UHGV virus genome: UHGV-0277313 | Source of the DNA: a virus | Strand: one strand, 5' to 3' | Length of the DNA: 64,000 nt | In this document: piece after piece, positions 1 to 64,000 of the stretch | Layout: the number at the start of each line of letters is the position of its first letter | Numbering within the stretch: the stretch's first letter is position 1 | Position numbers and translations under genes: made by a program | Notes under the pieces: model-generated | What the model saw: only the letters and a program-made list of their open reading frames with translations | What the model was told of the DNA's origin: nothing | The model's database searches: none

Positions 1-98
1 CAAGAGTTCAGTTAGAATATGACTATGAACAAGCAGGGTTCGATTTTGCGGACATATTTAAAAAAGTCAGAGAGACCGGAGAGAATGGCAATATTTAT

Positions 99-662
99 AT
101 GTTGGCATTTGACAATCCGTTTGGTGACAGTGATGATCCTGATTTACAAGACATCGTCGATGCAAAGAAGCTTGCTTGTGAGTCATTCAATACGTTGCGT
201 GAAGTGGCAAGCGATGCGGCTGATTTTTCCTTTGACAAACAGGAATATGATGATGATTTCTGTCACAACATGAGCGACATCTTAAGCAGTCTTCAATGGA
301 CTGAAAAGGCAATCGAAGCCTTGCAACCGTATTTCGTAATACCCGTGGAAATATATGAAACATGTGGGTATAGTCAAGGTGATTATGCATACGTTGTTTT
401 ATTTGATAAAGACGTTACAGATAAAAAGCGTAACGAAGAAGTAAAACAATCTATCGATCACGCTTTTTGGGACGCGCCTATCTATTGTCGATTGGCCTTT
501 GGTGACGGTTCTGACTTTCTTGCTGATAGCGTTGACCGTTATGAGTACGATAAAGAAGAATACGCACATGATTTGGCAGAACAAGTAAAGAGTGAAATTC
601 CTGACATTGAAGCATTCGAGGAATATCTTCTTGAAATAATGCCCGATGAACCAACAAGTTAA
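99..662 (+). CDS. very acidic protein; speculatively a DNA-mimic/anti-restriction (ArdA/Ocr-like) protein
   Basis: 187-aa ORF rich in D/E throughout; no recognisable catalytic motif; function by analogy only. Confidence 0.45.
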   Translation: MLAFDNPFGDSDDPDLQDIVDAKKLACESFNTLREVASDAADFSFDKQEYDDDFCHNMSDILSSLQWTEKAIEALQPYFVIPVEIYETCGYSQGDYAYVVLFDKDVTDKKRNEEVKQSIDHAFWDAPIYCRLAFGDGSDFLADSVDRYEYDKEEYAHDLAEQVKSEIPDIEAFEEYLLEIMPDEPTS

Positions 663-1270
663 TGGAGGTTAAAATGAAAACAATAACAGTGAAAACATTG
701 CAAGGTTTAAAAGAAGCTTTGCAAAGTGAAGAAAAGAACTTGCAGATTTCATTCATCAACAAAAAGATACAATCTTTTCCGAAGATGAATATCGAACGTA
801 AGGCAGGTGTGATTATCTTGAAGTTATACACACCTAAACTGAAAACCTTGAAGAATGTTCCGGTTGTGTCACCGACTATAAATTGGCTCGATGTTGAGGA
901 AGCCAACTTGACGAAAATCGAAACAGCGGCTGAATGTAACATCACAAATCCTTGTGTGTGCTATTTGTCTTGTCTGAAAGATGACGATGTGGAAGTCACA
1001 AAAGAATCGGTTTTAAATTCAGGATTTCTCAGGATTGTGTTTGCATGGCAACAATTCACAAAAGGTTATATGCATGCAATCTTTGAAAAGGAATTGACGC
1101 CAAGAGCTTGTATCCCTGAAATGATATGTTCGGATTACAGTAACCTTAAAATCATCGATGCCTTCAAGGATATTGTTAAACAGGAAAACATGTTGACAAC
1201 AATAGAAATATTGATGGCACGCAGGGTTTTGGAAACGGACATTGGAGAGTTAACCTTTTCAACAATATGA
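662..1270 (+). CDS. hypothetical protein, C-terminal-motif family (ends IGELTFSTI)
   Basis: ORF tightly packed after the previous gene; shares C-terminal [IVL]G-x3-[LF]-x-x-[IVL]-stop. Confidence 0.6.
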   Translation: MEVKMKTITVKTLQGLKEALQSEEKNLQISFINKKIQSFPKMNIERKAGVIILKLYTPKLKTLKNVPVVSPTINWLDVEEANLTKIETAAECNITNPCVCYLSCLKDDDVEVTKESVLNSGFLRIVFAWQQFTKGYMHAIFEKELTPRACIPEMICSDYSNLKIIDAFKDIVKQENMLTTIEILMARRVLETDIGELTFSTI

Positions 1271-1280
1271 GAGGTGTGAT

Positions 1281-1877
1281 ATGTCAAAATATAAAAGTCG
1301 ATTATTGCAATCGGTTGAAGGAAAAGAAAGGATCGCTTTTTTAGATGTTTTCGATCCTCTCGTGAGGGAAGCAGTTGACTTTAATGACTTTCCTAAAGCA
1401 ATGACACGTATCACAGCGTTGTGTGACAGTTGTGATGGTATCAAGTATGATGAAAATATCGAAGCAATCGATTTGGCATCAGATAGTCACACAATCAAAC
1501 ATTTGGAACTGTTAGATAAAGCACCCGATATGAGTTTATATCTGACAGTTAAATTGACTGGCAAACCTGAAGACAATGATGAATTGTTGGAAGATTTGAA
1601 ACAGTTGAAAAAGGTTCAGGTACGACAGTTTATTCTTATTCTTACTGCTGGTGAAGATATGACTTGGCAACAAGAAAAAGAAGCTTTGTTGTATATCCTT
1701 CCTAAAATAACTTTGCCGCACATTCAAGAATTGTGTAGTATTAATATCGGGTCAGATAGAGCACTATTCTTTATGCCAAGAGAAAAGGATGAAACGGATT
1801 TATTACTGGAAGGGGCAATTAAACAAGCGGAAGATTTTCGTCGAACAGTTGGAGAAGATTGTTTGATAACGCTTTGA
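1281..1877 (+). CDS. hypothetical protein, C-terminal-motif family (ends VGEDCLITL)
   Basis: ORF with SD GAGGTG upstream; family C-terminus. Confidence 0.6.
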   Translation: MSKYKSRLLQSVEGKERIAFLDVFDPLVREAVDFNDFPKAMTRITALCDSCDGIKYDENIEAIDLASDSHTIKHLELLDKAPDMSLYLTVKLTGKPEDNDELLEDLKQLKKVQVRQFILILTAGEDMTWQQEKEALLYILPKITLPHIQELCSINIGSDRALFFMPREKDETDLLLEGAIKQAEDFRRTVGEDCLITL

Positions 1878-1891
1878 AAGGTAGGTGTATT

Positions 1892-2335
1892 ATGTTACCT
1901 TTATACGGTTACGCCTGTGAAGTCGATAAGACGTATAAACAATCTTGGTTGAGTATGTATCAAGATAAAAAATATAATATCGTTTTATCGAAGACTGTGA
2001 TGATGGGTGGACATCGCAGATTTCAAGTGATACAGCACCCAAGATGTGAATTAGAATGTCTGAAACAATTCAAAACTTGTGAAGAGGGAATAGATTTCAT
2101 CTGTGAACTAAACCCGTATTCCGAAGATGTTTGGGTTGTAAAAAAGGACGAACGATTTGGGTTATACATCAGAAGTGTTGGAATTGTCAACATGTATAAC
2201 ACACCGTCTTGGCAGCCCGTTTTCAGTGAAAGTTTTTTTGAACTGATTGAACAGTGGCGTGGGACATTATCATCGGCAACAGAACACTATAAACATATAA
2301 ATGATGATGGTGTTGGTTGCCTTTATACAATATGA
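1892..2335 (+). CDS. hypothetical protein, C-terminal-motif family (ends GVGCLYTI)
   Basis: ATG at 1892 preceded by AAAGGTAGG; track start 1859 overlaps the upstream gene. Confidence 0.55.
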   Translation: MLPLYGYACEVDKTYKQSWLSMYQDKKYNIVLSKTVMMGGHRRFQVIQHPRCELECLKQFKTCEEGIDFICELNPYSEDVWVVKKDERFGLYIRSVGIVNMYNTPSWQPVFSESFFELIEQWRGTLSSATEHYKHINDDGVGCLYTI

Positions 2336-2347
2336 AAGGGAAAAGCA

Positions 2348-2608
2348 ATGAAACAGTTTTATCAGCGTTGGGCAATGGATTGCACAGTGGAAAAAGGAAC
2401 AGGACAATGGTGGGTGTTAACGGACCCCGAAGGAACTAAAACTTTGGTATCGTATGATACACCCGTCGTGCGTCAGTATAAAGACGGAACGATGGTTCGA
2501 TTTGTTGAGAATTGTTCAATGACAACATTTCAACACATCAGAAAGTGGTCAGGTTTAAGAGCAGACGAATTCCGCGAATTGCCGATTGTCCCTATTGAAA
2601 GAGGTTAA
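2348..2608 (+). CDS. hypothetical protein
   Basis: 86-aa ORF with SD GAAAGGGAAAAG upstream. Confidence 0.5.
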   Translation: MKQFYQRWAMDCTVEKGTGQWWVLTDPEGTKTLVSYDTPVVRQYKDGTMVRFVENCSMTTFQHIRKWSGLRADEFRELPIVPIERG

Positions 2609-2611
2609 ACA

Positions 2612-2800
2612 ATGCCGAATGTAAGTAAGGTAAGACAACTTGCACGACAAACACTGGAAATGATGCAAACTGATTTGACTGATGAAGAAAAAGAGGATTG
2701 CATTGATTACGCATGGACATTGAACGATTTGGGAATGTCTGAACGTGAAGCAGTGATTGCCGCGTGTAAAGAATTTGTTTTGAAAGAAAGGAGTTTCTGA
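2612..2800 (+). CDS. hypothetical small protein
   Basis: 62-aa ORF, tightly coupled to neighbours. Confidence 0.4.
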   Translation: MPNVSKVRQLARQTLEMMQTDLTDEEKEDCIDYAWTLNDLGMSEREAVIAACKEFVLKERSF

Positions 2801-2801
2801 A

Positions 2802-3290
2802 ATGTCATACACGCCTTTATCAGAAAAATCAAGAAAGAACATAGCGAAGGAAATCGAGTCAGTGCAACATCTTATCACACTGATTCCGCAGGTTCAAGAA
2901 GTCATTAAGAAGTATGACGGAGCGGAACCGACGACACGAACGATTAACAAAATCAGAAAGGAATTAAGCAAGATCGACAAATACCTTGACTATAGCTATG
3001 CATACAGTCACATCAAGGTTGATCACAACGATTATCAAAATGAAATTGAGACTTATCATTGCCTGTATTCCGTATATGATGTGACTGATAAGCTGATATA
3101 CAAGGAAGAATCCTTTGAAGAACATAAGGAATACTTTCAAAAGTATATTAAAAAGTTTCAGAACTTCCTTGTGAGGGAAAAGTTGTTGTTGGAAAGCTTG
3201 CAACAGATTACGGAAACATACAATGCAGTGGTTGAGGAAATCCCGACAGTTTGTCAAAGACTGATTGGTGTAAGGGTTTCACGCTTTTAA
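2802..3290 (+). CDS. hypothetical protein
   Basis: 162-aa ORF with SD AAAGGAG upstream. Confidence 0.5.
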   Translation: MSYTPLSEKSRKNIAKEIESVQHLITLIPQVQEVIKKYDGAEPTTRTINKIRKELSKIDKYLDYSYAYSHIKVDHNDYQNEIETYHCLYSVYDVTDKLIYKEESFEEHKEYFQKYIKKFQNFLVREKLLLESLQQITETYNAVVEEIPTVCQRLIGVRVSRF

Positions 3291-3303
3291 AAGGAGTTTG
3301 ACA

Positions 3304-3753
3304 ATGATTAAAGAGTGTGATAAGAAAGATGCAACGTTAGCTTTTATCATTCAGTCATTGGCTGAAGAAGGCGGTGTACAGTTGCACGGAAAACAAACAG
3401 ATGTGAACCGTATCAAAGGGAATATTGGTTCACAATTAACAATCAAGACTAAAGTTCCTATTACTAAAAGTCTGATTGATGCACTGAACGAAATGGAAGA
3501 TACAGCAACAATAAGCTTGACTTCTTTATCAGAAACGGTCAATATGTTTAAACAAAAACAAGAAGCTATGGAAAACAGTATGAAAAAACTGTTGGACATT
3601 GTTACACGATTGACAAATGCTGTTGATAACTTCGCAGCAGAGAATTGTGAAAGCCTTGACGATGTGAAAGAGTTTGAAGAAACATACAACGTAAAGGTCA
3701 GTAACACACTGAAAGAGGAATTCAAAGCGATTGAAGAAATACGCGAGAGGTGA
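3304..3753 (+). CDS. hypothetical protein (coiled-coil-like)
   Basis: ATG at 3304 after AAGGAG; acidic, helical composition. Confidence 0.5.
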   Translation: MIKECDKKDATLAFIIQSLAEEGGVQLHGKQTDVNRIKGNIGSQLTIKTKVPITKSLIDALNEMEDTATISLTSLSETVNMFKQKQEAMENSMKKLLDIVTRLTNAVDNFAAENCESLDDVKEFEETYNVKVSNTLKEEFKAIEEIRER

Positions 3754-3947
3754 ATATGAAATCTAAAGAAAAGAGTAATGAAACATTGACAATGGCAAGG
3801 TTGGAAGGAACGAGTATAGCTTTACATCGTTTCAGTATAGTCCTTGCCGTTGTCGTGTTTTTTGGGGCAATGACTTTACAAGGAACATATGATCCTGTCA
3901 GTAAAGCAATTCAACAGATACGGTTGCAAGAAATACGGGGAGAATAA
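3750..3947 (+). CDS. small hydrophobic protein (one predicted TM segment)
   Basis: 65-aa ORF overlapping the previous stop (ATGA); hydrophobic stretch VLAVVVFFGAMTL. Confidence 0.4.
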   Translation: MNMKSKEKSNETLTMARLEGTSIALHRFSIVLAVVVFFGAMTLQGTYDPVSKAIQQIRLQEIRGE

Positions 3948-3950
3948 ACA

Positions 3951-5279
3951 ATGTCAAACAACCAAAACATGCACAAGGCAAAAACGGAAAAGAATGACGA
4001 GTTTTACACAAGAAGGGAGGATATCGAAAAGGAACTTAAAAATTACAAAGATTACTTTAAAGGCAAAAGAGTGCTGTGTAATTGTGATGACCCGTTTGAA
4101 AGTTACTTCTTTAAATTCTTTGCTTCGCAATTCAAAGAGTTGAAATTAAAAAAGTTAATCACAACAAGCTATTATGACAGCGCTATCAAAAAGCAGAATA
4201 TCAATATGTTTGATGTTGGCGCTTACGCTGTTGTTATGGACAAAAAGGCAGGTTTTTTTAAACAACGAACATATGATTTGCAAGATGTTGAATGCTGGTT
4301 GGAAGAACAAAAGAACCTTTCGATACAAGGATCAGATTCTGCTTTAAAGTCGTTGACGACAGGGGACTTTGCAAGTAAAGAATGTGTGAAGTTCCTTGAT
4401 GAAGCTGATATTGTTGTGACAAATCCGCCGTTTTCAAAATTCCGTGAGTTTGTTGCCTTGCTGATGGAACATAAAAAACAGTTCCTAATTATCGGGAATA
4501 TGAATGCAATCACATATAAAGAAATTTTCCCGTTGATTAAGGAAAACAAATTGTGGTTGGGATATGAATCACCGAAAGAGTTTGTACAACCTGATGGAAC
4601 AACTAAAAAGTTTGGTAACATTTGTTGGTTCACAAACTTGCCGACCGAGAAACGTGAAGAGTATTTGGATTTGTTCGAAAATTACAGTCCTGACAAATAC
4701 CCGATGTACGACAACTATCTTGCAATCAATGTTGACCGTGTGTCTGACATTCCGTGCAATGAATGGTTTATCATGACGGTTGGTGAAGACCGTTATAACA
4801 AACTGAAAGCGACGTATGGTGACGATTGCGTGCTGATTGATGGTGATGATGTTAATAAACAGTATCGCATCAAGGTTCGTAACATTGTCATGGGTGTTCC
4901 TATTACGTTCCTTGACAAGTATTGCCCAGAACAGTTTGAGATTGTATCATTCCGTAAAGGCGATAACGGTGAAGACTTAATCTTTACGAGAGAGAGAGAG
5001 AAAGAGTTCAATCGTACTTTCGAGTCCTTATACGACATCGATAGCAGGAGTGATCAAGAACAAAGAAGGATTGATAAATGGGAAGCCTACATACGCGAGA
5101 ATAACAATAAGAAAGGTGGTTTAACAAGAGAACCTATTGATTGTTTTCATGTGTTGTTAACAAATGGAAATTGTGCTTCACATGGTAAAGAAGTAAGGAG
5201 GATTGAGAATGAAAGCCCTTGTATTAATGGAAAGTGGCTTTATACCAGAATAACAATTCGTAAGAAACCTAAACAATAA
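3951..5279 (+). CDS. N6-adenine DNA methyltransferase (amino-MTase, NPPF motif)
   Basis: Motif IV VVTNPPFS; candidate AdoMet-binding region VLCNCDDPFESYF; 442 aa; SD GGGGAG upstream. Confidence 0.65.
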   Translation: MSNNQNMHKAKTEKNDEFYTRREDIEKELKNYKDYFKGKRVLCNCDDPFESYFFKFFASQFKELKLKKLITTSYYDSAIKKQNINMFDVGAYAVVMDKKAGFFKQRTYDLQDVECWLEEQKNLSIQGSDSALKSLTTGDFASKECVKFLDEADIVVTNPPFSKFREFVALLMEHKKQFLIIGNMNAITYKEIFPLIKENKLWLGYESPKEFVQPDGTTKKFGNICWFTNLPTEKREEYLDLFENYSPDKYPMYDNYLAINVDRVSDIPCNEWFIMTVGEDRYNKLKATYGDDCVLIDGDDVNKQYRIKVRNIVMGVPITFLDKYCPEQFEIVSFRKGDNGEDLIFTREREKEFNRTFESLYDIDSRSDQEQRRIDKWEAYIRENNNKKGGLTREPIDCFHVLLTNGNCASHGKEVRRIENESPCINGKWLYTRITIRKKPKQ

Positions 5280-5291
5280 ACCTTAACAAAT

Positions 5292-5327
5292 AAAAGCGGT
5301 ATCATTCATTGGTATCGCTTTTATTTT
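5292..5327 (+). terminator. rho-independent terminator
   Basis: AAAAGCGGTATC-loop-GGTATCGCTTTTATTTT, stem followed by a T-run. Confidence 0.6.
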
Positions 5328-5374
5328 ATCAAACATTCAACAAATTGTCAACATCTAAATGAAAGGAAAAAGAG

Positions 5375-6550
5375 ATGACGATGAAAATTACGAAAACCGA
5401 AATTGCAGTTCGCGATTTGGTGAAGAATTACAAGGAGGATAAGAAGACGCATGAAGTCGTTGGTTACGGCAAGAAGCTGAACATTCGTCCGAAGTATCAG
5501 AGGGAATTTGTTTATGAAGGCAAAAAGGAAAAACAGAAGTTCGCTGTTATTGAAACAGTGATGAAAGGTTTCCCGCTGAATACCGTTTATTGGGCAAAGT
5601 CTGATGAGGATGGATTCGATTGGGAAGTTCTTGATGGGCAGCAGCGTACAATTTCGCTTTGTCGTTTCTGTACAAATCAGTTTTCGATTGAGTTGGAAAA
5701 AGGTTTCCCGATGACTTTTGCGAACCTTTCAGAAGAAGACCAGAACAAGATTTTGGATTACAAGCTTGACGTGTATCAGTGCGAAGGAACTGATGCAGAA
5801 AAGCTTGAATGGTTTAAAGTCATTAACATTGCAGGTGAAAAACTGTTTCCGCAGGAATTGAGAAATGCGGTTTATGCAGGTGAATGGTTGACCCGTGCAA
5901 AAGAATTGTTTTCCAAACGGACAGGTTGGGTGTATCGCAAATACAAAGACCTTTTGTCTGGAGAAGTCATTCGACAGGATTACCTTGAAACGGCATTGAG
6001 TTGGATTGGTGCGAAGGAAGGCAAGAGTATTGAGGAATACATGGCAGCGCACCAGTTTGACGAAGTGAACAAAGAAGGAACACCTGAAGGATTCCCGTTG
6101 TTCAAATATGTGAAAGATGTGTTTGATTGGGTTGACAAGACATTCCCGACAGCGCGGTCATATTTGAAAGAAGCGAAGAAAGTGGAATGGGGTTTGTTGT
6201 ACAATCGGTTTGGTACAGAGTCGCCTGACATTGAAGAAATCAATGATGAGGTCAACCGCCTGATGATGGACAGTGATGTTCAGAAAAAATCAGGGATTTG
6301 GGAATATGTGTTATCGAATGATGAGAGTGCATTGAACATTCGCACGTTTGATGACAATACCAAACGGGAAGTATATGAACGCCAAAATCACAAATGTCCG
6401 TATTGTGTACGGGAAGGAAATGACAAGGAGTACAACATCGAAGATATGGAAGCTGATCATATAACGCCGTGGTCACAGGGCGGGAAGACGACAGCTAATA
6501 ACTGTCAGATGTTGTGTAAGAAACACAATCGAAAGAAGAGTGACAAGTAA
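5375..6550 (+). CDS. DUF262 (ParB-like, GmrS-type) domain fused to an HNH nuclease; GmrSD/type IV restriction-like
   Basis: N-terminal DGQQRTISL (DUF262 DGQQR box); C-terminal HNH: HKCPYCV...ADHITPWSQGG...NNCQMLCKKHN. Confidence 0.75.
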   Translation: MTMKITKTEIAVRDLVKNYKEDKKTHEVVGYGKKLNIRPKYQREFVYEGKKEKQKFAVIETVMKGFPLNTVYWAKSDEDGFDWEVLDGQQRTISLCRFCTNQFSIELEKGFPMTFANLSEEDQNKILDYKLDVYQCEGTDAEKLEWFKVINIAGEKLFPQELRNAVYAGEWLTRAKELFSKRTGWVYRKYKDLLSGEVIRQDYLETALSWIGAKEGKSIEEYMAAHQFDEVNKEGTPEGFPLFKYVKDVFDWVDKTFPTARSYLKEAKKVEWGLLYNRFGTESPDIEEINDEVNRLMMDSDVQKKSGIWEYVLSNDESALNIRTFDDNTKREVYERQNHKCPYCVREGNDKEYNIEDMEADHITPWSQGGKTTANNCQMLCKKHNRKKSDK

Positions 6551-6624
6551 GAACATGTTGACAAATGGAACGGGTGGTAGTAATATCACCCGTTTTCAAT
6601 AAAAATGGTGGAAGGAGTAAAGAG

Positions 6625-6894
6625 ATGATTAAGGTTGGCGATATTTGCAAAGAGACAGTAAGTGATGATAAGGAAGTTATGTATGTCATCACGAAGATAG
6701 CGTCATCGGAAGTGACAGATGTTCACATGATAACATCGGACGGAGAGACGCAGTGTTTGTCGTTTGTTGATGAAGAAACGATGAATGACACGTTAGAAGC
6801 GAATCGAATCATCAGTAATGATGAAGACAAGGATTGGTTGACAATGGCGAGTGTAGTCTTTACTGACGGGTTAAGAACGATACATTCGATATAA
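6625..6894 (+). CDS. hypothetical protein
   Basis: ATG at 6625 after GGAAGGAG; ends ...GLRTIHSI (weak family motif). Confidence 0.5.
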   Translation: MIKVGDICKETVSDDKEVMYVITKIASSEVTDVHMITSDGETQCLSFVDEETMNDTLEANRIISNDEDKDWLTMASVVFTDGLRTIHSI

Positions 6895-6909
6895 TAAGGA
6901 GTGAAGACG

Positions 6910-7584
6910 ATGGGACAGCGTTTAATTGTGGAATTTAAGTATCAAGATAAAACAATTGCAGGATTGTATCAACATTGGTCAGCCTATACATTGGACGCTT
7001 TCAATACATTGGAATGTCTGATGGGTATAGGATATCGTGAAAAGCCCCAGAATGAGAAACAGGCTTTATTGCAAGCTTTGGAGATGATTAGCAACATTGA
7101 AGGTGTTGCGTGGGACAGTTATGACCCGACAGAGAAAAACAGTGATGACGAGGATAACGGTTGGGTATATATCCGAAAGAACTTTACAGGGAACGATGAC
7201 GAATCGAACGATATTCGTGAGATATCAAAATCGTTTTGTTTTGTGGGAGACCGTTCAACAGGGTTAGCAATCGTAGGCAAGCCAGCTGAAGATTGTTTGG
7301 GTTTAGGTGAGTATAGTATAGCGATTAGACTTGATGAACATGTAATCGAGTTTGACGTATATAACAGATACGACAACATGGTTGAGTATGTGGATTGTTG
7401 TGGCAATCCTTCAAAAAGACCGTCGCGAGTAATCTTGCCTAAAGGTGTGTACGTTGACTATTTCAAATTTGATGATATGCATTATATATCATCGTTTTTG
7501 GAAAAGTTGGGTGATGGAACAGCCTATTTTGCACCAAGTGTTGGCTATTGTGATGACGACACGATTTTTAGTGCAATAGGATAA
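6910..7584 (+). CDS. hypothetical protein
   Basis: ATG at 6910 after TAAGGAGTG; 224 aa. Confidence 0.55.
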   Translation: MGQRLIVEFKYQDKTIAGLYQHWSAYTLDAFNTLECLMGIGYREKPQNEKQALLQALEMISNIEGVAWDSYDPTEKNSDDEDNGWVYIRKNFTGNDDESNDIREISKSFCFVGDRSTGLAIVGKPAEDCLGLGEYSIAIRLDEHVIEFDVYNRYDNMVEYVDCCGNPSKRPSRVILPKGVYVDYFKFDDMHYISSFLEKLGDGTAYFAPSVGYCDDDTIFSAIG

Positions 7585-7606
7585 CTTTAACAAAGGAGTA
7601 AAAGAT

Positions 7607-9916
7607 ATGGAAGTTAAAACGTCGAATGTGGTTATGGAAAGCAGTGAACAGTTGCAAGAAAAACAATTTACGATTGCAACGAATGCGAAAGCGTTTGAAA
7701 TCCTGACGAGTACATTGTATAAGAATGTTCCGTCGTCAATCGTTCGGGAATTGATTTCGAATGGTTATGATGGACATGTTCGTGCGGGGAATGTCGATAA
7801 AGAAATTGAGGTACATGCCCCGTTTGTTTTTGAACCGACTTTTGAAGTTCGTGATTTTGGTTGTTCGATGGACGAAGAAACGATGATGAATGTATATACG
7901 ACATTCTTTTCATCGACCAAAAACGCGGATAACAATGAAGTCGGCGGTTTCGGGTTGGGTTGTAAATTGCCGTTTGCATATACGGATATGTTCACTATTA
8001 CAACGTATCTGAATGGCAAACAGCAAGATTATATCGCCAGCAAGAACAATGGTGTTCCGACATTGAGCAAGTTGGGAGATGCAACTGATACGTCTGAACC
8101 GAATGGCGTTAAGGTGTGTGTTCCTGTTCAAGAAGACGACATTGATGCCTTCTGTGGGGCTGTCAAGTATATGGTGAGATATTCCAAGTTTAAAATCAAA
8201 TCAAATTTGGAATGTGAAGCTGTGAAAGAATATGACAACTTCGGGTTGACAAACTTTCACAATTATGGTCAAATCACTGAAGAAGATAGATGTTTCAAAT
8301 GGAAACAGATTATCAGAGTTGGTGGTGTGCCGTATGCCTTTGACAAAAGCACGATGGAGCAAGACTTCATTGGTTGGCAAGATGTCAAGTACTTCAAGCT
8401 TGAAAAAACCTATGAGGGAAACAACGCATTGTTGCATGAAGCTTTGGCTGAATGTAATGATACGGAATTTCTTGAATGTAACATGTCGCAGCTGTTTAAC
8501 TTCAATGGCTGTTTGGATTTTGAAGTGGGTGAATTGGATATTACGGCATCGAGAGAATCCTTGCAGTATTCAAAGAAAACCCGTAAAGCGTTATTCAAAC
8601 GATTGGTTGAAGTGCAAACTGCTTTGTCGAAACGTCTGACAAAGATGTTAGATAAGTGGAACAATAACGTTGGAACGTTTCAGGAAGCGTTGGAGAAGTT
8701 AAAATACTTCAAACAAATTCAATGGGGAGCGTTTTCGTATGTTGTCAGAAACCGCCCGTTCAAATACAGATGCGGTCGTCATGAAAACAAAGTTAATTTG
8801 GATTCGTGTGACGTGTCGCTGGTTTGTTATGGGGATCAGGTGTTGAAAGAAAACGATTTGTTGAAAGGTTTGATTACGCCTAAACTTCATACGTTAAATG
8901 GAGATACAAAACGTATTCAACATTCAGCAAGATTGACGACGTTTAATCCTTGTAAGGGTTTGAAACAGATTGAGGTTTATTTGACAAATGCCCCTTTGAA
9001 ACATTCGGGCATTTCAATAAGCCAAGAAGAGATTAACTTGTTAGGTCGGTATTCGGCGTGCAAGGCAATCATTTCTGTTTCGAGTCGTTCAAACGTTAAA
9101 GAGCAAGGAGAGTGGCTGCAAAAACAGTTTGATGAAATTTGTCCAGACCTGTATAAAGTAATCACGGTTGACAAGAAAGATTGTTTCATTCCGAAAGTTG
9201 AAAAGGAAAGAAACGGTAAGACTGTCACAGTGGTTGCTGAAGACGAACGCCCGATGACGATTGCCGCCAAAGAGTTGATTGAACAGATGAAACCGATCAG
9301 CGATTGTTTTGGTCAAATCTATCTGTTCAAATCAAACAGTATTCAATATCAAGTACAACGGGTATTGGAGAGTTTGGTGATGGCAAAAGACTTAACGGGT
9401 ATTCCTGACTTAACCCCGATTCTTGAATGTGTCAAGATTCATGGAACGGCAAGAAAGATGGTTGAGAAATACACTGATATTCCTGTTGTCTTCTTTGAAG
9501 ATGAAATGGAAAACGACAGAAACGGTGATGTTATCTTCCGTCATGAATTGTTCCGTAAATTGAAACATGTCTTGCAAAGAATATGTTTCTTTATAAACAT
9601 GGATTCTGATACTGCAAAACTTGGAAGGGCTATCGTTAAATATGGCAAAGACCTTAATGTGAACATGGATACATTGAAGGTGATGGCACAATATAAGGAG
9701 ATGGCTTTCCCGAATTTGTATCTGTCGGAAGTCAATATGGATTCTGATCATGTTCAAGAGGTTTGGGTGAATGTCTGTCGGAATTGTCTTAACCGTTTGG
9801 ATAATGAACAAAGGTTCAAACTGTTGGCACAAATCTTCTTGAACTGTAGCTTCTATTTGCCGAATAAGCCGTTCAGGAAACTGATTGCAAGTTTCGGCTT
9901 GACAACGGACAGGTAA
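7607..9916 (+). CDS. GHKL (Bergerat-fold) ATPase domain protein, HSP90/MORC-like N-terminus, 769 aa
   Basis: N-box VRELISNGYDG (compare HSP90 ELISNASDA); G-box GGFGLGCKLPFAY; SD AAAGGAG upstream. Confidence 0.7.
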   Translation: MEVKTSNVVMESSEQLQEKQFTIATNAKAFEILTSTLYKNVPSSIVRELISNGYDGHVRAGNVDKEIEVHAPFVFEPTFEVRDFGCSMDEETMMNVYTTFFSSTKNADNNEVGGFGLGCKLPFAYTDMFTITTYLNGKQQDYIASKNNGVPTLSKLGDATDTSEPNGVKVCVPVQEDDIDAFCGAVKYMVRYSKFKIKSNLECEAVKEYDNFGLTNFHNYGQITEEDRCFKWKQIIRVGGVPYAFDKSTMEQDFIGWQDVKYFKLEKTYEGNNALLHEALAECNDTEFLECNMSQLFNFNGCLDFEVGELDITASRESLQYSKKTRKALFKRLVEVQTALSKRLTKMLDKWNNNVGTFQEALEKLKYFKQIQWGAFSYVVRNRPFKYRCGRHENKVNLDSCDVSLVCYGDQVLKENDLLKGLITPKLHTLNGDTKRIQHSARLTTFNPCKGLKQIEVYLTNAPLKHSGISISQEEINLLGRYSACKAIISVSSRSNVKEQGEWLQKQFDEICPDLYKVITVDKKDCFIPKVEKERNGKTVTVVAEDERPMTIAAKELIEQMKPISDCFGQIYLFKSNSIQYQVQRVLESLVMAKDLTGIPDLTPILECVKIHGTARKMVEKYTDIPVVFFEDEMENDRNGDVIFRHELFRKLKHVLQRICFFINMDSDTAKLGRAIVKYGKDLNVNMDTLKVMAQYKEMAFPNLYLSEVNMDSDHVQEVWVNVCRNCLNRLDNEQRFKLLAQIFLNCSFYLPNKPFRKLIASFGLTTDR

Positions 9917-9925
9917 CATGATAAA

Positions 9926-9960
9926 GAAAAGGGGTAATGAAAATTATCCCTTTTCTTTTT
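9926..9960 (+). terminator. rho-independent terminator
   Basis: GAAAAGGGGTAAT-loop-ATTATCCCTTTTCTTTTT. Confidence 0.6.
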
Positions 9961-9991
9961 AACTGATGAATTTTAATGAAAGGGCAAGACA

Positions 9992-10651
9992 ATGATTAAA
10001 TACTTTATTACTCCGAAAGTCTTGACTATGATTATTAACGGTAAGCAGATGTTCGTTCCGCAAAGTCATCTGAATTACGATACAATGTGCAATGCATTAC
10101 GTCAAGGTTGTAAAGATGAAAAGGTCATTATGGAATTGTTTGACCTTAAGAAATGTATGCTGGTGGAATTTCCGAACTATGTGGAAATTGATGAAAACGG
10201 TATGCTGGTATTGAAATACTGTCATGAAATCAACATGGAGAAATTCACAAAAGAAACGTTGTTGCAAAAACGCGATGGGGCTTGTGTTGAAAGTTTCTTC
10301 ATATTGCTGGCAAACATGAGCCAAAACAAAAGTGTGGATACATATCAGTTTTTACAATGGCTGAAAAAGAAGGGATATACCTATTCACACATGGGTACGA
10401 TTCTGTGTTATGCAAGAGTCTTTGATAACATGGGTGACGTTTTGCTTACTGACAAGAGAGATGCAAATGCAATTATCAGTATTCACCCGAAATACATTGA
10501 ATTCGTGACAGTGGACGGGGCGTTGAGAGAGAAAACGTTAGTCCAAAGCGAAGCAAGTTTAGAAATTGAATGGCACGGTAACAATGAGCCTGTTCCTTCG
10601 TTGGAAAACTTCAATGTCTTCAATGGGAACGATATGTTGGGTTGCATCTAA
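9992..10651 (+). CDS. hypothetical protein
   Basis: 219-aa ORF. Confidence 0.55.
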   Translation: MIKYFITPKVLTMIINGKQMFVPQSHLNYDTMCNALRQGCKDEKVIMELFDLKKCMLVEFPNYVEIDENGMLVLKYCHEINMEKFTKETLLQKRDGACVESFFILLANMSQNKSVDTYQFLQWLKKKGYTYSHMGTILCYARVFDNMGDVLLTDKRDANAIISIHPKYIEFVTVDGALREKTLVQSEASLEIEWHGNNEPVPSLENFNVFNGNDMLGCI

Positions 10652-10665
10652 AGGGAGTAAAGACA

Positions 10666-11058
10666 ATGGATCAAGATACAATAAAAGAGCTGAACGAATT
10701 GATGAAACAAGGTTTGTATGATGACATTGAAGAAATAATGAACGAACAGTTCCCGTTGTATTCTATTGCCTATTTCAGACCGTTTCAGAAATTTGTAATC
10801 ATTGTTCCTGGTGAATGTGATGGCGTGTCATACGACGACGATGGTACGGCAGTGTTTCGTATGACGTATCAAGAGAAGGGCGGGTTTGTCGAATCAATCT
10901 ATTGGTATCTTAGTTATGAGATAAAAACTTCGCCGCTGGTTACGCCCAAAGGTAAGGCAAACTTGTTAGTTGTCAAACAGTGCAAAAATTTTATAGAGGC
11001 TGTACAATGTATTCAAAACATTGACATTGATGGTGAGAAAGCTTTGAAGGAGATTTGA
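10666..11058 (+). CDS. hypothetical protein, C-terminal-motif family (ends GEKALKEI)
   Basis: ATG 10666 after AAGGGAG. Confidence 0.55.
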   Translation: MDQDTIKELNELMKQGLYDDIEEIMNEQFPLYSIAYFRPFQKFVIIVPGECDGVSYDDDGTAVFRMTYQEKGGFVESIYWYLSYEIKTSPLVTPKGKANLLVVKQCKNFIEAVQCIQNIDIDGEKALKEI

Positions 11059-11060
11059 CA

Positions 11061-11372
11061 ATGACTTTTGAAGAAGCTATCGAAGGATTACCTATCATTA
11101 TCATGGGAAGCTGTTGCACGATTGGAGAGGTGATAGCAAAAGAAGAAAGAGGAGATGTCGTTTGCTTTTTGGCAGAAGCCAAATATCATGGAACATTAAG
11201 TTTAACAGGTGAGCTTAATGTCAGCAAGAAACTTTATGACGAGAACAAAACTGATTATGAAAAAACAGATTTCAAGATAATCAGAAAATCCGTCATAACG
11301 GAGGGGAACAATTTCCCTGAATATTATGTTGTTTTGAATGACATTGGCGAACGAACAATAGGGAGGATCTGA
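11061..11372 (+). CDS. hypothetical protein, C-terminal-motif family (ends GERTIGRI)
   Basis: ORF coupled to the upstream gene. Confidence 0.55.
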   Translation: MTFEEAIEGLPIIIMGSCCTIGEVIAKEERGDVVCFLAEAKYHGTLSLTGELNVSKKLYDENKTDYEKTDFKIIRKSVITEGNNFPEYYVVLNDIGERTIGRI

Positions 11373-11375
11373 AAT

Positions 11376-11729
11376 ATGAAATTTTCCGAATTATTGAAAC
11401 ACATAAAACGCTTGGCGTTAAAACAAAGCTGTGATGTATGGAAAAATTACACATGGCATTGTGATAAAATCATATCTAACACCGACGAACTTAAGGTTAT
11501 GTTGGCTGATGGAGTTCAATACTTCACAGCTGTTGGTCGGGCTATTAATAATAACAACCGTAATGACTTCCTAAAACAACAGGCAATAGTGCGTATCAGT
11601 CGCGATGTCTTTGAATATATTGACAAATTGACTGAAAATGATGTAAAGCTTGTATGGGTTTCATCGAGCAAACTTTATTTGAGTCTGGAGATGGCACATT
11701 GTGGTGAGGTCATTTTAGAAAGAATCTAA
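11376..11729 (+). CDS. hypothetical protein, C-terminal-motif family (ends GEVILERI)
   Basis: ORF, SD GGGAGGA. Confidence 0.55.
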   Translation: MKFSELLKHIKRLALKQSCDVWKNYTWHCDKIISNTDELKVMLADGVQYFTAVGRAINNNNRNDFLKQQAIVRISRDVFEYIDKLTENDVKLVWVSSSKLYLSLEMAHCGEVILERI

Positions 11730-11742
11730 AAGGAGTGAAACA

Positions 11743-12120
11743 ATGGCATGGAGTAGAAGACAAATCTGTCAAGAATTGAAAAGAATTTTCAACGGGCAGT
11801 TTTTAGATATCATTGGTTCAGACAAACCTTTAAACATACACGTTTTAAAAGTTCAAGAAAACTTTCATGAGTATGATCTGAAAAGTATTTGGGGAAAGGA
11901 AGGGAAAGATTATAAACTGTGGTTTTATGGGAAGAATCTTGCCGGAGGGTCGTCGATTACAGTCTGTATGGTGTTGACAAAAAAGTTAGCAAGAGAATTA
12001 CAAAATTATTGTATAGGTGATTTTGTTTTAACTTTTATGAAAAAAGAAAGCACTGAAAAATATCCTTTTGTCAGGTTGGAACTTTTGTCAACAGGAAAAC
12101 AAACATTACAGGAGATTTAA
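11743..12120 (+). CDS. hypothetical protein, C-terminal-motif family (ends GKQTLQEI)
   Basis: ORF, SD AAGGAGTG. Confidence 0.55.
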   Translation: MAWSRRQICQELKRIFNGQFLDIIGSDKPLNIHVLKVQENFHEYDLKSIWGKEGKDYKLWFYGKNLAGGSSITVCMVLTKKLARELQNYCIGDFVLTFMKKESTEKYPFVRLELLSTGKQTLQEI

Positions 12121-12122
12121 GA

Positions 12123-12332
12123 ATGAAGAATGAAATCACGTTAAAAATGTGGACGCTTATGTTAGGTCTTACAGTGTCATTCGTTTTAGGAATAGTCAGT
12201 CAAGGACATAATAAATTACGTTATGTCAAATTGATTGACGAACAGTTTGAGGTGATGGGAAAGATGCAAGCCGTGAACAATCGGTGTATCAATCAGGTTA
12301 TCGCGTTAATGGAGGAGAAGAATGTCAGATAA
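12123..12332 (+). CDS. small membrane protein
   Basis: 69-aa ORF with hydrophobic segment WTLMLGLTVSFVLGIV. Confidence 0.4.
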   Translation: MKNEITLKMWTLMLGLTVSFVLGIVSQGHNKLRYVKLIDEQFEVMGKMQAVNNRCINQVIALMEEKNVR

Positions 12333-12627
12333 AATGATCAATTTGTTTCTTGCCGTTATCACGACATTGTTTTTGAAATGGTGTTGGGAGAAGATTCAAG
12401 GAGTGGTTATCAATTCAGATCAAGAAGTGTTGTTTCCTAAAGTGAAAATCAAATTGGTTAAACGACGCTTCGAGAGCAGAGATGATTTGATATCCTATTG
12501 CGGCGCTATGATGATTAAGGCAGGATATGGAAAAGAAGACGTGACAAAGTTTTTAGTTGAAGCAAAGAAGGCTAAAGACATTCCTGAATTGTTGAGCTAT
12601 TGCTATCAGTGTTTTTACATTTACTAA
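12322..12627 (+). CDS. hypothetical protein (N-terminal TM)
   Basis: 101-aa ORF, SD GGAGGAG. Confidence 0.45.
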   Translation: MSDKMINLFLAVITTLFLKWCWEKIQGVVINSDQEVLFPKVKIKLVKRRFESRDDLISYCGAMMIKAGYGKEDVTKFLVEAKKAKDIPELLSYCYQCFYIY

Positions 12628-12639
12628 AGGAGAGTACAA

Positions 12640-13191
12640 ATGAGAAACGTAGAATTGTTGAGCAAGAACAAAGATATGACAAAACAAATCGAAGCTGTCA
12701 ATAAGGCTATCGAAAAGTTTGGTCATAAAGACAATGAAACCGTGCAGATAGATTCTGTTGACAACGTAGCCAAAGATGATGTAGTCTTTATCTATGATTA
12801 CAGTTGTTTAGGAAAGAGCTTTCACGCTTTTATCGAAGCCTTCAAAGTTTTGGTATGGAAGAAAGCAGAGGTTCATTTTGTTGTTGAGAACTTGAATTAT
12901 TGGAACGATGTGCAATTGCAAGGATCCTTGACAGCATTGACATTTGCAGAAGAGTGTGAAAGAAGACTTCGCAGCGCGGTGTCAAAAGAGAACCTTGCAG
13001 AAGCAGCAACAAGAGGAAAGTTTGCAGGCCGTCCTAAAGGTTCAAAGAACAAAGAAAGTCTGATTATCACGAAAGCCGCTGAAATTGAATTTTGGTTGCA
13101 GCAAGGAGAAACCAAAAAATGGATTGCTAAACAGTTGGGTATTTCGGTGGGTACGATATATAACTATATCAAATCCAAAACAGAAGCTTAA
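12640..13191 (+). CDS. serine-recombinase (resolvase/invertase)-like protein lacking the catalytic Ser motif; C-terminal HTH
   Basis: C-terminus GRPKGS...IAKQLGISVGTIYNYIK is a typical resolvase HTH; DDVVFIYDYSCLGKS resembles the resolvase core; no N-terminal RVSTxxQ. Confidence 0.55.
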   Translation: MRNVELLSKNKDMTKQIEAVNKAIEKFGHKDNETVQIDSVDNVAKDDVVFIYDYSCLGKSFHAFIEAFKVLVWKKAEVHFVVENLNYWNDVQLQGSLTALTFAEECERRLRSAVSKENLAEAATRGKFAGRPKGSKNKESLIITKAAEIEFWLQQGETKKWIAKQLGISVGTIYNYIKSKTEA

Positions 13192-13216
13192 CACTATCAA
13201 ACAAAGGAGAAAAGGG

Positions 13217-14245
13217 ATGTACTATGATGGTAAATTAAAAGAGTTGGAACAGAAAATCGAAACTCTGGAAGATAAAGTTTTTGGTATGAATCGCAGCACG
13301 GAGAAGAATGAACAATCCTTTGCTGATCAAATTAAAACACTCAGACAAAAAACACAAAGCTGTTACAGACAGTTTGATGCCGCTCAAAGTGATGCCGAAA
13401 TGGACAAAAGTAAACAAGTTTGGCAATCCGAGATATCTGAATTAGAGACACTGCTTATTAAGGAATATGAGCGTATTAAAGAAGCAGTGAAAAATATTCC
13501 TTTTGGTTACATTGCTGAAAGTGTTGGTATTGATCCTGTGACAGGATATTGCAAGTGTATTTGGAAATGGTCAGCGACTGAACCGACCAAAGATACTGAA
13601 GGTGCTGGCTATGTAGATTTCAATACTAAAGATGTCAGTCGCGATGAATTCAAAAAGATTCGAGGCTTGATGAAAAAATATGGTCTCGATAAATTCTGTC
13701 TTTATGAAATCTCTGGTAAAAAGGAATATCCCTTGTGCTTCAAATGTGGTAAAGATGATTTGGTGACTAAAGAATCTGAAGAATCTAAATCATTAAATGA
13801 AGTTGCAAAGATGTTCAAACACGGTTGGTTGTGTCAAGATGAAGAACGAATCATGTGGGTTCCTAAACGTCCTAAAGGTTTGTCTTTGTGGAATAAACAG
13901 AAAGGCGGTGTGGAATTAAATGTTGAAATTGAGAAAACCAAAAACCCGTGTTACGTCGATTGCAAAACAGGAAAAAAGTTTTCCAGAATTTGGTTGAAAG
14001 ATGTGGAATTCCAAGAGTACGATGATTATCGATGCAGAACATTCACTCTTGACGAACTGGAAGAACATTTTATATGCGCCGGTAATAGCTTTACAGTGAA
14101 AGTAATGAAAGGTAATGAGGTCTTGCGCGATGATGAAACATTGGAACATTTAATCGACGAAATCAATTCCACGTATGAAGACTGGAATGCTATAAAAGGA
14201 AGATTTCCTGAAACGATTTGCTTAATCAAAATGTGGGGAGGCTGA
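13217..14245 (+). CDS. hypothetical protein (N-terminal coiled coil)
   Basis: ATG 13217 after AAAGGAGAAAAGGG; track start 13085 overlaps the upstream gene. Confidence 0.55.
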   Translation: MYYDGKLKELEQKIETLEDKVFGMNRSTEKNEQSFADQIKTLRQKTQSCYRQFDAAQSDAEMDKSKQVWQSEISELETLLIKEYERIKEAVKNIPFGYIAESVGIDPVTGYCKCIWKWSATEPTKDTEGAGYVDFNTKDVSRDEFKKIRGLMKKYGLDKFCLYEISGKKEYPLCFKCGKDDLVTKESEESKSLNEVAKMFKHGWLCQDEERIMWVPKRPKGLSLWNKQKGGVELNVEIEKTKNPCYVDCKTGKKFSRIWLKDVEFQEYDDYRCRTFTLDELEEHFICAGNSFTVKVMKGNEVLRDDETLEHLIDEINSTYEDWNAIKGRFPETICLIKMWGG

Positions 14246-14247
14246 AG

Positions 14248-15108
14248 ATGATTGAATTCAACGGAACGGTGAAAGAGTTTTTGAAGAATTACCCGAAAGA
14301 AGAAAGAAAGGTCGGGGAAACGTATCGTATCATTACAACTAAAGGAAGTAATGATTATCAGTTTGTTGGCAGCGTGTCTGAAAAGAATTTCAAGAGGATT
14401 GAAAATAACAGCACTGTTGACAATGAAATTGATGGTGCAGAATTGGAACGTCAAGAAGATGAAAGACAGTTGTCTGAATTGAAACGGTTGGCTAAAAAGA
14501 TTTTAGAGGCTGAACCGACGTATGAAAGAGATTTGGGATCAATGTGTGAAAAAGTCTTGGCTTGTATCAATGCTGAAGATTTGGCATGTATCGCAAATGT
14601 TGCAGCAGTCAATCGTTTGATGGGACGTGTCGTATATATCCAAAATGATGAGGCATGTTGGGAAGTTAAGAAGAATGTTGATTGTGATATCTATGACTTC
14701 ATTGATAAGTTGGCAGAGACTATCAGATTGCAAAGTATCGGCGATAAAGAATTCACATTGCTTAACAAACTGTTGTATCAAGAAGATGCCGATAACTTTG
14801 CACGATTCTGTGATGAATGGAGAGACAAATGTTGTGATATCATGGAGTGTTGCAAACAGTTTTGCGGGTTTGACTTGAAAAAAGTTATTCGTCTGAATAA
14901 TTTGATACATCATTTATCAAACATTGAGGACGGGTATCTGGAATATTTGAACGAAATTGTCGATGATTATGCATGGTTTGGGGAAACGTTTAAGACCTAT
15001 TCCAAAAATACGGACGATTTCATTGTTCATAATATCGCAGAAGAGTTCAAAGACTTAAACCGGTATCTGATTAAACTGTTTGTAAATTACGGGGAGTTGG
15101 ACAAATGA
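14248..15108 (+). CDS. hypothetical protein, MIEFxGxxKxF(L/F)KxYPK N-terminal family (paralog 1)
   Basis: N-terminus MIEFNGTVKEFLKNYPKEERKVGETYRII...YQFVGSVSEKNFKRIE is paralogous to 20961 and 23004. Confidence 0.6.
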   Translation: MIEFNGTVKEFLKNYPKEERKVGETYRIITTKGSNDYQFVGSVSEKNFKRIENNSTVDNEIDGAELERQEDERQLSELKRLAKKILEAEPTYERDLGSMCEKVLACINAEDLACIANVAAVNRLMGRVVYIQNDEACWEVKKNVDCDIYDFIDKLAETIRLQSIGDKEFTLLNKLLYQEDADNFARFCDEWRDKCCDIMECCKQFCGFDLKKVIRLNNLIHHLSNIEDGYLEYLNEIVDDYAWFGETFKTYSKNTDDFIVHNIAEEFKDLNRYLIKLFVNYGELDK

Positions 15109-15455
15109 CAAAGAAAGGTATCTTCAAAGAAATAGGTATTTCACCGTATATGGTGTTTCGCCTTAAAGATGAATATGACGAAGGATACTATTACAATGGA
15201 TTTGGTTGTCCGTATCAGAAAGGACATATCTATTGGGCAGTATCGAATGTTGTTCAAGAGAAGACAAGAGAGATTGCATCTTTTGTCAGCAAGTATCGCG
15301 GTGTGATGCAAGCACCTTCAACCGAATGCAAACAGCGTAAATGGATTGAAGAAGTGTTGCTGAAAGAATATGATATGGTATATCAAGGCAGATCGTTGGC
15401 AGATGCGATCGACTTCATGGAAAGACAAACGGATCAAGAAAGGATCGGAGAATGA
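15105..15455 (+). CDS. hypothetical protein
   Basis: 116-aa ORF. Confidence 0.5.
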   Translation: MTKKGIFKEIGISPYMVFRLKDEYDEGYYYNGFGCPYQKGHIYWAVSNVVQEKTREIASFVSKYRGVMQAPSTECKQRKWIEEVLLKEYDMVYQGRSLADAIDFMERQTDQERIGE

Positions 15456-15631
15456 AGACATTTCATATCAATATCAAACAGACAGTCAAGGGTTATTACA
15501 TTATCCGGGCTGATTCTGAAGAAGATGCACTTGATTTGGCACAAGGTTATCTTGAATTAGGTGAACATCTTGATAAAGAAACAGTTGTTGATGGGGAGGT
15601 TGTTGATGTCGAAGAGGTTGGAAAGTCTTGA
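15452..15631 (+). CDS. small acidic protein (59 aa)
   Basis: ATGA overlap with the upstream stop; missed by the 60-aa ORF track. Confidence 0.3.
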   Translation: MKTFHINIKQTVKGYYIIRADSEEDALDLAQGYLELGEHLDKETVVDGEVVDVEEVGKS

Positions 15632-15920
15632 AGAGCTTGTAGATTTTCTGATGTCATCAACAATATCGGAAATAGATGAGGTCGGCTTTGATCCTGGTTT
15701 CAAAGACGGCCTCTTCTGTATATCCTATAAAGACATATCAGTTGCGTTTGACTTGAATGATAAATACATAGAACATCTGTATGTGTCTTTACAAGGAAAT
15801 CCAAAAGTGCAAAAAATCGACATTAATGATGATGTCGATGATGATGTCAGTCAGATAATCATAGACAAGTTCAACAAAATAATTGTTCCGATAGGTGAAC
15901 AATGTTTAGAAGGAGTTTAA
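15606..15920 (+). CDS. hypothetical protein, C-terminal-motif family (ends IGEQCLEGV)
   Basis: ATG 15606 after GGGGAGG. Confidence 0.5.
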   Translation: MSKRLESLEELVDFLMSSTISEIDEVGFDPGFKDGLFCISYKDISVAFDLNDKYIEHLYVSLQGNPKVQKIDINDDVDDDVSQIIIDKFNKIIVPIGEQCLEGV

Positions 15921-15924
15921 AACA

Positions 15925-16503
15925 ATGGGACAGTATTTTTTGGCATACGTTCGCAAAAAGAACGCTAAAAGAGGAAAAGCTTTTAAAAGCCTTTGTGGTT
16001 TGAAATTGATGGAACATTCCTATATTGGGAATAAGTTAATGCAAGGGGTATGTAAATTGATTTATAAAACCCCTTCATATGTTGTGTGGAGTGGTGATTA
16101 CTTTGACTGTACAGAGGATCAAGAAAAGGCTGAGATGTCTTCGAATGATGTCTTTGTGGACTTCGCAAGATTGTGGAATAAGAGTGTCAAAGGGTTGTCA
16201 GAAGAGTTTGATATCACAAACAAGTTTCTTGTCAATCATGATATGAAGGTATATATCAATATGAGAGATTATATCGACATGTTAAAATGTGGCAAGATGA
16301 TTGATGAGGGTTGGGTTATTCACCCGTTATCATTGTTGACTGCAAATAGCAATGGTAAAGGCGGTGGCGACTATTGGGACAATTGTTTGAATTACGATCA
16401 GGTTGGGTCTTGGAATAATTGTTTGTTGGAGGTTACGGACGATATTCCTAAAGGCTATACAGACGTAACAGACGATGTGTTGTTCGACGATGGCGAAGAG
16501 TAA
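15925..16503 (+). CDS. hypothetical protein
   Basis: 192-aa ORF after GAAGGAG. Confidence 0.55.
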   Translation: MGQYFLAYVRKKNAKRGKAFKSLCGLKLMEHSYIGNKLMQGVCKLIYKTPSYVVWSGDYFDCTEDQEKAEMSSNDVFVDFARLWNKSVKGLSEEFDITNKFLVNHDMKVYINMRDYIDMLKCGKMIDEGWVIHPLSLLTANSNGKGGGDYWDNCLNYDQVGSWNNCLLEVTDDIPKGYTDVTDDVLFDDGEE

Positions 16504-16695
16504 AACAAACTTTTATACAATTTGTGTGAATGATGTTGAAACGTTTTGTGATAATGGTATGATATTAGGTGTCTATGATTATCGAACAAGACGTTTCACA
16601 CAAATTGTCTGCCGTTTAAAAGAGGCACAAAAGGTTCCTTTTCAAGAATGGCGTTCTTCAAAAGAAGACCTTTTAATATAAAGGAGATGAAGACA

Positions 16696-17037
16696 ATGGA
16701 AAAAGAATTAATTGTTTGCGATAACTTTGGTAAACAGGTGCAGATAGGGGATATCATTGTCTTCGTTGAAACCTTCAAATATCGCGGTATAGAAAAATAT
16801 GGTTCAGCCTTGACGGTGGCAACAGTTATGGAAATAACAAACCGTAGGTTTAAATTGGCCCCTGTATACTTTTCTAAAGACGAGTATGAAGCATTAAAGA
16901 AACGCGGTGGTTACGCCGTATACAGTCCTTCCAAAAAACAATACATATCAACAGAAAAGAAATTCCTTGAACATCAATACAATGCTTTCTATATTGTTGG
17001 TCATGGTGATGGAAGTGTTGTACTAAACATTATATAA
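16696..17037 (+). CDS. hypothetical protein, C-terminal-motif family (ends DGSVVLNII)
   Basis: ATG 16696 nine nt after AAGGAG. Confidence 0.55.
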   Translation: MEKELIVCDNFGKQVQIGDIIVFVETFKYRGIEKYGSALTVATVMEITNRRFKLAPVYFSKDEYEALKKRGGYAVYSPSKKQYISTEKKFLEHQYNAFYIVGHGDGSVVLNII

Positions 17038-17049
17038 AGGAGGGTCATT

Positions 17050-17382
17050 ATGTCAATGTACTATATCGATGACTTTGATGAAGAACGTTTTAAACAAATG
17101 AAGGAATGGTTAAAAGGTCGAGAACTTCCTGATGGTGAAGGACTTTTTATGTCTGTATTAGATAATGCCCCTATGTATACAGATCAAAACCCTGATGACT
17201 ATTTCAATATTGTTCATGCCCAAACAAAAGACCCTGATGATATCGGATTAAAAATTGTTCGTATCAATCAGAATCTGTTTAAATCCGATTATAGTTTCGA
17301 TAAATGTGAGCTGGTCCCTCAAGGCGAGGTATTATATATCGAACCTATCAATGCGGGTAAAAATACCCTGAACACAATCTGA
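17050..17382 (+). CDS. hypothetical protein, C-terminal-motif family (ends AGKNTLNTI)
   Basis: ORF after AAGGAGGG. Confidence 0.6.
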   Translation: MSMYYIDDFDEERFKQMKEWLKGRELPDGEGLFMSVLDNAPMYTDQNPDDYFNIVHAQTKDPDDIGLKIVRINQNLFKSDYSFDKCELVPQGEVLYIEPINAGKNTLNTI

Positions 17383-17460
17383 ACCTCTTTCCTATTGACA
17401 AATCGTTTAAATTAATATAACAATTATCTTGAATGATGGTTGTTGTATAGGAGGTGTTGC

Positions 17461-17796
17461 ATGACGAAAGATATCAATGAGCTTTTAAGGTGGAAGTCGT
17501 TAATCAACATGTTGAAGGATAAGTGTCCTTTAACAACCAGTAACGGTTATGACGTATATGACATTGGCCTTGATGATATCGGCTATTGTTATGATGATAG
17601 AATTGTCCGCGTCAATTGTACTTTAAAGAGCAGGACGTTTTGTGAGCCGTTTATCGTGCAGCTTTACATCAATTTGGAATTGTTGACGAGATTGAGTCGT
17701 GTACCAGGTGAGCTTTTGGAATTTCATCACATATACAGAACAACATACAAATTGATGGAGAAACATATTGGCACACACACCTTAAACAATCTGTGA
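17461..17796 (+). CDS. hypothetical protein, C-terminal-motif family (ends IGTHTLNNL)
   Basis: ATG 17461 after TAGGAGGTG. Confidence 0.55.
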   Translation: MTKDINELLRWKSLINMLKDKCPLTTSNGYDVYDIGLDDIGYCYDDRIVRVNCTLKSRTFCEPFIVQLYINLELLTRLSRVPGELLEFHHIYRTTYKLMEKHIGTHTLNNL

Positions 17797-17810
17797 AAGA
17801 GTGGTGAACA

Positions 17811-18176
17811 ATGAAAAAGGAATTGGTGGAATTATGGGAGAAACGAAGAGAGAACATTAACAAAACTTTAAGAGATGTTCAGTTTTCTATTGTCGAGAAA
17901 AATGTTCTTTATCGATTTTCTTTTGGTCGCGTAATGGAATCAGCAGAAAAAGCCTTGAAGGGCAATGATGACCCTAAAAATTTGGTGCTGGATTGTTTGT
18001 GTATTTGGTATAGAAAAGACAGTGTAGCAACAATCACATTTGCTATTAGCTTTAAATCAGATTTTGTGGATCGTATATCAACAGTCCCTAGAGAGAATAT
18101 CGAAATTGTTGATTCAGACGACGGTATTGTCTGTCAAGAAAAAGAAATTGGAACAGTCGTGATGGAGATGGTATGA
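17811..18176 (+). CDS. hypothetical protein, C-terminal-motif family (ends IGTVVMEMV)
   Basis: ORF after GAGTGGTG. Confidence 0.55.
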   Translation: MKKELVELWEKRRENINKTLRDVQFSIVEKNVLYRFSFGRVMESAEKALKGNDDPKNLVLDCLCIWYRKDSVATITFAISFKSDFVDRISTVPRENIEIVDSDDGIVCQEKEIGTVVMEMV

Positions 18177-18541
18177 TGAAGGATAAGAAATTGGAAAGAG
18201 AAACTAAACAGTTCGCAAGGTATATACGTAACCTGGAAAAAGTGTTGGCTGATAAGCAAGTATTCGTTGAGGACGAACGATATAAATTTCTGTTTGTTTT
18301 GCTTAATGAAACCGAAGCGTATAAACGGAATGCACTTTATCATAATCCTTCACATTACGAATTCAAGAGTTGTTTTCTAAGATACACTGGAGAGTGTGAA
18401 TATTTCAATGTGTATGTGGAGATTGAACTTTTGACACGTATCAGAAAATGTAAGAAGAAATCTTTACAATTACATGCGAAGGATAAAGATGTTATATTAG
18501 AGGAAATTCCTTGCGGGGAAGTGGTGTTGGGAGGGATATGA
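18173..18541 (+). CDS. hypothetical protein, C-terminal-motif family (ends GEVVLGGI)
   Basis: ATGA overlap with the upstream gene. Confidence 0.55.
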   Translation: MMKDKKLERETKQFARYIRNLEKVLADKQVFVEDERYKFLFVLLNETEAYKRNALYHNPSHYEFKSCFLRYTGECEYFNVYVEIELLTRIRKCKKKSLQLHAKDKDVILEEIPCGEVVLGGI

Positions 18542-18879
18542 TGAAAATAAGTACAGATACAGAGAAGTTCCGAAGGTTGCAAAATGTTTTAGTAGGTAAA
18601 CCTATTCTTGATACAGTCGTTTCACATGTTTCGAAGTCGGCAGATGTTTTAGCTGACTTTAATGACAATGCACAATATATCGTATTGAACATAGTACCTA
18701 AAACACGCAATTCATGGGAACTGATGAGTTGGACTGTGTATATGAAGGTAGAACTTTATAAACGCCCTAAACTTTTTCCGCTTTTGGAATTAGCTATACG
18801 TGATGATATGTTTCATTCCGGAAAGTGGATAGAGGTTGTCTTGCCAAGCATCGGGGAAACAACCTTAAACAAAATATAG
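18538..18879 (+). CDS. hypothetical protein, C-terminal-motif family (ends IGETTLNKI)
   Basis: ATGA overlap; SD GGGAGGG. Confidence 0.55.
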   Translation: MMKISTDTEKFRRLQNVLVGKPILDTVVSHVSKSADVLADFNDNAQYIVLNIVPKTRNSWELMSWTVYMKVELYKRPKLFPLLELAIRDDMFHSGKWIEVVLPSIGETTLNKI

Positions 18880-18881
18880 TG

Positions 18882-18910
18882 TTGACAATTGTCTGACACT
18901 TTTATACAAT
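18882..18910 (+). promoter_or_regulatory. sigma70-type promoter (TTGACA N17 TACAAT)
   Basis: gTTGACAattgtctgacacttttaTACAAT. Confidence 0.5.
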
Positions 18911-18941
18911 CAACCTTAACAAACCTTAAAGGAGAATAGCT

Positions 18942-19277
18942 ATGAGCAACAAACAGACCTATACGACATCTGAACTGATGTTTTCGATTGTTGAGAATTT
19001 GGAGAGACAGATTGTCAACATCAACGCGGTTATTGGTGTATTGAAAGAAACCGCTGAGGAAATGAAAGCACGTGAAGAAGACAATGTGTATGGTATTAAA
19101 CGTGAACAGTTTGAAGAAATTGCTAAACTGATTCATATGAAAAACAAGATGCAGAATGCCTTGAACAACATTGCACATGGTGAAATGACAGTTAAACCGT
19201 ATGGTACAGTGTTCATGGGTCGCGAAGAAGAAATCACTTTGCAACAATACGCAGAGGAAGCTTTAAAGGAGGATTGA
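18942..19277 (+). CDS. hypothetical protein
   Basis: 111-aa ORF after AAGGAG. Confidence 0.55.
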   Translation: MSNKQTYTTSELMFSIVENLERQIVNINAVIGVLKETAEEMKAREEDNVYGIKREQFEEIAKLIHMKNKMQNALNNIAHGEMTVKPYGTVFMGREEEITLQQYAEEALKED

Positions 19278-19624
19278 ATATGAAGAATTGGGTAGGATAC
19301 AAAGGTCGATTGAAAAGCCTTTTATTGGCCGTTGATGAAATCTTGTATGCACAATATCAGGTACACGTCAGAGATTTCGACAAAGTTATCCGGTCCAATA
19401 TTCATTTCACCGATCAGTTGAAAAATAAAGAAGACACCGTGATGGTTTTAATCGACTTTAAATCCGAGACAGATGAAAGTTTGTTGTTGTCACAATGGTT
19501 TTACATTGATAAATCATTATTAAGACGATATAAAACCTTCACGGCCAGTATGATTGATTATTCAGATGATGAAAGTACAATCAAGGAAAAAGATATAGGG
19601 TGCCAAACCCTTTTCTCTGTATGA
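19274..19624 (+). CDS. hypothetical protein, C-terminal-motif family (ends IGCQTLFSV)
   Basis: ATGA-coupled ORF. Confidence 0.5.
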   Translation: MNMKNWVGYKGRLKSLLLAVDEILYAQYQVHVRDFDKVIRSNIHFTDQLKNKEDTVMVLIDFKSETDESLLLSQWFYIDKSLLRRYKTFTASMIDYSDDESTIKEKDIGCQTLFSV

Positions 19625-19649
19625 TTCTATCTGTATGAAAGGAAAAACA

Positions 19650-20168
19650 ATGACAAAGTTTTGTAAGTGCAACTTTAAGAAACCGTTAACAGAACAAACG
19701 TTAGATGGTGATTGGGTTGTTTCTTGTCATAATTGTGGTAAGGAAGTATCAGCTGAAACGAAGTTTGATGCGATTGCCAAATGGGATAAACAATACGGTA
19801 CGAATGTTTGTTTCTGTTGTGAATCAAGCAAGGTATTACCGAAGAATATCAACGCTGCTGAAAGTAATCTGTCTGTAAGTGAAATTGAAAAACGAGCTAA
19901 AAAAGATGCAACTGAAGGGGTTTGTATCTATACATTAAGCCCGTTATATTTACGGACATTAATTTCAAATATTAAGTGTTATGATGTATCGAATGATTGG
20001 TCTTTTGTCATTCTGAAAAACAATGGCGAAAAAATTAATGTTGATACATTCACGTTGTGTAAAGCAGTCGAGGACGATTACGGATATATGTTGTCTATTC
20101 CTATTGATGTGTTTATGCAACATGTTTTAGATGACAACAAAGCTGAAGACAAAGAAGAAGAGGAGTAA
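19650..20168 (+). CDS. Cys-rich (zinc-ribbon-like) N-terminal protein; C-terminal half paralogous to 28415..28744
   Basis: CKCN...CHNCG...CFCC pattern; ...VCIYTLSPLYLRTL... resembles ...YVYTMSPFFLQSL... in 28415. Confidence 0.55.
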   Translation: MTKFCKCNFKKPLTEQTLDGDWVVSCHNCGKEVSAETKFDAIAKWDKQYGTNVCFCCESSKVLPKNINAAESNLSVSEIEKRAKKDATEGVCIYTLSPLYLRTLISNIKCYDVSNDWSFVILKNNGEKINVDTFTLCKAVEDDYGYMLSIPIDVFMQHVLDDNKAEDKEEEE

Positions 20169-20174
20169 AGAATC

Positions 20175-20462
20175 ATGTCAAGAATTGAACGGTTGCGTGA
20201 AGACTATTTTAAAGCTGTTGAAGAAGACAATCAAGAACAGATGAATGAATTGTCTGATAAGATTTCTGAGATTCAACGTAGGCGCGTCTATCAAGCTTGT
20301 GTCGGATGTTTACGTATGTCTGATAATTTCAGTAACTATATGTCATATGTCAAACATTTCACTGAAGAAGCAATGAAGGAGATTTCACCGGCTGATGAAT
20401 CATATGAAATCGGAAGTTATTATACCAAAAACAAACGTCCGTGTGTAGTTGATTTTGATTAG
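20175..20462 (+). CDS. hypothetical protein
   Basis: 95-aa ORF. Confidence 0.5.
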   Translation: MSRIERLREDYFKAVEEDNQEQMNELSDKISEIQRRRVYQACVGCLRMSDNFSNYMSYVKHFTEEAMKEISPADESYEIGSYYTKNKRPCVVDFD

Positions 20463-20472
20463 GTAGGTAAAC

Positions 20473-20784
20473 ATGACATTCCTAGAGATGATTCAAAATA
20501 TACATAACAATCTTAAATCAGGTCAATCAGCTGGTACATATATCCGCGATGAACAGGGTGAAAAACGTATCTTAGGTGAAGACTTGTGTTACATGGATAA
20601 ACCGTTGATTTATGAGATTGATGTGGAACACGTATATCCTGACGATGAAGTCAATAATGGTGATGTGGAAATGATTCGTCATAAAACATGTGCCCCTATT
20701 ACTTCAAATGACTTGATTGCGAATGATTGGCGTCAGTTGACTGATAAAGAAATTGAGGAGTATCAGGGACGCTTTCCAGGTTAA
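20473..20784 (+). CDS. hypothetical protein
   Basis: 103-aa ORF. Confidence 0.5.
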   Translation: MTFLEMIQNIHNNLKSGQSAGTYIRDEQGEKRILGEDLCYMDKPLIYEIDVEHVYPDDEVNNGDVEMIRHKTCAPITSNDLIANDWRQLTDKEIEEYQGRFPG

Positions 20785-20827
20785 GTTAACAATATCATAA
20801 GGAAACCAAAAAGAGGAATTTTGCAAG

Positions 20828-20855
20828 TTGACAATTTTCCTCTTTTTGTTATAAT
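20828..20855 (+). promoter_or_regulatory. sigma70-type promoter (TTGACA N16 TATAAT) embedded in a hairpin
   Basis: aaaaagaggaattttgcaagTTGACAattttcctctttttgtTATAATaaa; the -35 box lies in the loop of an AAAAGAGGAA/TTCCTCTTTTT inverted repeat. Confidence 0.5.
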
Positions 20856-20960
20856 AAACATGTAACATTAAGGAGATTGGTCATGAGAATGAAAATCAAG
20901 TTGAAAAAAGTCAGGATTCGTTAATCATCAAATCGCGACAACCTTAAGGAGATTAAAACA

Positions 20961-21740
20961 ATGATTGAATTTAAAGGTTCACAAAAGGCATTCTTCAAGG
21001 CATATCCGAAGGATAAAAGAAGTCTGAATGAAGTGTATCGTCTGATTTCCTATAACATCATTACTAAACAGGAAACCAAAACATGCTATCAGTTCATTGG
21101 TTCGTTGGGTGAAAAGAACTTTAAGAAAGTTGAAACACCTGAAGATGTTACAGTAACTGAAACTGTTACCGTTAATACAAAAGATACAAATGATACGAAC
21201 GTATCTGATGTACAAAAGGTAGATGATTTAGAATTTGCTAATCCTGATGATGACGTTAAAGAGAAGACTGAAGAAGTAACAGAAGTCAGTGAAGCAAAGG
21301 TGGAAGAAAAGACTGAAGCTGTTAAAGAAGAAAAGCCGAAAAAGAAAACAATCACCGCCAAAAGAAAAGAATTGTTGGACGCTTTTGATGTGTTGAGTGG
21401 AGTTATCGGCATTGAAATTGACGCCGATTGCCCTGTGGATTTCTTTGCATTGATGAATGTTATATCTGAATTCGAACGTGGTGACTTTAGTACTGAACCT
21501 TCGACATATGTTGATATGTTCAAGTATTTCCTGAACAAGTATCCTAAACACGCTAAAGAAATTCAGGTATGCATTGATTATCTGGAAGAAGTTTATAACG
21601 ACATTAGACAAAAGAAAAGCAGCTATGATAAACATGTTTATAACTTCTATAGTCATTGCGGTTTAGGTGCCGAAAAGGAGAAGAAGGAACAACGAAAAAG
21701 TAAAAGTCAAAGCAAGAGTCAGAGGGTACGTAAACGATGA
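20961..21740 (+). CDS. hypothetical protein, MIEFxGSQKxFFKAYPK N-terminal family (paralog 2); acidic/lysine-rich centre
   Basis: MIEFKGSQKAFFKAYPKDKRSLNEVYRLI...YQFIGSLGEKNFKKVE. Confidence 0.6.
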   Translation: MIEFKGSQKAFFKAYPKDKRSLNEVYRLISYNIITKQETKTCYQFIGSLGEKNFKKVETPEDVTVTETVTVNTKDTNDTNVSDVQKVDDLEFANPDDDVKEKTEEVTEVSEAKVEEKTEAVKEEKPKKKTITAKRKELLDAFDVLSGVIGIEIDADCPVDFFALMNVISEFERGDFSTEPSTYVDMFKYFLNKYPKHAKEIQVCIDYLEEVYNDIRQKKSSYDKHVYNFYSHCGLGAEKEKKEQRKSKSQSKSQRVRKR

Positions 21741-21808
21741 TAATTGAAAATGCTTATGTACGGTTTTGAGATTGTTGGCAACATTCACAAAAACAATGGT
21801 GTTGAGAA

Positions 21809-22063
21809 ATGAAGATACAAGATATTTTAAATCAATCCAAGCCGTGTTGGAAATACGCGGCAATGGACCAAAATAAAAGGTGGCGTTGTTATACGGACAA
21901 ACCAAAATTATTATGGAGTTCTTTGGCAGAACAGCAAGGCTTCGACCCTTTTGAATGGGTTATGGTTGACGGCTATAAAATGCCTTGTCTTTCTGATTTC
22001 TTTGACATTGAACCGTTTGACGGTGATTGGAAAGACAGTCTGATTTGTAGAGAGGAGTGCTGA
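21809..22063 (+). CDS. hypothetical protein
   Basis: 84-aa ORF. Confidence 0.5.
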   Translation: MKIQDILNQSKPCWKYAAMDQNKRWRCYTDKPKLLWSSLAEQQGFDPFEWVMVDGYKMPCLSDFFDIEPFDGDWKDSLICREEC

Positions 22064-22065
22064 CT

Positions 22066-22212
22066 ATGATTTGGTGTTTTGTAGTTAGAGTTGTATTTAA
22101 AGACGGAAGAATCGAGGAACAGAGCTTTGCCAGAGAAAGAGACGCATGTGTGTTTTTCGGCGAACTAAAAAATAGAGAAGATGTCAGTAGTGTTAGCTTT
22201 TATATCAAATAA
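22066..22212 (+). CDS. small protein (48 aa), missed by the 60-aa ORF track
   Basis: ATG 22066 after AGAGGAGTGCTGACT; the same initiation context recurs at 22470 and 22694. Confidence 0.4.
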   Translation: MIWCFVVRVVFKDGRIEEQSFARERDACVFFGELKNREDVSSVSFYIK

Positions 22213-22215
22213 GGA

Positions 22216-22455
22216 TTGCGGATTATGGCAACGTTTGAAGAAATGACCGATGAAGAACGCAAAGCCGTTTATGATGAAACATACAAAGACATAGATGGTT
22301 GTTGCTATCCCTGGGAAGAACCTTTTGAAGCTATGAATGGGGTTTGTCCTGATTGCGGGAGGGCCACAACAAATGGCAAATGTGTTTGTGGCTGTTGCTA
22401 TTCTGGGTGTGTTTGTGATACTTGCGGGGCGTGTCCGTGTGATATGTCTTGTTGA
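22216..22455 (+). CDS. small cysteine-rich protein (metal-binding-like)
   Basis: C-terminal half CPDCGRATTNGKCVCGCCYSGCVCDTCGACPCDMSC. Confidence 0.5.
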   Translation: MRIMATFEEMTDEERKAVYDETYKDIDGCCYPWEEPFEAMNGVCPDCGRATTNGKCVCGCCYSGCVCDTCGACPCDMSC

Positions 22456-22469
22456 ATGGAGTGCGAATT

Positions 22470-22691
22470 ATGACAACGTGGTTAGTAGCATTTAAAGAGA
22501 GAACCTTTCTTACAATGGTTGAAGGTGGTTGCATAAAAACTTCTTTGATCAGTGAAACAATAAAAACAGAAATAAATAATTGTTTTGAACCAACAGAAGA
22601 GGGAATTAAAATTTTCAAGAAGTTCCACGAAGGCGTAGATGGACATTATTCGATTGAAATAGAAGTTTTATCCTGGTCTGAAATAAAATAG
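22470..22691 (+). CDS. hypothetical small protein
   Basis: ATG after GGAGTGCGAATT. Confidence 0.5.
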   Translation: MTTWLVAFKERTFLTMVEGGCIKTSLISETIKTEINNCFEPTEEGIKIFKKFHEGVDGHYSIEIEVLSWSEIK

Positions 22692-22693
22692 GA

Positions 22694-22990
22694 GTGCGGA
22701 CTATGAACATAGAAAATGAATTAAAACACAAAGCTTGTAACATAGACTTATTCACAAAAAAGGCGGTTGAAGATGTTGCGGCTTTAGGGGAGTACACCGG
22801 TTTGTTGCTTGACCTGTCAAATCAAATTCAAATGGAAATGGAGATGTTGCGTGAGCAGAATAAAAAACTTAAAGAAACTCTGGAGTTCTATGCTTCCGGA
22901 CAGCACATCGACTCAATTTCAACCGGAAGTTCATATTCAATTAGAATTGAAGACGGAACGAAAGCTAAAGATTGCTTAAAGGAGATATGA
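22694..22990 (+). CDS. hypothetical protein
   Basis: ATG after GGAGTGCGGACT; ends KAKDCLKEI. Confidence 0.5.
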   Translation: MRTMNIENELKHKACNIDLFTKKAVEDVAALGEYTGLLLDLSNQIQMEMEMLREQNKKLKETLEFYASGQHIDSISTGSSYSIRIEDGTKAKDCLKEI

Positions 22991-23003
22991 ACATGATTAC
23001 ATT

Positions 23004-23577
23004 TAACGGATCTCAAAAACAATTTTTTAAGGCTTATCCAAAAGAAAAGAGAAGCTTGAAAGAAACATATAAGCTTATCAATTCTGCTGGTGAAATTGAA
23101 TACAAATTTATCGGTGGTCTTGGTGAGAAATGTTTCAAGAAGTTCGTAAAGAATGATACTGAGTTGAAAGAAATAGAAAACATTAAAAAGAAAGAAACCA
23201 AACCAAAAAGAAAAATACTACTAAAATGGGAAGAAAAATGGGAAGAAAAATATGGTAGAAGCTTTGATGAAATGTGGAGCGAAATGGTGTGGGAACATGG
23301 TTTCACTACATCGAATGAAGATGCGTATTCTTGTTTAAAAGATGCATATGATAATATACAGGATATCCTGACAGATGAAGAAAAAGTATGTTGTGAACAT
23401 ATTCTTGAAATATTCAAAGTTTTTGGGAAACTTCCAACAGAAGATTACTATGACTTTTTTGTAAAGGTATCAAAAAGAATAAAAAAATCTAAGATAAAGG
23501 AAAAATGGGATAAAGCTTGTGTAAGTTATGTTTACTATTATTGGGATTATCAAAACTATCTTGAAAGTAGTTATTAA
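23004..23577 (+). CDS. hypothetical protein, MIxFNGSQKxFFKAYPK N-terminal family (paralog 3)
   Basis: MITFNGSQKQFFKAYPKEKRSLKETYKLI...YKFIGGLGEKCFKKFV; ATG nine nt after AAGGAG. Confidence 0.6.
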
Positions 23578-23598
23578 TAAAAGAAAAGGAGGCTGAAT

Positions 23599-23799
23599 AT
23601 GAAGAAATGTAAAAATTGTTGCGGAAACGTCATTGATATTGTGGAAAAGGTGCGAACTATCATAACGCCTGTTGGACACAATGAACGGCCTTTTGGTAGT
23701 GTATTTGTAGCAAGATGTCCAAATTGTCGTTCGGAATCTTCACGCTATTTGACGGAAGAAGAAGCTGAAACAAAAGGCGTTGCCGAGGTGTTTGAATAG
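23599..23799 (+). CDS. small zinc-ribbon protein
   Basis: CKNCCGN...CPNCRS forms a 4-Cys pattern; SD AAGGAGG. Confidence 0.5.
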   Translation: MKKCKNCCGNVIDIVEKVRTIITPVGHNERPFGSVFVARCPNCRSESSRYLTEEEAETKGVAEVFE

Positions 23800-23810
23800 G
23801 TAGGTAAATC

Positions 23811-23993
23811 ATGAGTAATCAACGAGATATAATTATATGGAAGCTCGACAAAGACCTTGCTAAAGCTCGCTTAGCTTTGGCTAAGATACATGTGATAATA
23901 GACAAGATTCCCTTTTGGAATGCAGATATAGCAGAAATTGAAAAAGTTCTGCAGGAGTTTTTTGAAGATGATGAAAAGGCTGAAAGGAAATGA
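23811..23993 (+). CDS. hypothetical small protein
   Basis: 60-aa ORF. Confidence 0.45.
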   Translation: MSNQRDIIIWKLDKDLAKARLALAKIHVIIDKIPFWNADIAEIEKVLQEFFEDDEKAERK

Positions 23994-24307
23994 ATATGAA
24001 TTTTAACATTGGTAAACCTTTAGATGAAGTGTTAAAAGACATCGCGAACATTGCTAGAAGTTATGACGATGATAAAAAGAAGCTTCCGTTGAATAATAAG
24101 TTTCTTCAAAAGGTAACAGAATACATTGCTAATTTCACAAAAGATGAACAGTGGACTGATGCCAAAAGAGACTTGTTGTTCGATTGTTTGATTTCGCAAG
24201 CTGCATGTGAACGTCATTTTTATGATTTGATTAATGAACCGGATCTAGCAATCTTTTATTATCATATTCAATGTTCTTTATCAACTGTGAAATGTAATAT
24301 GGTATGA
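23990..24307 (+). CDS. hypothetical protein
   Basis: ATGA-coupled ORF. Confidence 0.5.
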   Translation: MNMNFNIGKPLDEVLKDIANIARSYDDDKKKLPLNNKFLQKVTEYIANFTKDEQWTDAKRDLLFDCLISQAACERHFYDLINEPDLAIFYYHIQCSLSTVKCNMV

Positions 24308-24630
24308 AGAAACTATTGACATTGGTCTTTTTTGTTGGTATACTATGTGTATCAAATAAAGCAAGGGGTGGATGGACATCTATTCAATCTGAAATGTTTT
24401 TTGCAGGGTGTAGTGATGAATGTATCAGTGCAAGTGAGACAGTATCGGATTTAGTGAATGTACATTCATATTGTGAATGTTTCTGTCATGAGATACTTCA
24501 TAATTCTAAATCATTTTATCAAGCGAATCAATTCGTTCAGAATGCTTTAGATGGTGTTGAGAAGGAAAGAAAGCGATTCGATGAAATGATGTATCAATGT
24601 TTTGTCATTAATCAAAAAGGAGAGTTTTAA
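24304..24630 (+). CDS. secreted Cys-rich protein (signal peptide)
   Basis: N-terminal MKKLLTLVFFVGILCVS looks like a signal peptide; 8 Cys in the mature part. Confidence 0.5.
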   Translation: MKKLLTLVFFVGILCVSNKARGGWTSIQSEMFFAGCSDECISASETVSDLVNVHSYCECFCHEILHNSKSFYQANQFVQNALDGVEKERKRFDEMMYQCFVINQKGEF

Positions 24631-24732
24631 ATGACAACAGAGTTTAAAGAAATGCTGATGTTTATCGGCAAGTTCAGTCTTGCATCAATTGCAGGTGGTG
24701 TTCTTGTTTCGGCAATCATTTGGTATTTGTAA
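24631..24732 (+). CDS. small single-TM peptide (33 aa)
   Basis: MTTEFKEMLMFIGKFSLASIAGGVLVSAIIWYL; missed by the ORF track. Confidence 0.3.
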   Translation: MTTEFKEMLMFIGKFSLASIAGGVLVSAIIWYL

Positions 24733-24758
24733 GAATAATGTGAAAGGAAGAAAAAGAG

Positions 24759-25304
24759 ATGTTTAAGATTTGGAAATTAAAACAGGAAAAACGGGAAAGA
24801 AAAATGGTACTGGAACATCGCGAAAAGATGCATAATGATTTCGTGAAGAATGAATATCAGTGTTTCGAGATGGTTCGTAATCGTGGTAAACAGTTCAGTA
24901 AAGCTATTGATGCTTTGAATATATGTTTCGTAGAAATGTGTTGGGCAGTTTATCAAAAGAACGAAAGTTTTAATGACATTTATGCATTCATCAAAGCTTT
25001 ATATAATTATACACACACATCCGATCTTGTCAAAGATATTGTCGAGCTGAATGACAAATTGTTTAAAGTTGAAAGTTTGATGGAGAAACATCTTCGTGAA
25101 ACTTCTGAACTGAAAACGAAAAAGTTGAAAGCTATTGATATTTCTGAACCGGCTGAATTGGCTGAATTGCAAGAATGGGAAAATAAACGGGAAGAAGAAT
25201 ATAATGACCTGGCAACATTGTTTCATGAAATCGATTCTTCTGTAACAGCTAAACGTTCAGCTTGTGTTGACGAAATCTTTCGTATCTTTACCCGCATGAA
25301 ATGA
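24759..25304 (+). CDS. hypothetical protein
   Basis: 181-aa ORF after GGAAGAAAAAGAG. Confidence 0.5.
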   Translation: MFKIWKLKQEKRERKMVLEHREKMHNDFVKNEYQCFEMVRNRGKQFSKAIDALNICFVEMCWAVYQKNESFNDIYAFIKALYNYTHTSDLVKDIVELNDKLFKVESLMEKHLRETSELKTKKLKAIDISEPAELAELQEWENKREEEYNDLATLFHEIDSSVTAKRSACVDEIFRIFTRMK

Positions 25305-25412
25305 CTTTAAGACTCTAGGATAGCTTCTGGGATGATTTAGGTCTAGTTATACCTGAAACATTGTCCGGCTATTCTAGAGCCTTTATTTTGTCTTTATGAA
25401 AGGATTAGACAA

Positions 25413-25583
25413 ATGAAGAAGAAGTTGTTGTTGAGTGTAATGATTGTTATGACATGTTTTGTCACTGATGCCTATGCACAACGCGGGTGTTGCAGTTGGC
25501 ATGGTGGTGTAAGTGGTTGTACTATCAGTGGCCGTGTCATATGCAATGATGGTACGCTGTCACCGAGTTGTACGTGCAGATAG
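25413..25583 (+). CDS. secreted cysteine-rich peptide (56 aa precursor; about 34-aa mature part with 7 Cys)
   Basis: MKKKLLLSVMIVMTCFVTDAYA | QRGCCSWHGGVSGCTISGRVICNDGTLSPSCTCR; AGGATTAGACAA upstream; missed by the ORF track. Confidence 0.45.
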   Translation: MKKKLLLSVMIVMTCFVTDAYAQRGCCSWHGGVSGCTISGRVICNDGTLSPSCTCR

Positions 25584-25598
25584 TGAAAGATTAATTCT

Positions 25599-25922
25599 AT
25601 GTACCTGATTAACTTCTGGACACATATGTTTGACTTCAAAGGCAATATTGGGGTTTTTGAATTCTGGATTCCTATTGTCTTTTATCACTTTGCTTTTTAT
25701 GTAACAGGATTTTTACCTGAAAATTTGTTTGAAGTCGTCGTGTCTTTTTACATCATTGGATATCTGATTGCTTCTATTTCTTCCGGTGTTCGTAGATTGC
25801 ACGATATTGACTTTTCAGGGTTCTGGATCTTTTTAGGTTTTCTTCCTGTATTTAATGTGGCTTTGACTATGATGTGGCTTTTGCCGTCTAGTGTAGTAAA
25901 AGAAAATTGTTGCATAGAATAA
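25599..25922 (+). CDS. DUF805-family inner-membrane protein
   Basis: RRLHDIDFSGFW resembles the DUF805 RLHDxGxSGWW box; 3-4 TM segments. Confidence 0.55.
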   Translation: MYLINFWTHMFDFKGNIGVFEFWIPIVFYHFAFYVTGFLPENLFEVVVSFYIIGYLIASISSGVRRLHDIDFSGFWIFLGFLPVFNVALTMMWLLPSSVVKENCCIE

Positions 25923-25960
25923 TGACTGAAGAAAAAGGGTTGTTGAAGGAGATTCGAAAT

Positions 25961-26155
25961 ATGTCTGATTATGGTGCTAAACTTCCAATTATTATTCACA
26001 TCGGACAACAGTTTAAAAAGAATGGTATTGTCTATGAAGTGAAAGCTCAAACAACATCAAGCGTGTTAATAAAAAATACGACTACAGGAAAACAGGAATG
26101 GAAACCGATTGAATCTTTGGGAGGAAATGCAGGTGGCTGTGAAATTGTTGGCTGA
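25961..26155 (+). CDS. hypothetical small protein
   Basis: ATG 25961 after GAAGGAG. Confidence 0.45.
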   Translation: MSDYGAKLPIIIHIGQQFKKNGIVYEVKAQTTSSVLIKNTTTGKQEWKPIESLGGNAGGCEIVG

Positions 26156-26271
26156 ATGTAAATAAAATAATAGTGAAGAAAAACTGTTGACAAAGAATAG
26201 TAATTTGTGTTTTATTATTTTTTAGGGGTTAATCGTTAACTAAATTAAATTGCTATTAGGAGGAGAATTAC

Positions 26272-26637
26272 ATGGCACATTTAAGTTTTTGTTCTAATCT
26301 GTTCATCTATTTTGTGATCGGATTTTCAACATACAAATTAGGGGTTGAAACAACTTGGTCTATTGGTTTGTTTTATCTGTCTTCAGTGTTGTTGATTATC
26401 ATGTGTGTTGAACGTGAATTGGGTGCTAAAAGGGAAGATGAATTAGAAAGGTTGTTGAAAAAGAACAACATCGACTTTTATGATGAAGACGAAGAAAACA
26501 TTAATGCACTTGAAGAAGCTGTTACTCAATTGAAAAATTTGAGAAAAACATTTAAGAAGAATAAAGAAGCAGATAAAGTTAAAGATGATAAAGATGAAGT
26601 AACGTCTGTATCTGAAGAAACTAAACAGTCAGAATAA
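26272..26637 (+). CDS. membrane protein with a charged C-terminal tail
   Basis: 2 TM segments then KREDELERLLKK...; SD AGGAGGAG. Confidence 0.5.
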   Translation: MAHLSFCSNLFIYFVIGFSTYKLGVETTWSIGLFYLSSVLLIIMCVERELGAKREDELERLLKKNNIDFYDEDEENINALEEAVTQLKNLRKTFKKNKEADKVKDDKDEVTSVSEETKQSE

Positions 26638-26667
26638 CTATCTTCTGTAATCATCTATCTAAACAAC

Positions 26668-26708
26668 AAAAAGCAAGAGTGTGAAATATAACCCTTGCTT
26701 TTATTTAT
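26668..26708 (+). terminator. rho-independent terminator
   Basis: AAAGCAAGAG-loop-CCCTTGCTTTTATTTAT. Confidence 0.55.
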
Positions 26709-26721
26709 GGGATGAAAGGTA

Positions 26722-27012
26722 ATGTTTGACATGTCTATTTACTCTTGGTTAAAAGCTATGACATTAAAAGCAGGTCATTTGCTTAATAAAGATAATGTTC
26801 GTTTTACTGGATGGACAACTGCAAGCTCGACTTTATATTTTCGTTTGTATTATCAATACGGGAATTTTCTCAGTTATGATTATATTCTTGCTGATCCTTT
26901 GATACAACAGCTGTCTATCGAACAAATATTGAGTGATGGGATTGTTTTTAAATACGAAGATAATTTCTTAACGATAGAAGAAATAGGAAACGAAGCGTTC
27001 AATAAAATTTAG
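26722..27012 (+). CDS. hypothetical protein, C-terminal-motif family (ends IGNEAFNKI)
   Basis: ORF. Confidence 0.55.
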   Translation: MFDMSIYSWLKAMTLKAGHLLNKDNVRFTGWTTASSTLYFRLYYQYGNFLSYDYILADPLIQQLSIEQILSDGIVFKYEDNFLTIEEIGNEAFNKI

Positions 27013-27029
27013 ATAGAAAGGAAATAGCA

Positions 27030-27329
27030 ATGCGAATAGGCGATGATAAAATTCTTGATATCTTAAATGAAAAAGCAGCAGATATCATCATTGAAGGGTG
27101 TAAGGTTCATTTCACTAAACTGATTCAATTTAATCTTAATCAATGGTACACTGTCTTTAATTACAAAAGAGGAAAAGGCTGCTGTGAAGAGTCAGATATT
27201 ATCTATATCGATCATGCGATTATGGATACTGATGTTGATGTTTTAGAAAGAGGTGCGACTACATTTAAATTTAAAAATAATTATTTAACAATAAGTAATA
27301 TAGGAAAAGAAACCCTTAACAACATTTAA
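27030..27329 (+). CDS. hypothetical protein, C-terminal-motif family (ends IGKETLNNI)
   Basis: ORF after AAAGGAAATAGC. Confidence 0.55.
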   Translation: MRIGDDKILDILNEKAADIIIEGCKVHFTKLIQFNLNQWYTVFNYKRGKGCCEESDIIYIDHAIMDTDVDVLERGATTFKFKNNYLTISNIGKETLNNI

Positions 27330-27493
27330 CATATATTTTACAGACACTCAACTTTAAGTTGCTGTTCTATAGTATATGCATTTTCGCCATTTTGGCTTTT
27401 TTGATTTCCACAAATGGTTGTATAAATATATGATGAATAATACGGTATTTATGTTTAAGTACCAATTATTCAGTTTTGGAATAGTTGATTGCT

Positions 27494-28144
27494 TCAGCTA
27501 TCAATCTTTCTGACAGGAACATTGATTCCTTCCTGTAACGAAGCAAGCAGGTACATCAGATTACCTTTAGTAAGATTAACGTCAGGCCAAATACCGTATT
27601 CAATCAACGGATAAGCTTTATGTAGTTCAGACCATCTGTCAATCTTCTTGATGAATGTTTCAATCTGAAGGATGTCACGGCTTTCTTCAAGTAAACGATC
27701 ACCTGCGTATTCAATTTTATTCCATTCATCAATAACCTGTTCTTTTGTCTTTGTCAGAACAGGTTTAGGAATCGTTACAATAACTTCATCATCACCGTCA
27801 GGTATGTGCGCAGGTTCTTCTTTAATCGTTGCTGTAGCGTCTTTATTTTCAATTGTAGACGGTGTTTCTGTTACTTCTGTGACTGTTGTAGCTTTACCTA
27901 ATTTTAAAGCTTTATAGTCAGCCCATCTTTTTGTTACAGCGGCACGTGCTTTATCACTTCTATCTTTATATTTTTTATTCTGTTTATCTAGCATGTATTT
28001 GATAATTGTCCATGCTTTGCAATCTTCAACAACATAATCAGGGTAATAAATAATTCCTTTCATTATTTCCATCTGTTTGTCTGTCGGCAATGTGGAAATG
28101 ATGTCTTTGAATTCCGGTTCAATCGAAACTTTATAGCTTCCCAT
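27494..28144 (-). CDS. hypothetical protein (minus strand)
   Basis: 216-aa ORF on the minus strand; divergent promoter region 28145-28414. Confidence 0.6.
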   Translation of the reverse strand: MGSYKVSIEPEFKDIISTLPTDKQMEIMKGIIYYPDYVVEDCKAWTIIKYMLDKQNKKYKDRSDKARAAVTKRWADYKALKLGKATTVTEVTETPSTIENKDATATIKEEPAHIPDGDDEVIVTIPKPVLTKTKEQVIDEWNKIEYAGDRLLEESRDILQIETFIKKIDRWSELHKAYPLIEYGIWPDVNLTKGNLMYLLASLQEGINVPVRKIDS

Positions 28145-28414
28145 TTTTTAAAATAGCCTTTATACAATTGTGAATAAAAATATAGGTAAACTATATGAAA
28201 TAGAATCACTGTTGTCAATATCTTTTTTTGTTCACTGTATCTTTTTACAATTATATGATAAGTGTACATTGTTTACATTTCATACGTTCGTATAATTCGT
28301 ATGGTATCTATAGGTGTGTAAAAATGTTTAATCATCATATTTAACAATAAAGACTTGACAAATATGTGGCTATATGATAAGTTGATGTTTGTAAATTAAT
28401 AGAAAGGAAGACTA

Positions 28415-28744
28415 ATGCCTATTTGTTATGTGTGTGAATCAAGTTTAGCATTGCCTAAAGGAGTATCGACTGAAGAATGTAATTTGTCGATAGATGAAAC
28501 AATACAGAAAGCTGAAGAAGTTGCAATGACAGGAGAGTATGTTTATACTATGTCACCTTTCTTTCTTCAGTCGTTGGTTTTGTTTGCTGATCAAAAAGGT
28601 GTCTTGAATCGTTGGTATTTTATATTATTGCATGACAACGGTTCAAAAGAAGACAAGACAGATAAACGTGAAGATTTGTTTGCAATGATGACATCCCCGT
28701 TGGATCGTTTATTCATGGTCCCTTTTAATGAGGATAATGAATGA
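28415..28744 (+). CDS. hypothetical protein, paralog of the C-terminal half of 19650..20168
   Basis: CYVCESS...YVYTMSPFFLQSL; AAAGGAAG upstream. Confidence 0.5.
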   Translation: MPICYVCESSLALPKGVSTEECNLSIDETIQKAEEVAMTGEYVYTMSPFFLQSLVLFADQKGVLNRWYFILLHDNGSKEDKTDKREDLFAMMTSPLDRLFMVPFNEDNE

Positions 28745-28958
28745 GTATTGATTTATTTGGTTATTAATTACCTGTAGAATGTCGTACTATTTTAGCAAGA
28801 CTATTAAATGATATTCATTGTAAATCAGATTTGCTAGATCGTTTGATGAAAGAAGATATTTGTGTCACTGTTGAAGACTTTAAAGTTGTGGAAAGTACAA
28901 TCGGAAACAAGTGTTTAGATAGAGTGTAAACTATCATGACAACTTTGGAAGATGATAA

Positions 28959-29330
28959 ATGATTGAGAAAATTGATAAAGATGATTTGATAAAGCTCAAG
29001 AAGATTATACATAAACTTAAGGGTGTATCATTCAGCAGAAATATCCAATTGGATGATGGTCGTACTGTATTGTGTAAAGCTATCATGACGGGTAAGTTGA
29101 TGAAGCTAAAGGGTTTAGAAACAATATACACACAAAACAATATACTATTCATTGCCAATTGTGATGTCATTGTTAATGATGTAACTAAACATAGGAATCA
29201 AGGGTTTGAGATGTTTATCCAAAGAGATTTATTCAACTTAAAGGATGTAGATAAGGCTGACTTTAAACTGAATGATAAATTTAGAGTAATTCTAAAGGAT
29301 TTATCTGAAGAGACTTTAGACAATATTTGA
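28959..29330 (+). CDS. hypothetical protein, C-terminal-motif family (ends LSEETLDNI)
   Basis: ORF. Confidence 0.55.
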   Translation: MIEKIDKDDLIKLKKIIHKLKGVSFSRNIQLDDGRTVLCKAIMTGKLMKLKGLETIYTQNNILFIANCDVIVNDVTKHRNQGFEMFIQRDLFNLKDVDKADFKLNDKFRVILKDLSEETLDNI

Positions 29331-29340
29331 GGTGTCTTAA

Positions 29341-29799
29341 ATGATTGATAGAAATGATGGGTTATACATACAACAAACAAAGAAGTTGTGCAATGTCAAA
29401 AGCACAAAGAGTAGAGTTGTTGGTTGTAAAGGGTTTATTCTAAATAGATTTGATAGACGCCGTTTGAATAAGCTGATTGCTATTTTCGGTAATCGGTTCT
29501 TTTGTTTAAAGGTAAATTATTTAAGTAGGTCTTACACTTTTGAGTTTAATCTTCAGAGATGTGAACGTGTATCATATTTTGAACATGGCTCAGGATATTT
29601 TGAAAATGACTCAGAATATGAAGTGGTGTTTAGTTGTACAGATAGGAGAAATAGGTCATTCATTGTTCATGAATCTTTATGGAATGATTTGTTAAAATTT
29701 AGGAATGACTGTATAGAATTTACTTTAGAAGAATATTGTGATGATTTGCTATATGTGAAAACTTTAGATTTAGGTTCCTGTACATTAAACGAGATTTAG
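29341..29799 (+). CDS. hypothetical protein, C-terminal-motif family, LNRYDRRRLNK sub-family (ends LGSCTLNEI)
   Basis: GFILNRFDRRRLNKLIAIFG box. Confidence 0.6.
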   Translation: MIDRNDGLYIQQTKKLCNVKSTKSRVVGCKGFILNRFDRRRLNKLIAIFGNRFFCLKVNYLSRSYTFEFNLQRCERVSYFEHGSGYFENDSEYEVVFSCTDRRNRSFIVHESLWNDLLKFRNDCIEFTLEEYCDDLLYVKTLDLGSCTLNEI

Positions 29800-29807
29800 G
29801 TAGTTAC

Positions 29808-30152
29808 ATGTGTGACAAGAAGCTATTAATAGACAACATCGCTATTCTATCAGATTGGTTAAAAGGAAGGAAGGTTCCGGTTCTTGGTGGCAGTTTTACA
29901 ACATTACAAGAAACGGATCTTGATTTAGACCTTGAAACACATGATGGTTTGATCCTATTGGATTATGGCTTCACATTCTTGCAACAGGAATATGGCTGTT
30001 GTTCAGTGGCTATATCTAAAAAAGTACTTGAATCATTAAACAAAGTTGACAAAAGTCTGTTTAGGTTATATGTTAATGAAGATGATATCAGGAGATATTT
30101 CTTAAGGTTTGACATTGCGAATGTTAACGAAGAGTATTTAGAAGGATTGTGA
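29808..30152 (+). CDS. hypothetical protein (ends NEEYLEGL)
   Basis: ORF. Confidence 0.5.
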   Translation: MCDKKLLIDNIAILSDWLKGRKVPVLGGSFTTLQETDLDLDLETHDGLILLDYGFTFLQQEYGCCSVAISKKVLESLNKVDKSLFRLYVNEDDIRRYFLRFDIANVNEEYLEGL

Positions 30153-30153
30153 C

Positions 30154-30501
30154 ATGATTGAAGATGTGACTGATGTAAAGTGTTTACAAAAGCTGACTGC
30201 TATTGTAGAAATTTTAAAAGACACTGTTGTTTTAAATACTTTGCGAGGTGTTACAATGTGTCCGAATAAATATGTTATTCTTGATCAAGCCGGTAGTGCG
30301 ACATATTGGACGAATATTTATTTCTATGAGATCCCCGTTTATGTAAAAATGACTGATGATGATAAAGAAGTTATTAGGGTTTCTTCTTTTTACATGAAGA
30401 AAGACGACGTAGATAATTATCGTATAGGTGATCCTTTATATGTGGATGACTATATTATTTACTTGAAGGATTTGGGCATTGCAGTTTTAGACGAGTTGTG
30501 A
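30154..30501 (+). CDS. hypothetical protein, C-terminal-motif family (ends LGIAVLDEL)
   Basis: ORF. Confidence 0.55.
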   Translation: MIEDVTDVKCLQKLTAIVEILKDTVVLNTLRGVTMCPNKYVILDQAGSATYWTNIYFYEIPVYVKMTDDDKEVIRVSSFYMKKDDVDNYRIGDPLYVDDYIIYLKDLGIAVLDEL

Positions 30502-30502
30502 T

Positions 30503-30874
30503 CTAAATGTTTTCTAAACATAAATGACCCACTTCCTTTTCGACTATTTTAGTAACTTCATCCGGATCATCTGTAACTATAATTTCATTCGCTTTGATTG
30601 TATCAAGTCGTTGTACAATATGATCACTGATATAAATAATCAATGTTCTATATTGTAATTTTTCATTTTGACATGTGACTTGAACAGGTTGAAAGTTTGG
30701 TATTTTGTTTGATATATATTTATCATACTGTCGTAATATAGCTGATTCAATATAGAATTTATATGTTACATAAGAATTGAGTATATGAAAATAAAAGTGA
30801 AACGGTATGCCTTTTAAAAGGTCAGTCAATAAAATATCTGTTTGTGTAGGATGAAGCATTTTTATTTCTGTCAC
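30503..30874 (-). CDS. hypothetical protein, C-terminal-motif family, inverted member (ends VGHLCLENI)
   Basis: Minus-strand ORF; paralog of 33708..34076. Confidence 0.55.
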   Translation of the reverse strand: MTEIKMLHPTQTDILLTDLLKGIPFHFYFHILNSYVTYKFYIESAILRQYDKYISNKIPNFQPVQVTCQNEKLQYRTLIIYISDHIVQRLDTIKANEIIVTDDPDEVTKIVEKEVGHLCLENI

Positions 30875-30998
30875 ATGTTATTTCTATATGTTTAAACTAT
30901 AGAACAATATATGATAGTTTGTCAATGCATTTTTACAGGTTGACAAATAATTGTTTCCTGTGATAGTTTAATATAGTGTTTTTAAATAGGAATGTTAA

Positions 30999-31388
30999 AT
31001 GGTGTCTGATGCATTAAGAATAAAACAAAATCTTTGTATATTGAAAGATTGGTTATATAGTCAATATGTCATCGTATGCAATCCTTTTACAAATCAACAG
31101 GATGATGTAAGACATATCAAATTGTCTGATGAGATTGATGATATCATTTTAATGTTTTTAGGCGATTCAAAAAGTTATGTTGAGTTGATGTGTACAGGAA
31201 TGGTAAATGTTTATACCGTTAATGAAGAAGTGTTTTTAAGGTTGTTCATACCCAAAACATTACTAGAAAAACTAAATGCATTTAGCACAGATTGTTTCAG
31301 AATTAAAAGCAATGAAAAAACGTTTTACAATCACATCATTTATTTTGATCTTAAAGAGTGCAATCTTGTATTATTAGATAGCATTTAG
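30999..31388 (+). CDS. hypothetical protein, C-terminal-motif family (ends CNLVLLDSI)
   Basis: ORF downstream of TTGACA promoter-like sequence at 30943. Confidence 0.55.
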   Translation: MVSDALRIKQNLCILKDWLYSQYVIVCNPFTNQQDDVRHIKLSDEIDDIILMFLGDSKSYVELMCTGMVNVYTVNEEVFLRLFIPKTLLEKLNAFSTDCFRIKSNEKTFYNHIIYFDLKECNLVLLDSI

Positions 31389-31397
31389 GAGTCAATC

Positions 31398-31847
31398 ATG
31401 AAATCTAAAATTGGTGGCAAGTTTTTTAAAAAGTTGTCTGAACAGTCAACGGGAAAAGATAAGTGGTTAGATAAGTGGTTGAGTTCGACAATCTTTTTAG
31501 GTAACCGTTACGATAGAAGACGATTAAAATTTCTAATTTCTTTTTTGTTTGAGAATTCGACAAACAGACCTATCATTTATGATCCGGTAGATAAAGAAGA
31601 ATTGATCCCTGAACGTCTTTTAATCGTGTCTTTTGATGCATCTAGTGAAACATTTTATTTCAATATAAAATACAAAAATCACGACGCAAATGATAGGTGT
31701 TGCAACCTTGTCGTTTCAAAAGAATTGTGGGATGAATTGATTCATTTAGAAAATAAATTTTTTGATTTATGTTTTGATATTGATAAAAACTATATCGTTC
31801 ATGTCGTTAAACAACATGTAGGTCAAGCGTGTTTATCTAGTATATAA
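31398..31847 (+). CDS. hypothetical protein, LNRYDRRRLK sub-family (ends VGQACLSSI)
   Basis: FLGNRYDRRRLKFLISFLF box. Confidence 0.6.
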   Translation: MKSKIGGKFFKKLSEQSTGKDKWLDKWLSSTIFLGNRYDRRRLKFLISFLFENSTNRPIIYDPVDKEELIPERLLIVSFDASSETFYFNIKYKNHDANDRCCNLVVSKELWDELIHLENKFFDLCFDIDKNYIVHVVKQHVGQACLSSI

Positions 31848-31914
31848 AATAGTTGACATTCACCGATTGTTGTTATAGTATACTTAATATGATCAATGAG
31901 CGAAGGTGATTGGA

Positions 31915-32247
31915 ATGAAGTTAACGAACAAACAATTGAAAGTTTTTGCTGATAAGTTGTCTAAACATTTATCCGAATGCAAAGAGAAGTGGATATCTGA
32001 AAACGAGTTTATTAAGTATGAAGCAGATGAGAACTTCAACTTCATTGATGTTGTTAATGGTAATTATCGGTTGATGACAACGTGTTGTGTACAATACACT
32101 TCAGAGATATCATATTGTATTTTAGGCATTGATGATTTTGATGTGTTGTATAAATATAGAAATAAACTTAATCAGTTAGATATCTATATCACAGATGGAA
32201 TAATTAAGGTTAGAGCAATCGGTCAGATAACCTTGAACAATCTGTAA
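31915..32247 (+). CDS. hypothetical protein, YRNKLNQLDIYI sub-family (ends IGQITLNNL)
   Basis: Paralog of 33383 and 34201 along its whole length. Confidence 0.6.
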   Translation: MKLTNKQLKVFADKLSKHLSECKEKWISENEFIKYEADENFNFIDVVNGNYRLMTTCCVQYTSEISYCILGIDDFDVLYKYRNKLNQLDIYITDGIIKVRAIGQITLNNL

Positions 32248-32298
32248 TATATTGACATTTATCTATACTTTTTATATAACATATGTAAGGGTGATATA

Positions 32299-32622
32299 GT
32301 GGATATTAATAGAGAAAGGTTTGTACAGTTGATACAAAAGGTACATGATCAAACTGTAGACTTTGATAAAGGGTCAGTACTGTGTGTCATTAAAGATTTA
32401 GCTAGAGAACCGATATACTGTGTTAGTATAAATGATGAATTGTACTATCGTATTATTGTTAAAGTAAAGACTATTCCTTTAGGAAGTATGTTATCTAAAA
32501 CTATCTATATCAAAGATAACTTGTTAAAGAGTATATACGATATAGAAAAAACATCATTTAAAATGAATGGTGATTTTATTGAGTTAGAAAACATAGGTCA
32601 GATTGTTTTGGAAGAAATTTAA
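32299..32622 (+). CDS. hypothetical protein, C-terminal-motif family (ends IGQIVLEEI)
   Basis: ORF. Confidence 0.55.
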   Translation: MDINRERFVQLIQKVHDQTVDFDKGSVLCVIKDLAREPIYCVSINDELYYRIIVKVKTIPLGSMLSKTIYIKDNLLKSIYDIEKTSFKMNGDFIELENIGQIVLEEI

Positions 32623-32722
32623 AATAATGTCAACTTTGATTGTTGCAAACAAGATTTTTAAAGATATATCTATTATTTATAATATGAATGAAGAAAGACT
32701 TAAGAATATATAGGTGATTGCT

Positions 32723-33064
32723 ATGCGTGGTAGATTTTATATCATTGAAAGAAGACATCAGAATGATGATACAGACATTATCACATTGAACCGTTGTAAA
32801 GGTAATATCATCACACAATCTGAAGAAGAGTTTTTTAATTATATAAAAGACTATCGTTTTAAAGAGTATACGAAATACGCTATCAAGTTTACTGATTGTT
32901 TTAATATAGCATTATACTTAAATAAAGTAATGAATATTTTATCAAGATATAGACTGATTGATTGTATGGTTTCTATCAGTGAAGTAGATGAGCGTCATTA
33001 TTTTAATATTGAGTTTCAAGTATTGAACAAACATATTGGTACATTCGCTTTAGAAAGTATTTAA
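32723..33064 (+). CDS. hypothetical protein, C-terminal-motif family (ends IGTFALESI)
   Basis: ORF. Confidence 0.55.
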   Translation: MRGRFYIIERRHQNDDTDIITLNRCKGNIITQSEEEFFNYIKDYRFKEYTKYAIKFTDCFNIALYLNKVMNILSRYRLIDCMVSISEVDERHYFNIEFQVLNKHIGTFALESI

Positions 33065-33084
33065 TATAGATAGGAAGGTGTGTC

Positions 33085-33369
33085 ATGCCGACATTGATTG
33101 TAGCCAATAAAGTCATTAAAGATGTGTCTATAGTAAATAAGCAAAGAAATCGTATTACACTTCGTATGTTAACTAAAGACTCGAATTACTTCAAACATGA
33201 TATCAAAAATGCAAATAAAGATGATCCTGTTATGTATGAAGCGTTTAAAAGAAGTTGCGCGTGTACGTTGTTTGTAAATACAGAATCTTTTAGTAATTGT
33301 GTTGCAGTAAACATTCGCAAATCACGTTTAACAGGTTATCGTATTGTGACATTTGAAAGATTATCATAA
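33085..33369 (+). CDS. hypothetical protein
   Basis: 94-aa ORF after GGAAGGTG. Confidence 0.5.
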   Translation: MPTLIVANKVIKDVSIVNKQRNRITLRMLTKDSNYFKHDIKNANKDDPVMYEAFKRSCACTLFVNTESFSNCVAVNIRKSRLTGYRIVTFERLS

Positions 33370-33382
33370 ACAGGTGACTGTA

Positions 33383-33697
33383 ATGAAGATGACGATTAGA
33401 CAACGTAAAATTTTAGCTGATAAAATATCTGAACATCTAGTAACTATCAAAGAAAGCGATTCAAATAAGTTTGTTTATTTAAAGGGTAAAAGCCTTATTG
33501 ATATTGTTGATGGTCGCTATACATTATGGACAACTTGTCTAGGTACATTTAAACAACCCGTGTTTTGTGATTTGTATATTGATGATATTGATTTGTTGTT
33601 AAAATATCAAAACAAACTTAATGAATTGGATATTTATGTTGATAAAGATTTCATTAAGGTGCGCAATATTGGTGAAATGACATTCAATAAGATATAA
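33383..33697 (+). CDS. hypothetical protein, YQNKLNELDIYV sub-family (ends IGEMTFNKI)
   Basis: Paralog of 31915 and 34201. Confidence 0.6.
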   Translation: MKMTIRQRKILADKISEHLVTIKESDSNKFVYLKGKSLIDIVDGRYTLWTTCLGTFKQPVFCDLYIDDIDLLLKYQNKLNELDIYVDKDFIKVRNIGEMTFNKI

Positions 33698-33707
33698 CTT
33701 TTTTATG

Positions 33708-34076
33708 TCATACTTCATTCAAACAAATTGAACCTATTTCTTTTTCTGATATTTCTATTGCATTTAAATCTTTATTTAATATCAATTCAACATCTTCTTT
33801 TTTAACTGTGTCAATTTTAGATAACAAACGTTTATTGATATATGCCGTGTCTTGTGCAAATACGACATCGTTACCCATGTATGAAAAAGTTTCCAGTTGA
33901 ACGGGTTGTAAATTATCATCTTGATAAAACAATTCTTTTTCTTTTATTTTTGTGGTAACGTCTGTTATATAAAAACGTTGATCCCTGTTTAAAAGATTTA
34001 TTGCATACGACATGTTTTTCAACAGACTTGTCAGTATCACGTCAACATCTTGATTTTGCATTTTATTCTGAATCAC
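33708..34076 (-). CDS. hypothetical protein, C-terminal-motif family, inverted member (ends IGSICLNEV)
   Basis: Minus-strand ORF; paralog of 30503..30874. Confidence 0.55.
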   Translation of the reverse strand: MIQNKMQNQDVDVILTSLLKNMSYAINLLNRDQRFYITDVTTKIKEKELFYQDDNLQPVQLETFSYMGNDVVFAQDTAYINKRLLSKIDTVKKEDVELILNKDLNAIEISEKEIGSICLNEV

Positions 34077-34200
34077 TTTTTATCATTTACATTAAATTAA
34101 CTTTATAGTATTTATCATTTTCTGTCAATACAAAATATTTTATTGACAAGTGTTTATATATTCTATATGATAGAACTGTTGATTTGGTGAGGTGTATGTA

Positions 34201-34548
34201 ATGGTTGAGTTCATGAAACTGTCAAAAATTGATAGAATTAATTTTGCAGAAGAGTTGGCAAAACATATTGCAACTATTAATGAAAGGGTTTTATCAACAT
34301 CGTCAGTTGTTGCATATAAGAGTGGCAAAGCAATGATTGTAAAAAAGGGTGATATGTATGCATTGTGGACAGTGTGTCACCCGCAGTATGAAGCACTTGA
34401 TTCTTATGTTAAAACATGTGTGTTATGGCTTAAAGATTTTGATTTGTTATGGGATTATCGTAATAAATTAAAGCAGCTTGATTTGTATATTGAAAATGAT
34501 TGCATTAAGGTTCGTCATATTGGTGAATTTGTAATGAATAGGATTTAG
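34201..34548 (+). CDS. hypothetical protein, YRNKLKQLDLYI sub-family (ends IGEFVMNRI)
   Basis: Paralog of 31915 and 33383; TTGACA N17 TATGAT promoter-like sequence at 34141. Confidence 0.6.
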   Translation: MVEFMKLSKIDRINFAEELAKHIATINERVLSTSSVVAYKSGKAMIVKKGDMYALWTVCHPQYEALDSYVKTCVLWLKDFDLLWDYRNKLKQLDLYIENDCIKVRHIGEFVMNRI

Positions 34549-34556
34549 GTGCAGAC

Positions 34557-34913
34557 ATGAGAAAGTTTAAGATGTATCATAAATTAGATAAAAAGCAAAT
34601 TTTCCAATTAAAAAAGCGGTTGCAGAATCGTGAATATATTGGAGTCGATAATAATAAATATCGTTTTCCTTATATACGAAATTTTGTTGTTTTTGATTCT
34701 GCAGAAGTTTGGGAATATGAAGATGGTGAAGTTTGGTATCACTTCGATATAAAGTCTGAATGTATTAAAAATAAAAAATTGGATTGGCATTTATTTTGCA
34801 TTCCGGAAAATGATGTAGAAGAATTTTTAAATAGTCATTGTAAGTTTCATATTGATACAGAGTCAAGCATCATTTTAGATACAGTAGGTCAAACTGTTTT
34901 GGAGAATATTTAA
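34557..34913 (+). CDS. hypothetical protein, C-terminal-motif family (ends VGQTVLENI)
   Basis: ORF. Confidence 0.55.
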   Translation: MRKFKMYHKLDKKQIFQLKKRLQNREYIGVDNNKYRFPYIRNFVVFDSAEVWEYEDGEVWYHFDIKSECIKNKKLDWHLFCIPENDVEEFLNSHCKFHIDTESSIILDTVGQTVLENI

Positions 34914-34915
34914 TT

Positions 34916-35248
34916 ATGATATTTTCAGATAAGCAAAGAATCGTTTTAGCGAATTTATTTGACGGTTTGACATTCAATGATGGTGAGTATTCCTATATAG
35001 TTATTTCTTCAAACTATAAGGATATTAATGCTATATGTAGCGAGGTTGACTTTAATAATGTTAAATATTATGTAATCGAAGTAATTAGTCAAGAAAGATA
35101 TCAATACTTAACGAGACGTAAACATATAGGGTTGTTTGTCAAGGAAGATTATTTGCAGTGTATCTTGGATAACAAGTGCAAAGTCTATATTGATGGCTTC
35201 GTTGTATGTATTCATGACGTTGGAAACTTTTGTTTAGATGAGGTTTAG
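34916..35248 (+). CDS. hypothetical protein, C-terminal-motif family (ends VGNFCLDEV)
   Basis: ORF. Confidence 0.55.
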   Translation: MIFSDKQRIVLANLFDGLTFNDGEYSYIVISSNYKDINAICSEVDFNNVKYYVIEVISQERYQYLTRRKHIGLFVKEDYLQCILDNKCKVYIDGFVVCIHDVGNFCLDEV

Positions 35249-35250
35249 CA

Positions 35251-35721
35251 ATGGGCGATAAGATACGTTTCAAAATGATTAAAAATCCGAAAATAAAAAA
35301 ACATCGTATTTGTGGCAAGTTTTTTAAAAAGTTGTCTGAACAGCCCCCAACACACGGTGAATGGTTATATTCAACAATCTTTTTTGGAAATCGTTATGAT
35401 AGAAGACGTTTTAAATTTTTGTTGTCGTTGCTGTTTGATGACATTCAAGGAAAGCCTATTTTATATAGTTCAGGTGATTCACGAGTTTTAACACCTGAAA
35501 AGGTTACTGACATTTCATATAATACAGTCGATAAACAATATTATTTTATTGTCAAATGTACCTGTTTTCATTATGTGGCTGTGGTTATTTCAAAAGAGCT
35601 ATGGCACGAATTGATTCATCTGAAAAACAAATATTGTGATTTGAAGTTTGAAACAGATTTGATAGGTAACGAGCATTTGGTAAAACAACAAATTGGGGCA
35701 TCGTGTTTAAATGGTATATAA
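35251..35721 (+). CDS. hypothetical protein, LNRYDRRRFK sub-family (ends IGASCLNGI)
   Basis: FFGNRYDRRRFKFLLSLLF; close paralog of 31398 (CGKFFKKLSEQ...). Confidence 0.6.
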   Translation: MGDKIRFKMIKNPKIKKHRICGKFFKKLSEQPPTHGEWLYSTIFFGNRYDRRRFKFLLSLLFDDIQGKPILYSSGDSRVLTPEKVTDISYNTVDKQYYFIVKCTCFHYVAVVISKELWHELIHLKNKYCDLKFETDLIGNEHLVKQQIGASCLNGI

Positions 35722-36097
35722 AAAACGAGTTCAGAAATTATTTGATTTGAAGCCCGTTAATAATCCGTTCTGGGTTTTTTATAAAGGTTTTGTGCTAAAT
35801 CGTTATGAAAGAAGAAGACTAAACAAAATTATCCGTTTCGTAAAAACAAATGATACTTTCAAGGATTTTGGAATATTAAAAGTTGAAAATATATGTTATA
35901 AAAGAGACTATCAATTAGTCGAGATACGTGTACTATGTTTAGAATATGACTATATAAGTGTTGCTGTAAAAAAAGATTTGTGGGAAAATTTATTGAAGTT
36001 TGATATTAATTACTTAACTGTCAGTCACCCGCTTGATTTTTACTATATAGTAAATGTTGATAAAACAGTTGGTGAAGTGACTTTGAATAATTTTTAA
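35711..36097 (+). CDS. hypothetical protein, LNRYERRRLNK sub-family (ends VGEVTLNNF)
   Basis: GFVLNRYERRRLNKIIRFV. Confidence 0.6.
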   Translation: MVYKKRVQKLFDLKPVNNPFWVFYKGFVLNRYERRRLNKIIRFVKTNDTFKDFGILKVENICYKRDYQLVEIRVLCLEYDYISVAVKKDLWENLLKFDINYLTVSHPLDFYYIVNVDKTVGEVTLNNF

Positions 36098-36137
36098 TGT
36101 CGCTTGAAAATATGTTTTCAGTTTATGAAAGATTGTC

Positions 36138-36533
36138 ATGGGAAAAAGATTTAAAAAGATTGCTGATACTTACCAGTTCGTAACAGGTTTTATATTGAAT
36201 CGTTATGACAGGCGTCGGTGCAATAAAATTAGAAAGACTTTCATTGGAAGAGAAATTGAAGCGTACAATGTTGGTAATGAACAGTCTGATGTTTTAACAA
36301 TCAATGACGTGTCTTTGTGGGAATATAAAAGAAATCTTAATCGATACCTTTTTATCTTTAAATTATCAAACGGTTTCAGCACACCAGTCTTTTTGGATGG
36401 AACATTATATGATAACTTGAATCAGGTTGATAACAAACAGTTAGGAATGAAGTGTGTTATTTATAATTCGGATCGTTTTGAGCAGTATATTGTTTTAAAT
36501 GATATTGGCGACGCCTGTTTAAAAACATTTTAG
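36138..36533 (+). CDS. hypothetical protein, LNRYDRRRCNK sub-family (ends IGDACLKTF)
   Basis: GFILNRYDRRRCNKIRKTF. Confidence 0.6.
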   Translation: MGKRFKKIADTYQFVTGFILNRYDRRRCNKIRKTFIGREIEAYNVGNEQSDVLTINDVSLWEYKRNLNRYLFIFKLSNGFSTPVFLDGTLYDNLNQVDNKQLGMKCVIYNSDRFEQYIVLNDIGDACLKTF

Positions 36534-36626
36534 AATAGTTAATATTTTTTAAAGTTAAATATTTTATACATAAGACGTTGTAATGTAAGGTATGTTTTCA
36601 TTAACAGTCATGGAGATAATTTCTAG

Positions 36627-36980
36627 ATGAACGCAGATGCCATTGTAAAGAAAGTTGTTGATTGGTTTGTAGGTCAAACGGTTAGTGTGAACAAACCTAA
36701 TTCTGATATAACTTTAACATTTCATATAGATGAATTCATACCTTCAGAAACATTGGAACTGTCTGATGGTATTTATTTGCGCTTTAATACTAAAATTAGG
36801 AACGATAATGAAGTGATACTTTGTTCAATTTTGATGGTTGATAAAAGATTTTTTGATGCTATAGAATCAACAGATACAAAATTCTTCAGGTATTCAAGTA
36901 AGTTTTTAAATTATTCAGCAGGGTATATTTTTTTCTTTGAGTTTGCAGATTTAAATAACGAATGTCTTGAAAATATTTGA
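36627..36980 (+). CDS. hypothetical protein, C-terminal-motif family (ends LNNECLENI)
   Basis: ORF. Confidence 0.55.
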   Translation: MNADAIVKKVVDWFVGQTVSVNKPNSDITLTFHIDEFIPSETLELSDGIYLRFNTKIRNDNEVILCSILMVDKRFFDAIESTDTKFFRYSSKFLNYSAGYIFFFEFADLNNECLENI

Positions 36981-36991
36981 ACAGGTGAATT

Positions 36992-37357
36992 ATGAAGTTT
37001 GAACACACTGATAAAGACATTATTGATAAATGTGAAGCTATCCTTTTAAGAGTTGTAAACATTAACGATATTTATTATAGTAATGACAGGTTTTCAGCAG
37101 GAATAATTTCAACTATGTCTGATCCGCCGTATAGAGAAAAAGCAAAAGGTATATATGTGTTTGTAGATGCAACAAGATATTCAACAAATAAAAACGATGC
37201 AGTGTTGTGTGTTTACATTTGTAACGAGTTATTAGAACTAGACAAACAAGATATATCCAAGAAACAATTTAAAATTGAGAATACACAGATTAATTCGTTG
37301 AATTATTTACATGTTTGTGAAATTGGTATTGGTGAATCTGTTTTGGAACAAATGTAA
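36992..37357 (+). CDS. hypothetical protein, C-terminal-motif family (ends IGESVLEQM)
   Basis: ORF. Confidence 0.55.
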   Translation: MKFEHTDKDIIDKCEAILLRVVNINDIYYSNDRFSAGIISTMSDPPYREKAKGIYVFVDATRYSTNKNDAVLCVYICNELLELDKQDISKKQFKIENTQINSLNYLHVCEIGIGESVLEQM

Positions 37358-37409
37358 TGTTTGATTAAATAAATTGAAAGTTATTCTAAATTAGAAGGTA
37401 ATTAAACTT

Positions 37410-37718
37410 ATGACGAATTTTGTAGCATTTAATGGAAAGACTTTAAAAGTAATTTGCAAAGAATTAGGCTTGAATTATACAACTGTCACACAACGAAGAA
37501 TGAAAGATCCGGGAAAACCTTTAGAAGCGTACCTGTATCCGGCAAGAAAGAATAAAGGTGGAAACTGTTGTGCAGATTATTTTACAAACGATGGTAAATC
37601 TGTTTATCAATTATTTAAAAACAACAAATCACAATATTCAAAAATGCTCTATTTAATGGGGAAGAAGAAATTAAGTTTCGATGAAGCTTATGAAATTGTC
37701 ATGGAAGAAAACAAGTAA
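37410..37718 (+). CDS. hypothetical protein
   Basis: 102-aa ORF. Confidence 0.5.
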   Translation: MTNFVAFNGKTLKVICKELGLNYTTVTQRRMKDPGKPLEAYLYPARKNKGGNCCADYFTNDGKSVYQLFKNNKSQYSKMLYLMGKKKLSFDEAYEIVMEENK

Positions 37719-38056
37719 TGCCGTATACGTCATACATATATGAAGAATTAACAGTAACAAAAGCTTTTGAATTTAAGGAAGCTTTAAAAGGAACAAAATT
37801 TTTATTTAAAAATAATACTTATACTATTGTTGACATTGGAACTTGTTTGTATTCCTTACATGGTTCTGAACCGTGGTCGTTGAAAGTTAAAGCTGTCACA
37901 GATGCAAACGGTATATCAATGACAAGAGAGTTTTCATTTTATATTGATGAAAGTTTAATCGATAATAATCTTGATTATAAGAACATGATGTTCGGGATTG
38001 TTAATGATGAAATCGTAGCTTCAAGTGTAGGACAAGAAGTGTTAAACCAAATATAA
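37718..38056 (+). CDS. hypothetical protein, C-terminal-motif family (ends VGQEVLNQI)
   Basis: ORF overlapping the upstream stop. Confidence 0.55.
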   Translation: MPYTSYIYEELTVTKAFEFKEALKGTKFLFKNNTYTIVDIGTCLYSLHGSEPWSLKVKAVTDANGISMTREFSFYIDESLIDNNLDYKNMMFGIVNDEIVASSVGQEVLNQI

Positions 38057-38086
38057 AACAAAATTGATTAATTTTAATGTATTATA

Positions 38087-38125
38087 AAAGCGGCTGATCA
38101 TTTTAAGGTCAACCGCTTTTATTTT
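38087..38125. terminator. bidirectional rho-independent terminator between convergent genes
   Basis: AAAAGCGGCTGATC...GGTCAACCGCTTTTATTTTTA. Confidence 0.6.
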
Positions 38126-38140
38126 TATCTAATTAACTGT

Positions 38141-39043
38141 TTACTGTTTATCGATTTGATGTTGTTTAAGATATTCACGAATTTCATCATCAAACGCAAA
38201 AGACAGTGCTGTTTTATTTTCATCAGAAACAGCATCAACATCAGCACCTTTTTCAACTAGCAATTTGACAGTATCAAAATCATTATGAAGTGTCGCATTC
38301 ATCAATGCCGTCATCCCTGTAGATGAACGAGCATTAACGTCAGCACCGTTTTCTAATAACATCTTAATGATATCTATAGAGTCTTGACGGCAAGCAAAGA
38401 TTAAAGGAGTGTCGCCTTCCCAATCTGTATTATCAATATCAGCACCAAGTTCTATAGCTTTTTGTGCAAGTTCAAGTTTATTGAGAATGCAGCTTCCAGT
38501 TAAAAGACGATTCGGGTCTTTAATTTCCGCATTGTGTTTGATTAATGTTTCAATAATATCATAAGCGTATTCGTATGCACCTTCTGATAACAGAACGTCA
38601 GCAGTTGTCATTCCGTTTATATTAGTAATGTTTGTATCAGCACCATGTTCTAATAACCAATTTATAGTTTCAATATCACCATAACCGAGACATGTGATAT
38701 ATAAAATTGTTTCGCCGCTTTTATTTTTAAAATTTAAATCAGCCCCGTGTTCATATAATAATTGAGCAACTTCAAGATTGTCAAGATAGATAGCACGAAA
38801 CAAAGGAGTTTCACCAAATTGGTCTGTCATGTTGACATCAACTTGAGGGTTATCTTCCAGAAGTTGTTTAATTGTTTCGAAGTCATTTGAGAACAGTTTG
38901 ATTTTCGTATCATCTGTTTCATCTTCTTCAATCATTTTTATAACCATTTCTTTTAGTTTGTATTTAACTGAACGTTTAAAAGATTCGAGTTTTAAATTTT
39001 CATCATTCATGTATTTAGTCCTTGTGTCAATAAAACGATGCAA
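38141..39043 (-). CDS. ankyrin-repeat protein (about 7 repeats)
   Basis: Repeated G-TPL--A------V--LL--GAD-N motifs, e.g. GETPLFRAIYLDNLEVAQLLYEHGADLNFKN and GDTPLIFACRQDSIDIIKMLLENGADVNAR. Confidence 0.85.
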   Translation of the reverse strand: MHRFIDTRTKYMNDENLKLESFKRSVKYKLKEMVIKMIEEDETDDTKIKLFSNDFETIKQLLEDNPQVDVNMTDQFGETPLFRAIYLDNLEVAQLLYEHGADLNFKNKSGETILYITCLGYGDIETINWLLEHGADTNITNINGMTTADVLLSEGAYEYAYDIIETLIKHNAEIKDPNRLLTGSCILNKLELAQKAIELGADIDNTDWEGDTPLIFACRQDSIDIIKMLLENGADVNARSSTGMTALMNATLHNDFDTVKLLVEKGADVDAVSDENKTALSFAFDDEIREYLKQHQIDKQ

Positions 39044-39530
39044 CTTTTGGTGATAGTGTTTTTAAGTATTTTGGTTCGACAATGTCTAGCATGTTTACTT
39101 TTTTAAGTAAGCTATACGGAGATGACCAAATATTTTCTTGACTATATAAATCAGCACCATGACGAAGCAAATAATTTATTTTATCTTTTTCATCATCAAT
39201 ATCTTCTTGTGTTGTGTGACTATCTAAACTATCAACAAAATTTTTTGTAATCATCTGTAAGACTTTATTCATTCGTTCATTATCAAAATAAACTTTATAA
39301 TGATCAAGAATCAAATCAGCAACGTCAAAAGCTTTACTTTCAAAACAAATAGCAAATGCGATTCGACTATCAATTCCTAAATCTTTAGGATGCTGTTCTT
39401 CAAAAGATTTAATTTCATCAACAGTCATTGTTTCGACAGTTGCATATTCACGTTCAACAAGTTGTGTTAATTTGTTATTGATGACTGTTTTAAAGCTTTC
39501 GATTAAAGTTTCTTTGTTCAACATTGACAA
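39027..39530 (-). CDS. hypothetical protein with a C-terminal ankyrin-like segment (LLRHGADLYSQ)
   Basis: Minus-strand ORF co-oriented with the ankyrin gene. Confidence 0.55.
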   Translation of the reverse strand: MSMLNKETLIESFKTVINNKLTQLVEREYATVETMTVDEIKSFEEQHPKDLGIDSRIAFAICFESKAFDVADLILDHYKVYFDNERMNKVLQMITKNFVDSLDSHTTQEDIDDEKDKINYLLRHGADLYSQENIWSSPYSLLKKVNMLDIVEPKYLKTLSPKVASFY

Positions 39531-39591
39531 CCTGATATTTATATGTTAAGTTAATTATCTTAAAGAACGGTTGTTTTGAAAGATGATTTAG

Positions 39592-39942
39592 ATGTCTAAA
39601 ATAAAAAATATCACAAAACTAATGCTGAATAGTTTTTTAATAAATGATTGGTTTTTCAATTTAACATCTGAACAACAAAATAAAATGTTGGGTTTATTGA
39701 AGAGAGTTGTTAAAAATGATTATAATTTAGATATTGAAATCAAGGGTGTTATTTCACAAACCTTTTTCATTAGCTCAATTTGTTTTACAATAAAATTAAA
39801 CAATGGTGAACAATTGGAAATCTATGTTTCTGACGAAATTGACAACTATAAAGATAAACTAGATTGTATCTGTTTAAAAAGAGTTAAAGACAATGAGTTC
39901 AATGTTGCAGAAATTGGTGAATCAGTGTTAAAAGAGTTGTGA
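39592..39942 (+). CDS. hypothetical protein, C-terminal-motif family (ends IGESVLKEL)
   Basis: ORF. Confidence 0.55.
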   Translation: MSKIKNITKLMLNSFLINDWFFNLTSEQQNKMLGLLKRVVKNDYNLDIEIKGVISQTFFISSICFTIKLNNGEQLEIYVSDEIDNYKDKLDCICLKRVKDNEFNVAEIGESVLKEL

Positions 39943-39943
39943 T

Positions 39944-40279
39944 ATGATTGATTTTGATAAGTTAACAAAAGAACAGTTATACGAATTCATTGATGTTTTT
40001 GATGAATTGATTTTAAAAGAATACGGTTGGTGTCGAGCGTATGATAAAGAAGCGTTTTTGGAAGATTTGCTAGAAACAATTCACAAGGTTGATAACGTCT
40101 ATTGTTTTTATGTGGATGTTAAAAGAAAGGGTGGCAAGAAACGCAATTCAAGATTTTTCTATTTTGATACATTATTTTTTGAGAGCAAATGTAAATTTCA
40201 CAAAATGAAATTGAAACGTGTTGATGAAACAACATTCATGTTAGCAGATGTTGGTTATGAATTGTTAAGAAATATTTAA
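39944..40279 (+). CDS. hypothetical protein, C-terminal-motif family (ends VGYELLRNI)
   Basis: ORF. Confidence 0.55.
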   Translation: MIDFDKLTKEQLYEFIDVFDELILKEYGWCRAYDKEAFLEDLLETIHKVDNVYCFYVDVKRKGGKKRNSRFFYFDTLFFESKCKFHKMKLKRVDETTFMLADVGYELLRNI

Positions 40280-40287
40280 GTAGGAAG

Positions 40288-40662
40288 ATGTACATGCAAT
40301 TACAGGTAGGTATTGGTTTAGATAGTGTTGTTAAAAAGTCACAAGAGTTAGTTGAACAATCATCACCTTTATATATTGATGACAATGGAGTCAAGAGGTT
40401 AGTATTAGGTGTTCATACAAGGATTGATTCCGGTTTAATTTTTGATGATGATTACTATTATATTGATGTTGCAACAAAGATAGTTGACGAAGATTATTTT
40501 CAAACAAAAGCAACAATCCGTGTAGCTGTTGATAAAAAAGTTATCGATGCAATAAAAGACGTAAAACAATATAAAGCAAAATTTGTTAATAGAAATGTTT
40601 CAATATGTAATAACGTTCTAGAAATCGTGGAATTAGGTGAACGTGTTTTACAAAGGATTTAG
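40288..40662 (+). CDS. hypothetical protein, C-terminal-motif family (ends LGERVLQRI)
   Basis: ORF. Confidence 0.55.
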   Translation: MYMQLQVGIGLDSVVKKSQELVEQSSPLYIDDNGVKRLVLGVHTRIDSGLIFDDDYYYIDVATKIVDEDYFQTKATIRVAVDKKVIDAIKDVKQYKAKFVNRNVSICNNVLEIVELGERVLQRI

Positions 40663-40667
40663 ATATC

Positions 40668-41060
40668 ATGTTAATGAAGCTTCCAAAAAATTCACAAGTA
40701 ATGAAAAATGCAAGAAACTTATTTAAAGCAGCTAAAGGTTTACAAGTTGAAGTACCCGAAAATAAAGCGTTTGTTATTACAGAAATGGTTGATTCAACTA
40801 TAGTTTATAAAATGGATGCAAACGGTTGTGAATATTTAGGGTTCAGTGTTAAATCGTTATATTTTTATTTAGGTATATTGAACGGAGAACATCCAATTAT
40901 TATTAATACGATTTGGTGTTTGCGTAGTTGGATTGAACAAACATCAGATTTTAAAAAGGAAAATCTTGAATTCTTTCAATTTGATGGAACAGGTAATCTA
41001 TATGGTAAATTAATTATTCAAGATAAATCAATTGGACAAATGCTATTAAACAATGTTTAG
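40668..41060 (+). CDS. hypothetical protein, C-terminal-motif family (ends IGQMLLNNV)
   Basis: ORF. Confidence 0.55.
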   Translation: MLMKLPKNSQVMKNARNLFKAAKGLQVEVPENKAFVITEMVDSTIVYKMDANGCEYLGFSVKSLYFYLGILNGEHPIIINTIWCLRSWIEQTSDFKKENLEFFQFDGTGNLYGKLIIQDKSIGQMLLNNV

Positions 41061-41063
41061 CTA

Positions 41064-41092
41064 TTGACATTTTTGAAATTTTATTATAATAT
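41064..41092 (+). promoter_or_regulatory. sigma70-type promoter (consensus TTGACA ... TATAAT)
   Basis: cTATTGACAtttttgaaattttatTATAATATaaa. Confidence 0.55.
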
Positions 41093-41120
41093 AAAAATCT
41101 AATTGATTAAGGACACGCTA

Positions 41121-43391
41121 ATGAAATATCTAATTTTGCTTCGGGGTCTTCCTGGTTCTGGTAAAAGTTATTGGATAAAAGAAAACAAATTAGAAGATTA
41201 TACTATTTCTTCTGATAATGTTCGTTTGTTGTTTGCAACACCGTCTATTCCTTTTCAGGCTTGTTATAAGGATAGAGGAATTTCACAAAAGAATGACAAA
41301 GAGGTTTGGGATTTAATACATTCTTTAGTTGAACGTCGTTTAATGGAAGGCATGACAACTATCGTTGATGCAACACATTTGACTGTTAAGTCTATTAATT
41401 ATTACAAAAGCTTTTGTGCAAGTAATAATGTACGTTGTATCGTATTGGATTTTAATGTTAGCCTGGAAAGTGCTATTAACAATGATTTGTTAAGAAAAGG
41501 CACTTGTCGTTATGTAGGTTGTCAGATCATTAAAATAATGAATGACAAAAAAGAAGATGTGCCTAAATGGGTTGATTATACAACTGATAAAGAGCATGTT
41601 GTCAAGCTGTTTAATGACTGTATAGACGCGGTTGATTACAATGAGAAGTATGATAGCGTTGTAATCTTCGGTGATTTGCATGGTTGTTATGAACCTTTAA
41701 AACAGTGGTTTGACAAACATCCTGTTAACGACAAAACGAAATATATCTTTTGTGGTGATTATGAAGATAGAGGTATTCAACATAAAGAGTTGTTTGATTT
41801 TCTTTTAGAACATCGCAAAGATTTTAATTTCAAATTCTTAAAAGGCAATCATTCTTGTCGTTTGTTACAGATAGCTGAACGTGATAAAGATTCTATTCGT
41901 TATCCGGAATACTATAATACGTTTGAACAAATGAAAGATTTTGATCCTATTGAACTGAAAAAGTTTGTTCGGGATCAAGATGATATGGTTTACTTTACAT
42001 TTCGTAATAAAAACTTTTGTGTATCACATGGTGGTATTAGTTGTCTTCCGACTTTAAAGTTGAATAGTAGTGAATACATAAAAGGTCACGGAACATATCA
42101 AATGTCAAATGATGTGGATAATGATTTTATGTTCAATTCTTCTATTGAAGGTGATAACATTTATCAGGTACATGGTCATCGCAACGTTACAAATAGTGAT
42201 ATTCAAGTATGTGATCGTTGTTTTAATTTGGAAGGAGGAGTTGAGTTCGGTGGTGAATTACGAATTCTTCAGATTGATAGTGAAGGTAAATGTATACTGG
42301 ATTCTATTAGAAATACTGTTTTTAAAGAATTGACGGAAGGTTCGAAGATTGTCAATGAGTTTAAGTATTCTTCATTGATTAGAAAGTCGCAAAACCCAAA
42401 CGGTATTAGTTCTTATAACTTTAATCGAGACGCTTTTTTTGATAAAAAGTGGAATAGCTTGACGTGTACCGCAAGGGGCTTGTTTGTATATGATGATACA
42501 GATAAAGTTGCAGCAAGGTCTTTTAACAAATTCTTTAATTTGAATGAAACTAGTACTTCGAAATTAGATTATATTGTGAAGAATTGGTGTGGCGTCACGA
42601 ATGTTTATAAAAAGGAAAACGGATATTTAGGTATCATTTCTGTTGATGTTCGTGATAACAGTTTCATTTTAGCATCGAAAAGTCGTACTGATAAAGAGTT
42701 CGCAACGAATATTAGTAGAATCTTTAATGAAAAATTGTCAGAAGAACAACAGAACAATTTGAAGAAATGGTTATTGAAGGATGTGGATAAACATCAAGGT
42801 AATGCATATTCTTTAGTTGTTGAAGTAATTGATCCAATTAACGATCCGCATTTTGTTCAATATGATAAAGATGATATTGTTGTTTTGGATGCATTCGTTA
42901 ATGACTTTAATGAAAAAACTGTTTCATATGATGAACTGATTTCATTACATGACTTAACAGGTTTGACAATAAAAGAAAAGATTTGTGAGACGTGTGATCT
43001 AAAGACAACAATTCATGAACTTTGTAATACCAAAGATCATATCGAAGGATTTGTTTTAGAAGGGCATGATTATAATGGCAAGACTGTTCGTGTGAAGATT
43101 AAAACAAAATGGTACTTGATGTGGAAGAAGTTCAGATCAACAGGTGATTTCGATGAACGATTCGACATTAAAGATTTTTTGACAGTTGAACAACAAAAAT
43201 ACGCCAAACAAATCTATAGCCGAACAAAACAATTGATCGATTTACGTAATGGAGATACAGTTAGTACTGATGGTTCAATAAATGTAAATGATGAAATTGA
43301 CAATTATGTTATGTTTATTTATAGAGATTTGATTGGTGATTCGCGGATTAATATACCGAAAATTATACAATCTGTTGAAAATGTGAAATAG
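41121..43391 (+). CDS. polynucleotide kinase / metallophosphatase / ligase-like RNA-repair enzyme (CthPnkp-like)
   Basis: P-loop LLRGLPGSGKSYW; calcineurin-type phosphatase motifs VVIFGDLHGCYEPL, FCGDYEDRG, KGNHS; ligase-like motif I YKKENGY in the C-terminal third. Confidence 0.7.
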   Translation: MKYLILLRGLPGSGKSYWIKENKLEDYTISSDNVRLLFATPSIPFQACYKDRGISQKNDKEVWDLIHSLVERRLMEGMTTIVDATHLTVKSINYYKSFCASNNVRCIVLDFNVSLESAINNDLLRKGTCRYVGCQIIKIMNDKKEDVPKWVDYTTDKEHVVKLFNDCIDAVDYNEKYDSVVIFGDLHGCYEPLKQWFDKHPVNDKTKYIFCGDYEDRGIQHKELFDFLLEHRKDFNFKFLKGNHSCRLLQIAERDKDSIRYPEYYNTFEQMKDFDPIELKKFVRDQDDMVYFTFRNKNFCVSHGGISCLPTLKLNSSEYIKGHGTYQMSNDVDNDFMFNSSIEGDNIYQVHGHRNVTNSDIQVCDRCFNLEGGVEFGGELRILQIDSEGKCILDSIRNTVFKELTEGSKIVNEFKYSSLIRKSQNPNGISSYNFNRDAFFDKKWNSLTCTARGLFVYDDTDKVAARSFNKFFNLNETSTSKLDYIVKNWCGVTNVYKKENGYLGIISVDVRDNSFILASKSRTDKEFATNISRIFNEKLSEEQQNNLKKWLLKDVDKHQGNAYSLVVEVIDPINDPHFVQYDKDDIVVLDAFVNDFNEKTVSYDELISLHDLTGLTIKEKICETCDLKTTIHELCNTKDHIEGFVLEGHDYNGKTVRVKIKTKWYLMWKKFRSTGDFDERFDIKDFLTVEQQKYAKQIYSRTKQLIDLRNGDTVSTDGSINVNDEIDNYVMFIYRDLIGDSRINIPKIIQSVENVK

Positions 43392-43397
43392 TTCGAT

Positions 43398-43430
43398 AAA
43401 GGCGAGATTAAATATCTTGCCTTTATTTTT
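43398..43430 (+). terminator. rho-independent terminator
   Basis: AAAGGCGAGAT-loop-ATCTTGCCTTTATTTTTAT. Confidence 0.6.
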
Positions 43431-43498
43431 ATAAAATAGTTATTGACAAATCCTTTTGTTTCGTATATCTTGTAGTAAATTAAATGAAAGGAGTTGGA

Positions 43499-43696
43499 AT
43501 GATATCTATTTTTTGTATGTTTGTTGGATTCTTATTGAATGCATTTGGTTTTAATGCGATTGAGAACACGACAGCAATCTTGCTAGCTTTTTTGTCTGAA
43601 TTGACTTTTGAGATTGCAAGTTTGGCAATTTATGCTATAATCAAAGGTGATTTTGAAATGAATAAACCTGATGGTTTTTTCGAACCAATATATTGA
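43499..43696 (+). CDS. small membrane protein
   Basis: ATG 43499 after AAAGGAG; 2 TM segments. Confidence 0.5.
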   Translation: MISIFCMFVGFLLNAFGFNAIENTTAILLAFLSELTFEIASLAIYAIIKGDFEMNKPDGFFEPIY

Positions 43697-43707
43697 TAGG
43701 AGACAAA

Positions 43708-44235
43708 ATGTATACAAACCTATTGCGTTTACACCTGATCCAGCAGATAATTTTAATGAGTGCTGTAAATGATACGGAATATTTTTCCAAACTGTTGAAA
43801 GATTATAACGAAGAATATTTGCTGTTGTTTTATCGTAAGCTTCAAAATATAGCAGTAGAAGAATATCGAAAAGATTTCTTAATTAAGTTTTTAAAAGAAT
43901 CTATTTCTTCTGATAAAATAGACACCAGGGTTTTAGAAGATTTAATGGATGCATATATATTGGATCTTTCTAAAAAGGAACAACCTGAGATTAAAAGAGA
44001 TAATCAGTGCCAATGTTTCACATGTCGTAATAAAGATAATATTGACGCATTGATTGCATATTATACAGGTTGTTATGACACATTAAAAGAAGTTATTGAG
44101 TTGACAGAAGAATGTCAATATGGTAATAAACTAAATAAAGATTTAGCATTTAAATCTTTATTGGCAAAACTGAATTACGAACGTTATTGTAATGGTGTTT
44201 TGTTGGAAGAAGTTGAGTTGAAAAAGAAAGGTTAA
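43708..44235 (+). CDS. hypothetical protein
   Basis: ATG after TAGGAGACAAA. Confidence 0.5.
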   Translation: MYTNLLRLHLIQQIILMSAVNDTEYFSKLLKDYNEEYLLLFYRKLQNIAVEEYRKDFLIKFLKESISSDKIDTRVLEDLMDAYILDLSKKEQPEIKRDNQCQCFTCRNKDNIDALIAYYTGCYDTLKEVIELTEECQYGNKLNKDLAFKSLLAKLNYERYCNGVLLEEVELKKKG

Positions 44236-44242
44236 GAAATTT

Positions 44243-45538
44243 ATGGTTGATAAAGTTTGTAAATTGTCAAGCGGTGCAACGTTCCTGTATAATCAGCAAG
44301 AAGATGATTTGGCATCTTTTGCTATCTTGTTTGATGTAGGTTCGATTGATGAACAGGAAAATGAGAAAAAAGGTATTGCACATTGCCTAGAACATATGAT
44401 GTTCAAAGGAACTAAAACAAAAACATCAGCTGAATTTCTTGATTTGATGGATAAGTTGGGTGTTGAATCAAACGCGTTTACTTCGTTTGATGTAACTTGT
44501 TATCATGGAACGTTTCATAATGATGATACAAATGATGTCATTAATCTATTCGGTGAAATGATTACAGAACCCCGTTTTGATTATAAAGATTTGGAATTAG
44601 AAAAAGGTGTAATTCATCAAGAAATCATTATGGGTGAAAACGATCCGCAAAGCCGTGCACAACAGTATGGTTTGGAAAACATTTTTAAAGACACACCTTT
44701 TGCAAGGCCTGTTATTGGTTATTGGAAAGATGTGAATTCTATTACACCTGATGATTTGCGTTCATTTATGTACAATCATTATACACCGTCTAATTGCATT
44801 ATTGCCTATTCAGGAAAAACGTCTTTTAATGATGTTAGAAAAATTGTAGAAGACTTTACAAAAAAATTATCTAATAATACTGTTAGATTTGAACGTAAAG
44901 ATGTTAAAGTTAATTTAGGTGCTGAGACTGTCATTATCGAAGATAAAGAGACTAAACAGAATACTATTATGATTGGCGGTGCTTTATATAATAGTAATAC
45001 AGTTGATGGTGTAGCTTGCATTCTTGCTAAAGCTGTTCTTTCTGGCGGTCTGGCAAGTCGTTTGGTTAAACGAATCCGTGAAGAATTAGGCTTGTGTTAT
45101 TACATTGGAATTACAAACGTTCCTTCTATGAAAGATTTTGTATGTCCTTTAATCGTTTGTATTACTGATAAAGATACAAAAATGGTGGAAATGGAAATCA
45201 AAAAGGTTATTGCCAAAGCGATCAAAGAAGGTTTCGAAGATGAAGAAATCAAAACTGTAAAGAAACATGGCGAACTTGTTTGTATCAAATCAAATATTGA
45301 TCGTGATGATTATGCTGTAACAATGTGTACAAATTATCAAGGTACAGGTAAGTTGCCGTCACAGCTATTGAAAACTAAAGTGTCAAGGTTTAAGAAAGCA
45401 TCAAAGAAATCTGTTAATGAAGCAGTTGATAAGTTGTTTTGTGAAACAATTTCAGTTCATGTTGTCAAACCTATCAAAAAACAGAATGCTTTTAAACGGT
45501 TCTTCAAACTGGTGTTTGACAGATTGAATGAAGAATAA
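44243..45538 (+). CDS. M16-family (pitrilysin/insulinase-like) zinc peptidase
   Basis: Inverted zincin motif GIAHCLEHMMFKGT (HxxEH); 431 aa. Confidence 0.75.
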   Translation: MVDKVCKLSSGATFLYNQQEDDLASFAILFDVGSIDEQENEKKGIAHCLEHMMFKGTKTKTSAEFLDLMDKLGVESNAFTSFDVTCYHGTFHNDDTNDVINLFGEMITEPRFDYKDLELEKGVIHQEIIMGENDPQSRAQQYGLENIFKDTPFARPVIGYWKDVNSITPDDLRSFMYNHYTPSNCIIAYSGKTSFNDVRKIVEDFTKKLSNNTVRFERKDVKVNLGAETVIIEDKETKQNTIMIGGALYNSNTVDGVACILAKAVLSGGLASRLVKRIREELGLCYYIGITNVPSMKDFVCPLIVCITDKDTKMVEMEIKKVIAKAIKEGFEDEEIKTVKKHGELVCIKSNIDRDDYAVTMCTNYQGTGKLPSQLLKTKVSRFKKASKKSVNEAVDKLFCETISVHVVKPIKKQNAFKRFFKLVFDRLNEE

Positions 45539-45539
45539 C

Positions 45540-45728
45540 ATGACACATGAGTTTTATAGCATTCACGAGTCGGAATTGAAAAGTTTGGCATTGTTTATTT
45601 TAGTTACTCTTTTTATTATCTTTTGTCTTTTCGGTTTTTATAATTTAGGAAAGAATGAAGCGATAGAAGAGTTATGTCAAAAACAACATTACGACTTTTG
45701 TGTAAAAAGTAATAATCAACAATTGTAA
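45540..45728 (+). CDS. small membrane protein
   Basis: Hydrophobic LALFILVTLFIIFCLFGF. Confidence 0.45.
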   Translation: MTHEFYSIHESELKSLALFILVTLFIIFCLFGFYNLGKNEAIEELCQKQHYDFCVKSNNQQL

Positions 45729-45787
45729 TCAACGAATCACATGGCATCGTAACAGTGTCATGTGATTTATTTTCTAATAGGTGATTT

Positions 45788-46183
45788 ATGTTAGATATAG
45801 AATCTAAAGTATTGCGTTATGCAACCGCTCAAATTGATGACAGTGTTACATACACGGATTTTGAATTTACGAAAGAACAAAAACAGATTTTAAATGAATT
45901 AAAAACTTGTTCAGAATCTGAAAAAGAAAATTTGGTTGATAAGTTCAATGCGTCTTTAGAAGTTGAAAGCTTAAAAAGAGCTTATATGGAAAGATTAACA
46001 AAAACATATATTGAACAATTGAAAAAATGTTTAGAAATGCCAATAGATTTAGATTCAAAAGAAATGGTAGAATTTGTTAAAGAAGAAAGAAATTTACGAT
46101 TAACAGATTCAAATAAAAAGTTTGACAGTGAATTAATTTTAGAGCGTTATAAAAATTTCTTTAATAAAGATTTTCTGTCTTAA
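45788..46183 (+). CDS. hypothetical protein
   Basis: 131-aa ORF. Confidence 0.5.
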   Translation: MLDIESKVLRYATAQIDDSVTYTDFEFTKEQKQILNELKTCSESEKENLVDKFNASLEVESLKRAYMERLTKTYIEQLKKCLEMPIDLDSKEMVEFVKEERNLRLTDSNKKFDSELILERYKNFFNKDFLS

Positions 46184-46197
46184 AAGATTTATTCAAA

Positions 46198-46599
46198 ATG
46201 TTTAATGATAAAACGACATGTTCAGAGTTTAATTCTTATACAAAAGAGTTAATGATTCAATTATTATCTTTGAACAATGACAGACCTTTTAAAACGGAAG
46301 AAGAGTTAAAAAAGGCTTATTGTGATTTCAAAGACAGATTAGAAACTAAAAAGAATTTGCTACAAGTTTGTTCTGATGAAGAGTTAATTATGAATACGTT
46401 AATTCAGTATAATAAAGATTATGAATTAAAAGAATCTTCGGAAATAAGATGGGAAATTGATCGAATAAATTTACAATCTGAACCTTTATATACAACAACA
46501 ATTGAAGAGTTGGAACATTTCAAAAAAGAATTAGAGAAAAATCTTAACAAACCTATAAAACAAATTATTCAAAGTATGTTAGACATGGCGAACAAATAA
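46198..46599 (+). CDS. hypothetical protein
   Basis: 133-aa ORF. Confidence 0.5.
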   Translation: MFNDKTTCSEFNSYTKELMIQLLSLNNDRPFKTEEELKKAYCDFKDRLETKKNLLQVCSDEELIMNTLIQYNKDYELKESSEIRWEIDRINLQSEPLYTTTIEELEHFKKELEKNLNKPIKQIIQSMLDMANK

Positions 46600-46764
46600 A
46601 CTGTGTGGTATTTGTTTTTATCTTGAATACTAGATTCATTAATTTTTTTGTTTAAATCTGCTTTGTAAAATTTTTCATAAAAATAAATAACTTTTTGAAA
46701 ATTCCTATTGACTTTCTTATTCATATTATATACTATAAGAATATAAGATAAATGGAAACCTGAA

Positions 46765-47331
46765 ATGGTTAAAATTAAAAAGGAAAGAGAGAGAAAGAAG
46801 ATGAAAAGTATTTTGAGTGAAATTCCTGCACTGCGCATTTTTTACAAAGCTTCGTGTATTGATAAAGGGTTTATGTACGCATCGGATTCAGAAGTGTTGG
46901 GAAAAGCAAAAGATTCTTTCACTTTTTGGAAGAAAGTGGAAGATCCAGAAGGATTGTATATTTCCAATAAAGATGAAAATTCCTCTGTTGTTAAACTTGG
47001 AGATTTGGAAACGATTGAAGCTTGCCCTTTCTACAATAAAGAATTGATTCAAAAAGCTCGTAAAACTTTGGTTGATGTTTGGTTCGAGAATGCCAAAAAA
47101 GCTTATGAAGAAACTTTGGCTACTATAAAATCCGAAAAGAAAAAGAAAATGTTGGCTATCCCTGTTATTGAAACCTACATGGAAAAGGTGTTTACAATGA
47201 CAGATTATGATGTCTTTTTTAATTTGGAATTGAATGATTATTTTGTTTTTGAACAGAAGGAAAGCTTAATCGATTCGGAAAATGAAGGTCGAGAAATTCT
47301 TTTGAAGGTCGAGCAAAATGAAAACAATTGA
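46765..47331 (+). CDS. hypothetical protein (start may be ATG 46801)
   Basis: 188-aa ORF with TTGACT promoter-like sequence at 46706. Confidence 0.5.
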   Translation: MVKIKKERERKKMKSILSEIPALRIFYKASCIDKGFMYASDSEVLGKAKDSFTFWKKVEDPEGLYISNKDENSSVVKLGDLETIEACPFYNKELIQKARKTLVDVWFENAKKAYEETLATIKSEKKKKMLAIPVIETYMEKVFTMTDYDVFFNLELNDYFVFEQKESLIDSENEGREILLKVEQNENN

Positions 47332-47365
47332 TGATAACATAGATTACGAATTTAAAGAATGAATA

Positions 47366-47845
47366 ATGGTAAAAATGATAAAACCAGAGGACTTAAAACC
47401 AATCGACAATATAATTGCAAGTACATATTGGTCTGATGGAGATATTTTAAAACAAGATTATAGTACCTGTTTTCATTATATTGCAGATAATTCATTTAAA
47501 TATACACGGTGTTCTGATAAAACTGATTTTAATAATCTTGATGAATTCTTTTCAAAAGTTTTGCAAGCAGTTTTGTCAGGTACAAAATTTATTATATCAG
47601 GACAATATCATTTTGGTTACGATTGTTACCTATTCAGAAAAGGGCATCCTTTGAATGAAAATATAGGAAAACACTATTTTATGGCAGCAATCGGATATAA
47701 AAAGATAAATGGATTACTAGAATATTATAGTAATAAAGTTTATCCAAATATAGTAGTTACGCCATATGATGATGGAAGGTTGCCGTATTTCAAAACTTTA
47801 GTGCGGAAAGCTGAATTTGGTGAAACAATTCTAAATAAAATTTAA
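47366..47845 (+). CDS. hypothetical protein, C-terminal-motif family (ends FGETILNKI)
   Basis: ORF. Confidence 0.55.
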   Translation: MVKMIKPEDLKPIDNIIASTYWSDGDILKQDYSTCFHYIADNSFKYTRCSDKTDFNNLDEFFSKVLQAVLSGTKFIISGQYHFGYDCYLFRKGHPLNENIGKHYFMAAIGYKKINGLLEYYSNKVYPNIVVTPYDDGRLPYFKTLVRKAEFGETILNKI

Positions 47846-47903
47846 AATAAAAATGATAAAAAAGAATCATAAATTTATTTTTAACATCACATAAAAAAAG
47901 TTC

Positions 47904-47932
47904 TTGACATTCAGCATTACTTTTGCTAATTT
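47904..47932 (+). promoter_or_regulatory. strong promoter copy A (AAAAAGTTCTTGACAttcagcattacttttgcTAATTT)
   Basis: Near-identical copy at 49461; A-rich UP-like tract, TTGACA, 17-nt spacer. Confidence 0.55.
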
Positions 47933-48236
47933 AGTTTTTGTCAGGTGATGAACTTGACAGCGAGTTTTTAGAAATAGTGAATATGATTTCCGTACTTAAG
48001 GAAAACCTCATCGTGGTTGTACGGTCTAGTATCTGTTTTATCAATGTTTCTTCATTGTGTTCATCTCCAAAATTATCCAAAATAAAACAGTGAAGCTAAT
48101 TTCCTTTCTTCTTCATAAAACAGCCTTGTCGTGGCGAAGAAGCTCTAGTAGTTTACGTTTGTAAACGAAGCTAATGTTTTACTCTTATTTTAAGGCAGCA
48201 GATGCAATTGTTTGCATGCAGTTGCATCTGCATTTA

Positions 48237-48328
48237 GGAAATGTGGATGAGTGGTTTAAATCAGCGGTTTGCTAAACCGTCGGGCATAGAAATATGTCCC
48301 GCAAGTTCGAATCTTGCCGTTTCCGCCA
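48237..48328 (+). tRNA. tRNA-Ser (anticodon GCT), class II
   Basis: Acceptor GGAAATG/CGTTTCC; anticodon loop TTGCTAA; long variable arm CGGGCATAGAAATATGTCCCG; T-arm GCAAGTTCGAATCTTGC; discriminator G then CCA. Confidence 0.8.
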
Positions 48329-48355
48329 AAAGTTTCTGTAGAAGATACAGGTTAC

Positions 48356-48449
48356 GCCTTCGTCGTTCAATGGTTAGGACACTCGGCTTATACCCGAGCG
48401 AGCAGCTGATATCTGCGAAATCACAGTTCGAATCTGTGCGGAGGTACCA
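48356..48449 (+). tRNA. irregular tRNA-like gene (94 nt), identity unresolved
   Basis: Good T-arm CACAGTTCGAATCTGTG and an acceptor with G-U pairs ending ACCA; two candidate anticodon hairpins (CTCGG-CTTATAC-CCGAG and GCAG-CTGATAT-CTGC); does not fold as a canonical cloverleaf. Confidence 0.35.
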
Positions 48450-48481
48450 ATTTTAATTTGCATTTTGAAAGTTGGGTAGAT

Positions 48482-49312
48482 ATGCAATATTTGACAAAGC
48501 CTTTTGTAAAATGGGTCGGTGGTAAAAAACAACTTCTTGAGAAATTAGGATCTTGTATGCCCAAAGATTACAATCGTTATTACGAACCTTTTATTGGTGG
48601 TGGAGCTTTATTGTTTAATGTTCAACCTAAAGATGCTGTCATTAATGATACAAACAGTCAGTTAATAAATGTTTATAATCAATTAAAAACAAACATTGAA
48701 GATGTTATAAAAACGGTGAATACTTTAGATAGTAAAATGTGTAATGAAGATTATTATCTAGAAATTCGTGACCGTTATAATTCAAAAATCAAATCAAAAG
48801 AGTTAGATGCTGAATGTGCTTCTTTAATGATTTGGGTTAACAAACATTGTTTTAACGGGCTATATAGAGTCAATTCAAAAGGGTTGTTTAACGTCCCGTA
48901 TAACAATAAAGTAAATGGCGTTTCAATTGATGAATGTAATTTACGAAACATCAGCAATTATTTAAATTTAAATAAAGTTGATATTCGTGAAGGTGATTTC
49001 GAAGCCGCTTGTTCCGATGTGAAAAAAGGCGATTTGGTATATTTTGATTCGCCGTACGTTCCAGTAAGTAAAACAGCAAACTTTACAAATTATACAAAAG
49101 ATGGTTTTAGTTTAAATGATCACAAACGTTTGGCTAAATTGTTTTGCACTCTGGATAGTTTAGGTGCGTATATTATGTTAAGCAATAACGATGTTCCTTT
49201 GGTTCATGAGTTGTATAGTCAATTTAATGTGACTTCTGTTGATGCCCGTCGTGCTGTCAATAGAGATGCAACAAAAAGGAAAGGTAAGGAAGTAATCGTT
49301 ACCAATTTTTGA
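48482..49312 (+). CDS. dam: DNA adenine methyltransferase (Dam-like, alpha class)
   Basis: KWVGGKKQLL, FxGGG motif YYEPFIGGGALLF, catalytic DSPY; the ORF may extend to TTG 48458. Confidence 0.85.
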   Translation: MQYLTKPFVKWVGGKKQLLEKLGSCMPKDYNRYYEPFIGGGALLFNVQPKDAVINDTNSQLINVYNQLKTNIEDVIKTVNTLDSKMCNEDYYLEIRDRYNSKIKSKELDAECASLMIWVNKHCFNGLYRVNSKGLFNVPYNNKVNGVSIDECNLRNISNYLNLNKVDIREGDFEAACSDVKKGDLVYFDSPYVPVSKTANFTNYTKDGFSLNDHKRLAKLFCTLDSLGAYIMLSNNDVPLVHELYSQFNVTSVDARRAVNRDATKRKGKEVIVTNF

Positions 49313-49325
49313 TTAAACAGATAGT

Positions 49326-49412
49326 GGATGGGTCGCATAGCGGCAATTGCTGGGGACTGTAAATCCCCCGCCTGAAAAGGCTTCGTTGGTTCGAGTCCAA
49401 CCTCATCCACCA
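49326..49412 (+). tRNA. tRNA-Tyr (anticodon GTA), class II
   Basis: Acceptor GGATGGG/CTCATCC (one G-U); D-arm GCATAGCGGCAATTGC; anticodon stem GGGGA/TCCCC with loop CTGTAAA; long variable arm; T-arm GTTGGTTCGAGTCCAAC; ACCA. Confidence 0.75.
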
Positions 49413-49460
49413 AAAATTTTTAAAAAGATGAAAAAAAGTTCTTGACAATTAGCATTACAT

Positions 49461-49489
49461 TTGCTATAAATAATACATCAAGACGAGAT
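49461..49489 (+). promoter_or_regulatory. strong promoter copy B (AAAAAGTTCTTGACAattagcattacatttgcTATAAA)
   Basis: Duplicate of the 47904 promoter; TTGACA N17 TATAAA. Confidence 0.55.
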
Positions 49490-50335
49490 ATTAAACATTG
49501 TAAATAAGAAACAGCCAAATGAAAAGGCCTTTACGTGGCTTGGCTGATAAGTAGCTTTCTTCATTTAGTGAATTTAGTGAAACCAACTTTTTCATTGTTT
49601 AATATCTCATATAACTTGAACTGTATAAAAACAGTACGGCTGTATAGACATAAGATGATTCTGCCTATATAGTTTCCGTCATCAGTCTGATTACCTTTTC
49701 GTGGTTTGACGGATAAGTAGCGACCTTCAACTGTTTATTTTCAAGAGCGAAGCATTGATTATAAACTGTCGCGAAACTAAAGTTCTGACATGTAACAGTT
49801 GATGAAATTTCCGCATCGGTTGTTACAATATGATAATGGTCTTGACGAATTATAACCCCAATTTAACGTACGGTAATGCGGGAAAACATAGTTGTTATAA
49901 TGACTCAAGATCTTTCAAGCTATTTGTTTAGCCGTTTTCAGGAAAGTTTTGGGGTGAAAAACTTCCTTGTTATTATTTGTAAAATATGCCTTGATTTTTA
50001 ATTTTCTATAACTTCTAATAAAGTAGAATAGGAAATTTTAAAAGGTTTTAAAATTAAGTTGGAAGATTTGTGATTTTGTTATACAGAGTGACTGAATCAA
50101 TGGAAGAAAGAGGTCGTTTTGTTTAGATTGCAAACCCAATTTGATTTTAAATAAAAAGAAAATCTGAGTGAAATAAAGGTTTTCTCCTTAGAAATAAGGT
50201 TCTTTTTAGACTTAAGTCTTCTAAATTTATATAAAGTTTATATTTGTTTAGATAACTGAGTTATTTTATCGCAGTTTATTGTTTTAGACTCAAGTTCTAA
50301 ACATTTCAGATCGAATCTGAATGCTGCTTCTAATT

Positions 50336-50400
50336 CAATCCTTTATTCAAGGATTGTTTCCGGTGATTCGCGATAGTCAGTACCGGTACAAAATCTGACA
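50336..50400 (+). ncRNA. two-hairpin structured RNA element, copy 1
   Basis: CAATCCTT-TATT-CAAGGATTG, then TTTCCGGTGA-TTCGCGATAGTCAG-TACCGG...CTGACA; copy 2 at 54415 keeps both stems through compensatory changes. Confidence 0.4.
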
Positions 50401-50718
50401 TCTAGATAAATTGAAATATGTTTATCTGTTAGGTTCCTAAAACCTATCATCAAAATTTAGGCGTCAAGATTGTTTCTTGCAGGTTTCTTGTTCACCTGAC
50501 AAAATGAACAAGCAGTGCAAACGCTGTAGAATCGTTGGCGGGTTTGTCGTTGCCCATATACCGACCAGAAATGATACTTGCTGATATTCTGATAGAAGTT
50601 CCGCTAGACTGATGATCTTCATGTAAAGTGTGTCAAGCTTTACATTATGACATTCTTAATTGAATGCTGTCAAAGGTTTTGTGTATTGTACCTGCGTAGC
50701 AAAACAATACACTTTTAA

Positions 50719-50794
50719 GCCGAAATAGCACAGTTGGTAGTGCAGTTGATTTGTAATCATCAGGTCGTGGGTTCAAATCCCTCTTTCGGCACCA
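50719..50794 (+). tRNA. tRNA-Thr (anticodon TGT)
   Basis: Acceptor GCCGAAA/TTTCGGC; D-arm GCACAGTTGGTAGTGC; anticodon loop TTTGTAA (one stem mismatch); T-loop TTCAAAT; ACCA. Confidence 0.65.
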
Positions 50795-50995
50795 GTTTAT
50801 TTAGGTGTTTTGCAAAGTTTAATCTCATTCGCTCGTTAAACTTTCCTTTCAAAATTCTCATCATCTCCAATTTTGATAAATGCAAAACAGTTCAATTCGT
50901 TTGTTTACCTTCACGTGGTTTTGAATGTAAGTAACTTAAGGTTTTTAACAACTGCCGTAGATCGTTTACTTAAGTGAAACTAAATAACAAACAAT

Positions 50996-51082
50996 GCCCT
51001 TATGATGGAATCGGTAGACATAACAGATTCAGAATCTGTTGGAATTACTTCCGTACCTGTTCGAGTCAGGTTAGGGGCACCA
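50996..51082 (+). tRNA. tRNA-Leu (anticodon CAG), class II
   Basis: Acceptor GCCCTTA/TAGGGGC; anticodon stem ACAGA/TCTGT with loop TTCAGAA; long variable arm; T-arm ACCTGTTCGAGTCAGGT; ACCA. Confidence 0.8.
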
Positions 51083-51085
51083 TTT

Positions 51086-51179
51086 GGGTGGTTGGCAGAG
51101 TCTGGCTTATTGCAACGGTCTTGAAAACCGTCGAACATAGGAATATGTTCCGTGTGTTCAAATCACACACCACCCGCCA
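51086..51179 (+). tRNA. tRNA-Ser (anticodon TGA), class II
   Basis: Acceptor GGGTGGT/ACCACCC; anticodon stem ACGGT/ACCGT with loop CTTGAAA; long variable arm CGAACATAGGAATATGTTCC; T-arm GTGTGTTCAAATCACAC; GCCA. Confidence 0.8.
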
Positions 51180-51185
51180 ATTTAT

Positions 51186-51278
51186 ACCCCGTTGTAGTCA
51201 TGGTGACCATCAATTGAATGCCTATAGCTCCAGTCAATTGGTACGGGAATGCTGTTCGAATCAGTCTACGGGGTGCCA
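51186..51278 (+). tRNA. irregular tRNA-like gene (93 nt), anticodon arm not resolvable
   Basis: Perfect 7-bp acceptor ACCCCGT/ACGGGGT + G + CCA and T-loop GTTCGAATC, but the T-stem is displaced by one nt and there is no canonical anticodon hairpin; contains near-palindrome TCATGGTGACCATCA. Confidence 0.3.
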
Positions 51279-51353
51279 ATTTTTTAAACAAGCCTTTACA
51301 CGCGTCATGATGACGATAGTCCAATATACATTTGAAGGCTTTTTTAAAAATTG

Positions 51354-51443
51354 GAAAATGACTGAGTGGTTATAAGGTGGGTGACTTGGCGAAGTGCCAA
51401 TTAACTTAAAATGTTAAGACGTAGGTTCGAATCCTGCTTTTCC
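51354..51443 (+). tRNA. irregular tRNA-like element (T-arm GTAGGTTCGAATCCTGC, acceptor TGGAAAA/TTTTCCA, no encoded CCA)
   Basis: Canonical T-arm and a 7-bp acceptor, but 22 extra nt between acceptor and the candidate anticodon hairpin TTAAC-TTAAAAT-GTTAA; probably a pseudo-tRNA or non-canonical tRNA. Confidence 0.25.
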
Positions 51444-51470
51444 AATTTTTTCAATTTTCTTGAATTTTAA

Positions 51471-51544
51471 ATAAGCGTAGCACAATGGTAGTGCATCGGT
51501 CTCCAAAACCGAGGATGAGAGTTCAATTCTTTCCGCTTATGCCA
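51471..51544 (+). tRNA. tRNA-Trp (anticodon CCA)
   Basis: Acceptor ATAAGCG/CGCTTAT; D-arm GCACAATGGTAGTGC; anticodon stem TCGGT/ACCGA with loop CTCCAAA; GCCA. Confidence 0.85.
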
Positions 51545-51560
51545 TTTCCTACATTTTTAA

Positions 51561-51637
51561 CGGGGTTTAGCGCAGTCTGGTAGCGCGCCTGCCTTGGGAG
51601 CAGGAGGTCGAGTGTTCGAGTCACTCAATCCCGACCA
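51561..51637 (+). tRNA. tRNA-Pro (anticodon TGG)
   Basis: Acceptor CGGGGTT/AATCCCG; D-arm GCGCAGTCTGGTAGCGC; anticodon stem CCTGC/GCAGG with loop CTTGGGA; T-arm GAGTGTTCGAGTCACTC; ACCA. Confidence 0.85.
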
Positions 51638-51824
51638 TATTAAGAATTCAGGTGAAAGCTAGTGAGTAACCTGTATCGTTTAACCCCACTGTGCGTCAAC
51701 AGGGTTTTGTACAGACAAAAATGAAACTGTATCGGGACGGAAAGTGTCCGATTATGCCGAAATGCCGACGGGCAAATCGTAAAGTTGTGGACCCGGTGGA
51801 CCACATTAAAAACCCACCTACCGT

Positions 51825-51847
51825 TTCCTTTGAAAAAACAAGGATTG
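51825..51847 (+). repeat. TTCCTTTGAAAAACAAGGATTG repeat, copy 1 of 3
   Basis: Other copies at 52149 and 52348; forms hairpin CCTT-TGAAAAACA-AGG. Confidence 0.5.
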
Positions 51848-52148
51848 TAAGATTGGATGATTTAGACTTATGATGAAACAGAATTAGGTTTTATTGATTA
51901 AGCATCAAATAAATCTTTGGTTCGTTCGGGACTTAGTCCGCACATTGAGGGATTAACGTCAGGTTAATGTACTTAGTAAGCCAAAGATGAATTGAAAAAT
52001 TCTGATATAAAACGTATTTTGGTTTTATAAATGTTCTTTTGGTGCTTAATCAATAGAAAATGGAGCATATTGTAATTTCTGAGAATGATATCTAATTAGA
52101 AATGAAAATACCCTAGGGTTCGGTTGAATATGTGATAGAACTCACCAT

Positions 52149-52169
52149 TTCCTTTGAAAAACAAGGATT
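52149..52169 (+). repeat. TTCCTTTGAAAAACAAGGATT repeat, copy 2 of 3
   Basis: Followed by a second CAAGGATTG. Confidence 0.5.
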
Positions 52170-52347
52170 AAGAGCAAGGATTGCCCTGAGATATTATGAA
52201 GGCGTATTATGAGGAAAAGAAACATAATGTGCTTTTATAATAAAATAAGGGTGTGGTTTAATTATATAGGGTAAATTGGTTCTTTTCCAACTCATTTATT
52301 ACTAGGATTAAAATCAGGTAGTGTATCCTGCCTCGTCCTTTTAAAAA

Positions 52348-52369
52348 TTCCTTTGAAAAACAAGGATTG
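52348..52369 (+). repeat. TTCCTTTGAAAAACAAGGATTG repeat, copy 3 of 3
   Basis: Exact motif. Confidence 0.5.
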
Positions 52370-52585
52370 AAGTTTGCATTTGGTGTAACTTTGGTTAAAT
52401 AGTCTTAAGCCTATGCGCAAGGTGTTTTAAGAAACGTTTGACGGGGGGCTATAGCAGATTCTAGAGGCTGTAAATAGTTTGTAGCATACTTAGAGTGGAT
52501 TTTAAGAGGTTATGTGTGAATCATAGGTGCAAAAATAAATTTTTAAATAAAGTAATCATTTAGATGTGATTACACTATTTGTCAG

Positions 52586-52614
52586 GCTGTTCGAGTGTTC
52601 GAGTCACTCAATCA
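52586..52614 (+). pseudogene. tRNA-Pro 3'-half fragment (duplicated T-arm region)
   Basis: GTTCGAGTGTTCGAGTCACTCAATC matches the tRNA-Pro T-arm at 51608-51632 and then diverges (..ATCATGA instead of ..CCCGACCA). Confidence 0.45.
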
Positions 52615-52625
52615 TGACTAACTAT

Positions 52626-52700
52626 TCCGTGATAGCTCAATGGTAGAGCAATCGGCTGTTAACCGATTGGTTGTAGGTTCGAATCCTACTCACGGAGCCA
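52626..52700 (+). tRNA. tRNA-Asn (anticodon GTT)
   Basis: Acceptor TCCGTGA/TCACGGA; D-arm GCTCAATGGTAGAGC; anticodon stem ATCGG/CCGAT with loop CTGTTAA; T-arm GTAGGTTCGAATCCTAC; GCCA. Confidence 0.85.
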
Positions 52701-53114
52701 TTGATATCTTATAAATGTTTTGGTTCGTGTGTGTGGTTCCAATTAATCAAAAAATGCACTGCTTGAGCTTAATCGGGCTGTAATTAAGTAACCTTTGGAA
52801 GACGTGGTTCGACTTCCCCTATAGAGGTGATATCGGTGAATGTCCTCGGCTCTTTCCTTCAAGAGTGGCGTAAATGTAAGTAACGATTACAAAAGGATGA
52901 TGACAATAATTTGTCCGTGAGTGATTCCCAAAAGAAGTACGTTAAGCTTCTAAACTTTAAAACATTTCTTTGAGTGCTAACATGCTCAATGAAACAAGGT
53001 TTTAACAGTTTCCTTGTAAATCTTAAACTGTCATAGTGCTTCATCTTATAAAGGTTTTTTGTTGTAATTCCAAAGATGAAGTTTGTTTTTTAAACTGAAC
53101 TAAGAGGTCTGGAA

Positions 53115-53462
53115 ATGATCGTTAAAAAAATAACAGAACGTACCGTTTATCCGTCGTCATATGAATCTTTATCTTTGCCAGAAAAGAGCGATATTGATTC
53201 ATTTATTAAGCAGTCAATTAAGGTTGCTTATAAGGCAGGAAAAACATTTCGTGTAGGTGATTATGTTGGAAGGAAAGCTTTTCCTGATTGGTCAAATACA
53301 CCTTTGGATCCGATTTATCAATATCATAAAAGAATTGGTACAACTGATCCAACGAAACAGGCAGGTATTGATGTAGGTCATCTGTTTAAAAATGCAATGG
53401 ATGAAAGTCCATTTTGTTTTGAAATTCATAAAGGGCATGTAAATTACTATACGCCTGTTTAA
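53115..53462 (+). CDS. hypothetical protein inside the tRNA island
   Basis: 115-aa ORF after AAGAGGTCTGGAA. Confidence 0.5.
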   Translation: MIVKKITERTVYPSSYESLSLPEKSDIDSFIKQSIKVAYKAGKTFRVGDYVGRKAFPDWSNTPLDPIYQYHKRIGTTDPTKQAGIDVGHLFKNAMDESPFCFEIHKGHVNYYTPV

Positions 53463-53545
53463 ACAGTGTGAGTTTGATGCAACAGCGTTTATTCCTAACG
53501 CAAATTCCATTCTTTTCAGTTCTGTGGTTGCTAAAACTGAATAAT

Positions 53546-53632
53546 GCACTTGTGGTGGAATAGGTAGACACGCAAGCTTGAGGTGCTTGTGAAAGAAATT
53601 TCGTGCTTGTTCGAGTCAAGTCAGGTGCACCA
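53546..53632 (+). tRNA. tRNA-Leu (anticodon GAG), class II
   Basis: Acceptor GCACTTG/CAGGTGC (one G-U); anticodon stem CAAGC/GCTTG with loop TTGAGGT; long variable arm; T-arm CTTGTTCGAGTCAAG; ACCA. Confidence 0.75.
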
Positions 53633-53676
53633 GTTTAGCAACACGAGAGACCAGCTTCCTTGTTTCTTGTTTGTTG

Positions 53677-53714
53677 CCAGCCAATCGACGAAGGCTGTAG
53701 TTACAGATTTCTGG
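53677..53714 (+). repeat. CCAGCCAAT..CGAAGGCTG..GTTACA element, copy 1 (about 45 nt downstream of tRNA-Leu)
   Basis: Copy 2 at 54843 sits about 40 nt downstream of tRNA-Arg; the CGAAGGCT core recurs inverted at 55012. Confidence 0.45.
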
Positions 53715-54379
53715 TTTTCGGTGAAATCGAAAAGTCAAATAACAATCAGTTTATTTGGCTGGTTGTTTCATAATAGGTTGCGGGTGATGAACCGATCCTT
53801 TCTATAAAAAGTAAGGGTGGGCTAATAAAATGCTTCCTTGATTGGAAGTTAAGCAAATCGATGGTTATCATCTTCAATCCCGCAATCGCGATTGTAATTT
53901 TATCGTCCCACCTTTATTTTACAAGTTTCTTGGTTTTGCTAAGCTTATTTAAAGGGCTTAGAGACCTTTTATCGCGGATTAGTGAAATGGTATCTTAAAA
54001 CTTCACACAAACCAGAGAAAAATAATGCAAGGTGAATAAAATTTTTCTTGCTTTTAGATTCTGGTTATGTTACTTTGATTAAGTTGATGGCGGATATGAG
54101 ATATTAAAGCTGTGCCATATATTTCTGGTAATGTCCGTTATTGATACCAGTCTTTGGTGGTTATCAGATATGCCCCAATATGAGTAAGGCTATTGATTGG
54201 TTACTTTGATTGGCATTTGAAAATACCGTAAGTTGTTCGGCAATGTGTGCGACAGTAACTGAGTTTAACCACATCAGGAGAGATGAGCTTGCTCATCGAT
54301 ATAGTCCCTGATACTGGAAAAGCCGATTTCATTGGTTTTCATTGAAATTGGTAACTATCACATTAGGCTCTTACCTTAA

Positions 54380-54408
54380 AATTACCAGTTCGAGTCTGGT
54401 GTCCGCCC
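54380..54408 (+). pseudogene. tRNA 3' fragment (T-arm ACCAGTTCGAGTCTGGT + acceptor GTCCGCC + C + CCA) without a matching adjacent 5' half
   Basis: Canonical T-arm and CCA; the only complementary 5' acceptor (GGCGGAT) lies about 300 nt upstream at 54087. Confidence 0.35.
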
Positions 54409-54414
54409 CCAATT

Positions 54415-54482
54415 CAATTCCTTACATGGAATTGTTTCTGGTAAGTTCGCGCGATAGTCAGTACCAGAACCTAAACCTGACA
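54415..54482 (+). ncRNA. two-hairpin structured RNA element, copy 2
   Basis: CAATTCC-TTACAT-GGAATTG, then TTTCTGGTAAG-TTCGCGCGATAGTCAG-TACCAG...CTGACA; covaries with copy 1. Confidence 0.4.
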
Positions 54483-54726
54483 AAGTCTTAGCATTGACTT
54501 TAAACTGCTTAACCTTATGCATAGAGATAGGATAAATGCTTCAGACTTTAAGCTGTCATCTTAAAGGGCTTTGCAAATTTACCGTAAATTGCCAGAAAAG
54601 AAGAGGCTGTGATAGTGTCTAGAATTCTTCCGATTGTGAGTTCGATAATCTCATAGATTTGACCGTCCATCACTTTTAAAGTGGCTCTCTTAGCTGGTTC
54701 TGAGTGGTCATAAAACCAGCTTTAAT

Positions 54727-54803
54727 GATTCCATAGCTCAACTGGATAGAGCCACAGACTTCTAATCTGTAGGTTGCAAGTTCAAGTCTTGCTGGGATCG
54801 CCA
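54727..54803 (+). tRNA. tRNA-Arg (anticodon TCT)
   Basis: Acceptor GATTCCA/TGGGATC; D-arm GCTCAACTGGATAGAGC; anticodon stem ACAGA/TCTGT with loop CTTCTAA; T-arm GCAAGTTCAAGTCTTGC; GCCA. Confidence 0.85.
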
Positions 54804-54842
54804 AAGTTTCTTTTTGTGATGATCTTACCTTTCGGGTCATCA

Positions 54843-54882
54843 CCAGCCAATAAGCGAAGGCTGATGTTACAACTTTCTCAAG
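54843..54882 (+). repeat. CCAGCCAAT..CGAAGGCTG..GTTACA element, copy 2
   Basis: See copy 1 at 53677. Confidence 0.45.
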
Positions 54883-55111
54883 TGTGAAAGTGCAGAGCTT
54901 GTTCGTGGATAAGGTTATTGCTTATTCCATACTATGTATGACAGGTTTTCCTTTGCTCCTTTAAAAATCGATCAATGAAGGTGTCAGCAGAATGCTTGTA
55001 TGTACTACAAGTTAAGCCTTCGTAAAAAGGAAGAAACATTGCTTTAGCATGCCTGTCATAGCGATGGTAATTTTGCCATCCCTTCATTGATCGTGAATAT
55101 TATTTTCGGGA

Positions 55112-55185
55112 TCGACTAAAGGTAGGTCAACACACTTTGACTGTGTTAATGTTGGTTCAAATCCAGCTCCCGAAACCAATTTTTA
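55112..55185 (+). tRNA. tRNA-Gln (anticodon TTG)
   Basis: Acceptor TTCGGGA/TCCCGAA; anticodon stem ACACA/TGTGT with loop CTTTGAC; T-arm GTTGGTTCAAATCCAGC; ACCA. Confidence 0.75.
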
Positions 55186-55531
55186 ATTATTCCTTGATTT
55201 GTAGTCAGTTTGATTAAAGATCGAGGAATTTTTAATTTGTGGAGAAATAAAATGAGAAAAAAGAAAATAGTAAAGAAACGTGACTTGATAGCAAAAGATT
55301 TAATGACAAATAAATATCGACAACGGATAGTTCCAAATAAGAAAAAGAAATTAAAGAAGTTTGATTGGAAAAAACAAAAAGGCGATAACAGAATCATTGA
55401 TATGGTTGATGATTCTGTTATCGCCTTTTTTATTTATTTGAATCCACGTTTTAAAAATGTGTTGAATGCTTTTTGTTTTTCTTTTTTATTCTTAATAAAA
55501 TAAAGAACTGAAATCTGTTTGATGGATAAGT

Positions 55532-56824
55532 CTAATCTTCACCATTGGCATAAACAAAAAAGAAGCCAGGCTGTATTTGTGTAGTAGTATATGTTGCCGT
55601 TGAGTCTATACCTAAAATCATAACATCACCTTTTAAAACCGGCAACAAAACACAAATTTCAGCGTTATTACCGTTTGCTTTGCTTATTGATTTTGTATGT
55701 TTACTTCTCACTTCAAAAACAATCCATGATCCTTCTTTTGAACATATAAAATCACCAGTAAACATTCCGTTCGCAGGTGCAAGATAACGTGTACCATTTG
55801 TTCCTAAAGTCAATTGAATATATTTTCCTGAAGGCATTGCCATGCCAGATATATCTGAACGTGTATATGTATTAATTGGTGGTGTTATAGAAGGTTCAAA
55901 AGAAGTAATGTTAAATGCACTATTTGTTGAAATATCATTAGCTATAATAATTTCTCTTGATTTGCCATAAACACCAGCGCCATTGCTTCTAAATGTTTCA
56001 TTTGTTTTTGGTTTGTACCAAACGGAATCATCTGAAACTGGTTGATTATTTTGTATAAAATATTTTCCAGTTCGAATCAGAATACCTTGATCGTTTATTG
56101 ACAATGGTTGTCTATCTGGATCTTTGATTTGGTATGAATAACTGGTTAATGAAACCTTATCAAATGTTTTTGTTATTGATTTATATGTCCCATCTTCATT
56201 CAGACCGTCAGCGAATTGATATTTTACACCAGGTAACGCAAATGCAGTTGAACCGATATATCCAAATCCGTTAAAGATTTGATCAACAGAAACTATATTA
56301 TTACCTGTTGTGGCGCTGTTTGTGCAAATACAAATTGGGAGACTCATAGTAACTGATAACGAACCGTCGTTATATGATTCCATTTTATTTGTTGTTAAAT
56401 TGTAAAAAGCTCCAGTATAATTGTCAGGTACTGTTTTACCGGAATTATTGTTTCCTCTTCTGAATAAACCATTACCATTAGATGAAACAAAAAGAGGAAG
56501 TGTTAATGCGGTGGAAGTTGGCTCTGTATATGTTAAATCTTTTGTTAATATAATAATGTCAAATTTTCTTGTGATACCATCAGTTTCAAATCCATTAGGA
56601 ATATAAACTTTAGTTCCAGCTTTGATTGTTATAACACCATTATTTAGTTCCGCTTTAACAGTTTGCGGAATTTCAAGAATTCGATTGGTTGTATAATTGA
56701 TTACGTTAGTTTTTAATTTATTATCAACGTTATCATTAGTTGAATAATCACCAACATTTTGTTTATTTTGTAATGTTTGTGGCAATTGATTTACTGTTGT
56801 TTGTTTAACTGTATAGCTTGACAT
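55532..56824 (-). CDS. putative tail fibre / receptor-binding protein (minus strand)
   Basis: 430 aa, rich in S/T/N/G and predicted beta-strand segments; no enzymatic motif; structural role inferred from composition only. Confidence 0.4.
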   Translation of the reverse strand: MSSYTVKQTTVNQLPQTLQNKQNVGDYSTNDNVDNKLKTNVINYTTNRILEIPQTVKAELNNGVITIKAGTKVYIPNGFETDGITRKFDIIILTKDLTYTEPTSTALTLPLFVSSNGNGLFRRGNNNSGKTVPDNYTGAFYNLTTNKMESYNDGSLSVTMSLPICICTNSATTGNNIVSVDQIFNGFGYIGSTAFALPGVKYQFADGLNEDGTYKSITKTFDKVSLTSYSYQIKDPDRQPLSINDQGILIRTGKYFIQNNQPVSDDSVWYKPKTNETFRSNGAGVYGKSREIIIANDISTNSAFNITSFEPSITPPINTYTRSDISGMAMPSGKYIQLTLGTNGTRYLAPANGMFTGDFICSKEGSWIVFEVRSKHTKSISKANGNNAEICVLLPVLKGDVMILGIDSTATYTTTQIQPGFFFVYANGED

Positions 56825-56957
56825 TTGTATTGCCTTTCATGACTAATGATATTTAAAGAACATCAAGTCGTACGAATAGTTTTTCTAAATCACTTTTTAT
56901 AAAAATACTCGTACGATTCGACGTTCTTAAATTATAGTTAATGATGCAGGTGTTGTA

Positions 56958-57614
56958 ATGACTATTTATAAAGGTTCACAAAAAGTAAAGCAGATTGCCA
57001 GTAAAAATAAATCTGTTAAAAGGATTTATTGTGGAACGAAATTAATATTTGGAACAAAAGCCAGTAAATTATTGGTTTATACAACATCTGGTTCAATAAC
57101 GATACCTAATAATACAATATCATGTATAGTTCATGTTGTTGGAAGTGGTGGAAGTTCTGGTGGTACTAATCCATATGCTCATGAACTTCATTGTGCATCT
57201 GGTGGTGGGTCAGCAGGATATTCACGAAAACAATATAATTCTAGCCTATCTGGACAAACTATCAATTTTACAGTAGGTCAACCTATATCGTCATATTGCC
57301 AAAATGGTCAAAATTCATCTTTTCTTGCTCAAATCGGTGGAATGGGTTTTGCAGGAATAGCTGCAACAGGCGGTGCATCTCAACCTGGTGGAGTCGGCGG
57401 TGCAGCTTCAGGAGGTGATGTTAATACAAATGGTTCACAAGGAGAGCAAGGTTGCTGGCTAGCTTGGGGCGGCGGCAGTGGTGGTCAAGGTAGAGGTGCA
57501 ACAGGTCATACAATAAATGGTGTTCAATATGGGTTTGGTGGAACATGTACTGGCGTAGGTTCCCCAACATCTGGTAGTGGTTGTGTCATCGTTGAGTTAA
57601 TTTATTGGGCATGA
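56958..57614 (+). CDS. glycine-rich protein (putative fibre/structural or adhesin-like)
   Basis: GSGGSSGG, GGASQPGGVGGAASGG and WGGGSGGQGRGATG tracts; divergent from the minus-strand fibre-like gene. Confidence 0.45.
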   Translation: MTIYKGSQKVKQIASKNKSVKRIYCGTKLIFGTKASKLLVYTTSGSITIPNNTISCIVHVVGSGGSSGGTNPYAHELHCASGGGSAGYSRKQYNSSLSGQTINFTVGQPISSYCQNGQNSSFLAQIGGMGFAGIAATGGASQPGGVGGAASGGDVNTNGSQGEQGCWLAWGGGSGGQGRGATGHTINGVQYGFGGTCTGVGSPTSGSGCVIVELIYWA

Positions 57615-57693
57615 TTCTTTACTTTTTTAGTTGATTATTTTTAATGATTATGTTAATGTAAATCCATTGTTTGAGAATTAGAAGGAGAGAACA

Positions 57694-57993
57694 GTGGACT
57701 TTACTTTGGCTGCTATGGCAAGTGTTCCATATTCTGCTAACAAGTTGTTTTTATTAGCAACTTGTTTGGTATCGTGTATTTATTCAACGGTTTATTTAAT
57801 ACACTCCAAAGATAAACTAGTTACAGAAAGTAACTATAAATTTCTTTTATGTATTTTAATAGTAGCAATCGTCGATGCAACTTTTATTTTCTTGTGCTGG
57901 GATAGGTTGACTTTTGATGAAATATGTGGAATGTTTATATGTGCACCTATTGTTTATTTGATCACATCTGTGTTAAAAAAGGTTAATAAATGA
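57694..57993 (+). CDS. small membrane protein (2-3 TM segments; holin-like size)
   Basis: GTG start after GAAGGAGAG; hydrophobic segments. Confidence 0.4.
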   Translation: MDFTLAAMASVPYSANKLFLLATCLVSCIYSTVYLIHSKDKLVTESNYKFLLCILIVAIVDATFIFLCWDRLTFDEICGMFICAPIVYLITSVLKKVNK

Positions 57994-58346
57994 AACATTT
58001 TTATTGGTATGGTGGTTATATTAAAAATAAAAAGCAATATCAACGTGTTGAATTCATAATTGCACAAGAAGATAAAAAACTGTATCAGTTCGTTGATTAC
58101 AAACTTTTTAAAGAGATTAAAACTGAAACAAAAGATATTTGGAAAAACGCATCTAAATTAATTCAGGAAGCAGGACATTGGAGTGATGAAGCGGATGCGG
58201 CTTTAGCCTTTAATGGTTATTTGTGGTCTGAAATAACAGAACAAGAATTTAAAGAAATCTATCAGACAGGGACTGTTGAGGAAAAAGACTTGCGAATGAT
58301 TTATTTGCAGTGGCTAAAGGATACAGGAATTAACAGAATCAGATGA
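57990..58346 (+). CDS. hypothetical protein
   Basis: 118-aa ORF, ATGA-coupled. Confidence 0.5.
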   Translation: MKHFYWYGGYIKNKKQYQRVEFIIAQEDKKLYQFVDYKLFKEIKTETKDIWKNASKLIQEAGHWSDEADAALAFNGYLWSEITEQEFKEIYQTGTVEEKDLRMIYLQWLKDTGINRIR

Positions 58347-59482
58347 TAAAAGTTTATAAGACCAAATTGAATTTAACATATAATTAGCGTAAGCAATTTA
58401 TGGCTAATGCTGGTTGTGCTCGTTGGGCTTATAACTATGTTGTCGGTAAAGAAACTGAATCTTTAAAGAGCAATAAATATATTCCTGTTAATGATTTAAG
58501 AAAAGAAGTTACAAAATTAAAACAAACAGATGAATTAAATTGGTTATTTAATTATGATTGTGATATTGTTAAGCAATCAATGAAAGATGCTGATAAAGCA
58601 TTCAGAACATTTTTTAAGAATAAACAGAAATTTGGATTTCCTAAATTTCATTCTAAACATTCATCTAAACAATCTTTTTATGTTGATGGTGTTAAATTAA
58701 AAGTTTGGTCGAATAAAATCAGAGTACCAAAAGTAGGTTATGTTAAGTTATATGAAAAAGATTATATTCCAACGGATGTTAAAAGTTATACCAATCCAAG
58801 AATTTTATTTGATGGAATAAGTTGGTATATTTCTGTTGGTGTAAAAGAAGATGATCCTAAAAAGATTACAAATAATGTTGTTATTGGCATTGATTTAGGA
58901 TTAAAGGAATTAGCAACATGTTCCAATGGACTTGTTATCCATAATATATCCAAATCAAAAAGATATAAAAAGTTAGAAAAGAAATTAAAAAGACAACAAA
59001 GGCAAATGTCAAGATCCTTAGAAAGGAATAAGATTGGAAAGAAATTTGTCAAGACAAAGAACTTTGAGAAATATAGAAAGAGATATTTAAAGACAAGTAT
59101 TAAGATGAATAATCTGAAGATAGATTATTTCAATAAATCTATTGTAGATATCATGAAAACCAAGTGTTGTACAATAGTTCTCGAAGATTTAGCTGTAAAG
59201 AATATGCAGAAAAATAGAAAAATATCTAATGCTTTTCAGAAATCTGCTATTTCTCAGTTTAGATCAAGATTGATTCAGAAAGCTGAAATGCTTGGTGTCA
59301 GTATATCTATCGCAGATAGATTCTTTCCAAGTTCAAAGATGTGTTCTCATTGTGGACATATTAAAAAAGATCTGACATTGTCAGATAGAATATATCATTG
59401 TGATATATGTGGGTTTGAGGTTGATCGTGATTTAAATGCTGCGATCAATCTCAAGAATACCGTGAGATCCACGGGAATTTAA
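58343..59482 (+). pseudogene. tnpB: IS605/IS200-family tnpB (RNA-guided nuclease) interrupted by an in-frame TAG at codon 15
   Basis: MIKVYKTKLNLTYN-TAG(58385)-RKQFMANAGCARWAYNYVV... in a single frame; the TAG aligns with the conserved Q of the TnpB N-terminal KAYKFRLYPTKEQ box; downstream RuvC motifs IGIDLG and ...CSHCGHIKKDLTLSDRIYHCDICGFEVDRDLNAAINL; no tnpA nearby. Confidence 0.7.
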
Positions 59483-59580
59483 GCCTTCTATTGATTTGTT
59501 AAGATTATACTTGACAAATTCATGTAGGAATTATAAGATTAAATACTTAGTTATAACTTATAAAGATCGGAAAAAGAATA

Positions 59581-60540
59581 ATGAGTAATGTTGATCTAAT
59601 TGAATGGTGGTTGCATCAATTTAAATTTACCGAACAAGATATGAACTTGTTGCAATCGTATGAAACTGATTTTATTATTACAAATAAAGATTACGATATT
59701 GTAAGAGAAAAAGCTTTGTCGATGTTGCCTGTACATTCAATTGATTATCATATTCATTTTGATACTTGTGCAACAAACATAATTGATAATTTATTTTTCA
59801 AGTATGTCGATGATGACACATTAGTCATTACAACAATGAGCGAACATCCTTCTGTAAAAAAGAATTTAGAGAAGTGCAAGAATGTAATATACATGTGTTG
59901 TAACGGAAAAGTGATTGAAGATTTTTATAAGCAATCGGACAAAATAGCTAATTTTAAAAAGGTATTTGTTTATAATATAGCTTTATCTGTTGGTGATGGG
60001 CATATAACATATAATGACAATTTATTGGAGCTGAAAAGGAATCTAGATTCATTAGGTATCAAATCAGTTTTTGTATTAGATGCTGTACAAGAATTGTTTA
60101 TGTTGCCGCGTGATTATTCAATCTATGATTATATTATTGGTACTGCACATGCATTCGTCACGAAATACGATACTGGAGTACTTTTAAGTAAAGAGTATAT
60201 ACCGTCAGCTAAATCGTGTTTATCACAAGGTGATCAGTATTTAGATTTATTGTCAATGTTGATAAAACATAAAGAACAATTATATCAATTTAAATATGTA
60301 ATGGTGCAAGTATTTGGAAAATATTTATCGACAGATAGCGCTTTAAGTGTAACAGAAAACGGGCCGTATGTATTCAACTTGATTGATAAAAAGAATCGAT
60401 TGGTTGGAATTACTGAAGCAGATCCAATTGCACAACCTGAAAATACTAATGCAACATTAAGAGCTTGCGAATCTTTATTGGACCAAAATACGTTTATAAA
60501 TAAAGTGGAAACGATTAAATATCTGTTGTCGGAGAACTAA
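59581..60540 (+). CDS. hypothetical protein (319 aa)
   Basis: ORF; no confident motif. Confidence 0.55.
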   Translation: MSNVDLIEWWLHQFKFTEQDMNLLQSYETDFIITNKDYDIVREKALSMLPVHSIDYHIHFDTCATNIIDNLFFKYVDDDTLVITTMSEHPSVKKNLEKCKNVIYMCCNGKVIEDFYKQSDKIANFKKVFVYNIALSVGDGHITYNDNLLELKRNLDSLGIKSVFVLDAVQELFMLPRDYSIYDYIIGTAHAFVTKYDTGVLLSKEYIPSAKSCLSQGDQYLDLLSMLIKHKEQLYQFKYVMVQVFGKYLSTDSALSVTENGPYVFNLIDKKNRLVGITEADPIAQPENTNATLRACESLLDQNTFINKVETIKYLLSEN

Positions 60541-60542
60541 AC

Positions 60543-61400
60543 ATGAATGAAAAGAAAGAATTAATAAATATTTTTGATTATGATTTGTTTGATTGGGCAG
60601 ATATGAAAACACATTCAATCTCAACTAGTAAATCAACACAAGAAGAAGATAAAAAGTCGTTTATTAAAGCATATAAATTAAATGAAGTAGAAGTAGCTAT
60701 TGAGCCGCAAAGCTATCCTGAATTTCTAAAAACAGGGTCAGTAGGAATTGTTTATAGTGGCGGTTATGATTCAACTGTCTTAATGCTTCAAGCGTTAATG
60801 AACGGGGAAACAGTTAAACCGATTATATTTAATTTTGCACAGGATGATATAATTAAAGCAGTAAACTTGTCTATTTTAAAAAATAGATTTGGTGAGAATT
60901 TATTGGAACCTATTTGGTTCAATTTTTTCGGTTTGCAAGGCGGAATGTGCGGAACACAATGTACACAACAGTTGGCAATTCACAATATGTTGACATATTT
61001 GTCTAATGATGTTTTGAAAAGTTTGAAAGAGATTCAGGTAGGATACGTAATGAACGATGACGCTGTTTCTTTTCAAGAGGAATTGAAAGATGTTGTATCA
61101 ATTGGATTTAAGATTCAAGATAAAGTCAATGTTCCTATTACATATCCTTTAATACAAAAACATAAATATTATATAGATGATTTTATTCAACAACATTTAG
61201 GGTTCAATCATTTATGTTTGTCTTGCCAGTTGCCAAGTTTTAATTATTATAAAGATTCTGATGCTTTATATATTATCACGGCAACTTGTAATGGCTGTAC
61301 ATCTTGTATGCATTCACAGTTATATAATTTGAATTTTTATCGTGGTAATTGTGTTGTTTTAGCAACAAGAATCCCATTTGCTAAACGATCTTGTTTTTGA
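60543..61400 (+). CDS. PP-loop ATP pyrophosphatase, QueC-like (7-cyano-7-deazaguanine synthase-like)
   Basis: PP-loop VGIVYSGGYDSTVL (SGGxDS); C-terminal Cys cluster CLSC...CNGCTSC resembles the QueC zinc site. Confidence 0.5.
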   Translation: MNEKKELINIFDYDLFDWADMKTHSISTSKSTQEEDKKSFIKAYKLNEVEVAIEPQSYPEFLKTGSVGIVYSGGYDSTVLMLQALMNGETVKPIIFNFAQDDIIKAVNLSILKNRFGENLLEPIWFNFFGLQGGMCGTQCTQQLAIHNMLTYLSNDVLKSLKEIQVGYVMNDDAVSFQEELKDVVSIGFKIQDKVNVPITYPLIQKHKYYIDDFIQQHLGFNHLCLSCQLPSFNYYKDSDALYIITATCNGCTSCMHSQLYNLNFYRGNCVVLATRIPFAKRSCF

Positions 61401-61437
61401 TAGACTAAAAAGAAACTAATTGATTTATAGGTGATAA

Positions 61438-62202
61438 ATGATTTTTGCTGATACAGAAACAACTGATTTGACTGAACCAAAAGTCTGTTCAATCGCAATG
61501 ATTAAAGTTGATCAGTTTGGGAGCATTGTTGATACTTTGTATGAAATGATAAACCCTGAAAAAGAAGTATCATTAAATGCAAGTCAGGTTAATGGTTTTT
61601 CTTTAGAATTATTACAATCATATAAAACATTTCGTGAATTGGCTGATAAAATCATTAATTTCGTTGGTGATGAAGTTGTTGTTTTCCATAATGCAGATTT
61701 TGATATGAGTGTATTAAATAAAGAATTTACTGAATGTGGTAAAAATGTTGATTGGAAAATTATTGATACGTTACGTTTATCTTGTGATATCTTAAATAGT
61801 AAACATAAATATGTCAAACATAATTTAAATGCTTTAACTGAATATTATAATTTGTCGAATTTACGTGATGACAAACATGATGCTTTAATAGATACAAAAA
61901 TGTTGAAAGAAATCTATTGTTGTTTGATGAAAGATTATAAAGAAATTAAAAACACAAAAGATTTTTGGACACAGAGAGGTCTAGTTGAATTAGCACATTA
62001 CCCTAAATCAAAAGTGTGTATTGGAGGAATGTGTTATAAAACATGTGATCCTAATAGAACACGTGAATATTGGCGTGGTTATGTTTGGTTAAATTCAGGT
62101 GATGTTGTTGAGCCTATATATACAAACAAAATAACATTTAATACACGTGATGGAAAAATGACTTTTGATTTAGCATCTATTTCTATTTTGAAAATAAAAT
62201 AG
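61438..62202 (+). CDS. DEDDh 3'-5' exonuclease (DnaQ/epsilon-like)
   Basis: Exo I FADTETTD, Exo II VVFHNADFDMSVL, Exo III HDALIDTKML. Confidence 0.8.
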   Translation: MIFADTETTDLTEPKVCSIAMIKVDQFGSIVDTLYEMINPEKEVSLNASQVNGFSLELLQSYKTFRELADKIINFVGDEVVVFHNADFDMSVLNKEFTECGKNVDWKIIDTLRLSCDILNSKHKYVKHNLNALTEYYNLSNLRDDKHDALIDTKMLKEIYCCLMKDYKEIKNTKDFWTQRGLVELAHYPKSKVCIGGMCYKTCDPNRTREYWRGYVWLNSGDVVEPIYTNKITFNTRDGKMTFDLASISILKIK

Positions 62203-62265
62203 TTATTGACATTTATTCTTTAATGATATAGCATATAACTATATACAGAAGGAAGGTGTATTGTG

Positions 62266-62676
62266 ATGAAAATTCGTTTAAGTCAAGAAGAAATGAAACA
62301 AGTAACAATCTTGCGTAATATCTTTAAAGGAAGATATGTTGAATGTTTTTTAAATTCTTCTGATAAGAACACAAGCGTTGTTCGTGTTTTGAAGAAACAA
62401 GAAAGAGTTTTTCAAGGAAGCTATTGGAATCAATCACATGAACCTCTTCGTGCAGACGTTAATGTGTTTTACTTTAGTTCATCTGATGCAGTTTCGTTGT
62501 ATGTGAAGGCATTTTATGACAACAAGGAAATTGGGTTCAATATTGAAATTGATATAAATGATTTACGACAGGTTACAAAACAGACTGTATTAACGGATTT
62601 AAAGTTAACACCTTTAGTTAAAGGTGTGGTTATAAAATTAAAAGATTTGGGACAAACAACATTGGAATCAATTTAA
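62266..62676 (+). CDS. hypothetical protein, C-terminal-motif family (ends LGQTTLESI)
   Basis: ORF after GGAAGGTG; TTGACA promoter-like sequence at 62206. Confidence 0.55.
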   Translation: MKIRLSQEEMKQVTILRNIFKGRYVECFLNSSDKNTSVVRVLKKQERVFQGSYWNQSHEPLRADVNVFYFSSSDAVSLYVKAFYDNKEIGFNIEIDINDLRQVTKQTVLTDLKLTPLVKGVVIKLKDLGQTTLESI

Positions 62677-62688
62677 GGGTAACTAGTT

Positions 62689-63000
62689 ATGATTAAACCT
62701 ATTGAAGAAAATATTGAGCTGTTGGAAAATCTTTTGAAAAAACATTTAAAAGGTTTTGTACAATTTTCTGAAAAAGATGATAATGTTGAAATTGACAATG
62801 GTTTCATTTGTTTTAAAATGATTCAAGTTACAGATGGTTTTTCTGGTTATTCTTTAAATATGCGTATGTTGCTATCCGAATTGATGTTAATAACTAAAAA
62901 AACACAATCAAATGAAATTGAGTTACATTATAATTGGGACAATGATTTTGTGGATGTTTCTATAAAAGAGGCTGGTGTATATACGCTTGAGACTGTTTAA
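62689..63000 (+). CDS. hypothetical protein, C-terminal-motif family (ends AGVYTLETV)
   Basis: ORF. Confidence 0.55.
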   Translation: MIKPIEENIELLENLLKKHLKGFVQFSEKDDNVEIDNGFICFKMIQVTDGFSGYSLNMRMLLSELMLITKKTQSNEIELHYNWDNDFVDVSIKEAGVYTLETV

Positions 63001-63359
63001 TGATTGATGACGCGCTTTCTAAAAAGATTGCAAAATTAGCAACAAAGTTACACAATAAAAAATTTGTTGATGAAGATAATAATGAATTCGTTGTTCGTAT
63101 ATCCCCGAAAATTTATGAAACACATACAAAAAAATATATAGACTTTTGGTTGGATAGTAATTACTATTTGCTACGGATTTTAGCTGTTCATAAAAATTTT
63201 TTATTTAGAAGAAGAAAGTGGTTTCATATTCAAATACCTATTGATGATTTTGCAAATATAGATTTAGATTTATCATCAATCACATTTACAAAATGTAAAG
63301 ATAGTGTTATCAAATTAAAATTTGTTGATATTGGAACAGCTTGTTTGAATGAAATTTAA
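63000..63359 (+). CDS. hypothetical protein, C-terminal-motif family (ends IGTACLNEI)
   Basis: ORF overlapping the upstream stop. Confidence 0.55.
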   Translation: MIDDALSKKIAKLATKLHNKKFVDEDNNEFVVRISPKIYETHTKKYIDFWLDSNYYLLRILAVHKNFLFRRRKWFHIQIPIDDFANIDLDLSSITFTKCKDSVIKLKFVDIGTACLNEI

Positions 63360-63361
63360 TG

Positions 63362-63390
63362 TTGACATTGTGCAAAATTTAATATAATAT
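63362..63390 (+). promoter_or_regulatory. sigma70-type promoter (TTGACA ... TATAAT)
   Basis: gTTGACAttgtgcaaaatttaaTATAATAT. Confidence 0.55.
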
Positions 63391-63419
63391 ATTTATATAG
63401 TTTTAGGAGAAAGTGGCAT

Positions 63420-63863
63420 ATGAGAATTTTTGTTGTTCCAAGAAAGTATATCAAAATGTTTATGCATACAGATATGTTTTTTAAACATAATAACTTTATC
63501 AGTATTGGTGAAGTTGCAGGTTATGAAGGAGTACCTGTTAATACTGAAAATGTTTTAAAACTTGTGTTCGACGATATGTCAGATAAAGAAACAGTTGGAA
63601 CATTGTTTACCGAAGAACATGCCATTCAAATTAAAAACTTTGTTGATCGTATTGATAAAAGTAAAACTTTGTATGTTAACTGTTTCGCAGGTATATCAAG
63701 AAGCGGTGCAGTTGGTACGGTGATTAACGATTATGTCAACTGTTATCTTAACGGGTTGAAAAAGAATGAAGATTGGTATTCATTCTTTGACGATAATAAA
63801 CAAATCAAACCAAATGCTTATATTATGAGGGTTATGAATAAAACGTTTGGATTGACATATTAA
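63420..63863 (+). CDS. protein-tyrosine/dual-specificity phosphatase-like protein
   Basis: CX5R P-loop signature NCFAGISRSGA; 147 aa. Confidence 0.5.
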   Translation: MRIFVVPRKYIKMFMHTDMFFKHNNFISIGEVAGYEGVPVNTENVLKLVFDDMSDKETVGTLFTEEHAIQIKNFVDRIDKSKTLYVNCFAGISRSGAVGTVINDYVNCYLNGLKKNEDWYSFFDDNKQIKPNAYIMRVMNKTFGLTY

Positions 63864-63877
63864 ATTAGGAGGGTAAA

Positions 63878-64000
63878 ATGAAATTGTGCAAAGATAAATT
63901 CAAAGAAAAGGTTGGTTATTTTTATCTTGATGCTATTGATTGGGTTTGTAATGACACAGATCTTAACAATTTCATTTTACCTGAAAAGACAGAATTTATG
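63878..64000 (+). CDS. hypothetical protein (5' partial, runs off the window)
   Basis: ATG after TAGGAGGGTAAA; ORF continues to the end of the window. Confidence 0.4.
   Translation, partial: MKLCKDKFKEKVGYFYLDAIDWVCNDTDLNNFILPEKTEFM

Follow-up and report, generated by a model that had tools for sequence, protein, structure and literature searches.

The tRNA region and the two copies

The window, meaning the whole stretch of 64,000 nucleotides analysed here, comes from an uncultivated giant phage of ~300 kb that probably infects a gut Clostridia bacterium. It carries a tRNA gene cluster in which all tRNAs (13/13) lie on the + strand. Sharing this orientation are sigma-70-like promoters with A-tracts at 47893 and 49431. 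A terminator-like hairpin at 49940-49968, kept in the related phage L012, lies upstream of the first of two similar elements in the cluster, so read-through from the 49431 promoter is uncertain. The features of the two loci are as follows:

50260..50335, + strand: decayed tRNA-like sequence with an anticodon-arm-like TTAGACTCAAGTTCTAA, a T-arm-like TTCAGATCGAATCTGAA and a degenerate acceptor 3' strand
50336-50400, + strand: copy 1
50336..50356, + strand: hairpin 1 of copy 1, CAATCCTT-TATTC-AAGGATTG
50360..50386, + strand: stem-2 domain of copy 1, a 6-bp stem CCGGTG/TACCGG and a 15-nt conserved loop ATTCGCGATAGTCAG
50387..50400, + strand: A-rich linker TACAAAAT and tail CTGACA (50395-50400) of copy 1
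50401..50718, + strand: remainder of a non-coding block, a series of hairpins and long-range helices; its last hairpin, GTGTATTGT...ACAATACAC, stands directly before tRNA-Thr (50719-50794)
53973..53994, + strand: 5' fragment of a split tRNA-Met(CAU) gene, acceptor strand to D-loop
54356..54411, + strand: 3' two-thirds of the split tRNA-Met, comprising the D-stem 3' strand, anticodon arm, T-arm, acceptor 3' strand and encoded CCA
54415-54482, + strand: copy 2
54415..54434, + strand: hairpin 1 of copy 2, CAATTCC-TTACAT-GGAATTG
54438..54467, + strand: stem-2 domain of copy 2, CTGGTA/TACCAG with loop AGTTCGCGCGATAGTCAG
54468..54482, + strand: linker AACCTAAAC and tail CTGACA (54477-54482) of copy 2

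The sequences and positions given for both copies in the initial annotation were re-read exactly. By blastn, the only significant match to copy 1 in the rest of the window is copy 2, with 50298-50400 aligning to 54377-54482 at 71% identity over 108 nt (E = 5.7e-11). This similarity begins ~38 nt upstream of the start first proposed, within the tRNA T-arm, and terminates exactly at CTGACA. There are indeed two structured copies, as had been claimed, but the unit that was duplicated is a tRNA plus its trailer rather than a free-standing element of 65 nt.

The sequence upstream of each copy bears this out. Copy 2 had been described as adjoining a tRNA 3' fragment, and a partial Rfam tRNA match (54341-54400, 21.8 bits) with its CCA ending at 54411 agrees; hairpin 1 of copy 2 starts 3 nt past this CCA. 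In the close relative L030, an intact tRNA-Met(CAU) (12825-12752, minus strand) precedes copy 2. The fragment at 53973-53994 is identical to the 5' part of this tRNA, and 54356-54411 is 99% identical to L030, although the anticodon in the window now reads CTT, not CAT. The sequence preceding copy 1 (50260-50335) aligns with the tRNA part before copy 2 and is thus a paralogue of tRNA-Met. Its identity to the corresponding orthologous sequence in the phages L012 and L044 is no more than 50-58%, which indicates that it is decaying, and neither ARAGORN nor Rfam calls a tRNA there.

Covarying stems and a conserved loop

We compared four versions of the element, namely the two window copies and the orthologues of L012 and L044, which represent two other phage lineages. 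The initial annotation held that both stems differ between the window copies yet stay paired, and this is what we find, with further variants contributed by the orthologues. Hairpin 1 reads CAATCCTT/AAGGATTG in copy 1, CAATTCC/GGAATTG in copy 2, CAATATTGTC/GATGATATTG in L012 and CAATGTTGTC/GACAATGTTG in L044: four distinct sequences, paired in 4/4, with four pairs changed on both sides. The helix is retained even though identity among the orthologues is only 52-75% (52% for window against L012), and the G-U wobbles in the orthologues are compatible with an RNA of the + strand only. Stem 2 likewise pairs as CCGGTG/TACCGG in copy 1 and CTGGTA/TACCAG in copy 2, its second pair being C-G in copy 1, U-A in copy 2 and A-U in both L012 and L044. 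Within the loop, which has an extra CG in copy 2 and contains the palindromes TCGCGA and TCGCGCGA, a 12-nt stretch (CGCGATAGTCAG) is unchanged in all four versions.

Across these four versions, pairing holds in 97.6% of cells against 89% in shuffled alignments (0/500 shuffles as high), and the covariation score is 0.405 against 0.201 (0/500), albeit with low covariation power because there are only three independent lineages plus one paralogue. When the partners are slid by 1-3 columns, pairing falls to 24-49%. Minimum-free-energy folding gives the two stems in 3/4 versions, and z-scores of the versions run from -2.2 to -3.5; in L012, the minimum-free-energy structure keeps hairpin 1 and replaces stem 2 with an alternative helix that uses the tail. 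Pairing and covariation above 500/500 shuffles support the proposal that compensatory changes maintain the stems of a structured RNA. Since several substitutions produce G-U pairs, which are tolerated only on the + strand, the RNA would be read from the same strand as the tRNAs.

The same substitutions bear on whether the element is instead a site in DNA, such as a target of recombination or homing, or an operator bound by a protein, that mediates the shuffling of tRNA cassettes and whose inverted repeats would be kept because a protein or cruciform requires them. Insertions and duplications with flanking direct repeats make the region a mosaic: the tRNA-Pro 3' end is present twice (51608-51635 and 52591-52618), as is a 36-nt repeat (53677-53712 and 54843-54878), each an insertion with duplicated ends, and a ~364-nt segment occupies different sites among the phages. 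These insertions and the palindromes in the loop would suit such a site. However, an inverted repeat in DNA should stay Watson-Crick on both strands, and many of the changes seen here give G-T on the + strand, i.e., C-A on the - strand. No ORF for a recombinase, integrase, or homing endonuclease was found in 49.4-55.2 kb, and the mapped insertion boundaries coincide with neither copy. We regard a DNA-level site as very unlikely.

The tail, described at first as conserved, is CTGACA in both window copies; in the orthologues it is CTGGCA (L012) and CTGGCG (L044). It can pair with GTCAG of the loop, making an H-type pseudoknot (GUCAG/CUGAC) plausible. The predicted pseudoknot helix is 100% paired in the four versions, its sole change being U-A to U-G; no double change, and hence no covariation supporting this helix, was found among them. 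Alternatively, the tail and linker can pair with 50665-50681 (TGTCAAAGGTTTTG) in a long-range closing helix, which is predicted by both the single-sequence fold and the consensus fold and shows three one-sided, G-U-compatible changes. This helix is possible at the copy-1 locus only, where it is predicted to compete with the pseudoknot.

A different role for the tail would arise if each copy were a terminator-promoter junction, with hairpin 1 and the following GTTTC ending the tRNA transcript, CTGACA serving as the -35 hexamer of a promoter that drives the genes further along, and the copies resembling each other because they share DNA and RNA signals. A simple scan lists 54415-54434 as terminator-like, promoter-like CTGACA-16-TATGTT (50395-50422) and CTGACA-18-TAAACT (54477-54506) each show 9/12 matches, and the linker that precedes the tail resembles an UP element in being A-rich. 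Against this, only three U follow hairpin 1, which has an AT-rich stem, and the scan does not list copy 1 as terminator-like; promoter-like sites are no commoner than in shuffled sequence (28 against 24.7 expected), and the tail departs from TTGACA in L012 and L044 while its RNA pairing is kept through G-U. The CGCGATAGTCAG loop, the covarying stem 2, and the + strand signal over the next 320 nt would also go unexplained. We consider such a junction unlikely.

The arrangement of variable, covarying stems around invariant unpaired nucleotides, with a possible pseudoknot and an A-rich third loop, also brings to mind a catalytic or ligand-binding RNA, i.e., a small self-cleaving ribozyme or aptamer whose target is the tRNA precursor and which might, for instance, sever the trailer; a position 3 nt after the tRNA CCA end would be a useful cut site. 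The initial annotation placed the motif in no recognized family, and the search against Rfam 15 agrees: no family, ribozyme and riboswitch models included, matched the element or the block that continues from copy 1 at any threshold (E up to 10 with lax filters). The pseudoknot lacks covariation, the sequences are too few to define a conserved core, and host RNases suffice for processing tRNAs that encode CCA. An RNA of this kind strikes us as highly improbable.

The non-coding block at the copy-1 locus

The two-stem unit first described was correct in itself, but at this locus a ~385-nt non-coding block (50336-50718) extends up to tRNA-Thr, and copy 1 makes up only its 5' domain. Among the window, L012, and L044, three roughly equidistant lineages, 50357-50718 has ~92% pairwise identity, compared with 77-83% DNA identity for the neighboring Dam gene and ~81% for tRNA-Thr (hand count from the alignment), though part of this could reflect recent inter-phage recombination rather than selection, since non-coding parts of the tRNA region are generally better conserved than protein genes (e.g., 52348-52950, 96% against L043). 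In L043, a T-A pair of the block's last hairpin is replaced by C-G, which is a compensatory change. That phage is without the element and most of the block, which suggests that the element is dispensable or replaceable.

Fold z-scores for the block are -4.6 (+ strand) and -4.1 (- strand). The consensus fold reaches -96.7 kcal/mol with a covariation term of -3.5 on the + strand, as against -74.5 kcal/mol with a term of +3.0 on the - strand. When structures were predicted from the window sequence alone, 20 substitutions kept pairing and 12 broke it on the + strand, compared with 6 and 20, respectively, on the - strand. This pattern favors a predicted RNA structure on the + strand, most of the support over the long block consisting of one-sided G-U changes.

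We also examined a 52-aa ORF on the minus strand (50622-50464), which could represent a protein-coding or toxin-antitoxin locus expressed from a strong promoter at 50673-50644, with the element as its 3' UTR or terminator. Both the window and L012 keep the ORF intact, and in front of it stands TTGACA-18-CATAAT (11/12 matches) with an upstream TG. In L044, however, its ATG is ACG and no ORF of comparable length is present; 4/6 substitutions relative to L012 change an amino acid, and conservation is equally high outside the ORF. It is the only sizeable ORF in the block, the structural substitutions favor the + strand, and on the minus strand the element is not followed by a U-run. The ORF is not conserved, and we hold a coding explanation of the locus to be extremely improbable.

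Conservation also speaks to whether the element is a non-functional relic of a duplicated tRNA-Met plus flank, its structure inherited and unselected. In favor of a relic, decay is visible in the tRNA part of copy 1, the window has a disrupted tRNA ahead of copy 2 as well, the region is a mosaic, and L043 lacks the element. Nevertheless, hairpin 1 pairs in 4/4 versions, with its four double-changed pairs, at an identity as low as 52%; the loop and tail are identical between the two window paralogues, whereas the tRNA sequence beside each and the flanks further downstream are divergent or unrelated; and the orthologous block is more conserved than either the tRNA relic or the protein genes. A relic seems quite unlikely to us.

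A candidate module of the tRNA precursor and its known parallels

The explanation we favor, to which we give about an even chance, is that the polycistronic tRNA precursor of the phage, read from the + strand, contains the element as a structured spacer or trailer module, which is probably part of a stable by-product ncRNA. The trailer would have originated at the 3' end of a tRNA-Met(CAU) gene, and tRNA-Met plus trailer would then have been duplicated, most likely through the tRNA-mediated recombination that shuffles the whole region. Each copy would comprise a sequence-variable hairpin followed by a 6-bp stem closing an almost invariant loop of 15-18 nt, on which the A-rich linker and CUGAC tail may dock to form a pseudoknot of the H type. 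The tRNA of the copy-1 locus would have decayed and the module been retained as the 5' domain of an ornate ~385-nt RNA that ends where RNase P would cut tRNA-Thr. We infer that maturation of the flanking tRNAs frees the spacer as a discrete RNA, its transcript ends, processing, and stability being deduced from sequence. The 5' hairpin and stem-2 domain could define and protect the 5' end, e.g., against a 5'-to-3' exonuclease of a Firmicute host, and nucleate the fold, and the invariant loop would be a surface for tertiary contacts or protein binding.

Several known systems resemble parts of this arrangement. Like intrinsic (Rho-independent) terminators, hairpin 1 is a plain stem-loop with T residues after it, and copy 2 passes a lax scan; unlike them, it has an AT-rich stem with three T only (GTTTC), copy 1 is missed by the scan, and the stem-2 domain and tail have no counterpart. 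The H-type aptamers preQ1-I, SAM-II, and guanidine-III share the short stem, the loop pairing with a 3' tail (putative here), and a size of 40-45 nt, and the A-rich third loop of the element could, like theirs, lie in the stem 1 minor groove. In contrast to these, the element matches no Rfam model, its loop 1 is much longer (10-13 nt), and no regulated gene lies downstream.

Large structured RNAs, GOLLD and ROOL, are encoded by phages or prophages, often within tRNA islands or beside them; they are highly structured, with pseudoknots, and their function is unresolved in the literature (PMC12286853). Many GOLLD RNAs exceed 800 nt, one lies downstream of a Met-tRNA, and tRNAs can occupy the GOLLD linker (PMC12286853). 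Our block is similar in setting only: it lies in a phage tRNA island, follows a tRNA-Met paralogue, and would fold into multiple helices. It differs in matching neither Rfam model, in its length of ~385 nt (ROOL is ~580 nt), in its helices and conserved nucleotides, and in its narrow distribution, being known so far from one phage group of metagenomic origin.

Small stable RNAs are also co-transcribed among the tRNA genes of phage T4, where species 1 and species 2 (120-140 nt) are freed by the tRNA-processing machinery. In E. coli, 3'ETS-leuZ, the trailer of the glyW-cysT-leuZ tRNA operon, pairs with Hfq-dependent sRNAs, sponging RyhB and RybB, and ends in the operon terminator. That RNA has its own function after processing. 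Our candidate module has no known partner and sits inside the operon, in a phage that probably infects a Firmicute. The T4 species resemble the block in setting only, as RNAs encoded among phage tRNA genes, and a likeness of sequence or structure is not expected. With 3'ETS-leuZ, the element would share its location immediately 3' of a tRNA within a polycistronic precursor.

A covarying module in two copies

The initial annotation described a two-copy structured RNA element of about 65 nt with stems maintained by compensatory changes, and both copies read exactly as it gave them at its coordinates. When copy 1 was compared with the rest of the window, copy 2 was the sole significant match. The two-copy element is real, but its repeat unit is longer than had been annotated, starting ~38 nt further upstream: 50298-50400 matches 54377-54482 at 71% identity over 108 nt (E 5.7e-11), with the repeat beginning inside a tRNA T-arm and ending exactly at the tail CTGACA, beyond which the downstream flanks are unrelated. 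The main features are the following:

48458-49312, D12-class Dam methylase gene, among the tRNA genes of the island
50336-50400, copy 1 of the module
50336-50718, block of ~385 nt with copy 1 at its 5' end
54415-54482, copy 2 of the module

Together with orthologues from two related metagenomic phage loci, L012 and L044, four versions of the module can be compared. Hairpin 1 pairs CAATCCTT with AAGGATTG in copy 1, CAATTCC with GGAATTG in copy 2, CAATATTGTC with GATGATATTG in L012 and CAATGTTGTC with GACAATGTTG in L044, with both-sided changes at four pairs. Stem 2 keeps six pairs in every version (columns 28-33 and 52-57, 100% paired), its second pair being C-G, U-A or A-U and its loop-proximal pair G-U or A-U. 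Over the whole module 97.6% of cells are paired, against 89% in shuffles (0/500) and 24-49% when the partners are slid. Both stems covary in the four versions, which supports the earlier claim of a structured RNA, and a neutral relic of duplication is a distinctly unlikely explanation, being contradicted by the compensatory turnover of hairpin 1. The constraint acts on the + strand structure: hairpin 1 contains two G-U pairs in each of L012 and L044, where the opposite strand would have C-A mismatches. A site recognized at the DNA level is very unlikely, as this strand-specific G-T pattern contradicts it.

Predicted folds contain hairpin 1 in four of the four versions and stem 2 in three, the minimum-energy fold of L012 having an alternative helix that involves the tail instead of stem 2; fold z-scores of the module run from -2.2 to -3.5. 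The stem-2 loop CGCGATAGTCAG is invariant, with one extra CG in copy 2. Its GUCAG can pair with CUGAC of the tail (100% paired in the four versions, the sole change being U-A to U-G), and the resulting H-type pseudoknot would be sterically reasonable, with zero nucleotides between the helices, an A-rich third loop of 8-9 nt and the covarying stem 2 of the element as its stem 1. We put this pseudoknot forward as a hypothesis only, because its variation is limited to that U-A to U-G change and because the tail of copy 1 has a competing predicted partner, 50665-50681, with which it would close a long-range helix.

The element could also be a junction between a terminator and a promoter. An intrinsic terminator calls for a G+C-rich hairpin followed by at least five U, and hairpin 1 has two to three G-C pairs followed by GUUUC. 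A lax scan (5 T in an 8-nt window), which copy 2 alone passes, suggests such a junction, but this reading leaves the invariant loop and the covarying stem 2 unexplained, and the orthologue tails drift away from TTGACA; we consider it unlikely.

Hairpins resembling parts of the module occur elsewhere in the tRNA region. A hairpin of the form TCCTTT-loop-CAAGGATT is found four times, at 50339, 51826, 52150 and 52349, all on the + strand, with none expected by chance; the one at 50339 is hairpin 1 of copy 1, and the other three lie within a segment missing from L012. At 54125-54150, within the ~364-nt insertion that splits tRNA-Met (see below), the stem-loop TTTC-CTGGTAAT...TACCAG (14.1 bits, E 0.04 with the stem-2 model) shares its stem and 5' flank with stem 2 of copy 2 and has a different loop. 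The stem-loop CAGGTGAAAGCTAGTGAGTAACCTG (51649-51673), 11 nt after tRNA-Pro, is similar to the stem-2 domain (GGT...AGTNAGTA.CC) and has a compensatory A-U to G-C change in L043, a further related locus (13036-13060), the affected pair corresponding to the covarying one of the element. It was not counted as a third copy of the stem-2 domain, scoring 8.3 bits (E 1.8) by a model built without it. The ~200 nt beyond it (51640-51850) are strongly conserved relative to L043 and contain many hairpins. The occurrence of TAGTCAGT in the tRNA-Gln trailer (55202) was likewise set aside as a further paralogue, being compatible with chance.

The tRNA island and the tRNA-Met trailer

The 13 tRNA genes of the tRNA island (48.2-55.2 kb), which has an M16 peptidase gene upstream, share the + strand and each encode their CCA, and the stretches between them contain no ORF above ~130 codons. 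Copy 2 stands in the position of a trailer, 3 nt downstream of the CCA of tRNA-Met and on the same strand. In L030, a contig of the window's own lineage (99% identical over copy 2), a complete tRNA-Met(CAU) (12752-12825) ends 3 nt before hairpin 1. Copy 1 stands directly after a paralogous tRNA relic: the sequence upstream of it can be aligned to tRNA-Met over anticodon arm, T-arm and acceptor strand and is degenerate, more so in L012 and L044. Because copy 2 is a tRNA-Met trailer and the copy-1 upstream sequence aligns with tRNA-Met, the copies are, judged by alignment, paralogous "tRNA-Met plus trailer" units. The module occupies a tRNA-operon position, originated as a tRNA trailer and has persisted at copy 1 after the tRNA was lost.

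The window's own tRNA-Met gene (53973-54411) is split in the D-loop by a ~364-nt non-coding insertion (53995-54358) and has its anticodon mutated to CTT, and for both reasons we read it as a pseudogene. A permuted or two-piece tmRNA, or a tRNA bearing a group I intron, at 54089-54411 was considered and rejected: ARAGORN and Rfam found nothing, and comparison with L030 and L043 gives an insertion into the tRNA-Met D-loop instead. The insertion has a 4-nt TATC microhomology at both junctions and resembles a tRNA D-arm at its 3' end. L043 contains this segment at another site (13800-14182, approximately window 52940; 90% identical), and Rfam detected in it no intron and no other family. Either it is a small module that moves or recombines, or it arose when tRNA-like sequences underwent ectopic recombination.

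Other segments of the island have also been rearranged. A 36-nt direct repeat (53677-53712 and 54843-54878, 81% identical; ~55 nt judged against L012) brackets the 1.1-kb segment with the split tRNA-Met, copy 2 and tRNA-Arg, and L012 has a single copy of the repeat without that segment. A ~950-nt non-coding segment (51637-52589), also missing from L012, has on either side a 28-nt copy of the tRNA-Pro 3' end (51608-51635 and 52591-52618; direct repeats, 93% identical), as is typical where DNA inserts into tRNA genes or such genes recombine with each other; neither an integrase nor a sizeable ORF was found inside it. L012 further lacks 51183-51556, which includes tRNA-Trp, and 49970-50270, upstream of copy 1. 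The latter stretch matches intergenic sequence and the 3' ends of SSO2105_N-family genes, which are multicopy in related phages, at several sites in L031 and L036 (82% over 83 nt; 64-69% over 125-175 nt), and it seems to be what is left of a gene that was deleted. The tRNA-Phe called by ARAGORN at 51378-51445 (68 nt) has the unusual anticodon AAA and reaches only 20 bits in Rfam against a threshold of 29, which would fit a pseudogene or an aberrant tRNA.

A 36-nt repeat (47893-47928 and 49431-49466, 92% identical) consists of an A-tract, TTGACA, a 17-nt spacer and TATAAA or TAATTT, and its two copies are probable + strand promoters, ahead of tRNA-Ser and after tRNA-Tyr, respectively. A hairpin at 49940-49968 (GGAAAGTTTT...AAAACTTCC, then T-rich sequence), kept in L012, may be a terminator between the promoter at 49431 and copy 1. 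Such promoter-like sequences, together with strand arguments, suggest that the element may be co-transcribed with the tRNA and set free by processing as a stable RNA.

All relatives come from metagenomes, and as their contigs span 297-314 kb this is a giant phage. Its host is likely a Firmicute, since Clostridia supply the closest cellular homologues of Dam. A gene (41103-43391) lying a few kb upstream of the tRNA island, and kept in L043, encodes a 762-aa protein in which an AAA_33 kinase is combined with a calcineurin-like phosphoesterase and an RNA ligase of the T4 Rnl1 type, a make-up that suggests a single-chain enzyme for tRNA repair (Pnkp plus Rnl1). At 3951-6550 the phage also carries two genes with functions of restriction or anti-restriction type, one for an EcoRI-type adenine methyltransferase and, after it, one for a protein with GmrSD-N and HNH endonuclease domains.

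The block downstream of copy 1

The block lies between the tRNA relic and tRNA-Thr. From the 3' arm of hairpin 1 to tRNA-Thr (50357-50718), the window, L012 and L044 are roughly equidistant at ~92% pairwise identity, compared with 50-58% for the upstream tRNA relic, 77-83% for the Dam gene and ~81% for tRNA-Thr (a hand count from the alignment). We would like to note that recent recombination may inflate this apparent conservation, because the non-coding modules of the tRNA region are generally unusually well conserved and mosaic between phages (96% over 52348-52950 against L043).

The block folds well on both strands, with z-scores of -4.6 (+) and -4.1 (-). On the + strand the consensus fold reaches -96.7 kcal/mol and its covariation term is favourable; on the - strand it reaches -74.5 and the term is unfavourable. 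When the structure is predicted on the window sequence by itself, 20 pairs are kept and 12 broken on the + strand by the substitutions of the other two lineages, against 6 kept and 20 broken on the - strand. L043 keeps the final hairpin before tRNA-Thr, in which T-A is replaced by C-G, a compensatory change. Since substitutions and consensus fold both discriminate between the strands, we conclude that the + strand carries what is, by prediction, a structured RNA of ~385 nt. From established tRNA processing, its 3' end would be the RNase P site of tRNA-Thr.

A 52-aa minus-strand ORF within the block was weighed as a gene or type I toxin and discarded: its start codon is gone in L044, four of its six substitutions relative to L012 are non-synonymous, and conservation is as high outside the ORF. 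On these grounds, the block is non-coding. It also contains a near-consensus sigma-70-type promoter on the minus strand (50644-50673; TTGACA, 18-nt spacer, TG, CATAAT; 11/12), directed away from tRNA-Thr, and the ORF it would drive is not conserved; an antisense transcript over the block and the element may start there.

Distribution and relation to known RNAs

Searches of GenBank phages by megablast and blastn with 49800-55200, 50280-50725 and 53700-54730 returned nothing but tRNA-Asn. Exact-pattern scans of IMG/VR with CGCGATAGTCAGTACC and TGCCCATATACCGACC, and of JGI/ENA metagenomes and GTDB genomes with TTCGCG-N0-2-ATAGTCAGTACCNG, gave chance matches and one relative species only (L005 = L012 = L026 = L028 = L047 = L050), and AAGCTAGTGAGTAACC in IMG/VR gave chance matches only. 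Protein-anchored IMG/VR searches (Dam methylase, M16 peptidase, a 430-aa protein and the 52-aa pseudo-ORF) led to the same contig or to unrelated contexts. The additional lineages L030, L043 and L044 came from a large protein database; L044 is a separate lineage carrying the element, and L043 is syntenic and lacks it. The L012 group (L005, L012, L026, L028, L029, L032-L035, L047 and L050) is near-identical at the locus. The element was not found in the more distant clade L052 and L053 or in the paralogue loci L031, L036 and L037, and a covariance model of it retrieved no further copy from ~480 kb of related loci; the comparative evidence comprises three lineages and one paralogue only.

The motif, which the initial annotation did not recognise, has no family match in Rfam 15 either. 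A gathering-threshold scan of the window returned tRNAs only; with E up to 10 over 47800-55600, 54280-54500 and 50300-50730 nothing matched the element, and matches within the block were at chance level (<=16.8 bits). The families covered include GOLLD, ROOL, riboswitches, small ribozymes, tmRNA, RNase P, 6S, group I and II introns and T-box. A ribozyme or aptamer is highly improbable, having neither positive support nor an Rfam match. An IS605/TnpB omega-RNA was also rejected: the TnpB-family matches in L030, L031 and L053 lie elsewhere in those loci, outside any tRNA region.

Phage tRNA islands repeatedly hold conserved structured RNAs of unknown function, such as the T4 stable RNAs, GOLLD and ROOL. 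At the block, tRNA maturation would release a spacer RNA, whose 5'-terminal hairpin and compact stem-2 domain would define and protect its 5' end and nucleate folding, with the invariant loop making a tertiary or protein contact. It is conceivable, though we hold it doubtful, that the block with its 5' domain module represents an undescribed class of trans-acting tRNA-island phage RNA, a smaller counterpart of ROOL and GOLLD released by tRNA-processing enzymes; its loop and pseudoknot would be a binding or catalytic site, e.g., for a translation- or tRNA-related host factor, and the 5'-domain paralogue would be kept behind tRNA-Met since it is functional alone. If expressed and stable, the RNA would give access, in a small system, to the role of tRNA-island RNAs and to the influence of spacer structure on the processing of phage tRNA precursors; should it serve only as a spacer for processing or stability, its interest is modest and local. 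It would be a compact and tractable addition to these RNAs, from giant gut phages whose genomes also carry a gene for a tRNA-repair enzyme; its evolutionary origin, as a tRNA-Met trailer, is clear, and its modular domain of 65 nt survives alone.

In setting, the closest analogues of the block RNA are the T4 species 1 and 2 RNAs, GOLLD and ROOL. GOLLD and ROOL are phage RNAs near tRNA islands, one GOLLD lying downstream of a Met-tRNA (PMC12286853). The block RNA is like them in its setting, a phage or prophage location in or beside a tRNA island. In size and form, a GOLLD- or ROOL-like RNA would be expected to exceed 500 nt, to have an ornate, extensively covarying secondary structure and to assemble as a homo-oligomer; the block has 117 predicted pairs in ~385 nt, of which only 5 are changed on both sides among three sequences. 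By the Rfam scans, the block RNA is a member of neither GOLLD nor ROOL. We regard it as a new candidate member, narrow in distribution, of a general kind that is already known: structured RNAs encoded in phage tRNA islands.

Follow-up and report, generated by a model that had tools for sequence, protein, structure and literature searches.

The tnpB gene in virus genome UHGV-0277313 belongs to a 1,250-bp tnpB-only element of the IS607 type and carries an in-frame amber codon. The account favoured here, with a probability of roughly 0.85 for the whole, is that this element has been freshly inactivated by a single CAG-to-TAG change. The analysis was based on a 64,000-nucleotide stretch of the genome (the window; Table 1), which is contained in a 276,920-bp ENA scaffold. 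PHROG matches to rIIA, RNA ligase/PNK and an HNH endonuclease (Table 1) identify the phage as a T4-like gut jumbo phage, of ∼277 kb, with relatives that encode a T4-type portal and prohead protease, and the element sits at a GG between two of its genes. A DNA search of the window locus against GenBank phages produced no match, no relatives were found in IMG/VR and the GTDB genomes contained only distant TnpBs.

Table 1. Positions of the features discussed, numbered from the first base of the window.
Feature	Position	Strand	Remarks
HNH endonuclease	5375–6550		PHROG match
rIIA	7607–9916		PHROG match
RNA ligase/PNK	41103–43391		PHROG match
Upstream phage gene, 118 aa	57990–58346	+	Last 8 codons and TGA come from the inserted element
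GG, left junction	58319–58320	+	Taken as target core dinucleotide; filled versus vacant comparison
Inserted tnpB-only IS607-type element, 1,250 bp	58321–59570	+	Filled versus vacant comparison
tnpB frame	58343–59482	+	379 sense codons, one internal stop at codon 15
In-frame TAG, invariant Gln15 codon	58385–58387	+	CAG in sister phage
tnpB difference from sister	58385		T (window), C (sister); TAG versus CAG
tnpB difference from sister	58768		Synonymous
tnpB difference from sister	59025		Missense; R (window), K (sister)
tnpB difference from sister	59452		Synonymous
Residual 360-aa ORF from Met20	58400–59482	+	Gene callers' product, without residues 1–19
Predicted guide-RNA (omegaRNA/reRNA) scaffold	59369–59568	+	Conserved helices
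Helix h2	59369–73/59564–68	+	Long-range, just before terminal GG
Helix h4	59414–27/59442–55	+	14 bp, inside RuvC-III coding segment
Helix h5	59460–64/59470–74	+	
Helix h6	59484–88/59524–28	+	
Helix h7	59493–502/59511–20	+	
Helix h8	59531–37/59557–63	+	
Sigma-70-like TTGACA-N17-TAAGAT	59511–59539	+	Right end, faces downstream gene; 10/12 matches
GG, right junction	59569–59570	+	Last two bases of element; filled versus vacant comparison
Predicted 20-nt guide and target, AAAAAGAATAATGAGTAATG	59571–59590	+	Identical to vacant L022 allele
Downstream phage gene, 319 aa	59581–60540	+	Start inside predicted target

The interrupted gene and the origin of its amber codon

The frame from the ATG at 58343 to the stop at 59480–59482 translates as MIKVYKTKLNLTYN-stop-RKQFMANAG..., and a protein with glutamine placed at the TAG was used for the Pfam comparison and the homolog search. 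Comparison of this Gln-repaired protein with the TnpB profiles of Pfam, a check proposed in the first-pass annotation, gave matches above the curated cut-offs for HTH_OrfB_IS605 (residues 1–45), OrfB_IS605 (169–291) and Cas12f1-like_TNB (304–370), covering PF12323, PF01385 and PF07282. The first of these matches spans the TAG, and the 14 N-terminal codons are therefore in the frame that was originally traced. Gln15 shows no variation across an alignment of 70 homologs (50–92% identity) and lies opposite a glutamine in the solved ISFba1 TnpB structure (8IAZ), which bears out the claim that the TAG falls on a conserved Gln; K3, K6, K8, L9, L11, N13 and Q15 are all invariant or nearly so in these homologs. 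The RuvC-like motifs and zinc finger, previously described as intact, are complete in the alignment: D184, E281 and D363 align with D194, E290 and D371 of ISFba1, and the zinc-finger cysteines C334/C337/C353/C356 are retained and invariant.

An AlphaFold model of the protein (pLDDT 84.6) has residues 2–10 as a β-strand and Gln15 near the start of a helix formed by residues 13–41, with pLDDT values of 88–93 in this region. The closest solved structure by sequence is 8IAZ (E 1.4 × 10−61, with the alignment beginning at residue 2 in both proteins), which is also the best hit of a fold search with the model (35% identity, E 4 × 10−31) that returned TnpB and Cas12f structures. ISDra2 TnpB is more distant by sequence (E 6 × 10−34), and the ranking by fold is the same. 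The window gene is thus a TnpB of the ISFba1 type, a predicted RNA-guided RuvC nuclease.

A sister phage represented by two loci from different runs (L005 and L006) shares the gene order of the window and is 97% identical to it across 8.2 kb. Its tnpB, with CAG at codon 15, has the uninterrupted frame that the window copy lacks, and the two genes differ at only four bases (Table 1). The 379-aa product of the sister gene (P0001, encoded on a 297-kb contig), which was returned by the homolog search, is distinguished from the repaired window protein solely by one R-to-K replacement, and in the other close relatives with a full-length call position 15 is likewise encoded as Gln. Since the sister has CAG and only three other differences in tnpB, the TAG is a derived and recent allele that arose by a single C-to-T transition; the CAG-to-TAG change, anticipated from the window alone, is seen directly in this allele, which is also the uninterrupted copy that was to be looked for in related phages.

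Sequencing or assembly error could also produce a change of one base relative to the sister allele. However, the identical TAG is present in all four of the separately assembled contigs inspected (ERZ28615576, ERZ27290672, ERR2641316 and ERR2641346), which have different accessions and are 100% identical to the window across the shared DNA, and the exact truncated product of 360 residues is encoded on 12 contigs, among them the scaffold containing the window and eight contigs of 0.2–1 Mb. Error can therefore be discounted almost completely. With the TAG allele on 12 contigs and the CAG allele on two, the former is clearly not strongly deleterious; continued synthesis of some product could account for its being tolerated.

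Two further homologs called at 360 residues (P0015 and P0017) were considered as additional TAG alleles and rejected upon inspection of loci L007 and L008. In L008 the N-terminal codons are open but overlap tnpA, and the gene caller passed over them for that reason. L007 contains a 2-nt indel at the start of tnpB. The TAG of the window copy and the indel of L007 indicate that decay of copies has been seen more than once, as would be expected of a selfish homing element once vacant targets grow rare.

Decoding of the amber codon and its consequence for the product

The phage reads TAG as a stop. The 91 genes on the plus strand of the window end in TAA (48), TGA (31) or TAG (12), and all 12 TAG-ended genes encounter another stop or the start of the next gene within a few codons, the TAG frequently lying inside the ribosome-binding site of that gene (TAGGAG...ATG). 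In the window only tnpB is split by an in-frame TAG; the sole other pair of open reading frames in the same frame (30999–31388 and 31398–31847) has its TAG, at 31386, within TAGGAGtcaatcATG, a normal stop with a ribosome-binding site. Treating TAG as a sense codon barely alters the coding length in ORF statistics, and the large and structural genes of related phages are intact under the standard code (code 11).

A search for tRNAs with ARAGORN at default settings identified 13 at 48237–55178, none with a CUA anticodon, and Rfam at E ≤ 5 gave 12 solid and two weak tRNAs in this cluster. Relaxed ARAGORN settings (-ps80, introns allowed) added only poor calls and again no CUA anticodon, and no further tRNAs occur in the 10 kb downstream of the window; the window and loci L001/L023 scanned in this way amount to ∼74 kb of a genome of 277 kb. 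At 52225–52298 a 'tRNA-Stop(tta)' call (anticodon UUA) was rejected because its acceptor stem is mismatched and it lacks both a T-loop consensus and an Rfam signal.

The many tRNAs of this gut jumbo phage and the occurrence of TAG where Gln is expected would be compatible with a recoded genetic code in which TAG specifies Gln (code 15), as used by some gut phages. The near absence of any gain in coding length, the prompt second stops or starts behind the 12 TAG-ended genes, the restriction of the interruption to tnpB, the lack of a suppressor tRNA in the ∼74 kb scanned and the intact large genes of related phages under code 11 all speak against this, and the ORF statistics and inspection of the TAG-ended genes rule out global recoding for the visible 74 kb. 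The probability of such a code is very small.

Decoding of this one TAG as Gln, either by a suppressor tRNA (carried on the remaining ∼200 kb of the phage genome or supplied by the host) or by programmed read-through, would give a full-length and possibly regulated TnpB, and amber suppression was one of the two explanations originally offered. Consistent with it are the 12–13 tRNA genes of the phage, the intact remainder of tnpB and the wide distribution of the TAG allele. In E. coli without a suppressor, moreover, near-cognate tRNA-Gln makes glutamine the most frequent insertion at UAG, and a C directly after UAG gives a weak termination context. However, the tRNA set, which had been singled out as a check, contains no CUA anticodon at relaxed thresholds in the window or the 10 kb beyond. 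Furthermore, TAG terminates 12 of the 91 genes, and efficient suppression would therefore lengthen those proteins. The sister strain has a plain CAG, and a programmed signal therefore lacks the support that a conserved TAG would give; the other full-length close relatives likewise have a Gln codon there. Suppression is thus highly unlikely. Even less weight can be given to the amber codon as a gate, with Gln15 restored by a suppressor tRNA from the unseen part of the genome or from particular hosts; were this true, production of the nuclease would be confined to one stage of infection or to some hosts, which would limit self-damage while the homing drive was kept.

With TAG read as a stop, translation from 58343, coupled to that of the upstream gene through an ATGA overlap, would yield a peptide of 14 residues. 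The most that could be expected beyond this is a protein re-initiated at Met20, without the first β-strand and the initial turns of the helix, or a trace of full-length protein from rare near-cognate read-through. Only 12 nt separate the TAG from the Met20 ATG, a distance at which terminating ribosomes could resume translation, and the protein starting there retains every catalytic and zinc-finger residue, so that a working or newly functional nuclease or DNA-binding protein of 360 residues might be made. However, no Shine–Dalgarno motif is present within 20 nt upstream of Met20, and none of the intact homologs examined starts at this position (the short L008 call being the gene caller's choice). 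Starting at Met20 removes strand 2–10 and the beginning of helix 13–41, both confidently modelled, together with the seven invariant or nearly invariant positions listed above, and the 360-aa product no longer matches HTH_OrfB_IS605. In ISFba1 TnpB the N-terminal segment is part of the TAM-interacting domain and the REC1 region (PMC11061315). A functional Met20 protein is therefore considered unlikely.

Given the loss of N-terminal modelled elements rich in invariant residues, the window copy is probably a null or a severe hypomorph. Apart from the TAG, neither the ORF nor the right end has decayed, a state compatible with a very recent mutation and equally with continued function. A freshly inactivated TnpB module, the other of the two original explanations, is the best reading. 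In all probability the single nonsense change marks an early stage in this selfish element's decay, and what is observed is very likely the ordinary decay of a mobile element.

Element boundaries, family and predicted guide RNA

The boundaries of the element and its vacant allele are directly visible from a 133,846-bp contig (NODE_125), on which the window's locus is vacant (L022) and the family copy occupies a different one (L014). The vacant allele reads ...GTGGCTAAAGG/AAAAAGAATAATGAGTAATG... and the window allele reads ...GTGGCTAAAGG/ATACAGGAATTAACAGAATCAGATG...tnpB...AAAGATCGG/AAAAAGAATAATGAG..., the left junction being GTGGCTAAAGG/ATACAGG... in the window versus GTGGCTAAAGG/AAAAAG... in the vacant form. 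The inserted segment is therefore the one given in Table 1, with GG at both junctions. It comprises 22 nt to the left of the ATG that match the tnpA 3′ terminus of full copies exactly, tnpB itself and a right end of 88 nt with GG as its last two bases. Copies in seven unrelated contexts lose their homology at 59570: the right side of all copies is alike through ...TTATAACTTATAAAGATCGG and diverges immediately beyond. No target-site duplication is present in either of two filled/vacant pairs (window versus L022 and L014 versus window). In the second of these the L014 insertion site is empty in the window at 41105–41123, GATTAAGG(A)CACGCTAATG, where the ribosome-binding site of the RNA-ligase gene contains the GG.

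The insertion has altered the upstream gene, the TGA of which overlaps the tnpB start (ATGA). Its product has 113 residues and ends in ...LQWLKEKE in the vacant L022 allele, whereas the window version ends in ...LQWLKDTGINRIR, the terminal KEKE having been replaced by DTGINRIR. The sigma-70-like motif in the right end is the best in the region and is partly conserved among copies; its function is uncertain because it overlaps helix h7.

The same TnpB family (84–92% identity) occurs at five or more different loci in related jumbo phages, in keeping with mobility of the element, and these copies differ on their left side. In copies with 84–86% TnpB identity (L008 and L017), a 201-aa MerR/Resolvase serine-recombinase TnpA overlaps the start of tnpB, and these tnpA-bearing copies share the junction sequence of the window. 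A second group (L007, L014/15 and L016) lacks tnpA and has a conserved left end of ∼125 nt starting with GGGATCTTAACAG. The third retains only the last ∼20 nt of tnpA and comprises the window and L005 as well as L018–21, in which the junction is slightly different. A TnpA-mediated deletion from the left-end core to an internal pseudo-site would give exactly the 22-nt junction of the window.

The element is of the IS607 type rather than the IS200/IS605 type, because close copies carry a serine-recombinase TnpA, the insertion is bounded by GG and the closest structure is that of an IS607 TnpB. Termini at GG, a strict GG target and the absence of duplications are hallmarks of IS607 (PMC10690162, PMC13565253, PMC6188088), and the insertion likewise has no terminal inverted repeats. 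The first-pass annotation had described a solo tnpB of the IS605 family. Its first part stands, in that no tnpA adjoins the gene, but the family label does not: none of the nine contexts contains an HUH (Y1) TnpA, neither subterminal hairpins nor a TTAC- or TTGAT-like target was found where these had been proposed as a check, and the target is instead ...AAGG. Together with the MerR/Resolvase TnpA and the greater distance of ISDra2 TnpB, this GG target rules out assignment to IS200/IS605.

Eight distinct right-end sequences, taken from 140 nt before the stop to the element end, were aligned and gave an RNAalifold consensus with eight helices and 53 pairs. Paired cells amount to 97.2%, compared with 35–45% in slid controls, and four pairs in four helices show compensatory changes versus 1.0 ± 0.9 in shuffles (four being reached in 4 of 500 shuffles). 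A cmscan search of stretches of up to 371 nt at the right end identified neither RAGATH-18 nor any other Rfam family at E ≤ 10. The fold fits a guide-RNA scaffold that would be specified jointly by the 3′ part of the ORF and the right end of 88 nt.

The guide is predicted to be the flank from 59571 (AAAAAGAAUAAUGAGUAAUG), running into the downstream gene, following the arrangement described in PMC11061315 and PMC10690162. This flank matches the vacant L022 allele exactly and occurs once in the window. A guide RNA had been proposed for the 3′ flank at 59483–59580; the right-end part of the scaffold does lie there, but the right end stops at 59570, the predicted guide occupies 59571 onward and the predicted scaffold also overlaps the 3′ end of the ORF.

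The vacant L022 target is preceded by AAAGG, and the five bases to the left of vacant targets at five loci (AAAGG, TAAGG, GAAGG, AAAGG and AAAGG) suggest a TAM of NAAGG. The element's own end is ATCGG or ATTGG, unlike NAAGG, and this difference would prevent self-cutting. An intact nuclease would cut genomes without the insertion at AAAGG followed by the 20-nt target, and the element would then be copied into the cut genome by recombination with a filled one, amounting to guide-dependent homing.

Comparison with known systems and implications

ISFba1 TnpB (8IAZ; PMC11061315) is the best match by sequence and fold, is of the same size class (384–387 residues versus 379 in the window) and has the same RuvC D-E-D residues and zinc finger. 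The two systems share a G-rich target-adjacent sequence and a guide RNA that spans the 3′ part of the gene and the right end, each of these being a prediction in the present case. However, the ISFba1 guide RNA is derived from RAGATH-18, to which the window right end shows no match, and its TAM is AGGAG or GAGGG rather than the NAAGG suggested here. The window element also resides in a lytic-type jumbo phage instead of a Firmicutes chromosome, lacks tnpA and carries the amber codon.

Similarities to the IS607 family (PMC6188088, PMC10690162) involve GG junctions without target duplication or terminal inverted repeats, close copies in which the 201-aa MerR/Resolvase TnpA overlaps the tnpB start, and insertion downstream of a G-containing motif that would double as the TAM. 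The window copy departs from this family in keeping only the 22-nt tnpA tail and no left end, whereas other solo copies have a left end of ∼125 nt. The IS200/IS605 TnpB of ISDra2 (8EXA, 8H1J) is a homologous RNA-guided nuclease that follows the same domain logic overall and likewise has its guide at the right end, but the present element has no HUH (Y1) TnpA and no subterminal hairpins, and uses a GG target in place of the TTAC or TTGAT type.

The element also resembles the free-standing Seg and Mob homing endonucleases of T4-like phages (PMC13565253) as a selfish nuclease gene that lies between conserved phage genes, is present or absent among co-circulating relatives, is predicted to cut the vacant allele and is prone to decay once fixed. 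Recognition would here be RNA-guided from the flank rather than protein-based, and the window element, unlike Seg and Mob, has defined transposon-type boundaries.

The amber codon is in itself of little weight: it is an ordinary nonsense change in a selfish gene that can be dispensed with, and TAG acting as a stop shows that stop codons are not recoded in this phage. The finding also adds an uncatalogued IS607-type element that inserts into the GG of ribosome-binding sites and has a predicted guide RNA without a match to RAGATH-18. The modest value of the finding lies in the vacant L022, intact L005 and amber window alleles, which form a natural allele series in co-circulating T4-like gut jumbo phages, in which the decay stage of the homing cycle is caught, and the exact match of the predicted guide to the vacant allele makes RNA-guided, TnpA-independent homing between phages directly testable.

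Target sites and right end of the IS607-type element

Every copy of the IS607-type element, that in the window and those at other loci in related phages (L007, L014, L016 and L018), is inserted at the GG of a Shine-Dalgarno sequence, and in each case the distance to the downstream start codon is 7–10 nt (59570/59581 in the window). The genome is AT-rich (33.5% GC), and Shine-Dalgarno sequences are where GG-containing motifs concentrate. A further target that is filled in related phages (L014/L015) is vacant in the window; its GG (41111–41112) lies within the ribosome-binding site of an RNA-ligase/PNK gene, the true start of which is the ATG at 41121. Relative to the right flank of the L014 copy, the window carries an extra A after this GG, which would mismatch position 1 of the predicted guide of that copy.

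The promoter-like sequence in the right end (TTGACA-N17-TAAGAT) is partially conserved among the copies and overlaps helix h7, a part of the predicted guide-RNA scaffold. It may serve to offset the polarity caused by the insertion, or the match may be a coincidence.

In another copy of this TnpB family, at L007, a 2-nt insertion directly follows the tnpB start codon (positions 548–560; ATGATCACAAAG versus ATGATAAAAG). Either this copy was inactivated independently, or the insertion is an assembly error, the contig being 2.4 kb long.

Features discussed in the text (window coordinates unless stated)
Feature	Coordinates	Remarks
HNH endonuclease gene	5375–6550	Free-standing, 391 aa; adjoins methyltransferase-like gene
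Vacant target of IS607-type element	41105–41123	Filled in L014/L015
tRNA-Phe call	51378–51445	ARAGORN; anticodon AAA (unusual); 68 nt
Split tRNA gene, halves	53973–53993 and 54359–54411	From comparison with L022
Insertion in split tRNA gene	~53994–54358	From comparison with L022
Hypervariable blocks	55750–56250 and 57250–58000	Window versus sister phage L005
Near-consensus sigma-70-type promoter sequence	59511–59539	Inside right end of element, directed toward downstream gene
Second TnpB-like gene	L001 ~17063–18368 (window equivalent ~65460–66770)	397 aa, intact; just past window end

A second TnpB family and the irregular tRNA genes

The TnpB-like gene in L001, a locus reaching past the end of the window, belongs to a different family from the TnpB of the IS607-type element, with PF07282 as its sole recorded domain. 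Its site is empty in L005 and L022 (...TTTGATAT|TGTAATTCC...). Insertion is 3' of GATAT or GGTAT without duplication, resembling the behaviour of IS200/IS605 elements.

A tRNA-Met gene (CAT) that is whole in the sister phage L022 is interrupted after GGTAT in the window by an insertion of ~365 nt. Since the first ~30 and last ~60 nt of this insertion match the two ends of the second, unrelated TnpB element, it looks like a MITE-like non-autonomous derivative. The anticodon loop in the 3' half of the tRNA is altered from CTCATAC to CTCTTAC. This split gene probably accounts for one of the irregular tRNAs remarked on in the first-pass annotation. The tRNA-Phe call scores just 20 bits against Rfam, under the gathering score, so the call may be spurious or mark a degenerate gene.

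Gene arrangement and variable genes

The stop/start layout is compact: at 20460, 29797, 31386 and 34546, among others, the TAG stop of one gene also opens the ribosome-binding site of the next, in the form TAGGAG or TAGGT followed by ATG.

In the hypervariable blocks a 250-nt stretch can hold as many as 70 differences, compared with ~1 elsewhere. The blocks are located in a 430-residue minus-strand gene and a Gly-rich 218-residue gene, the products of which are probably receptor-binding or tail-fibre-like proteins. The HNH endonuclease gene is likely to represent another selfish homing element within this region.
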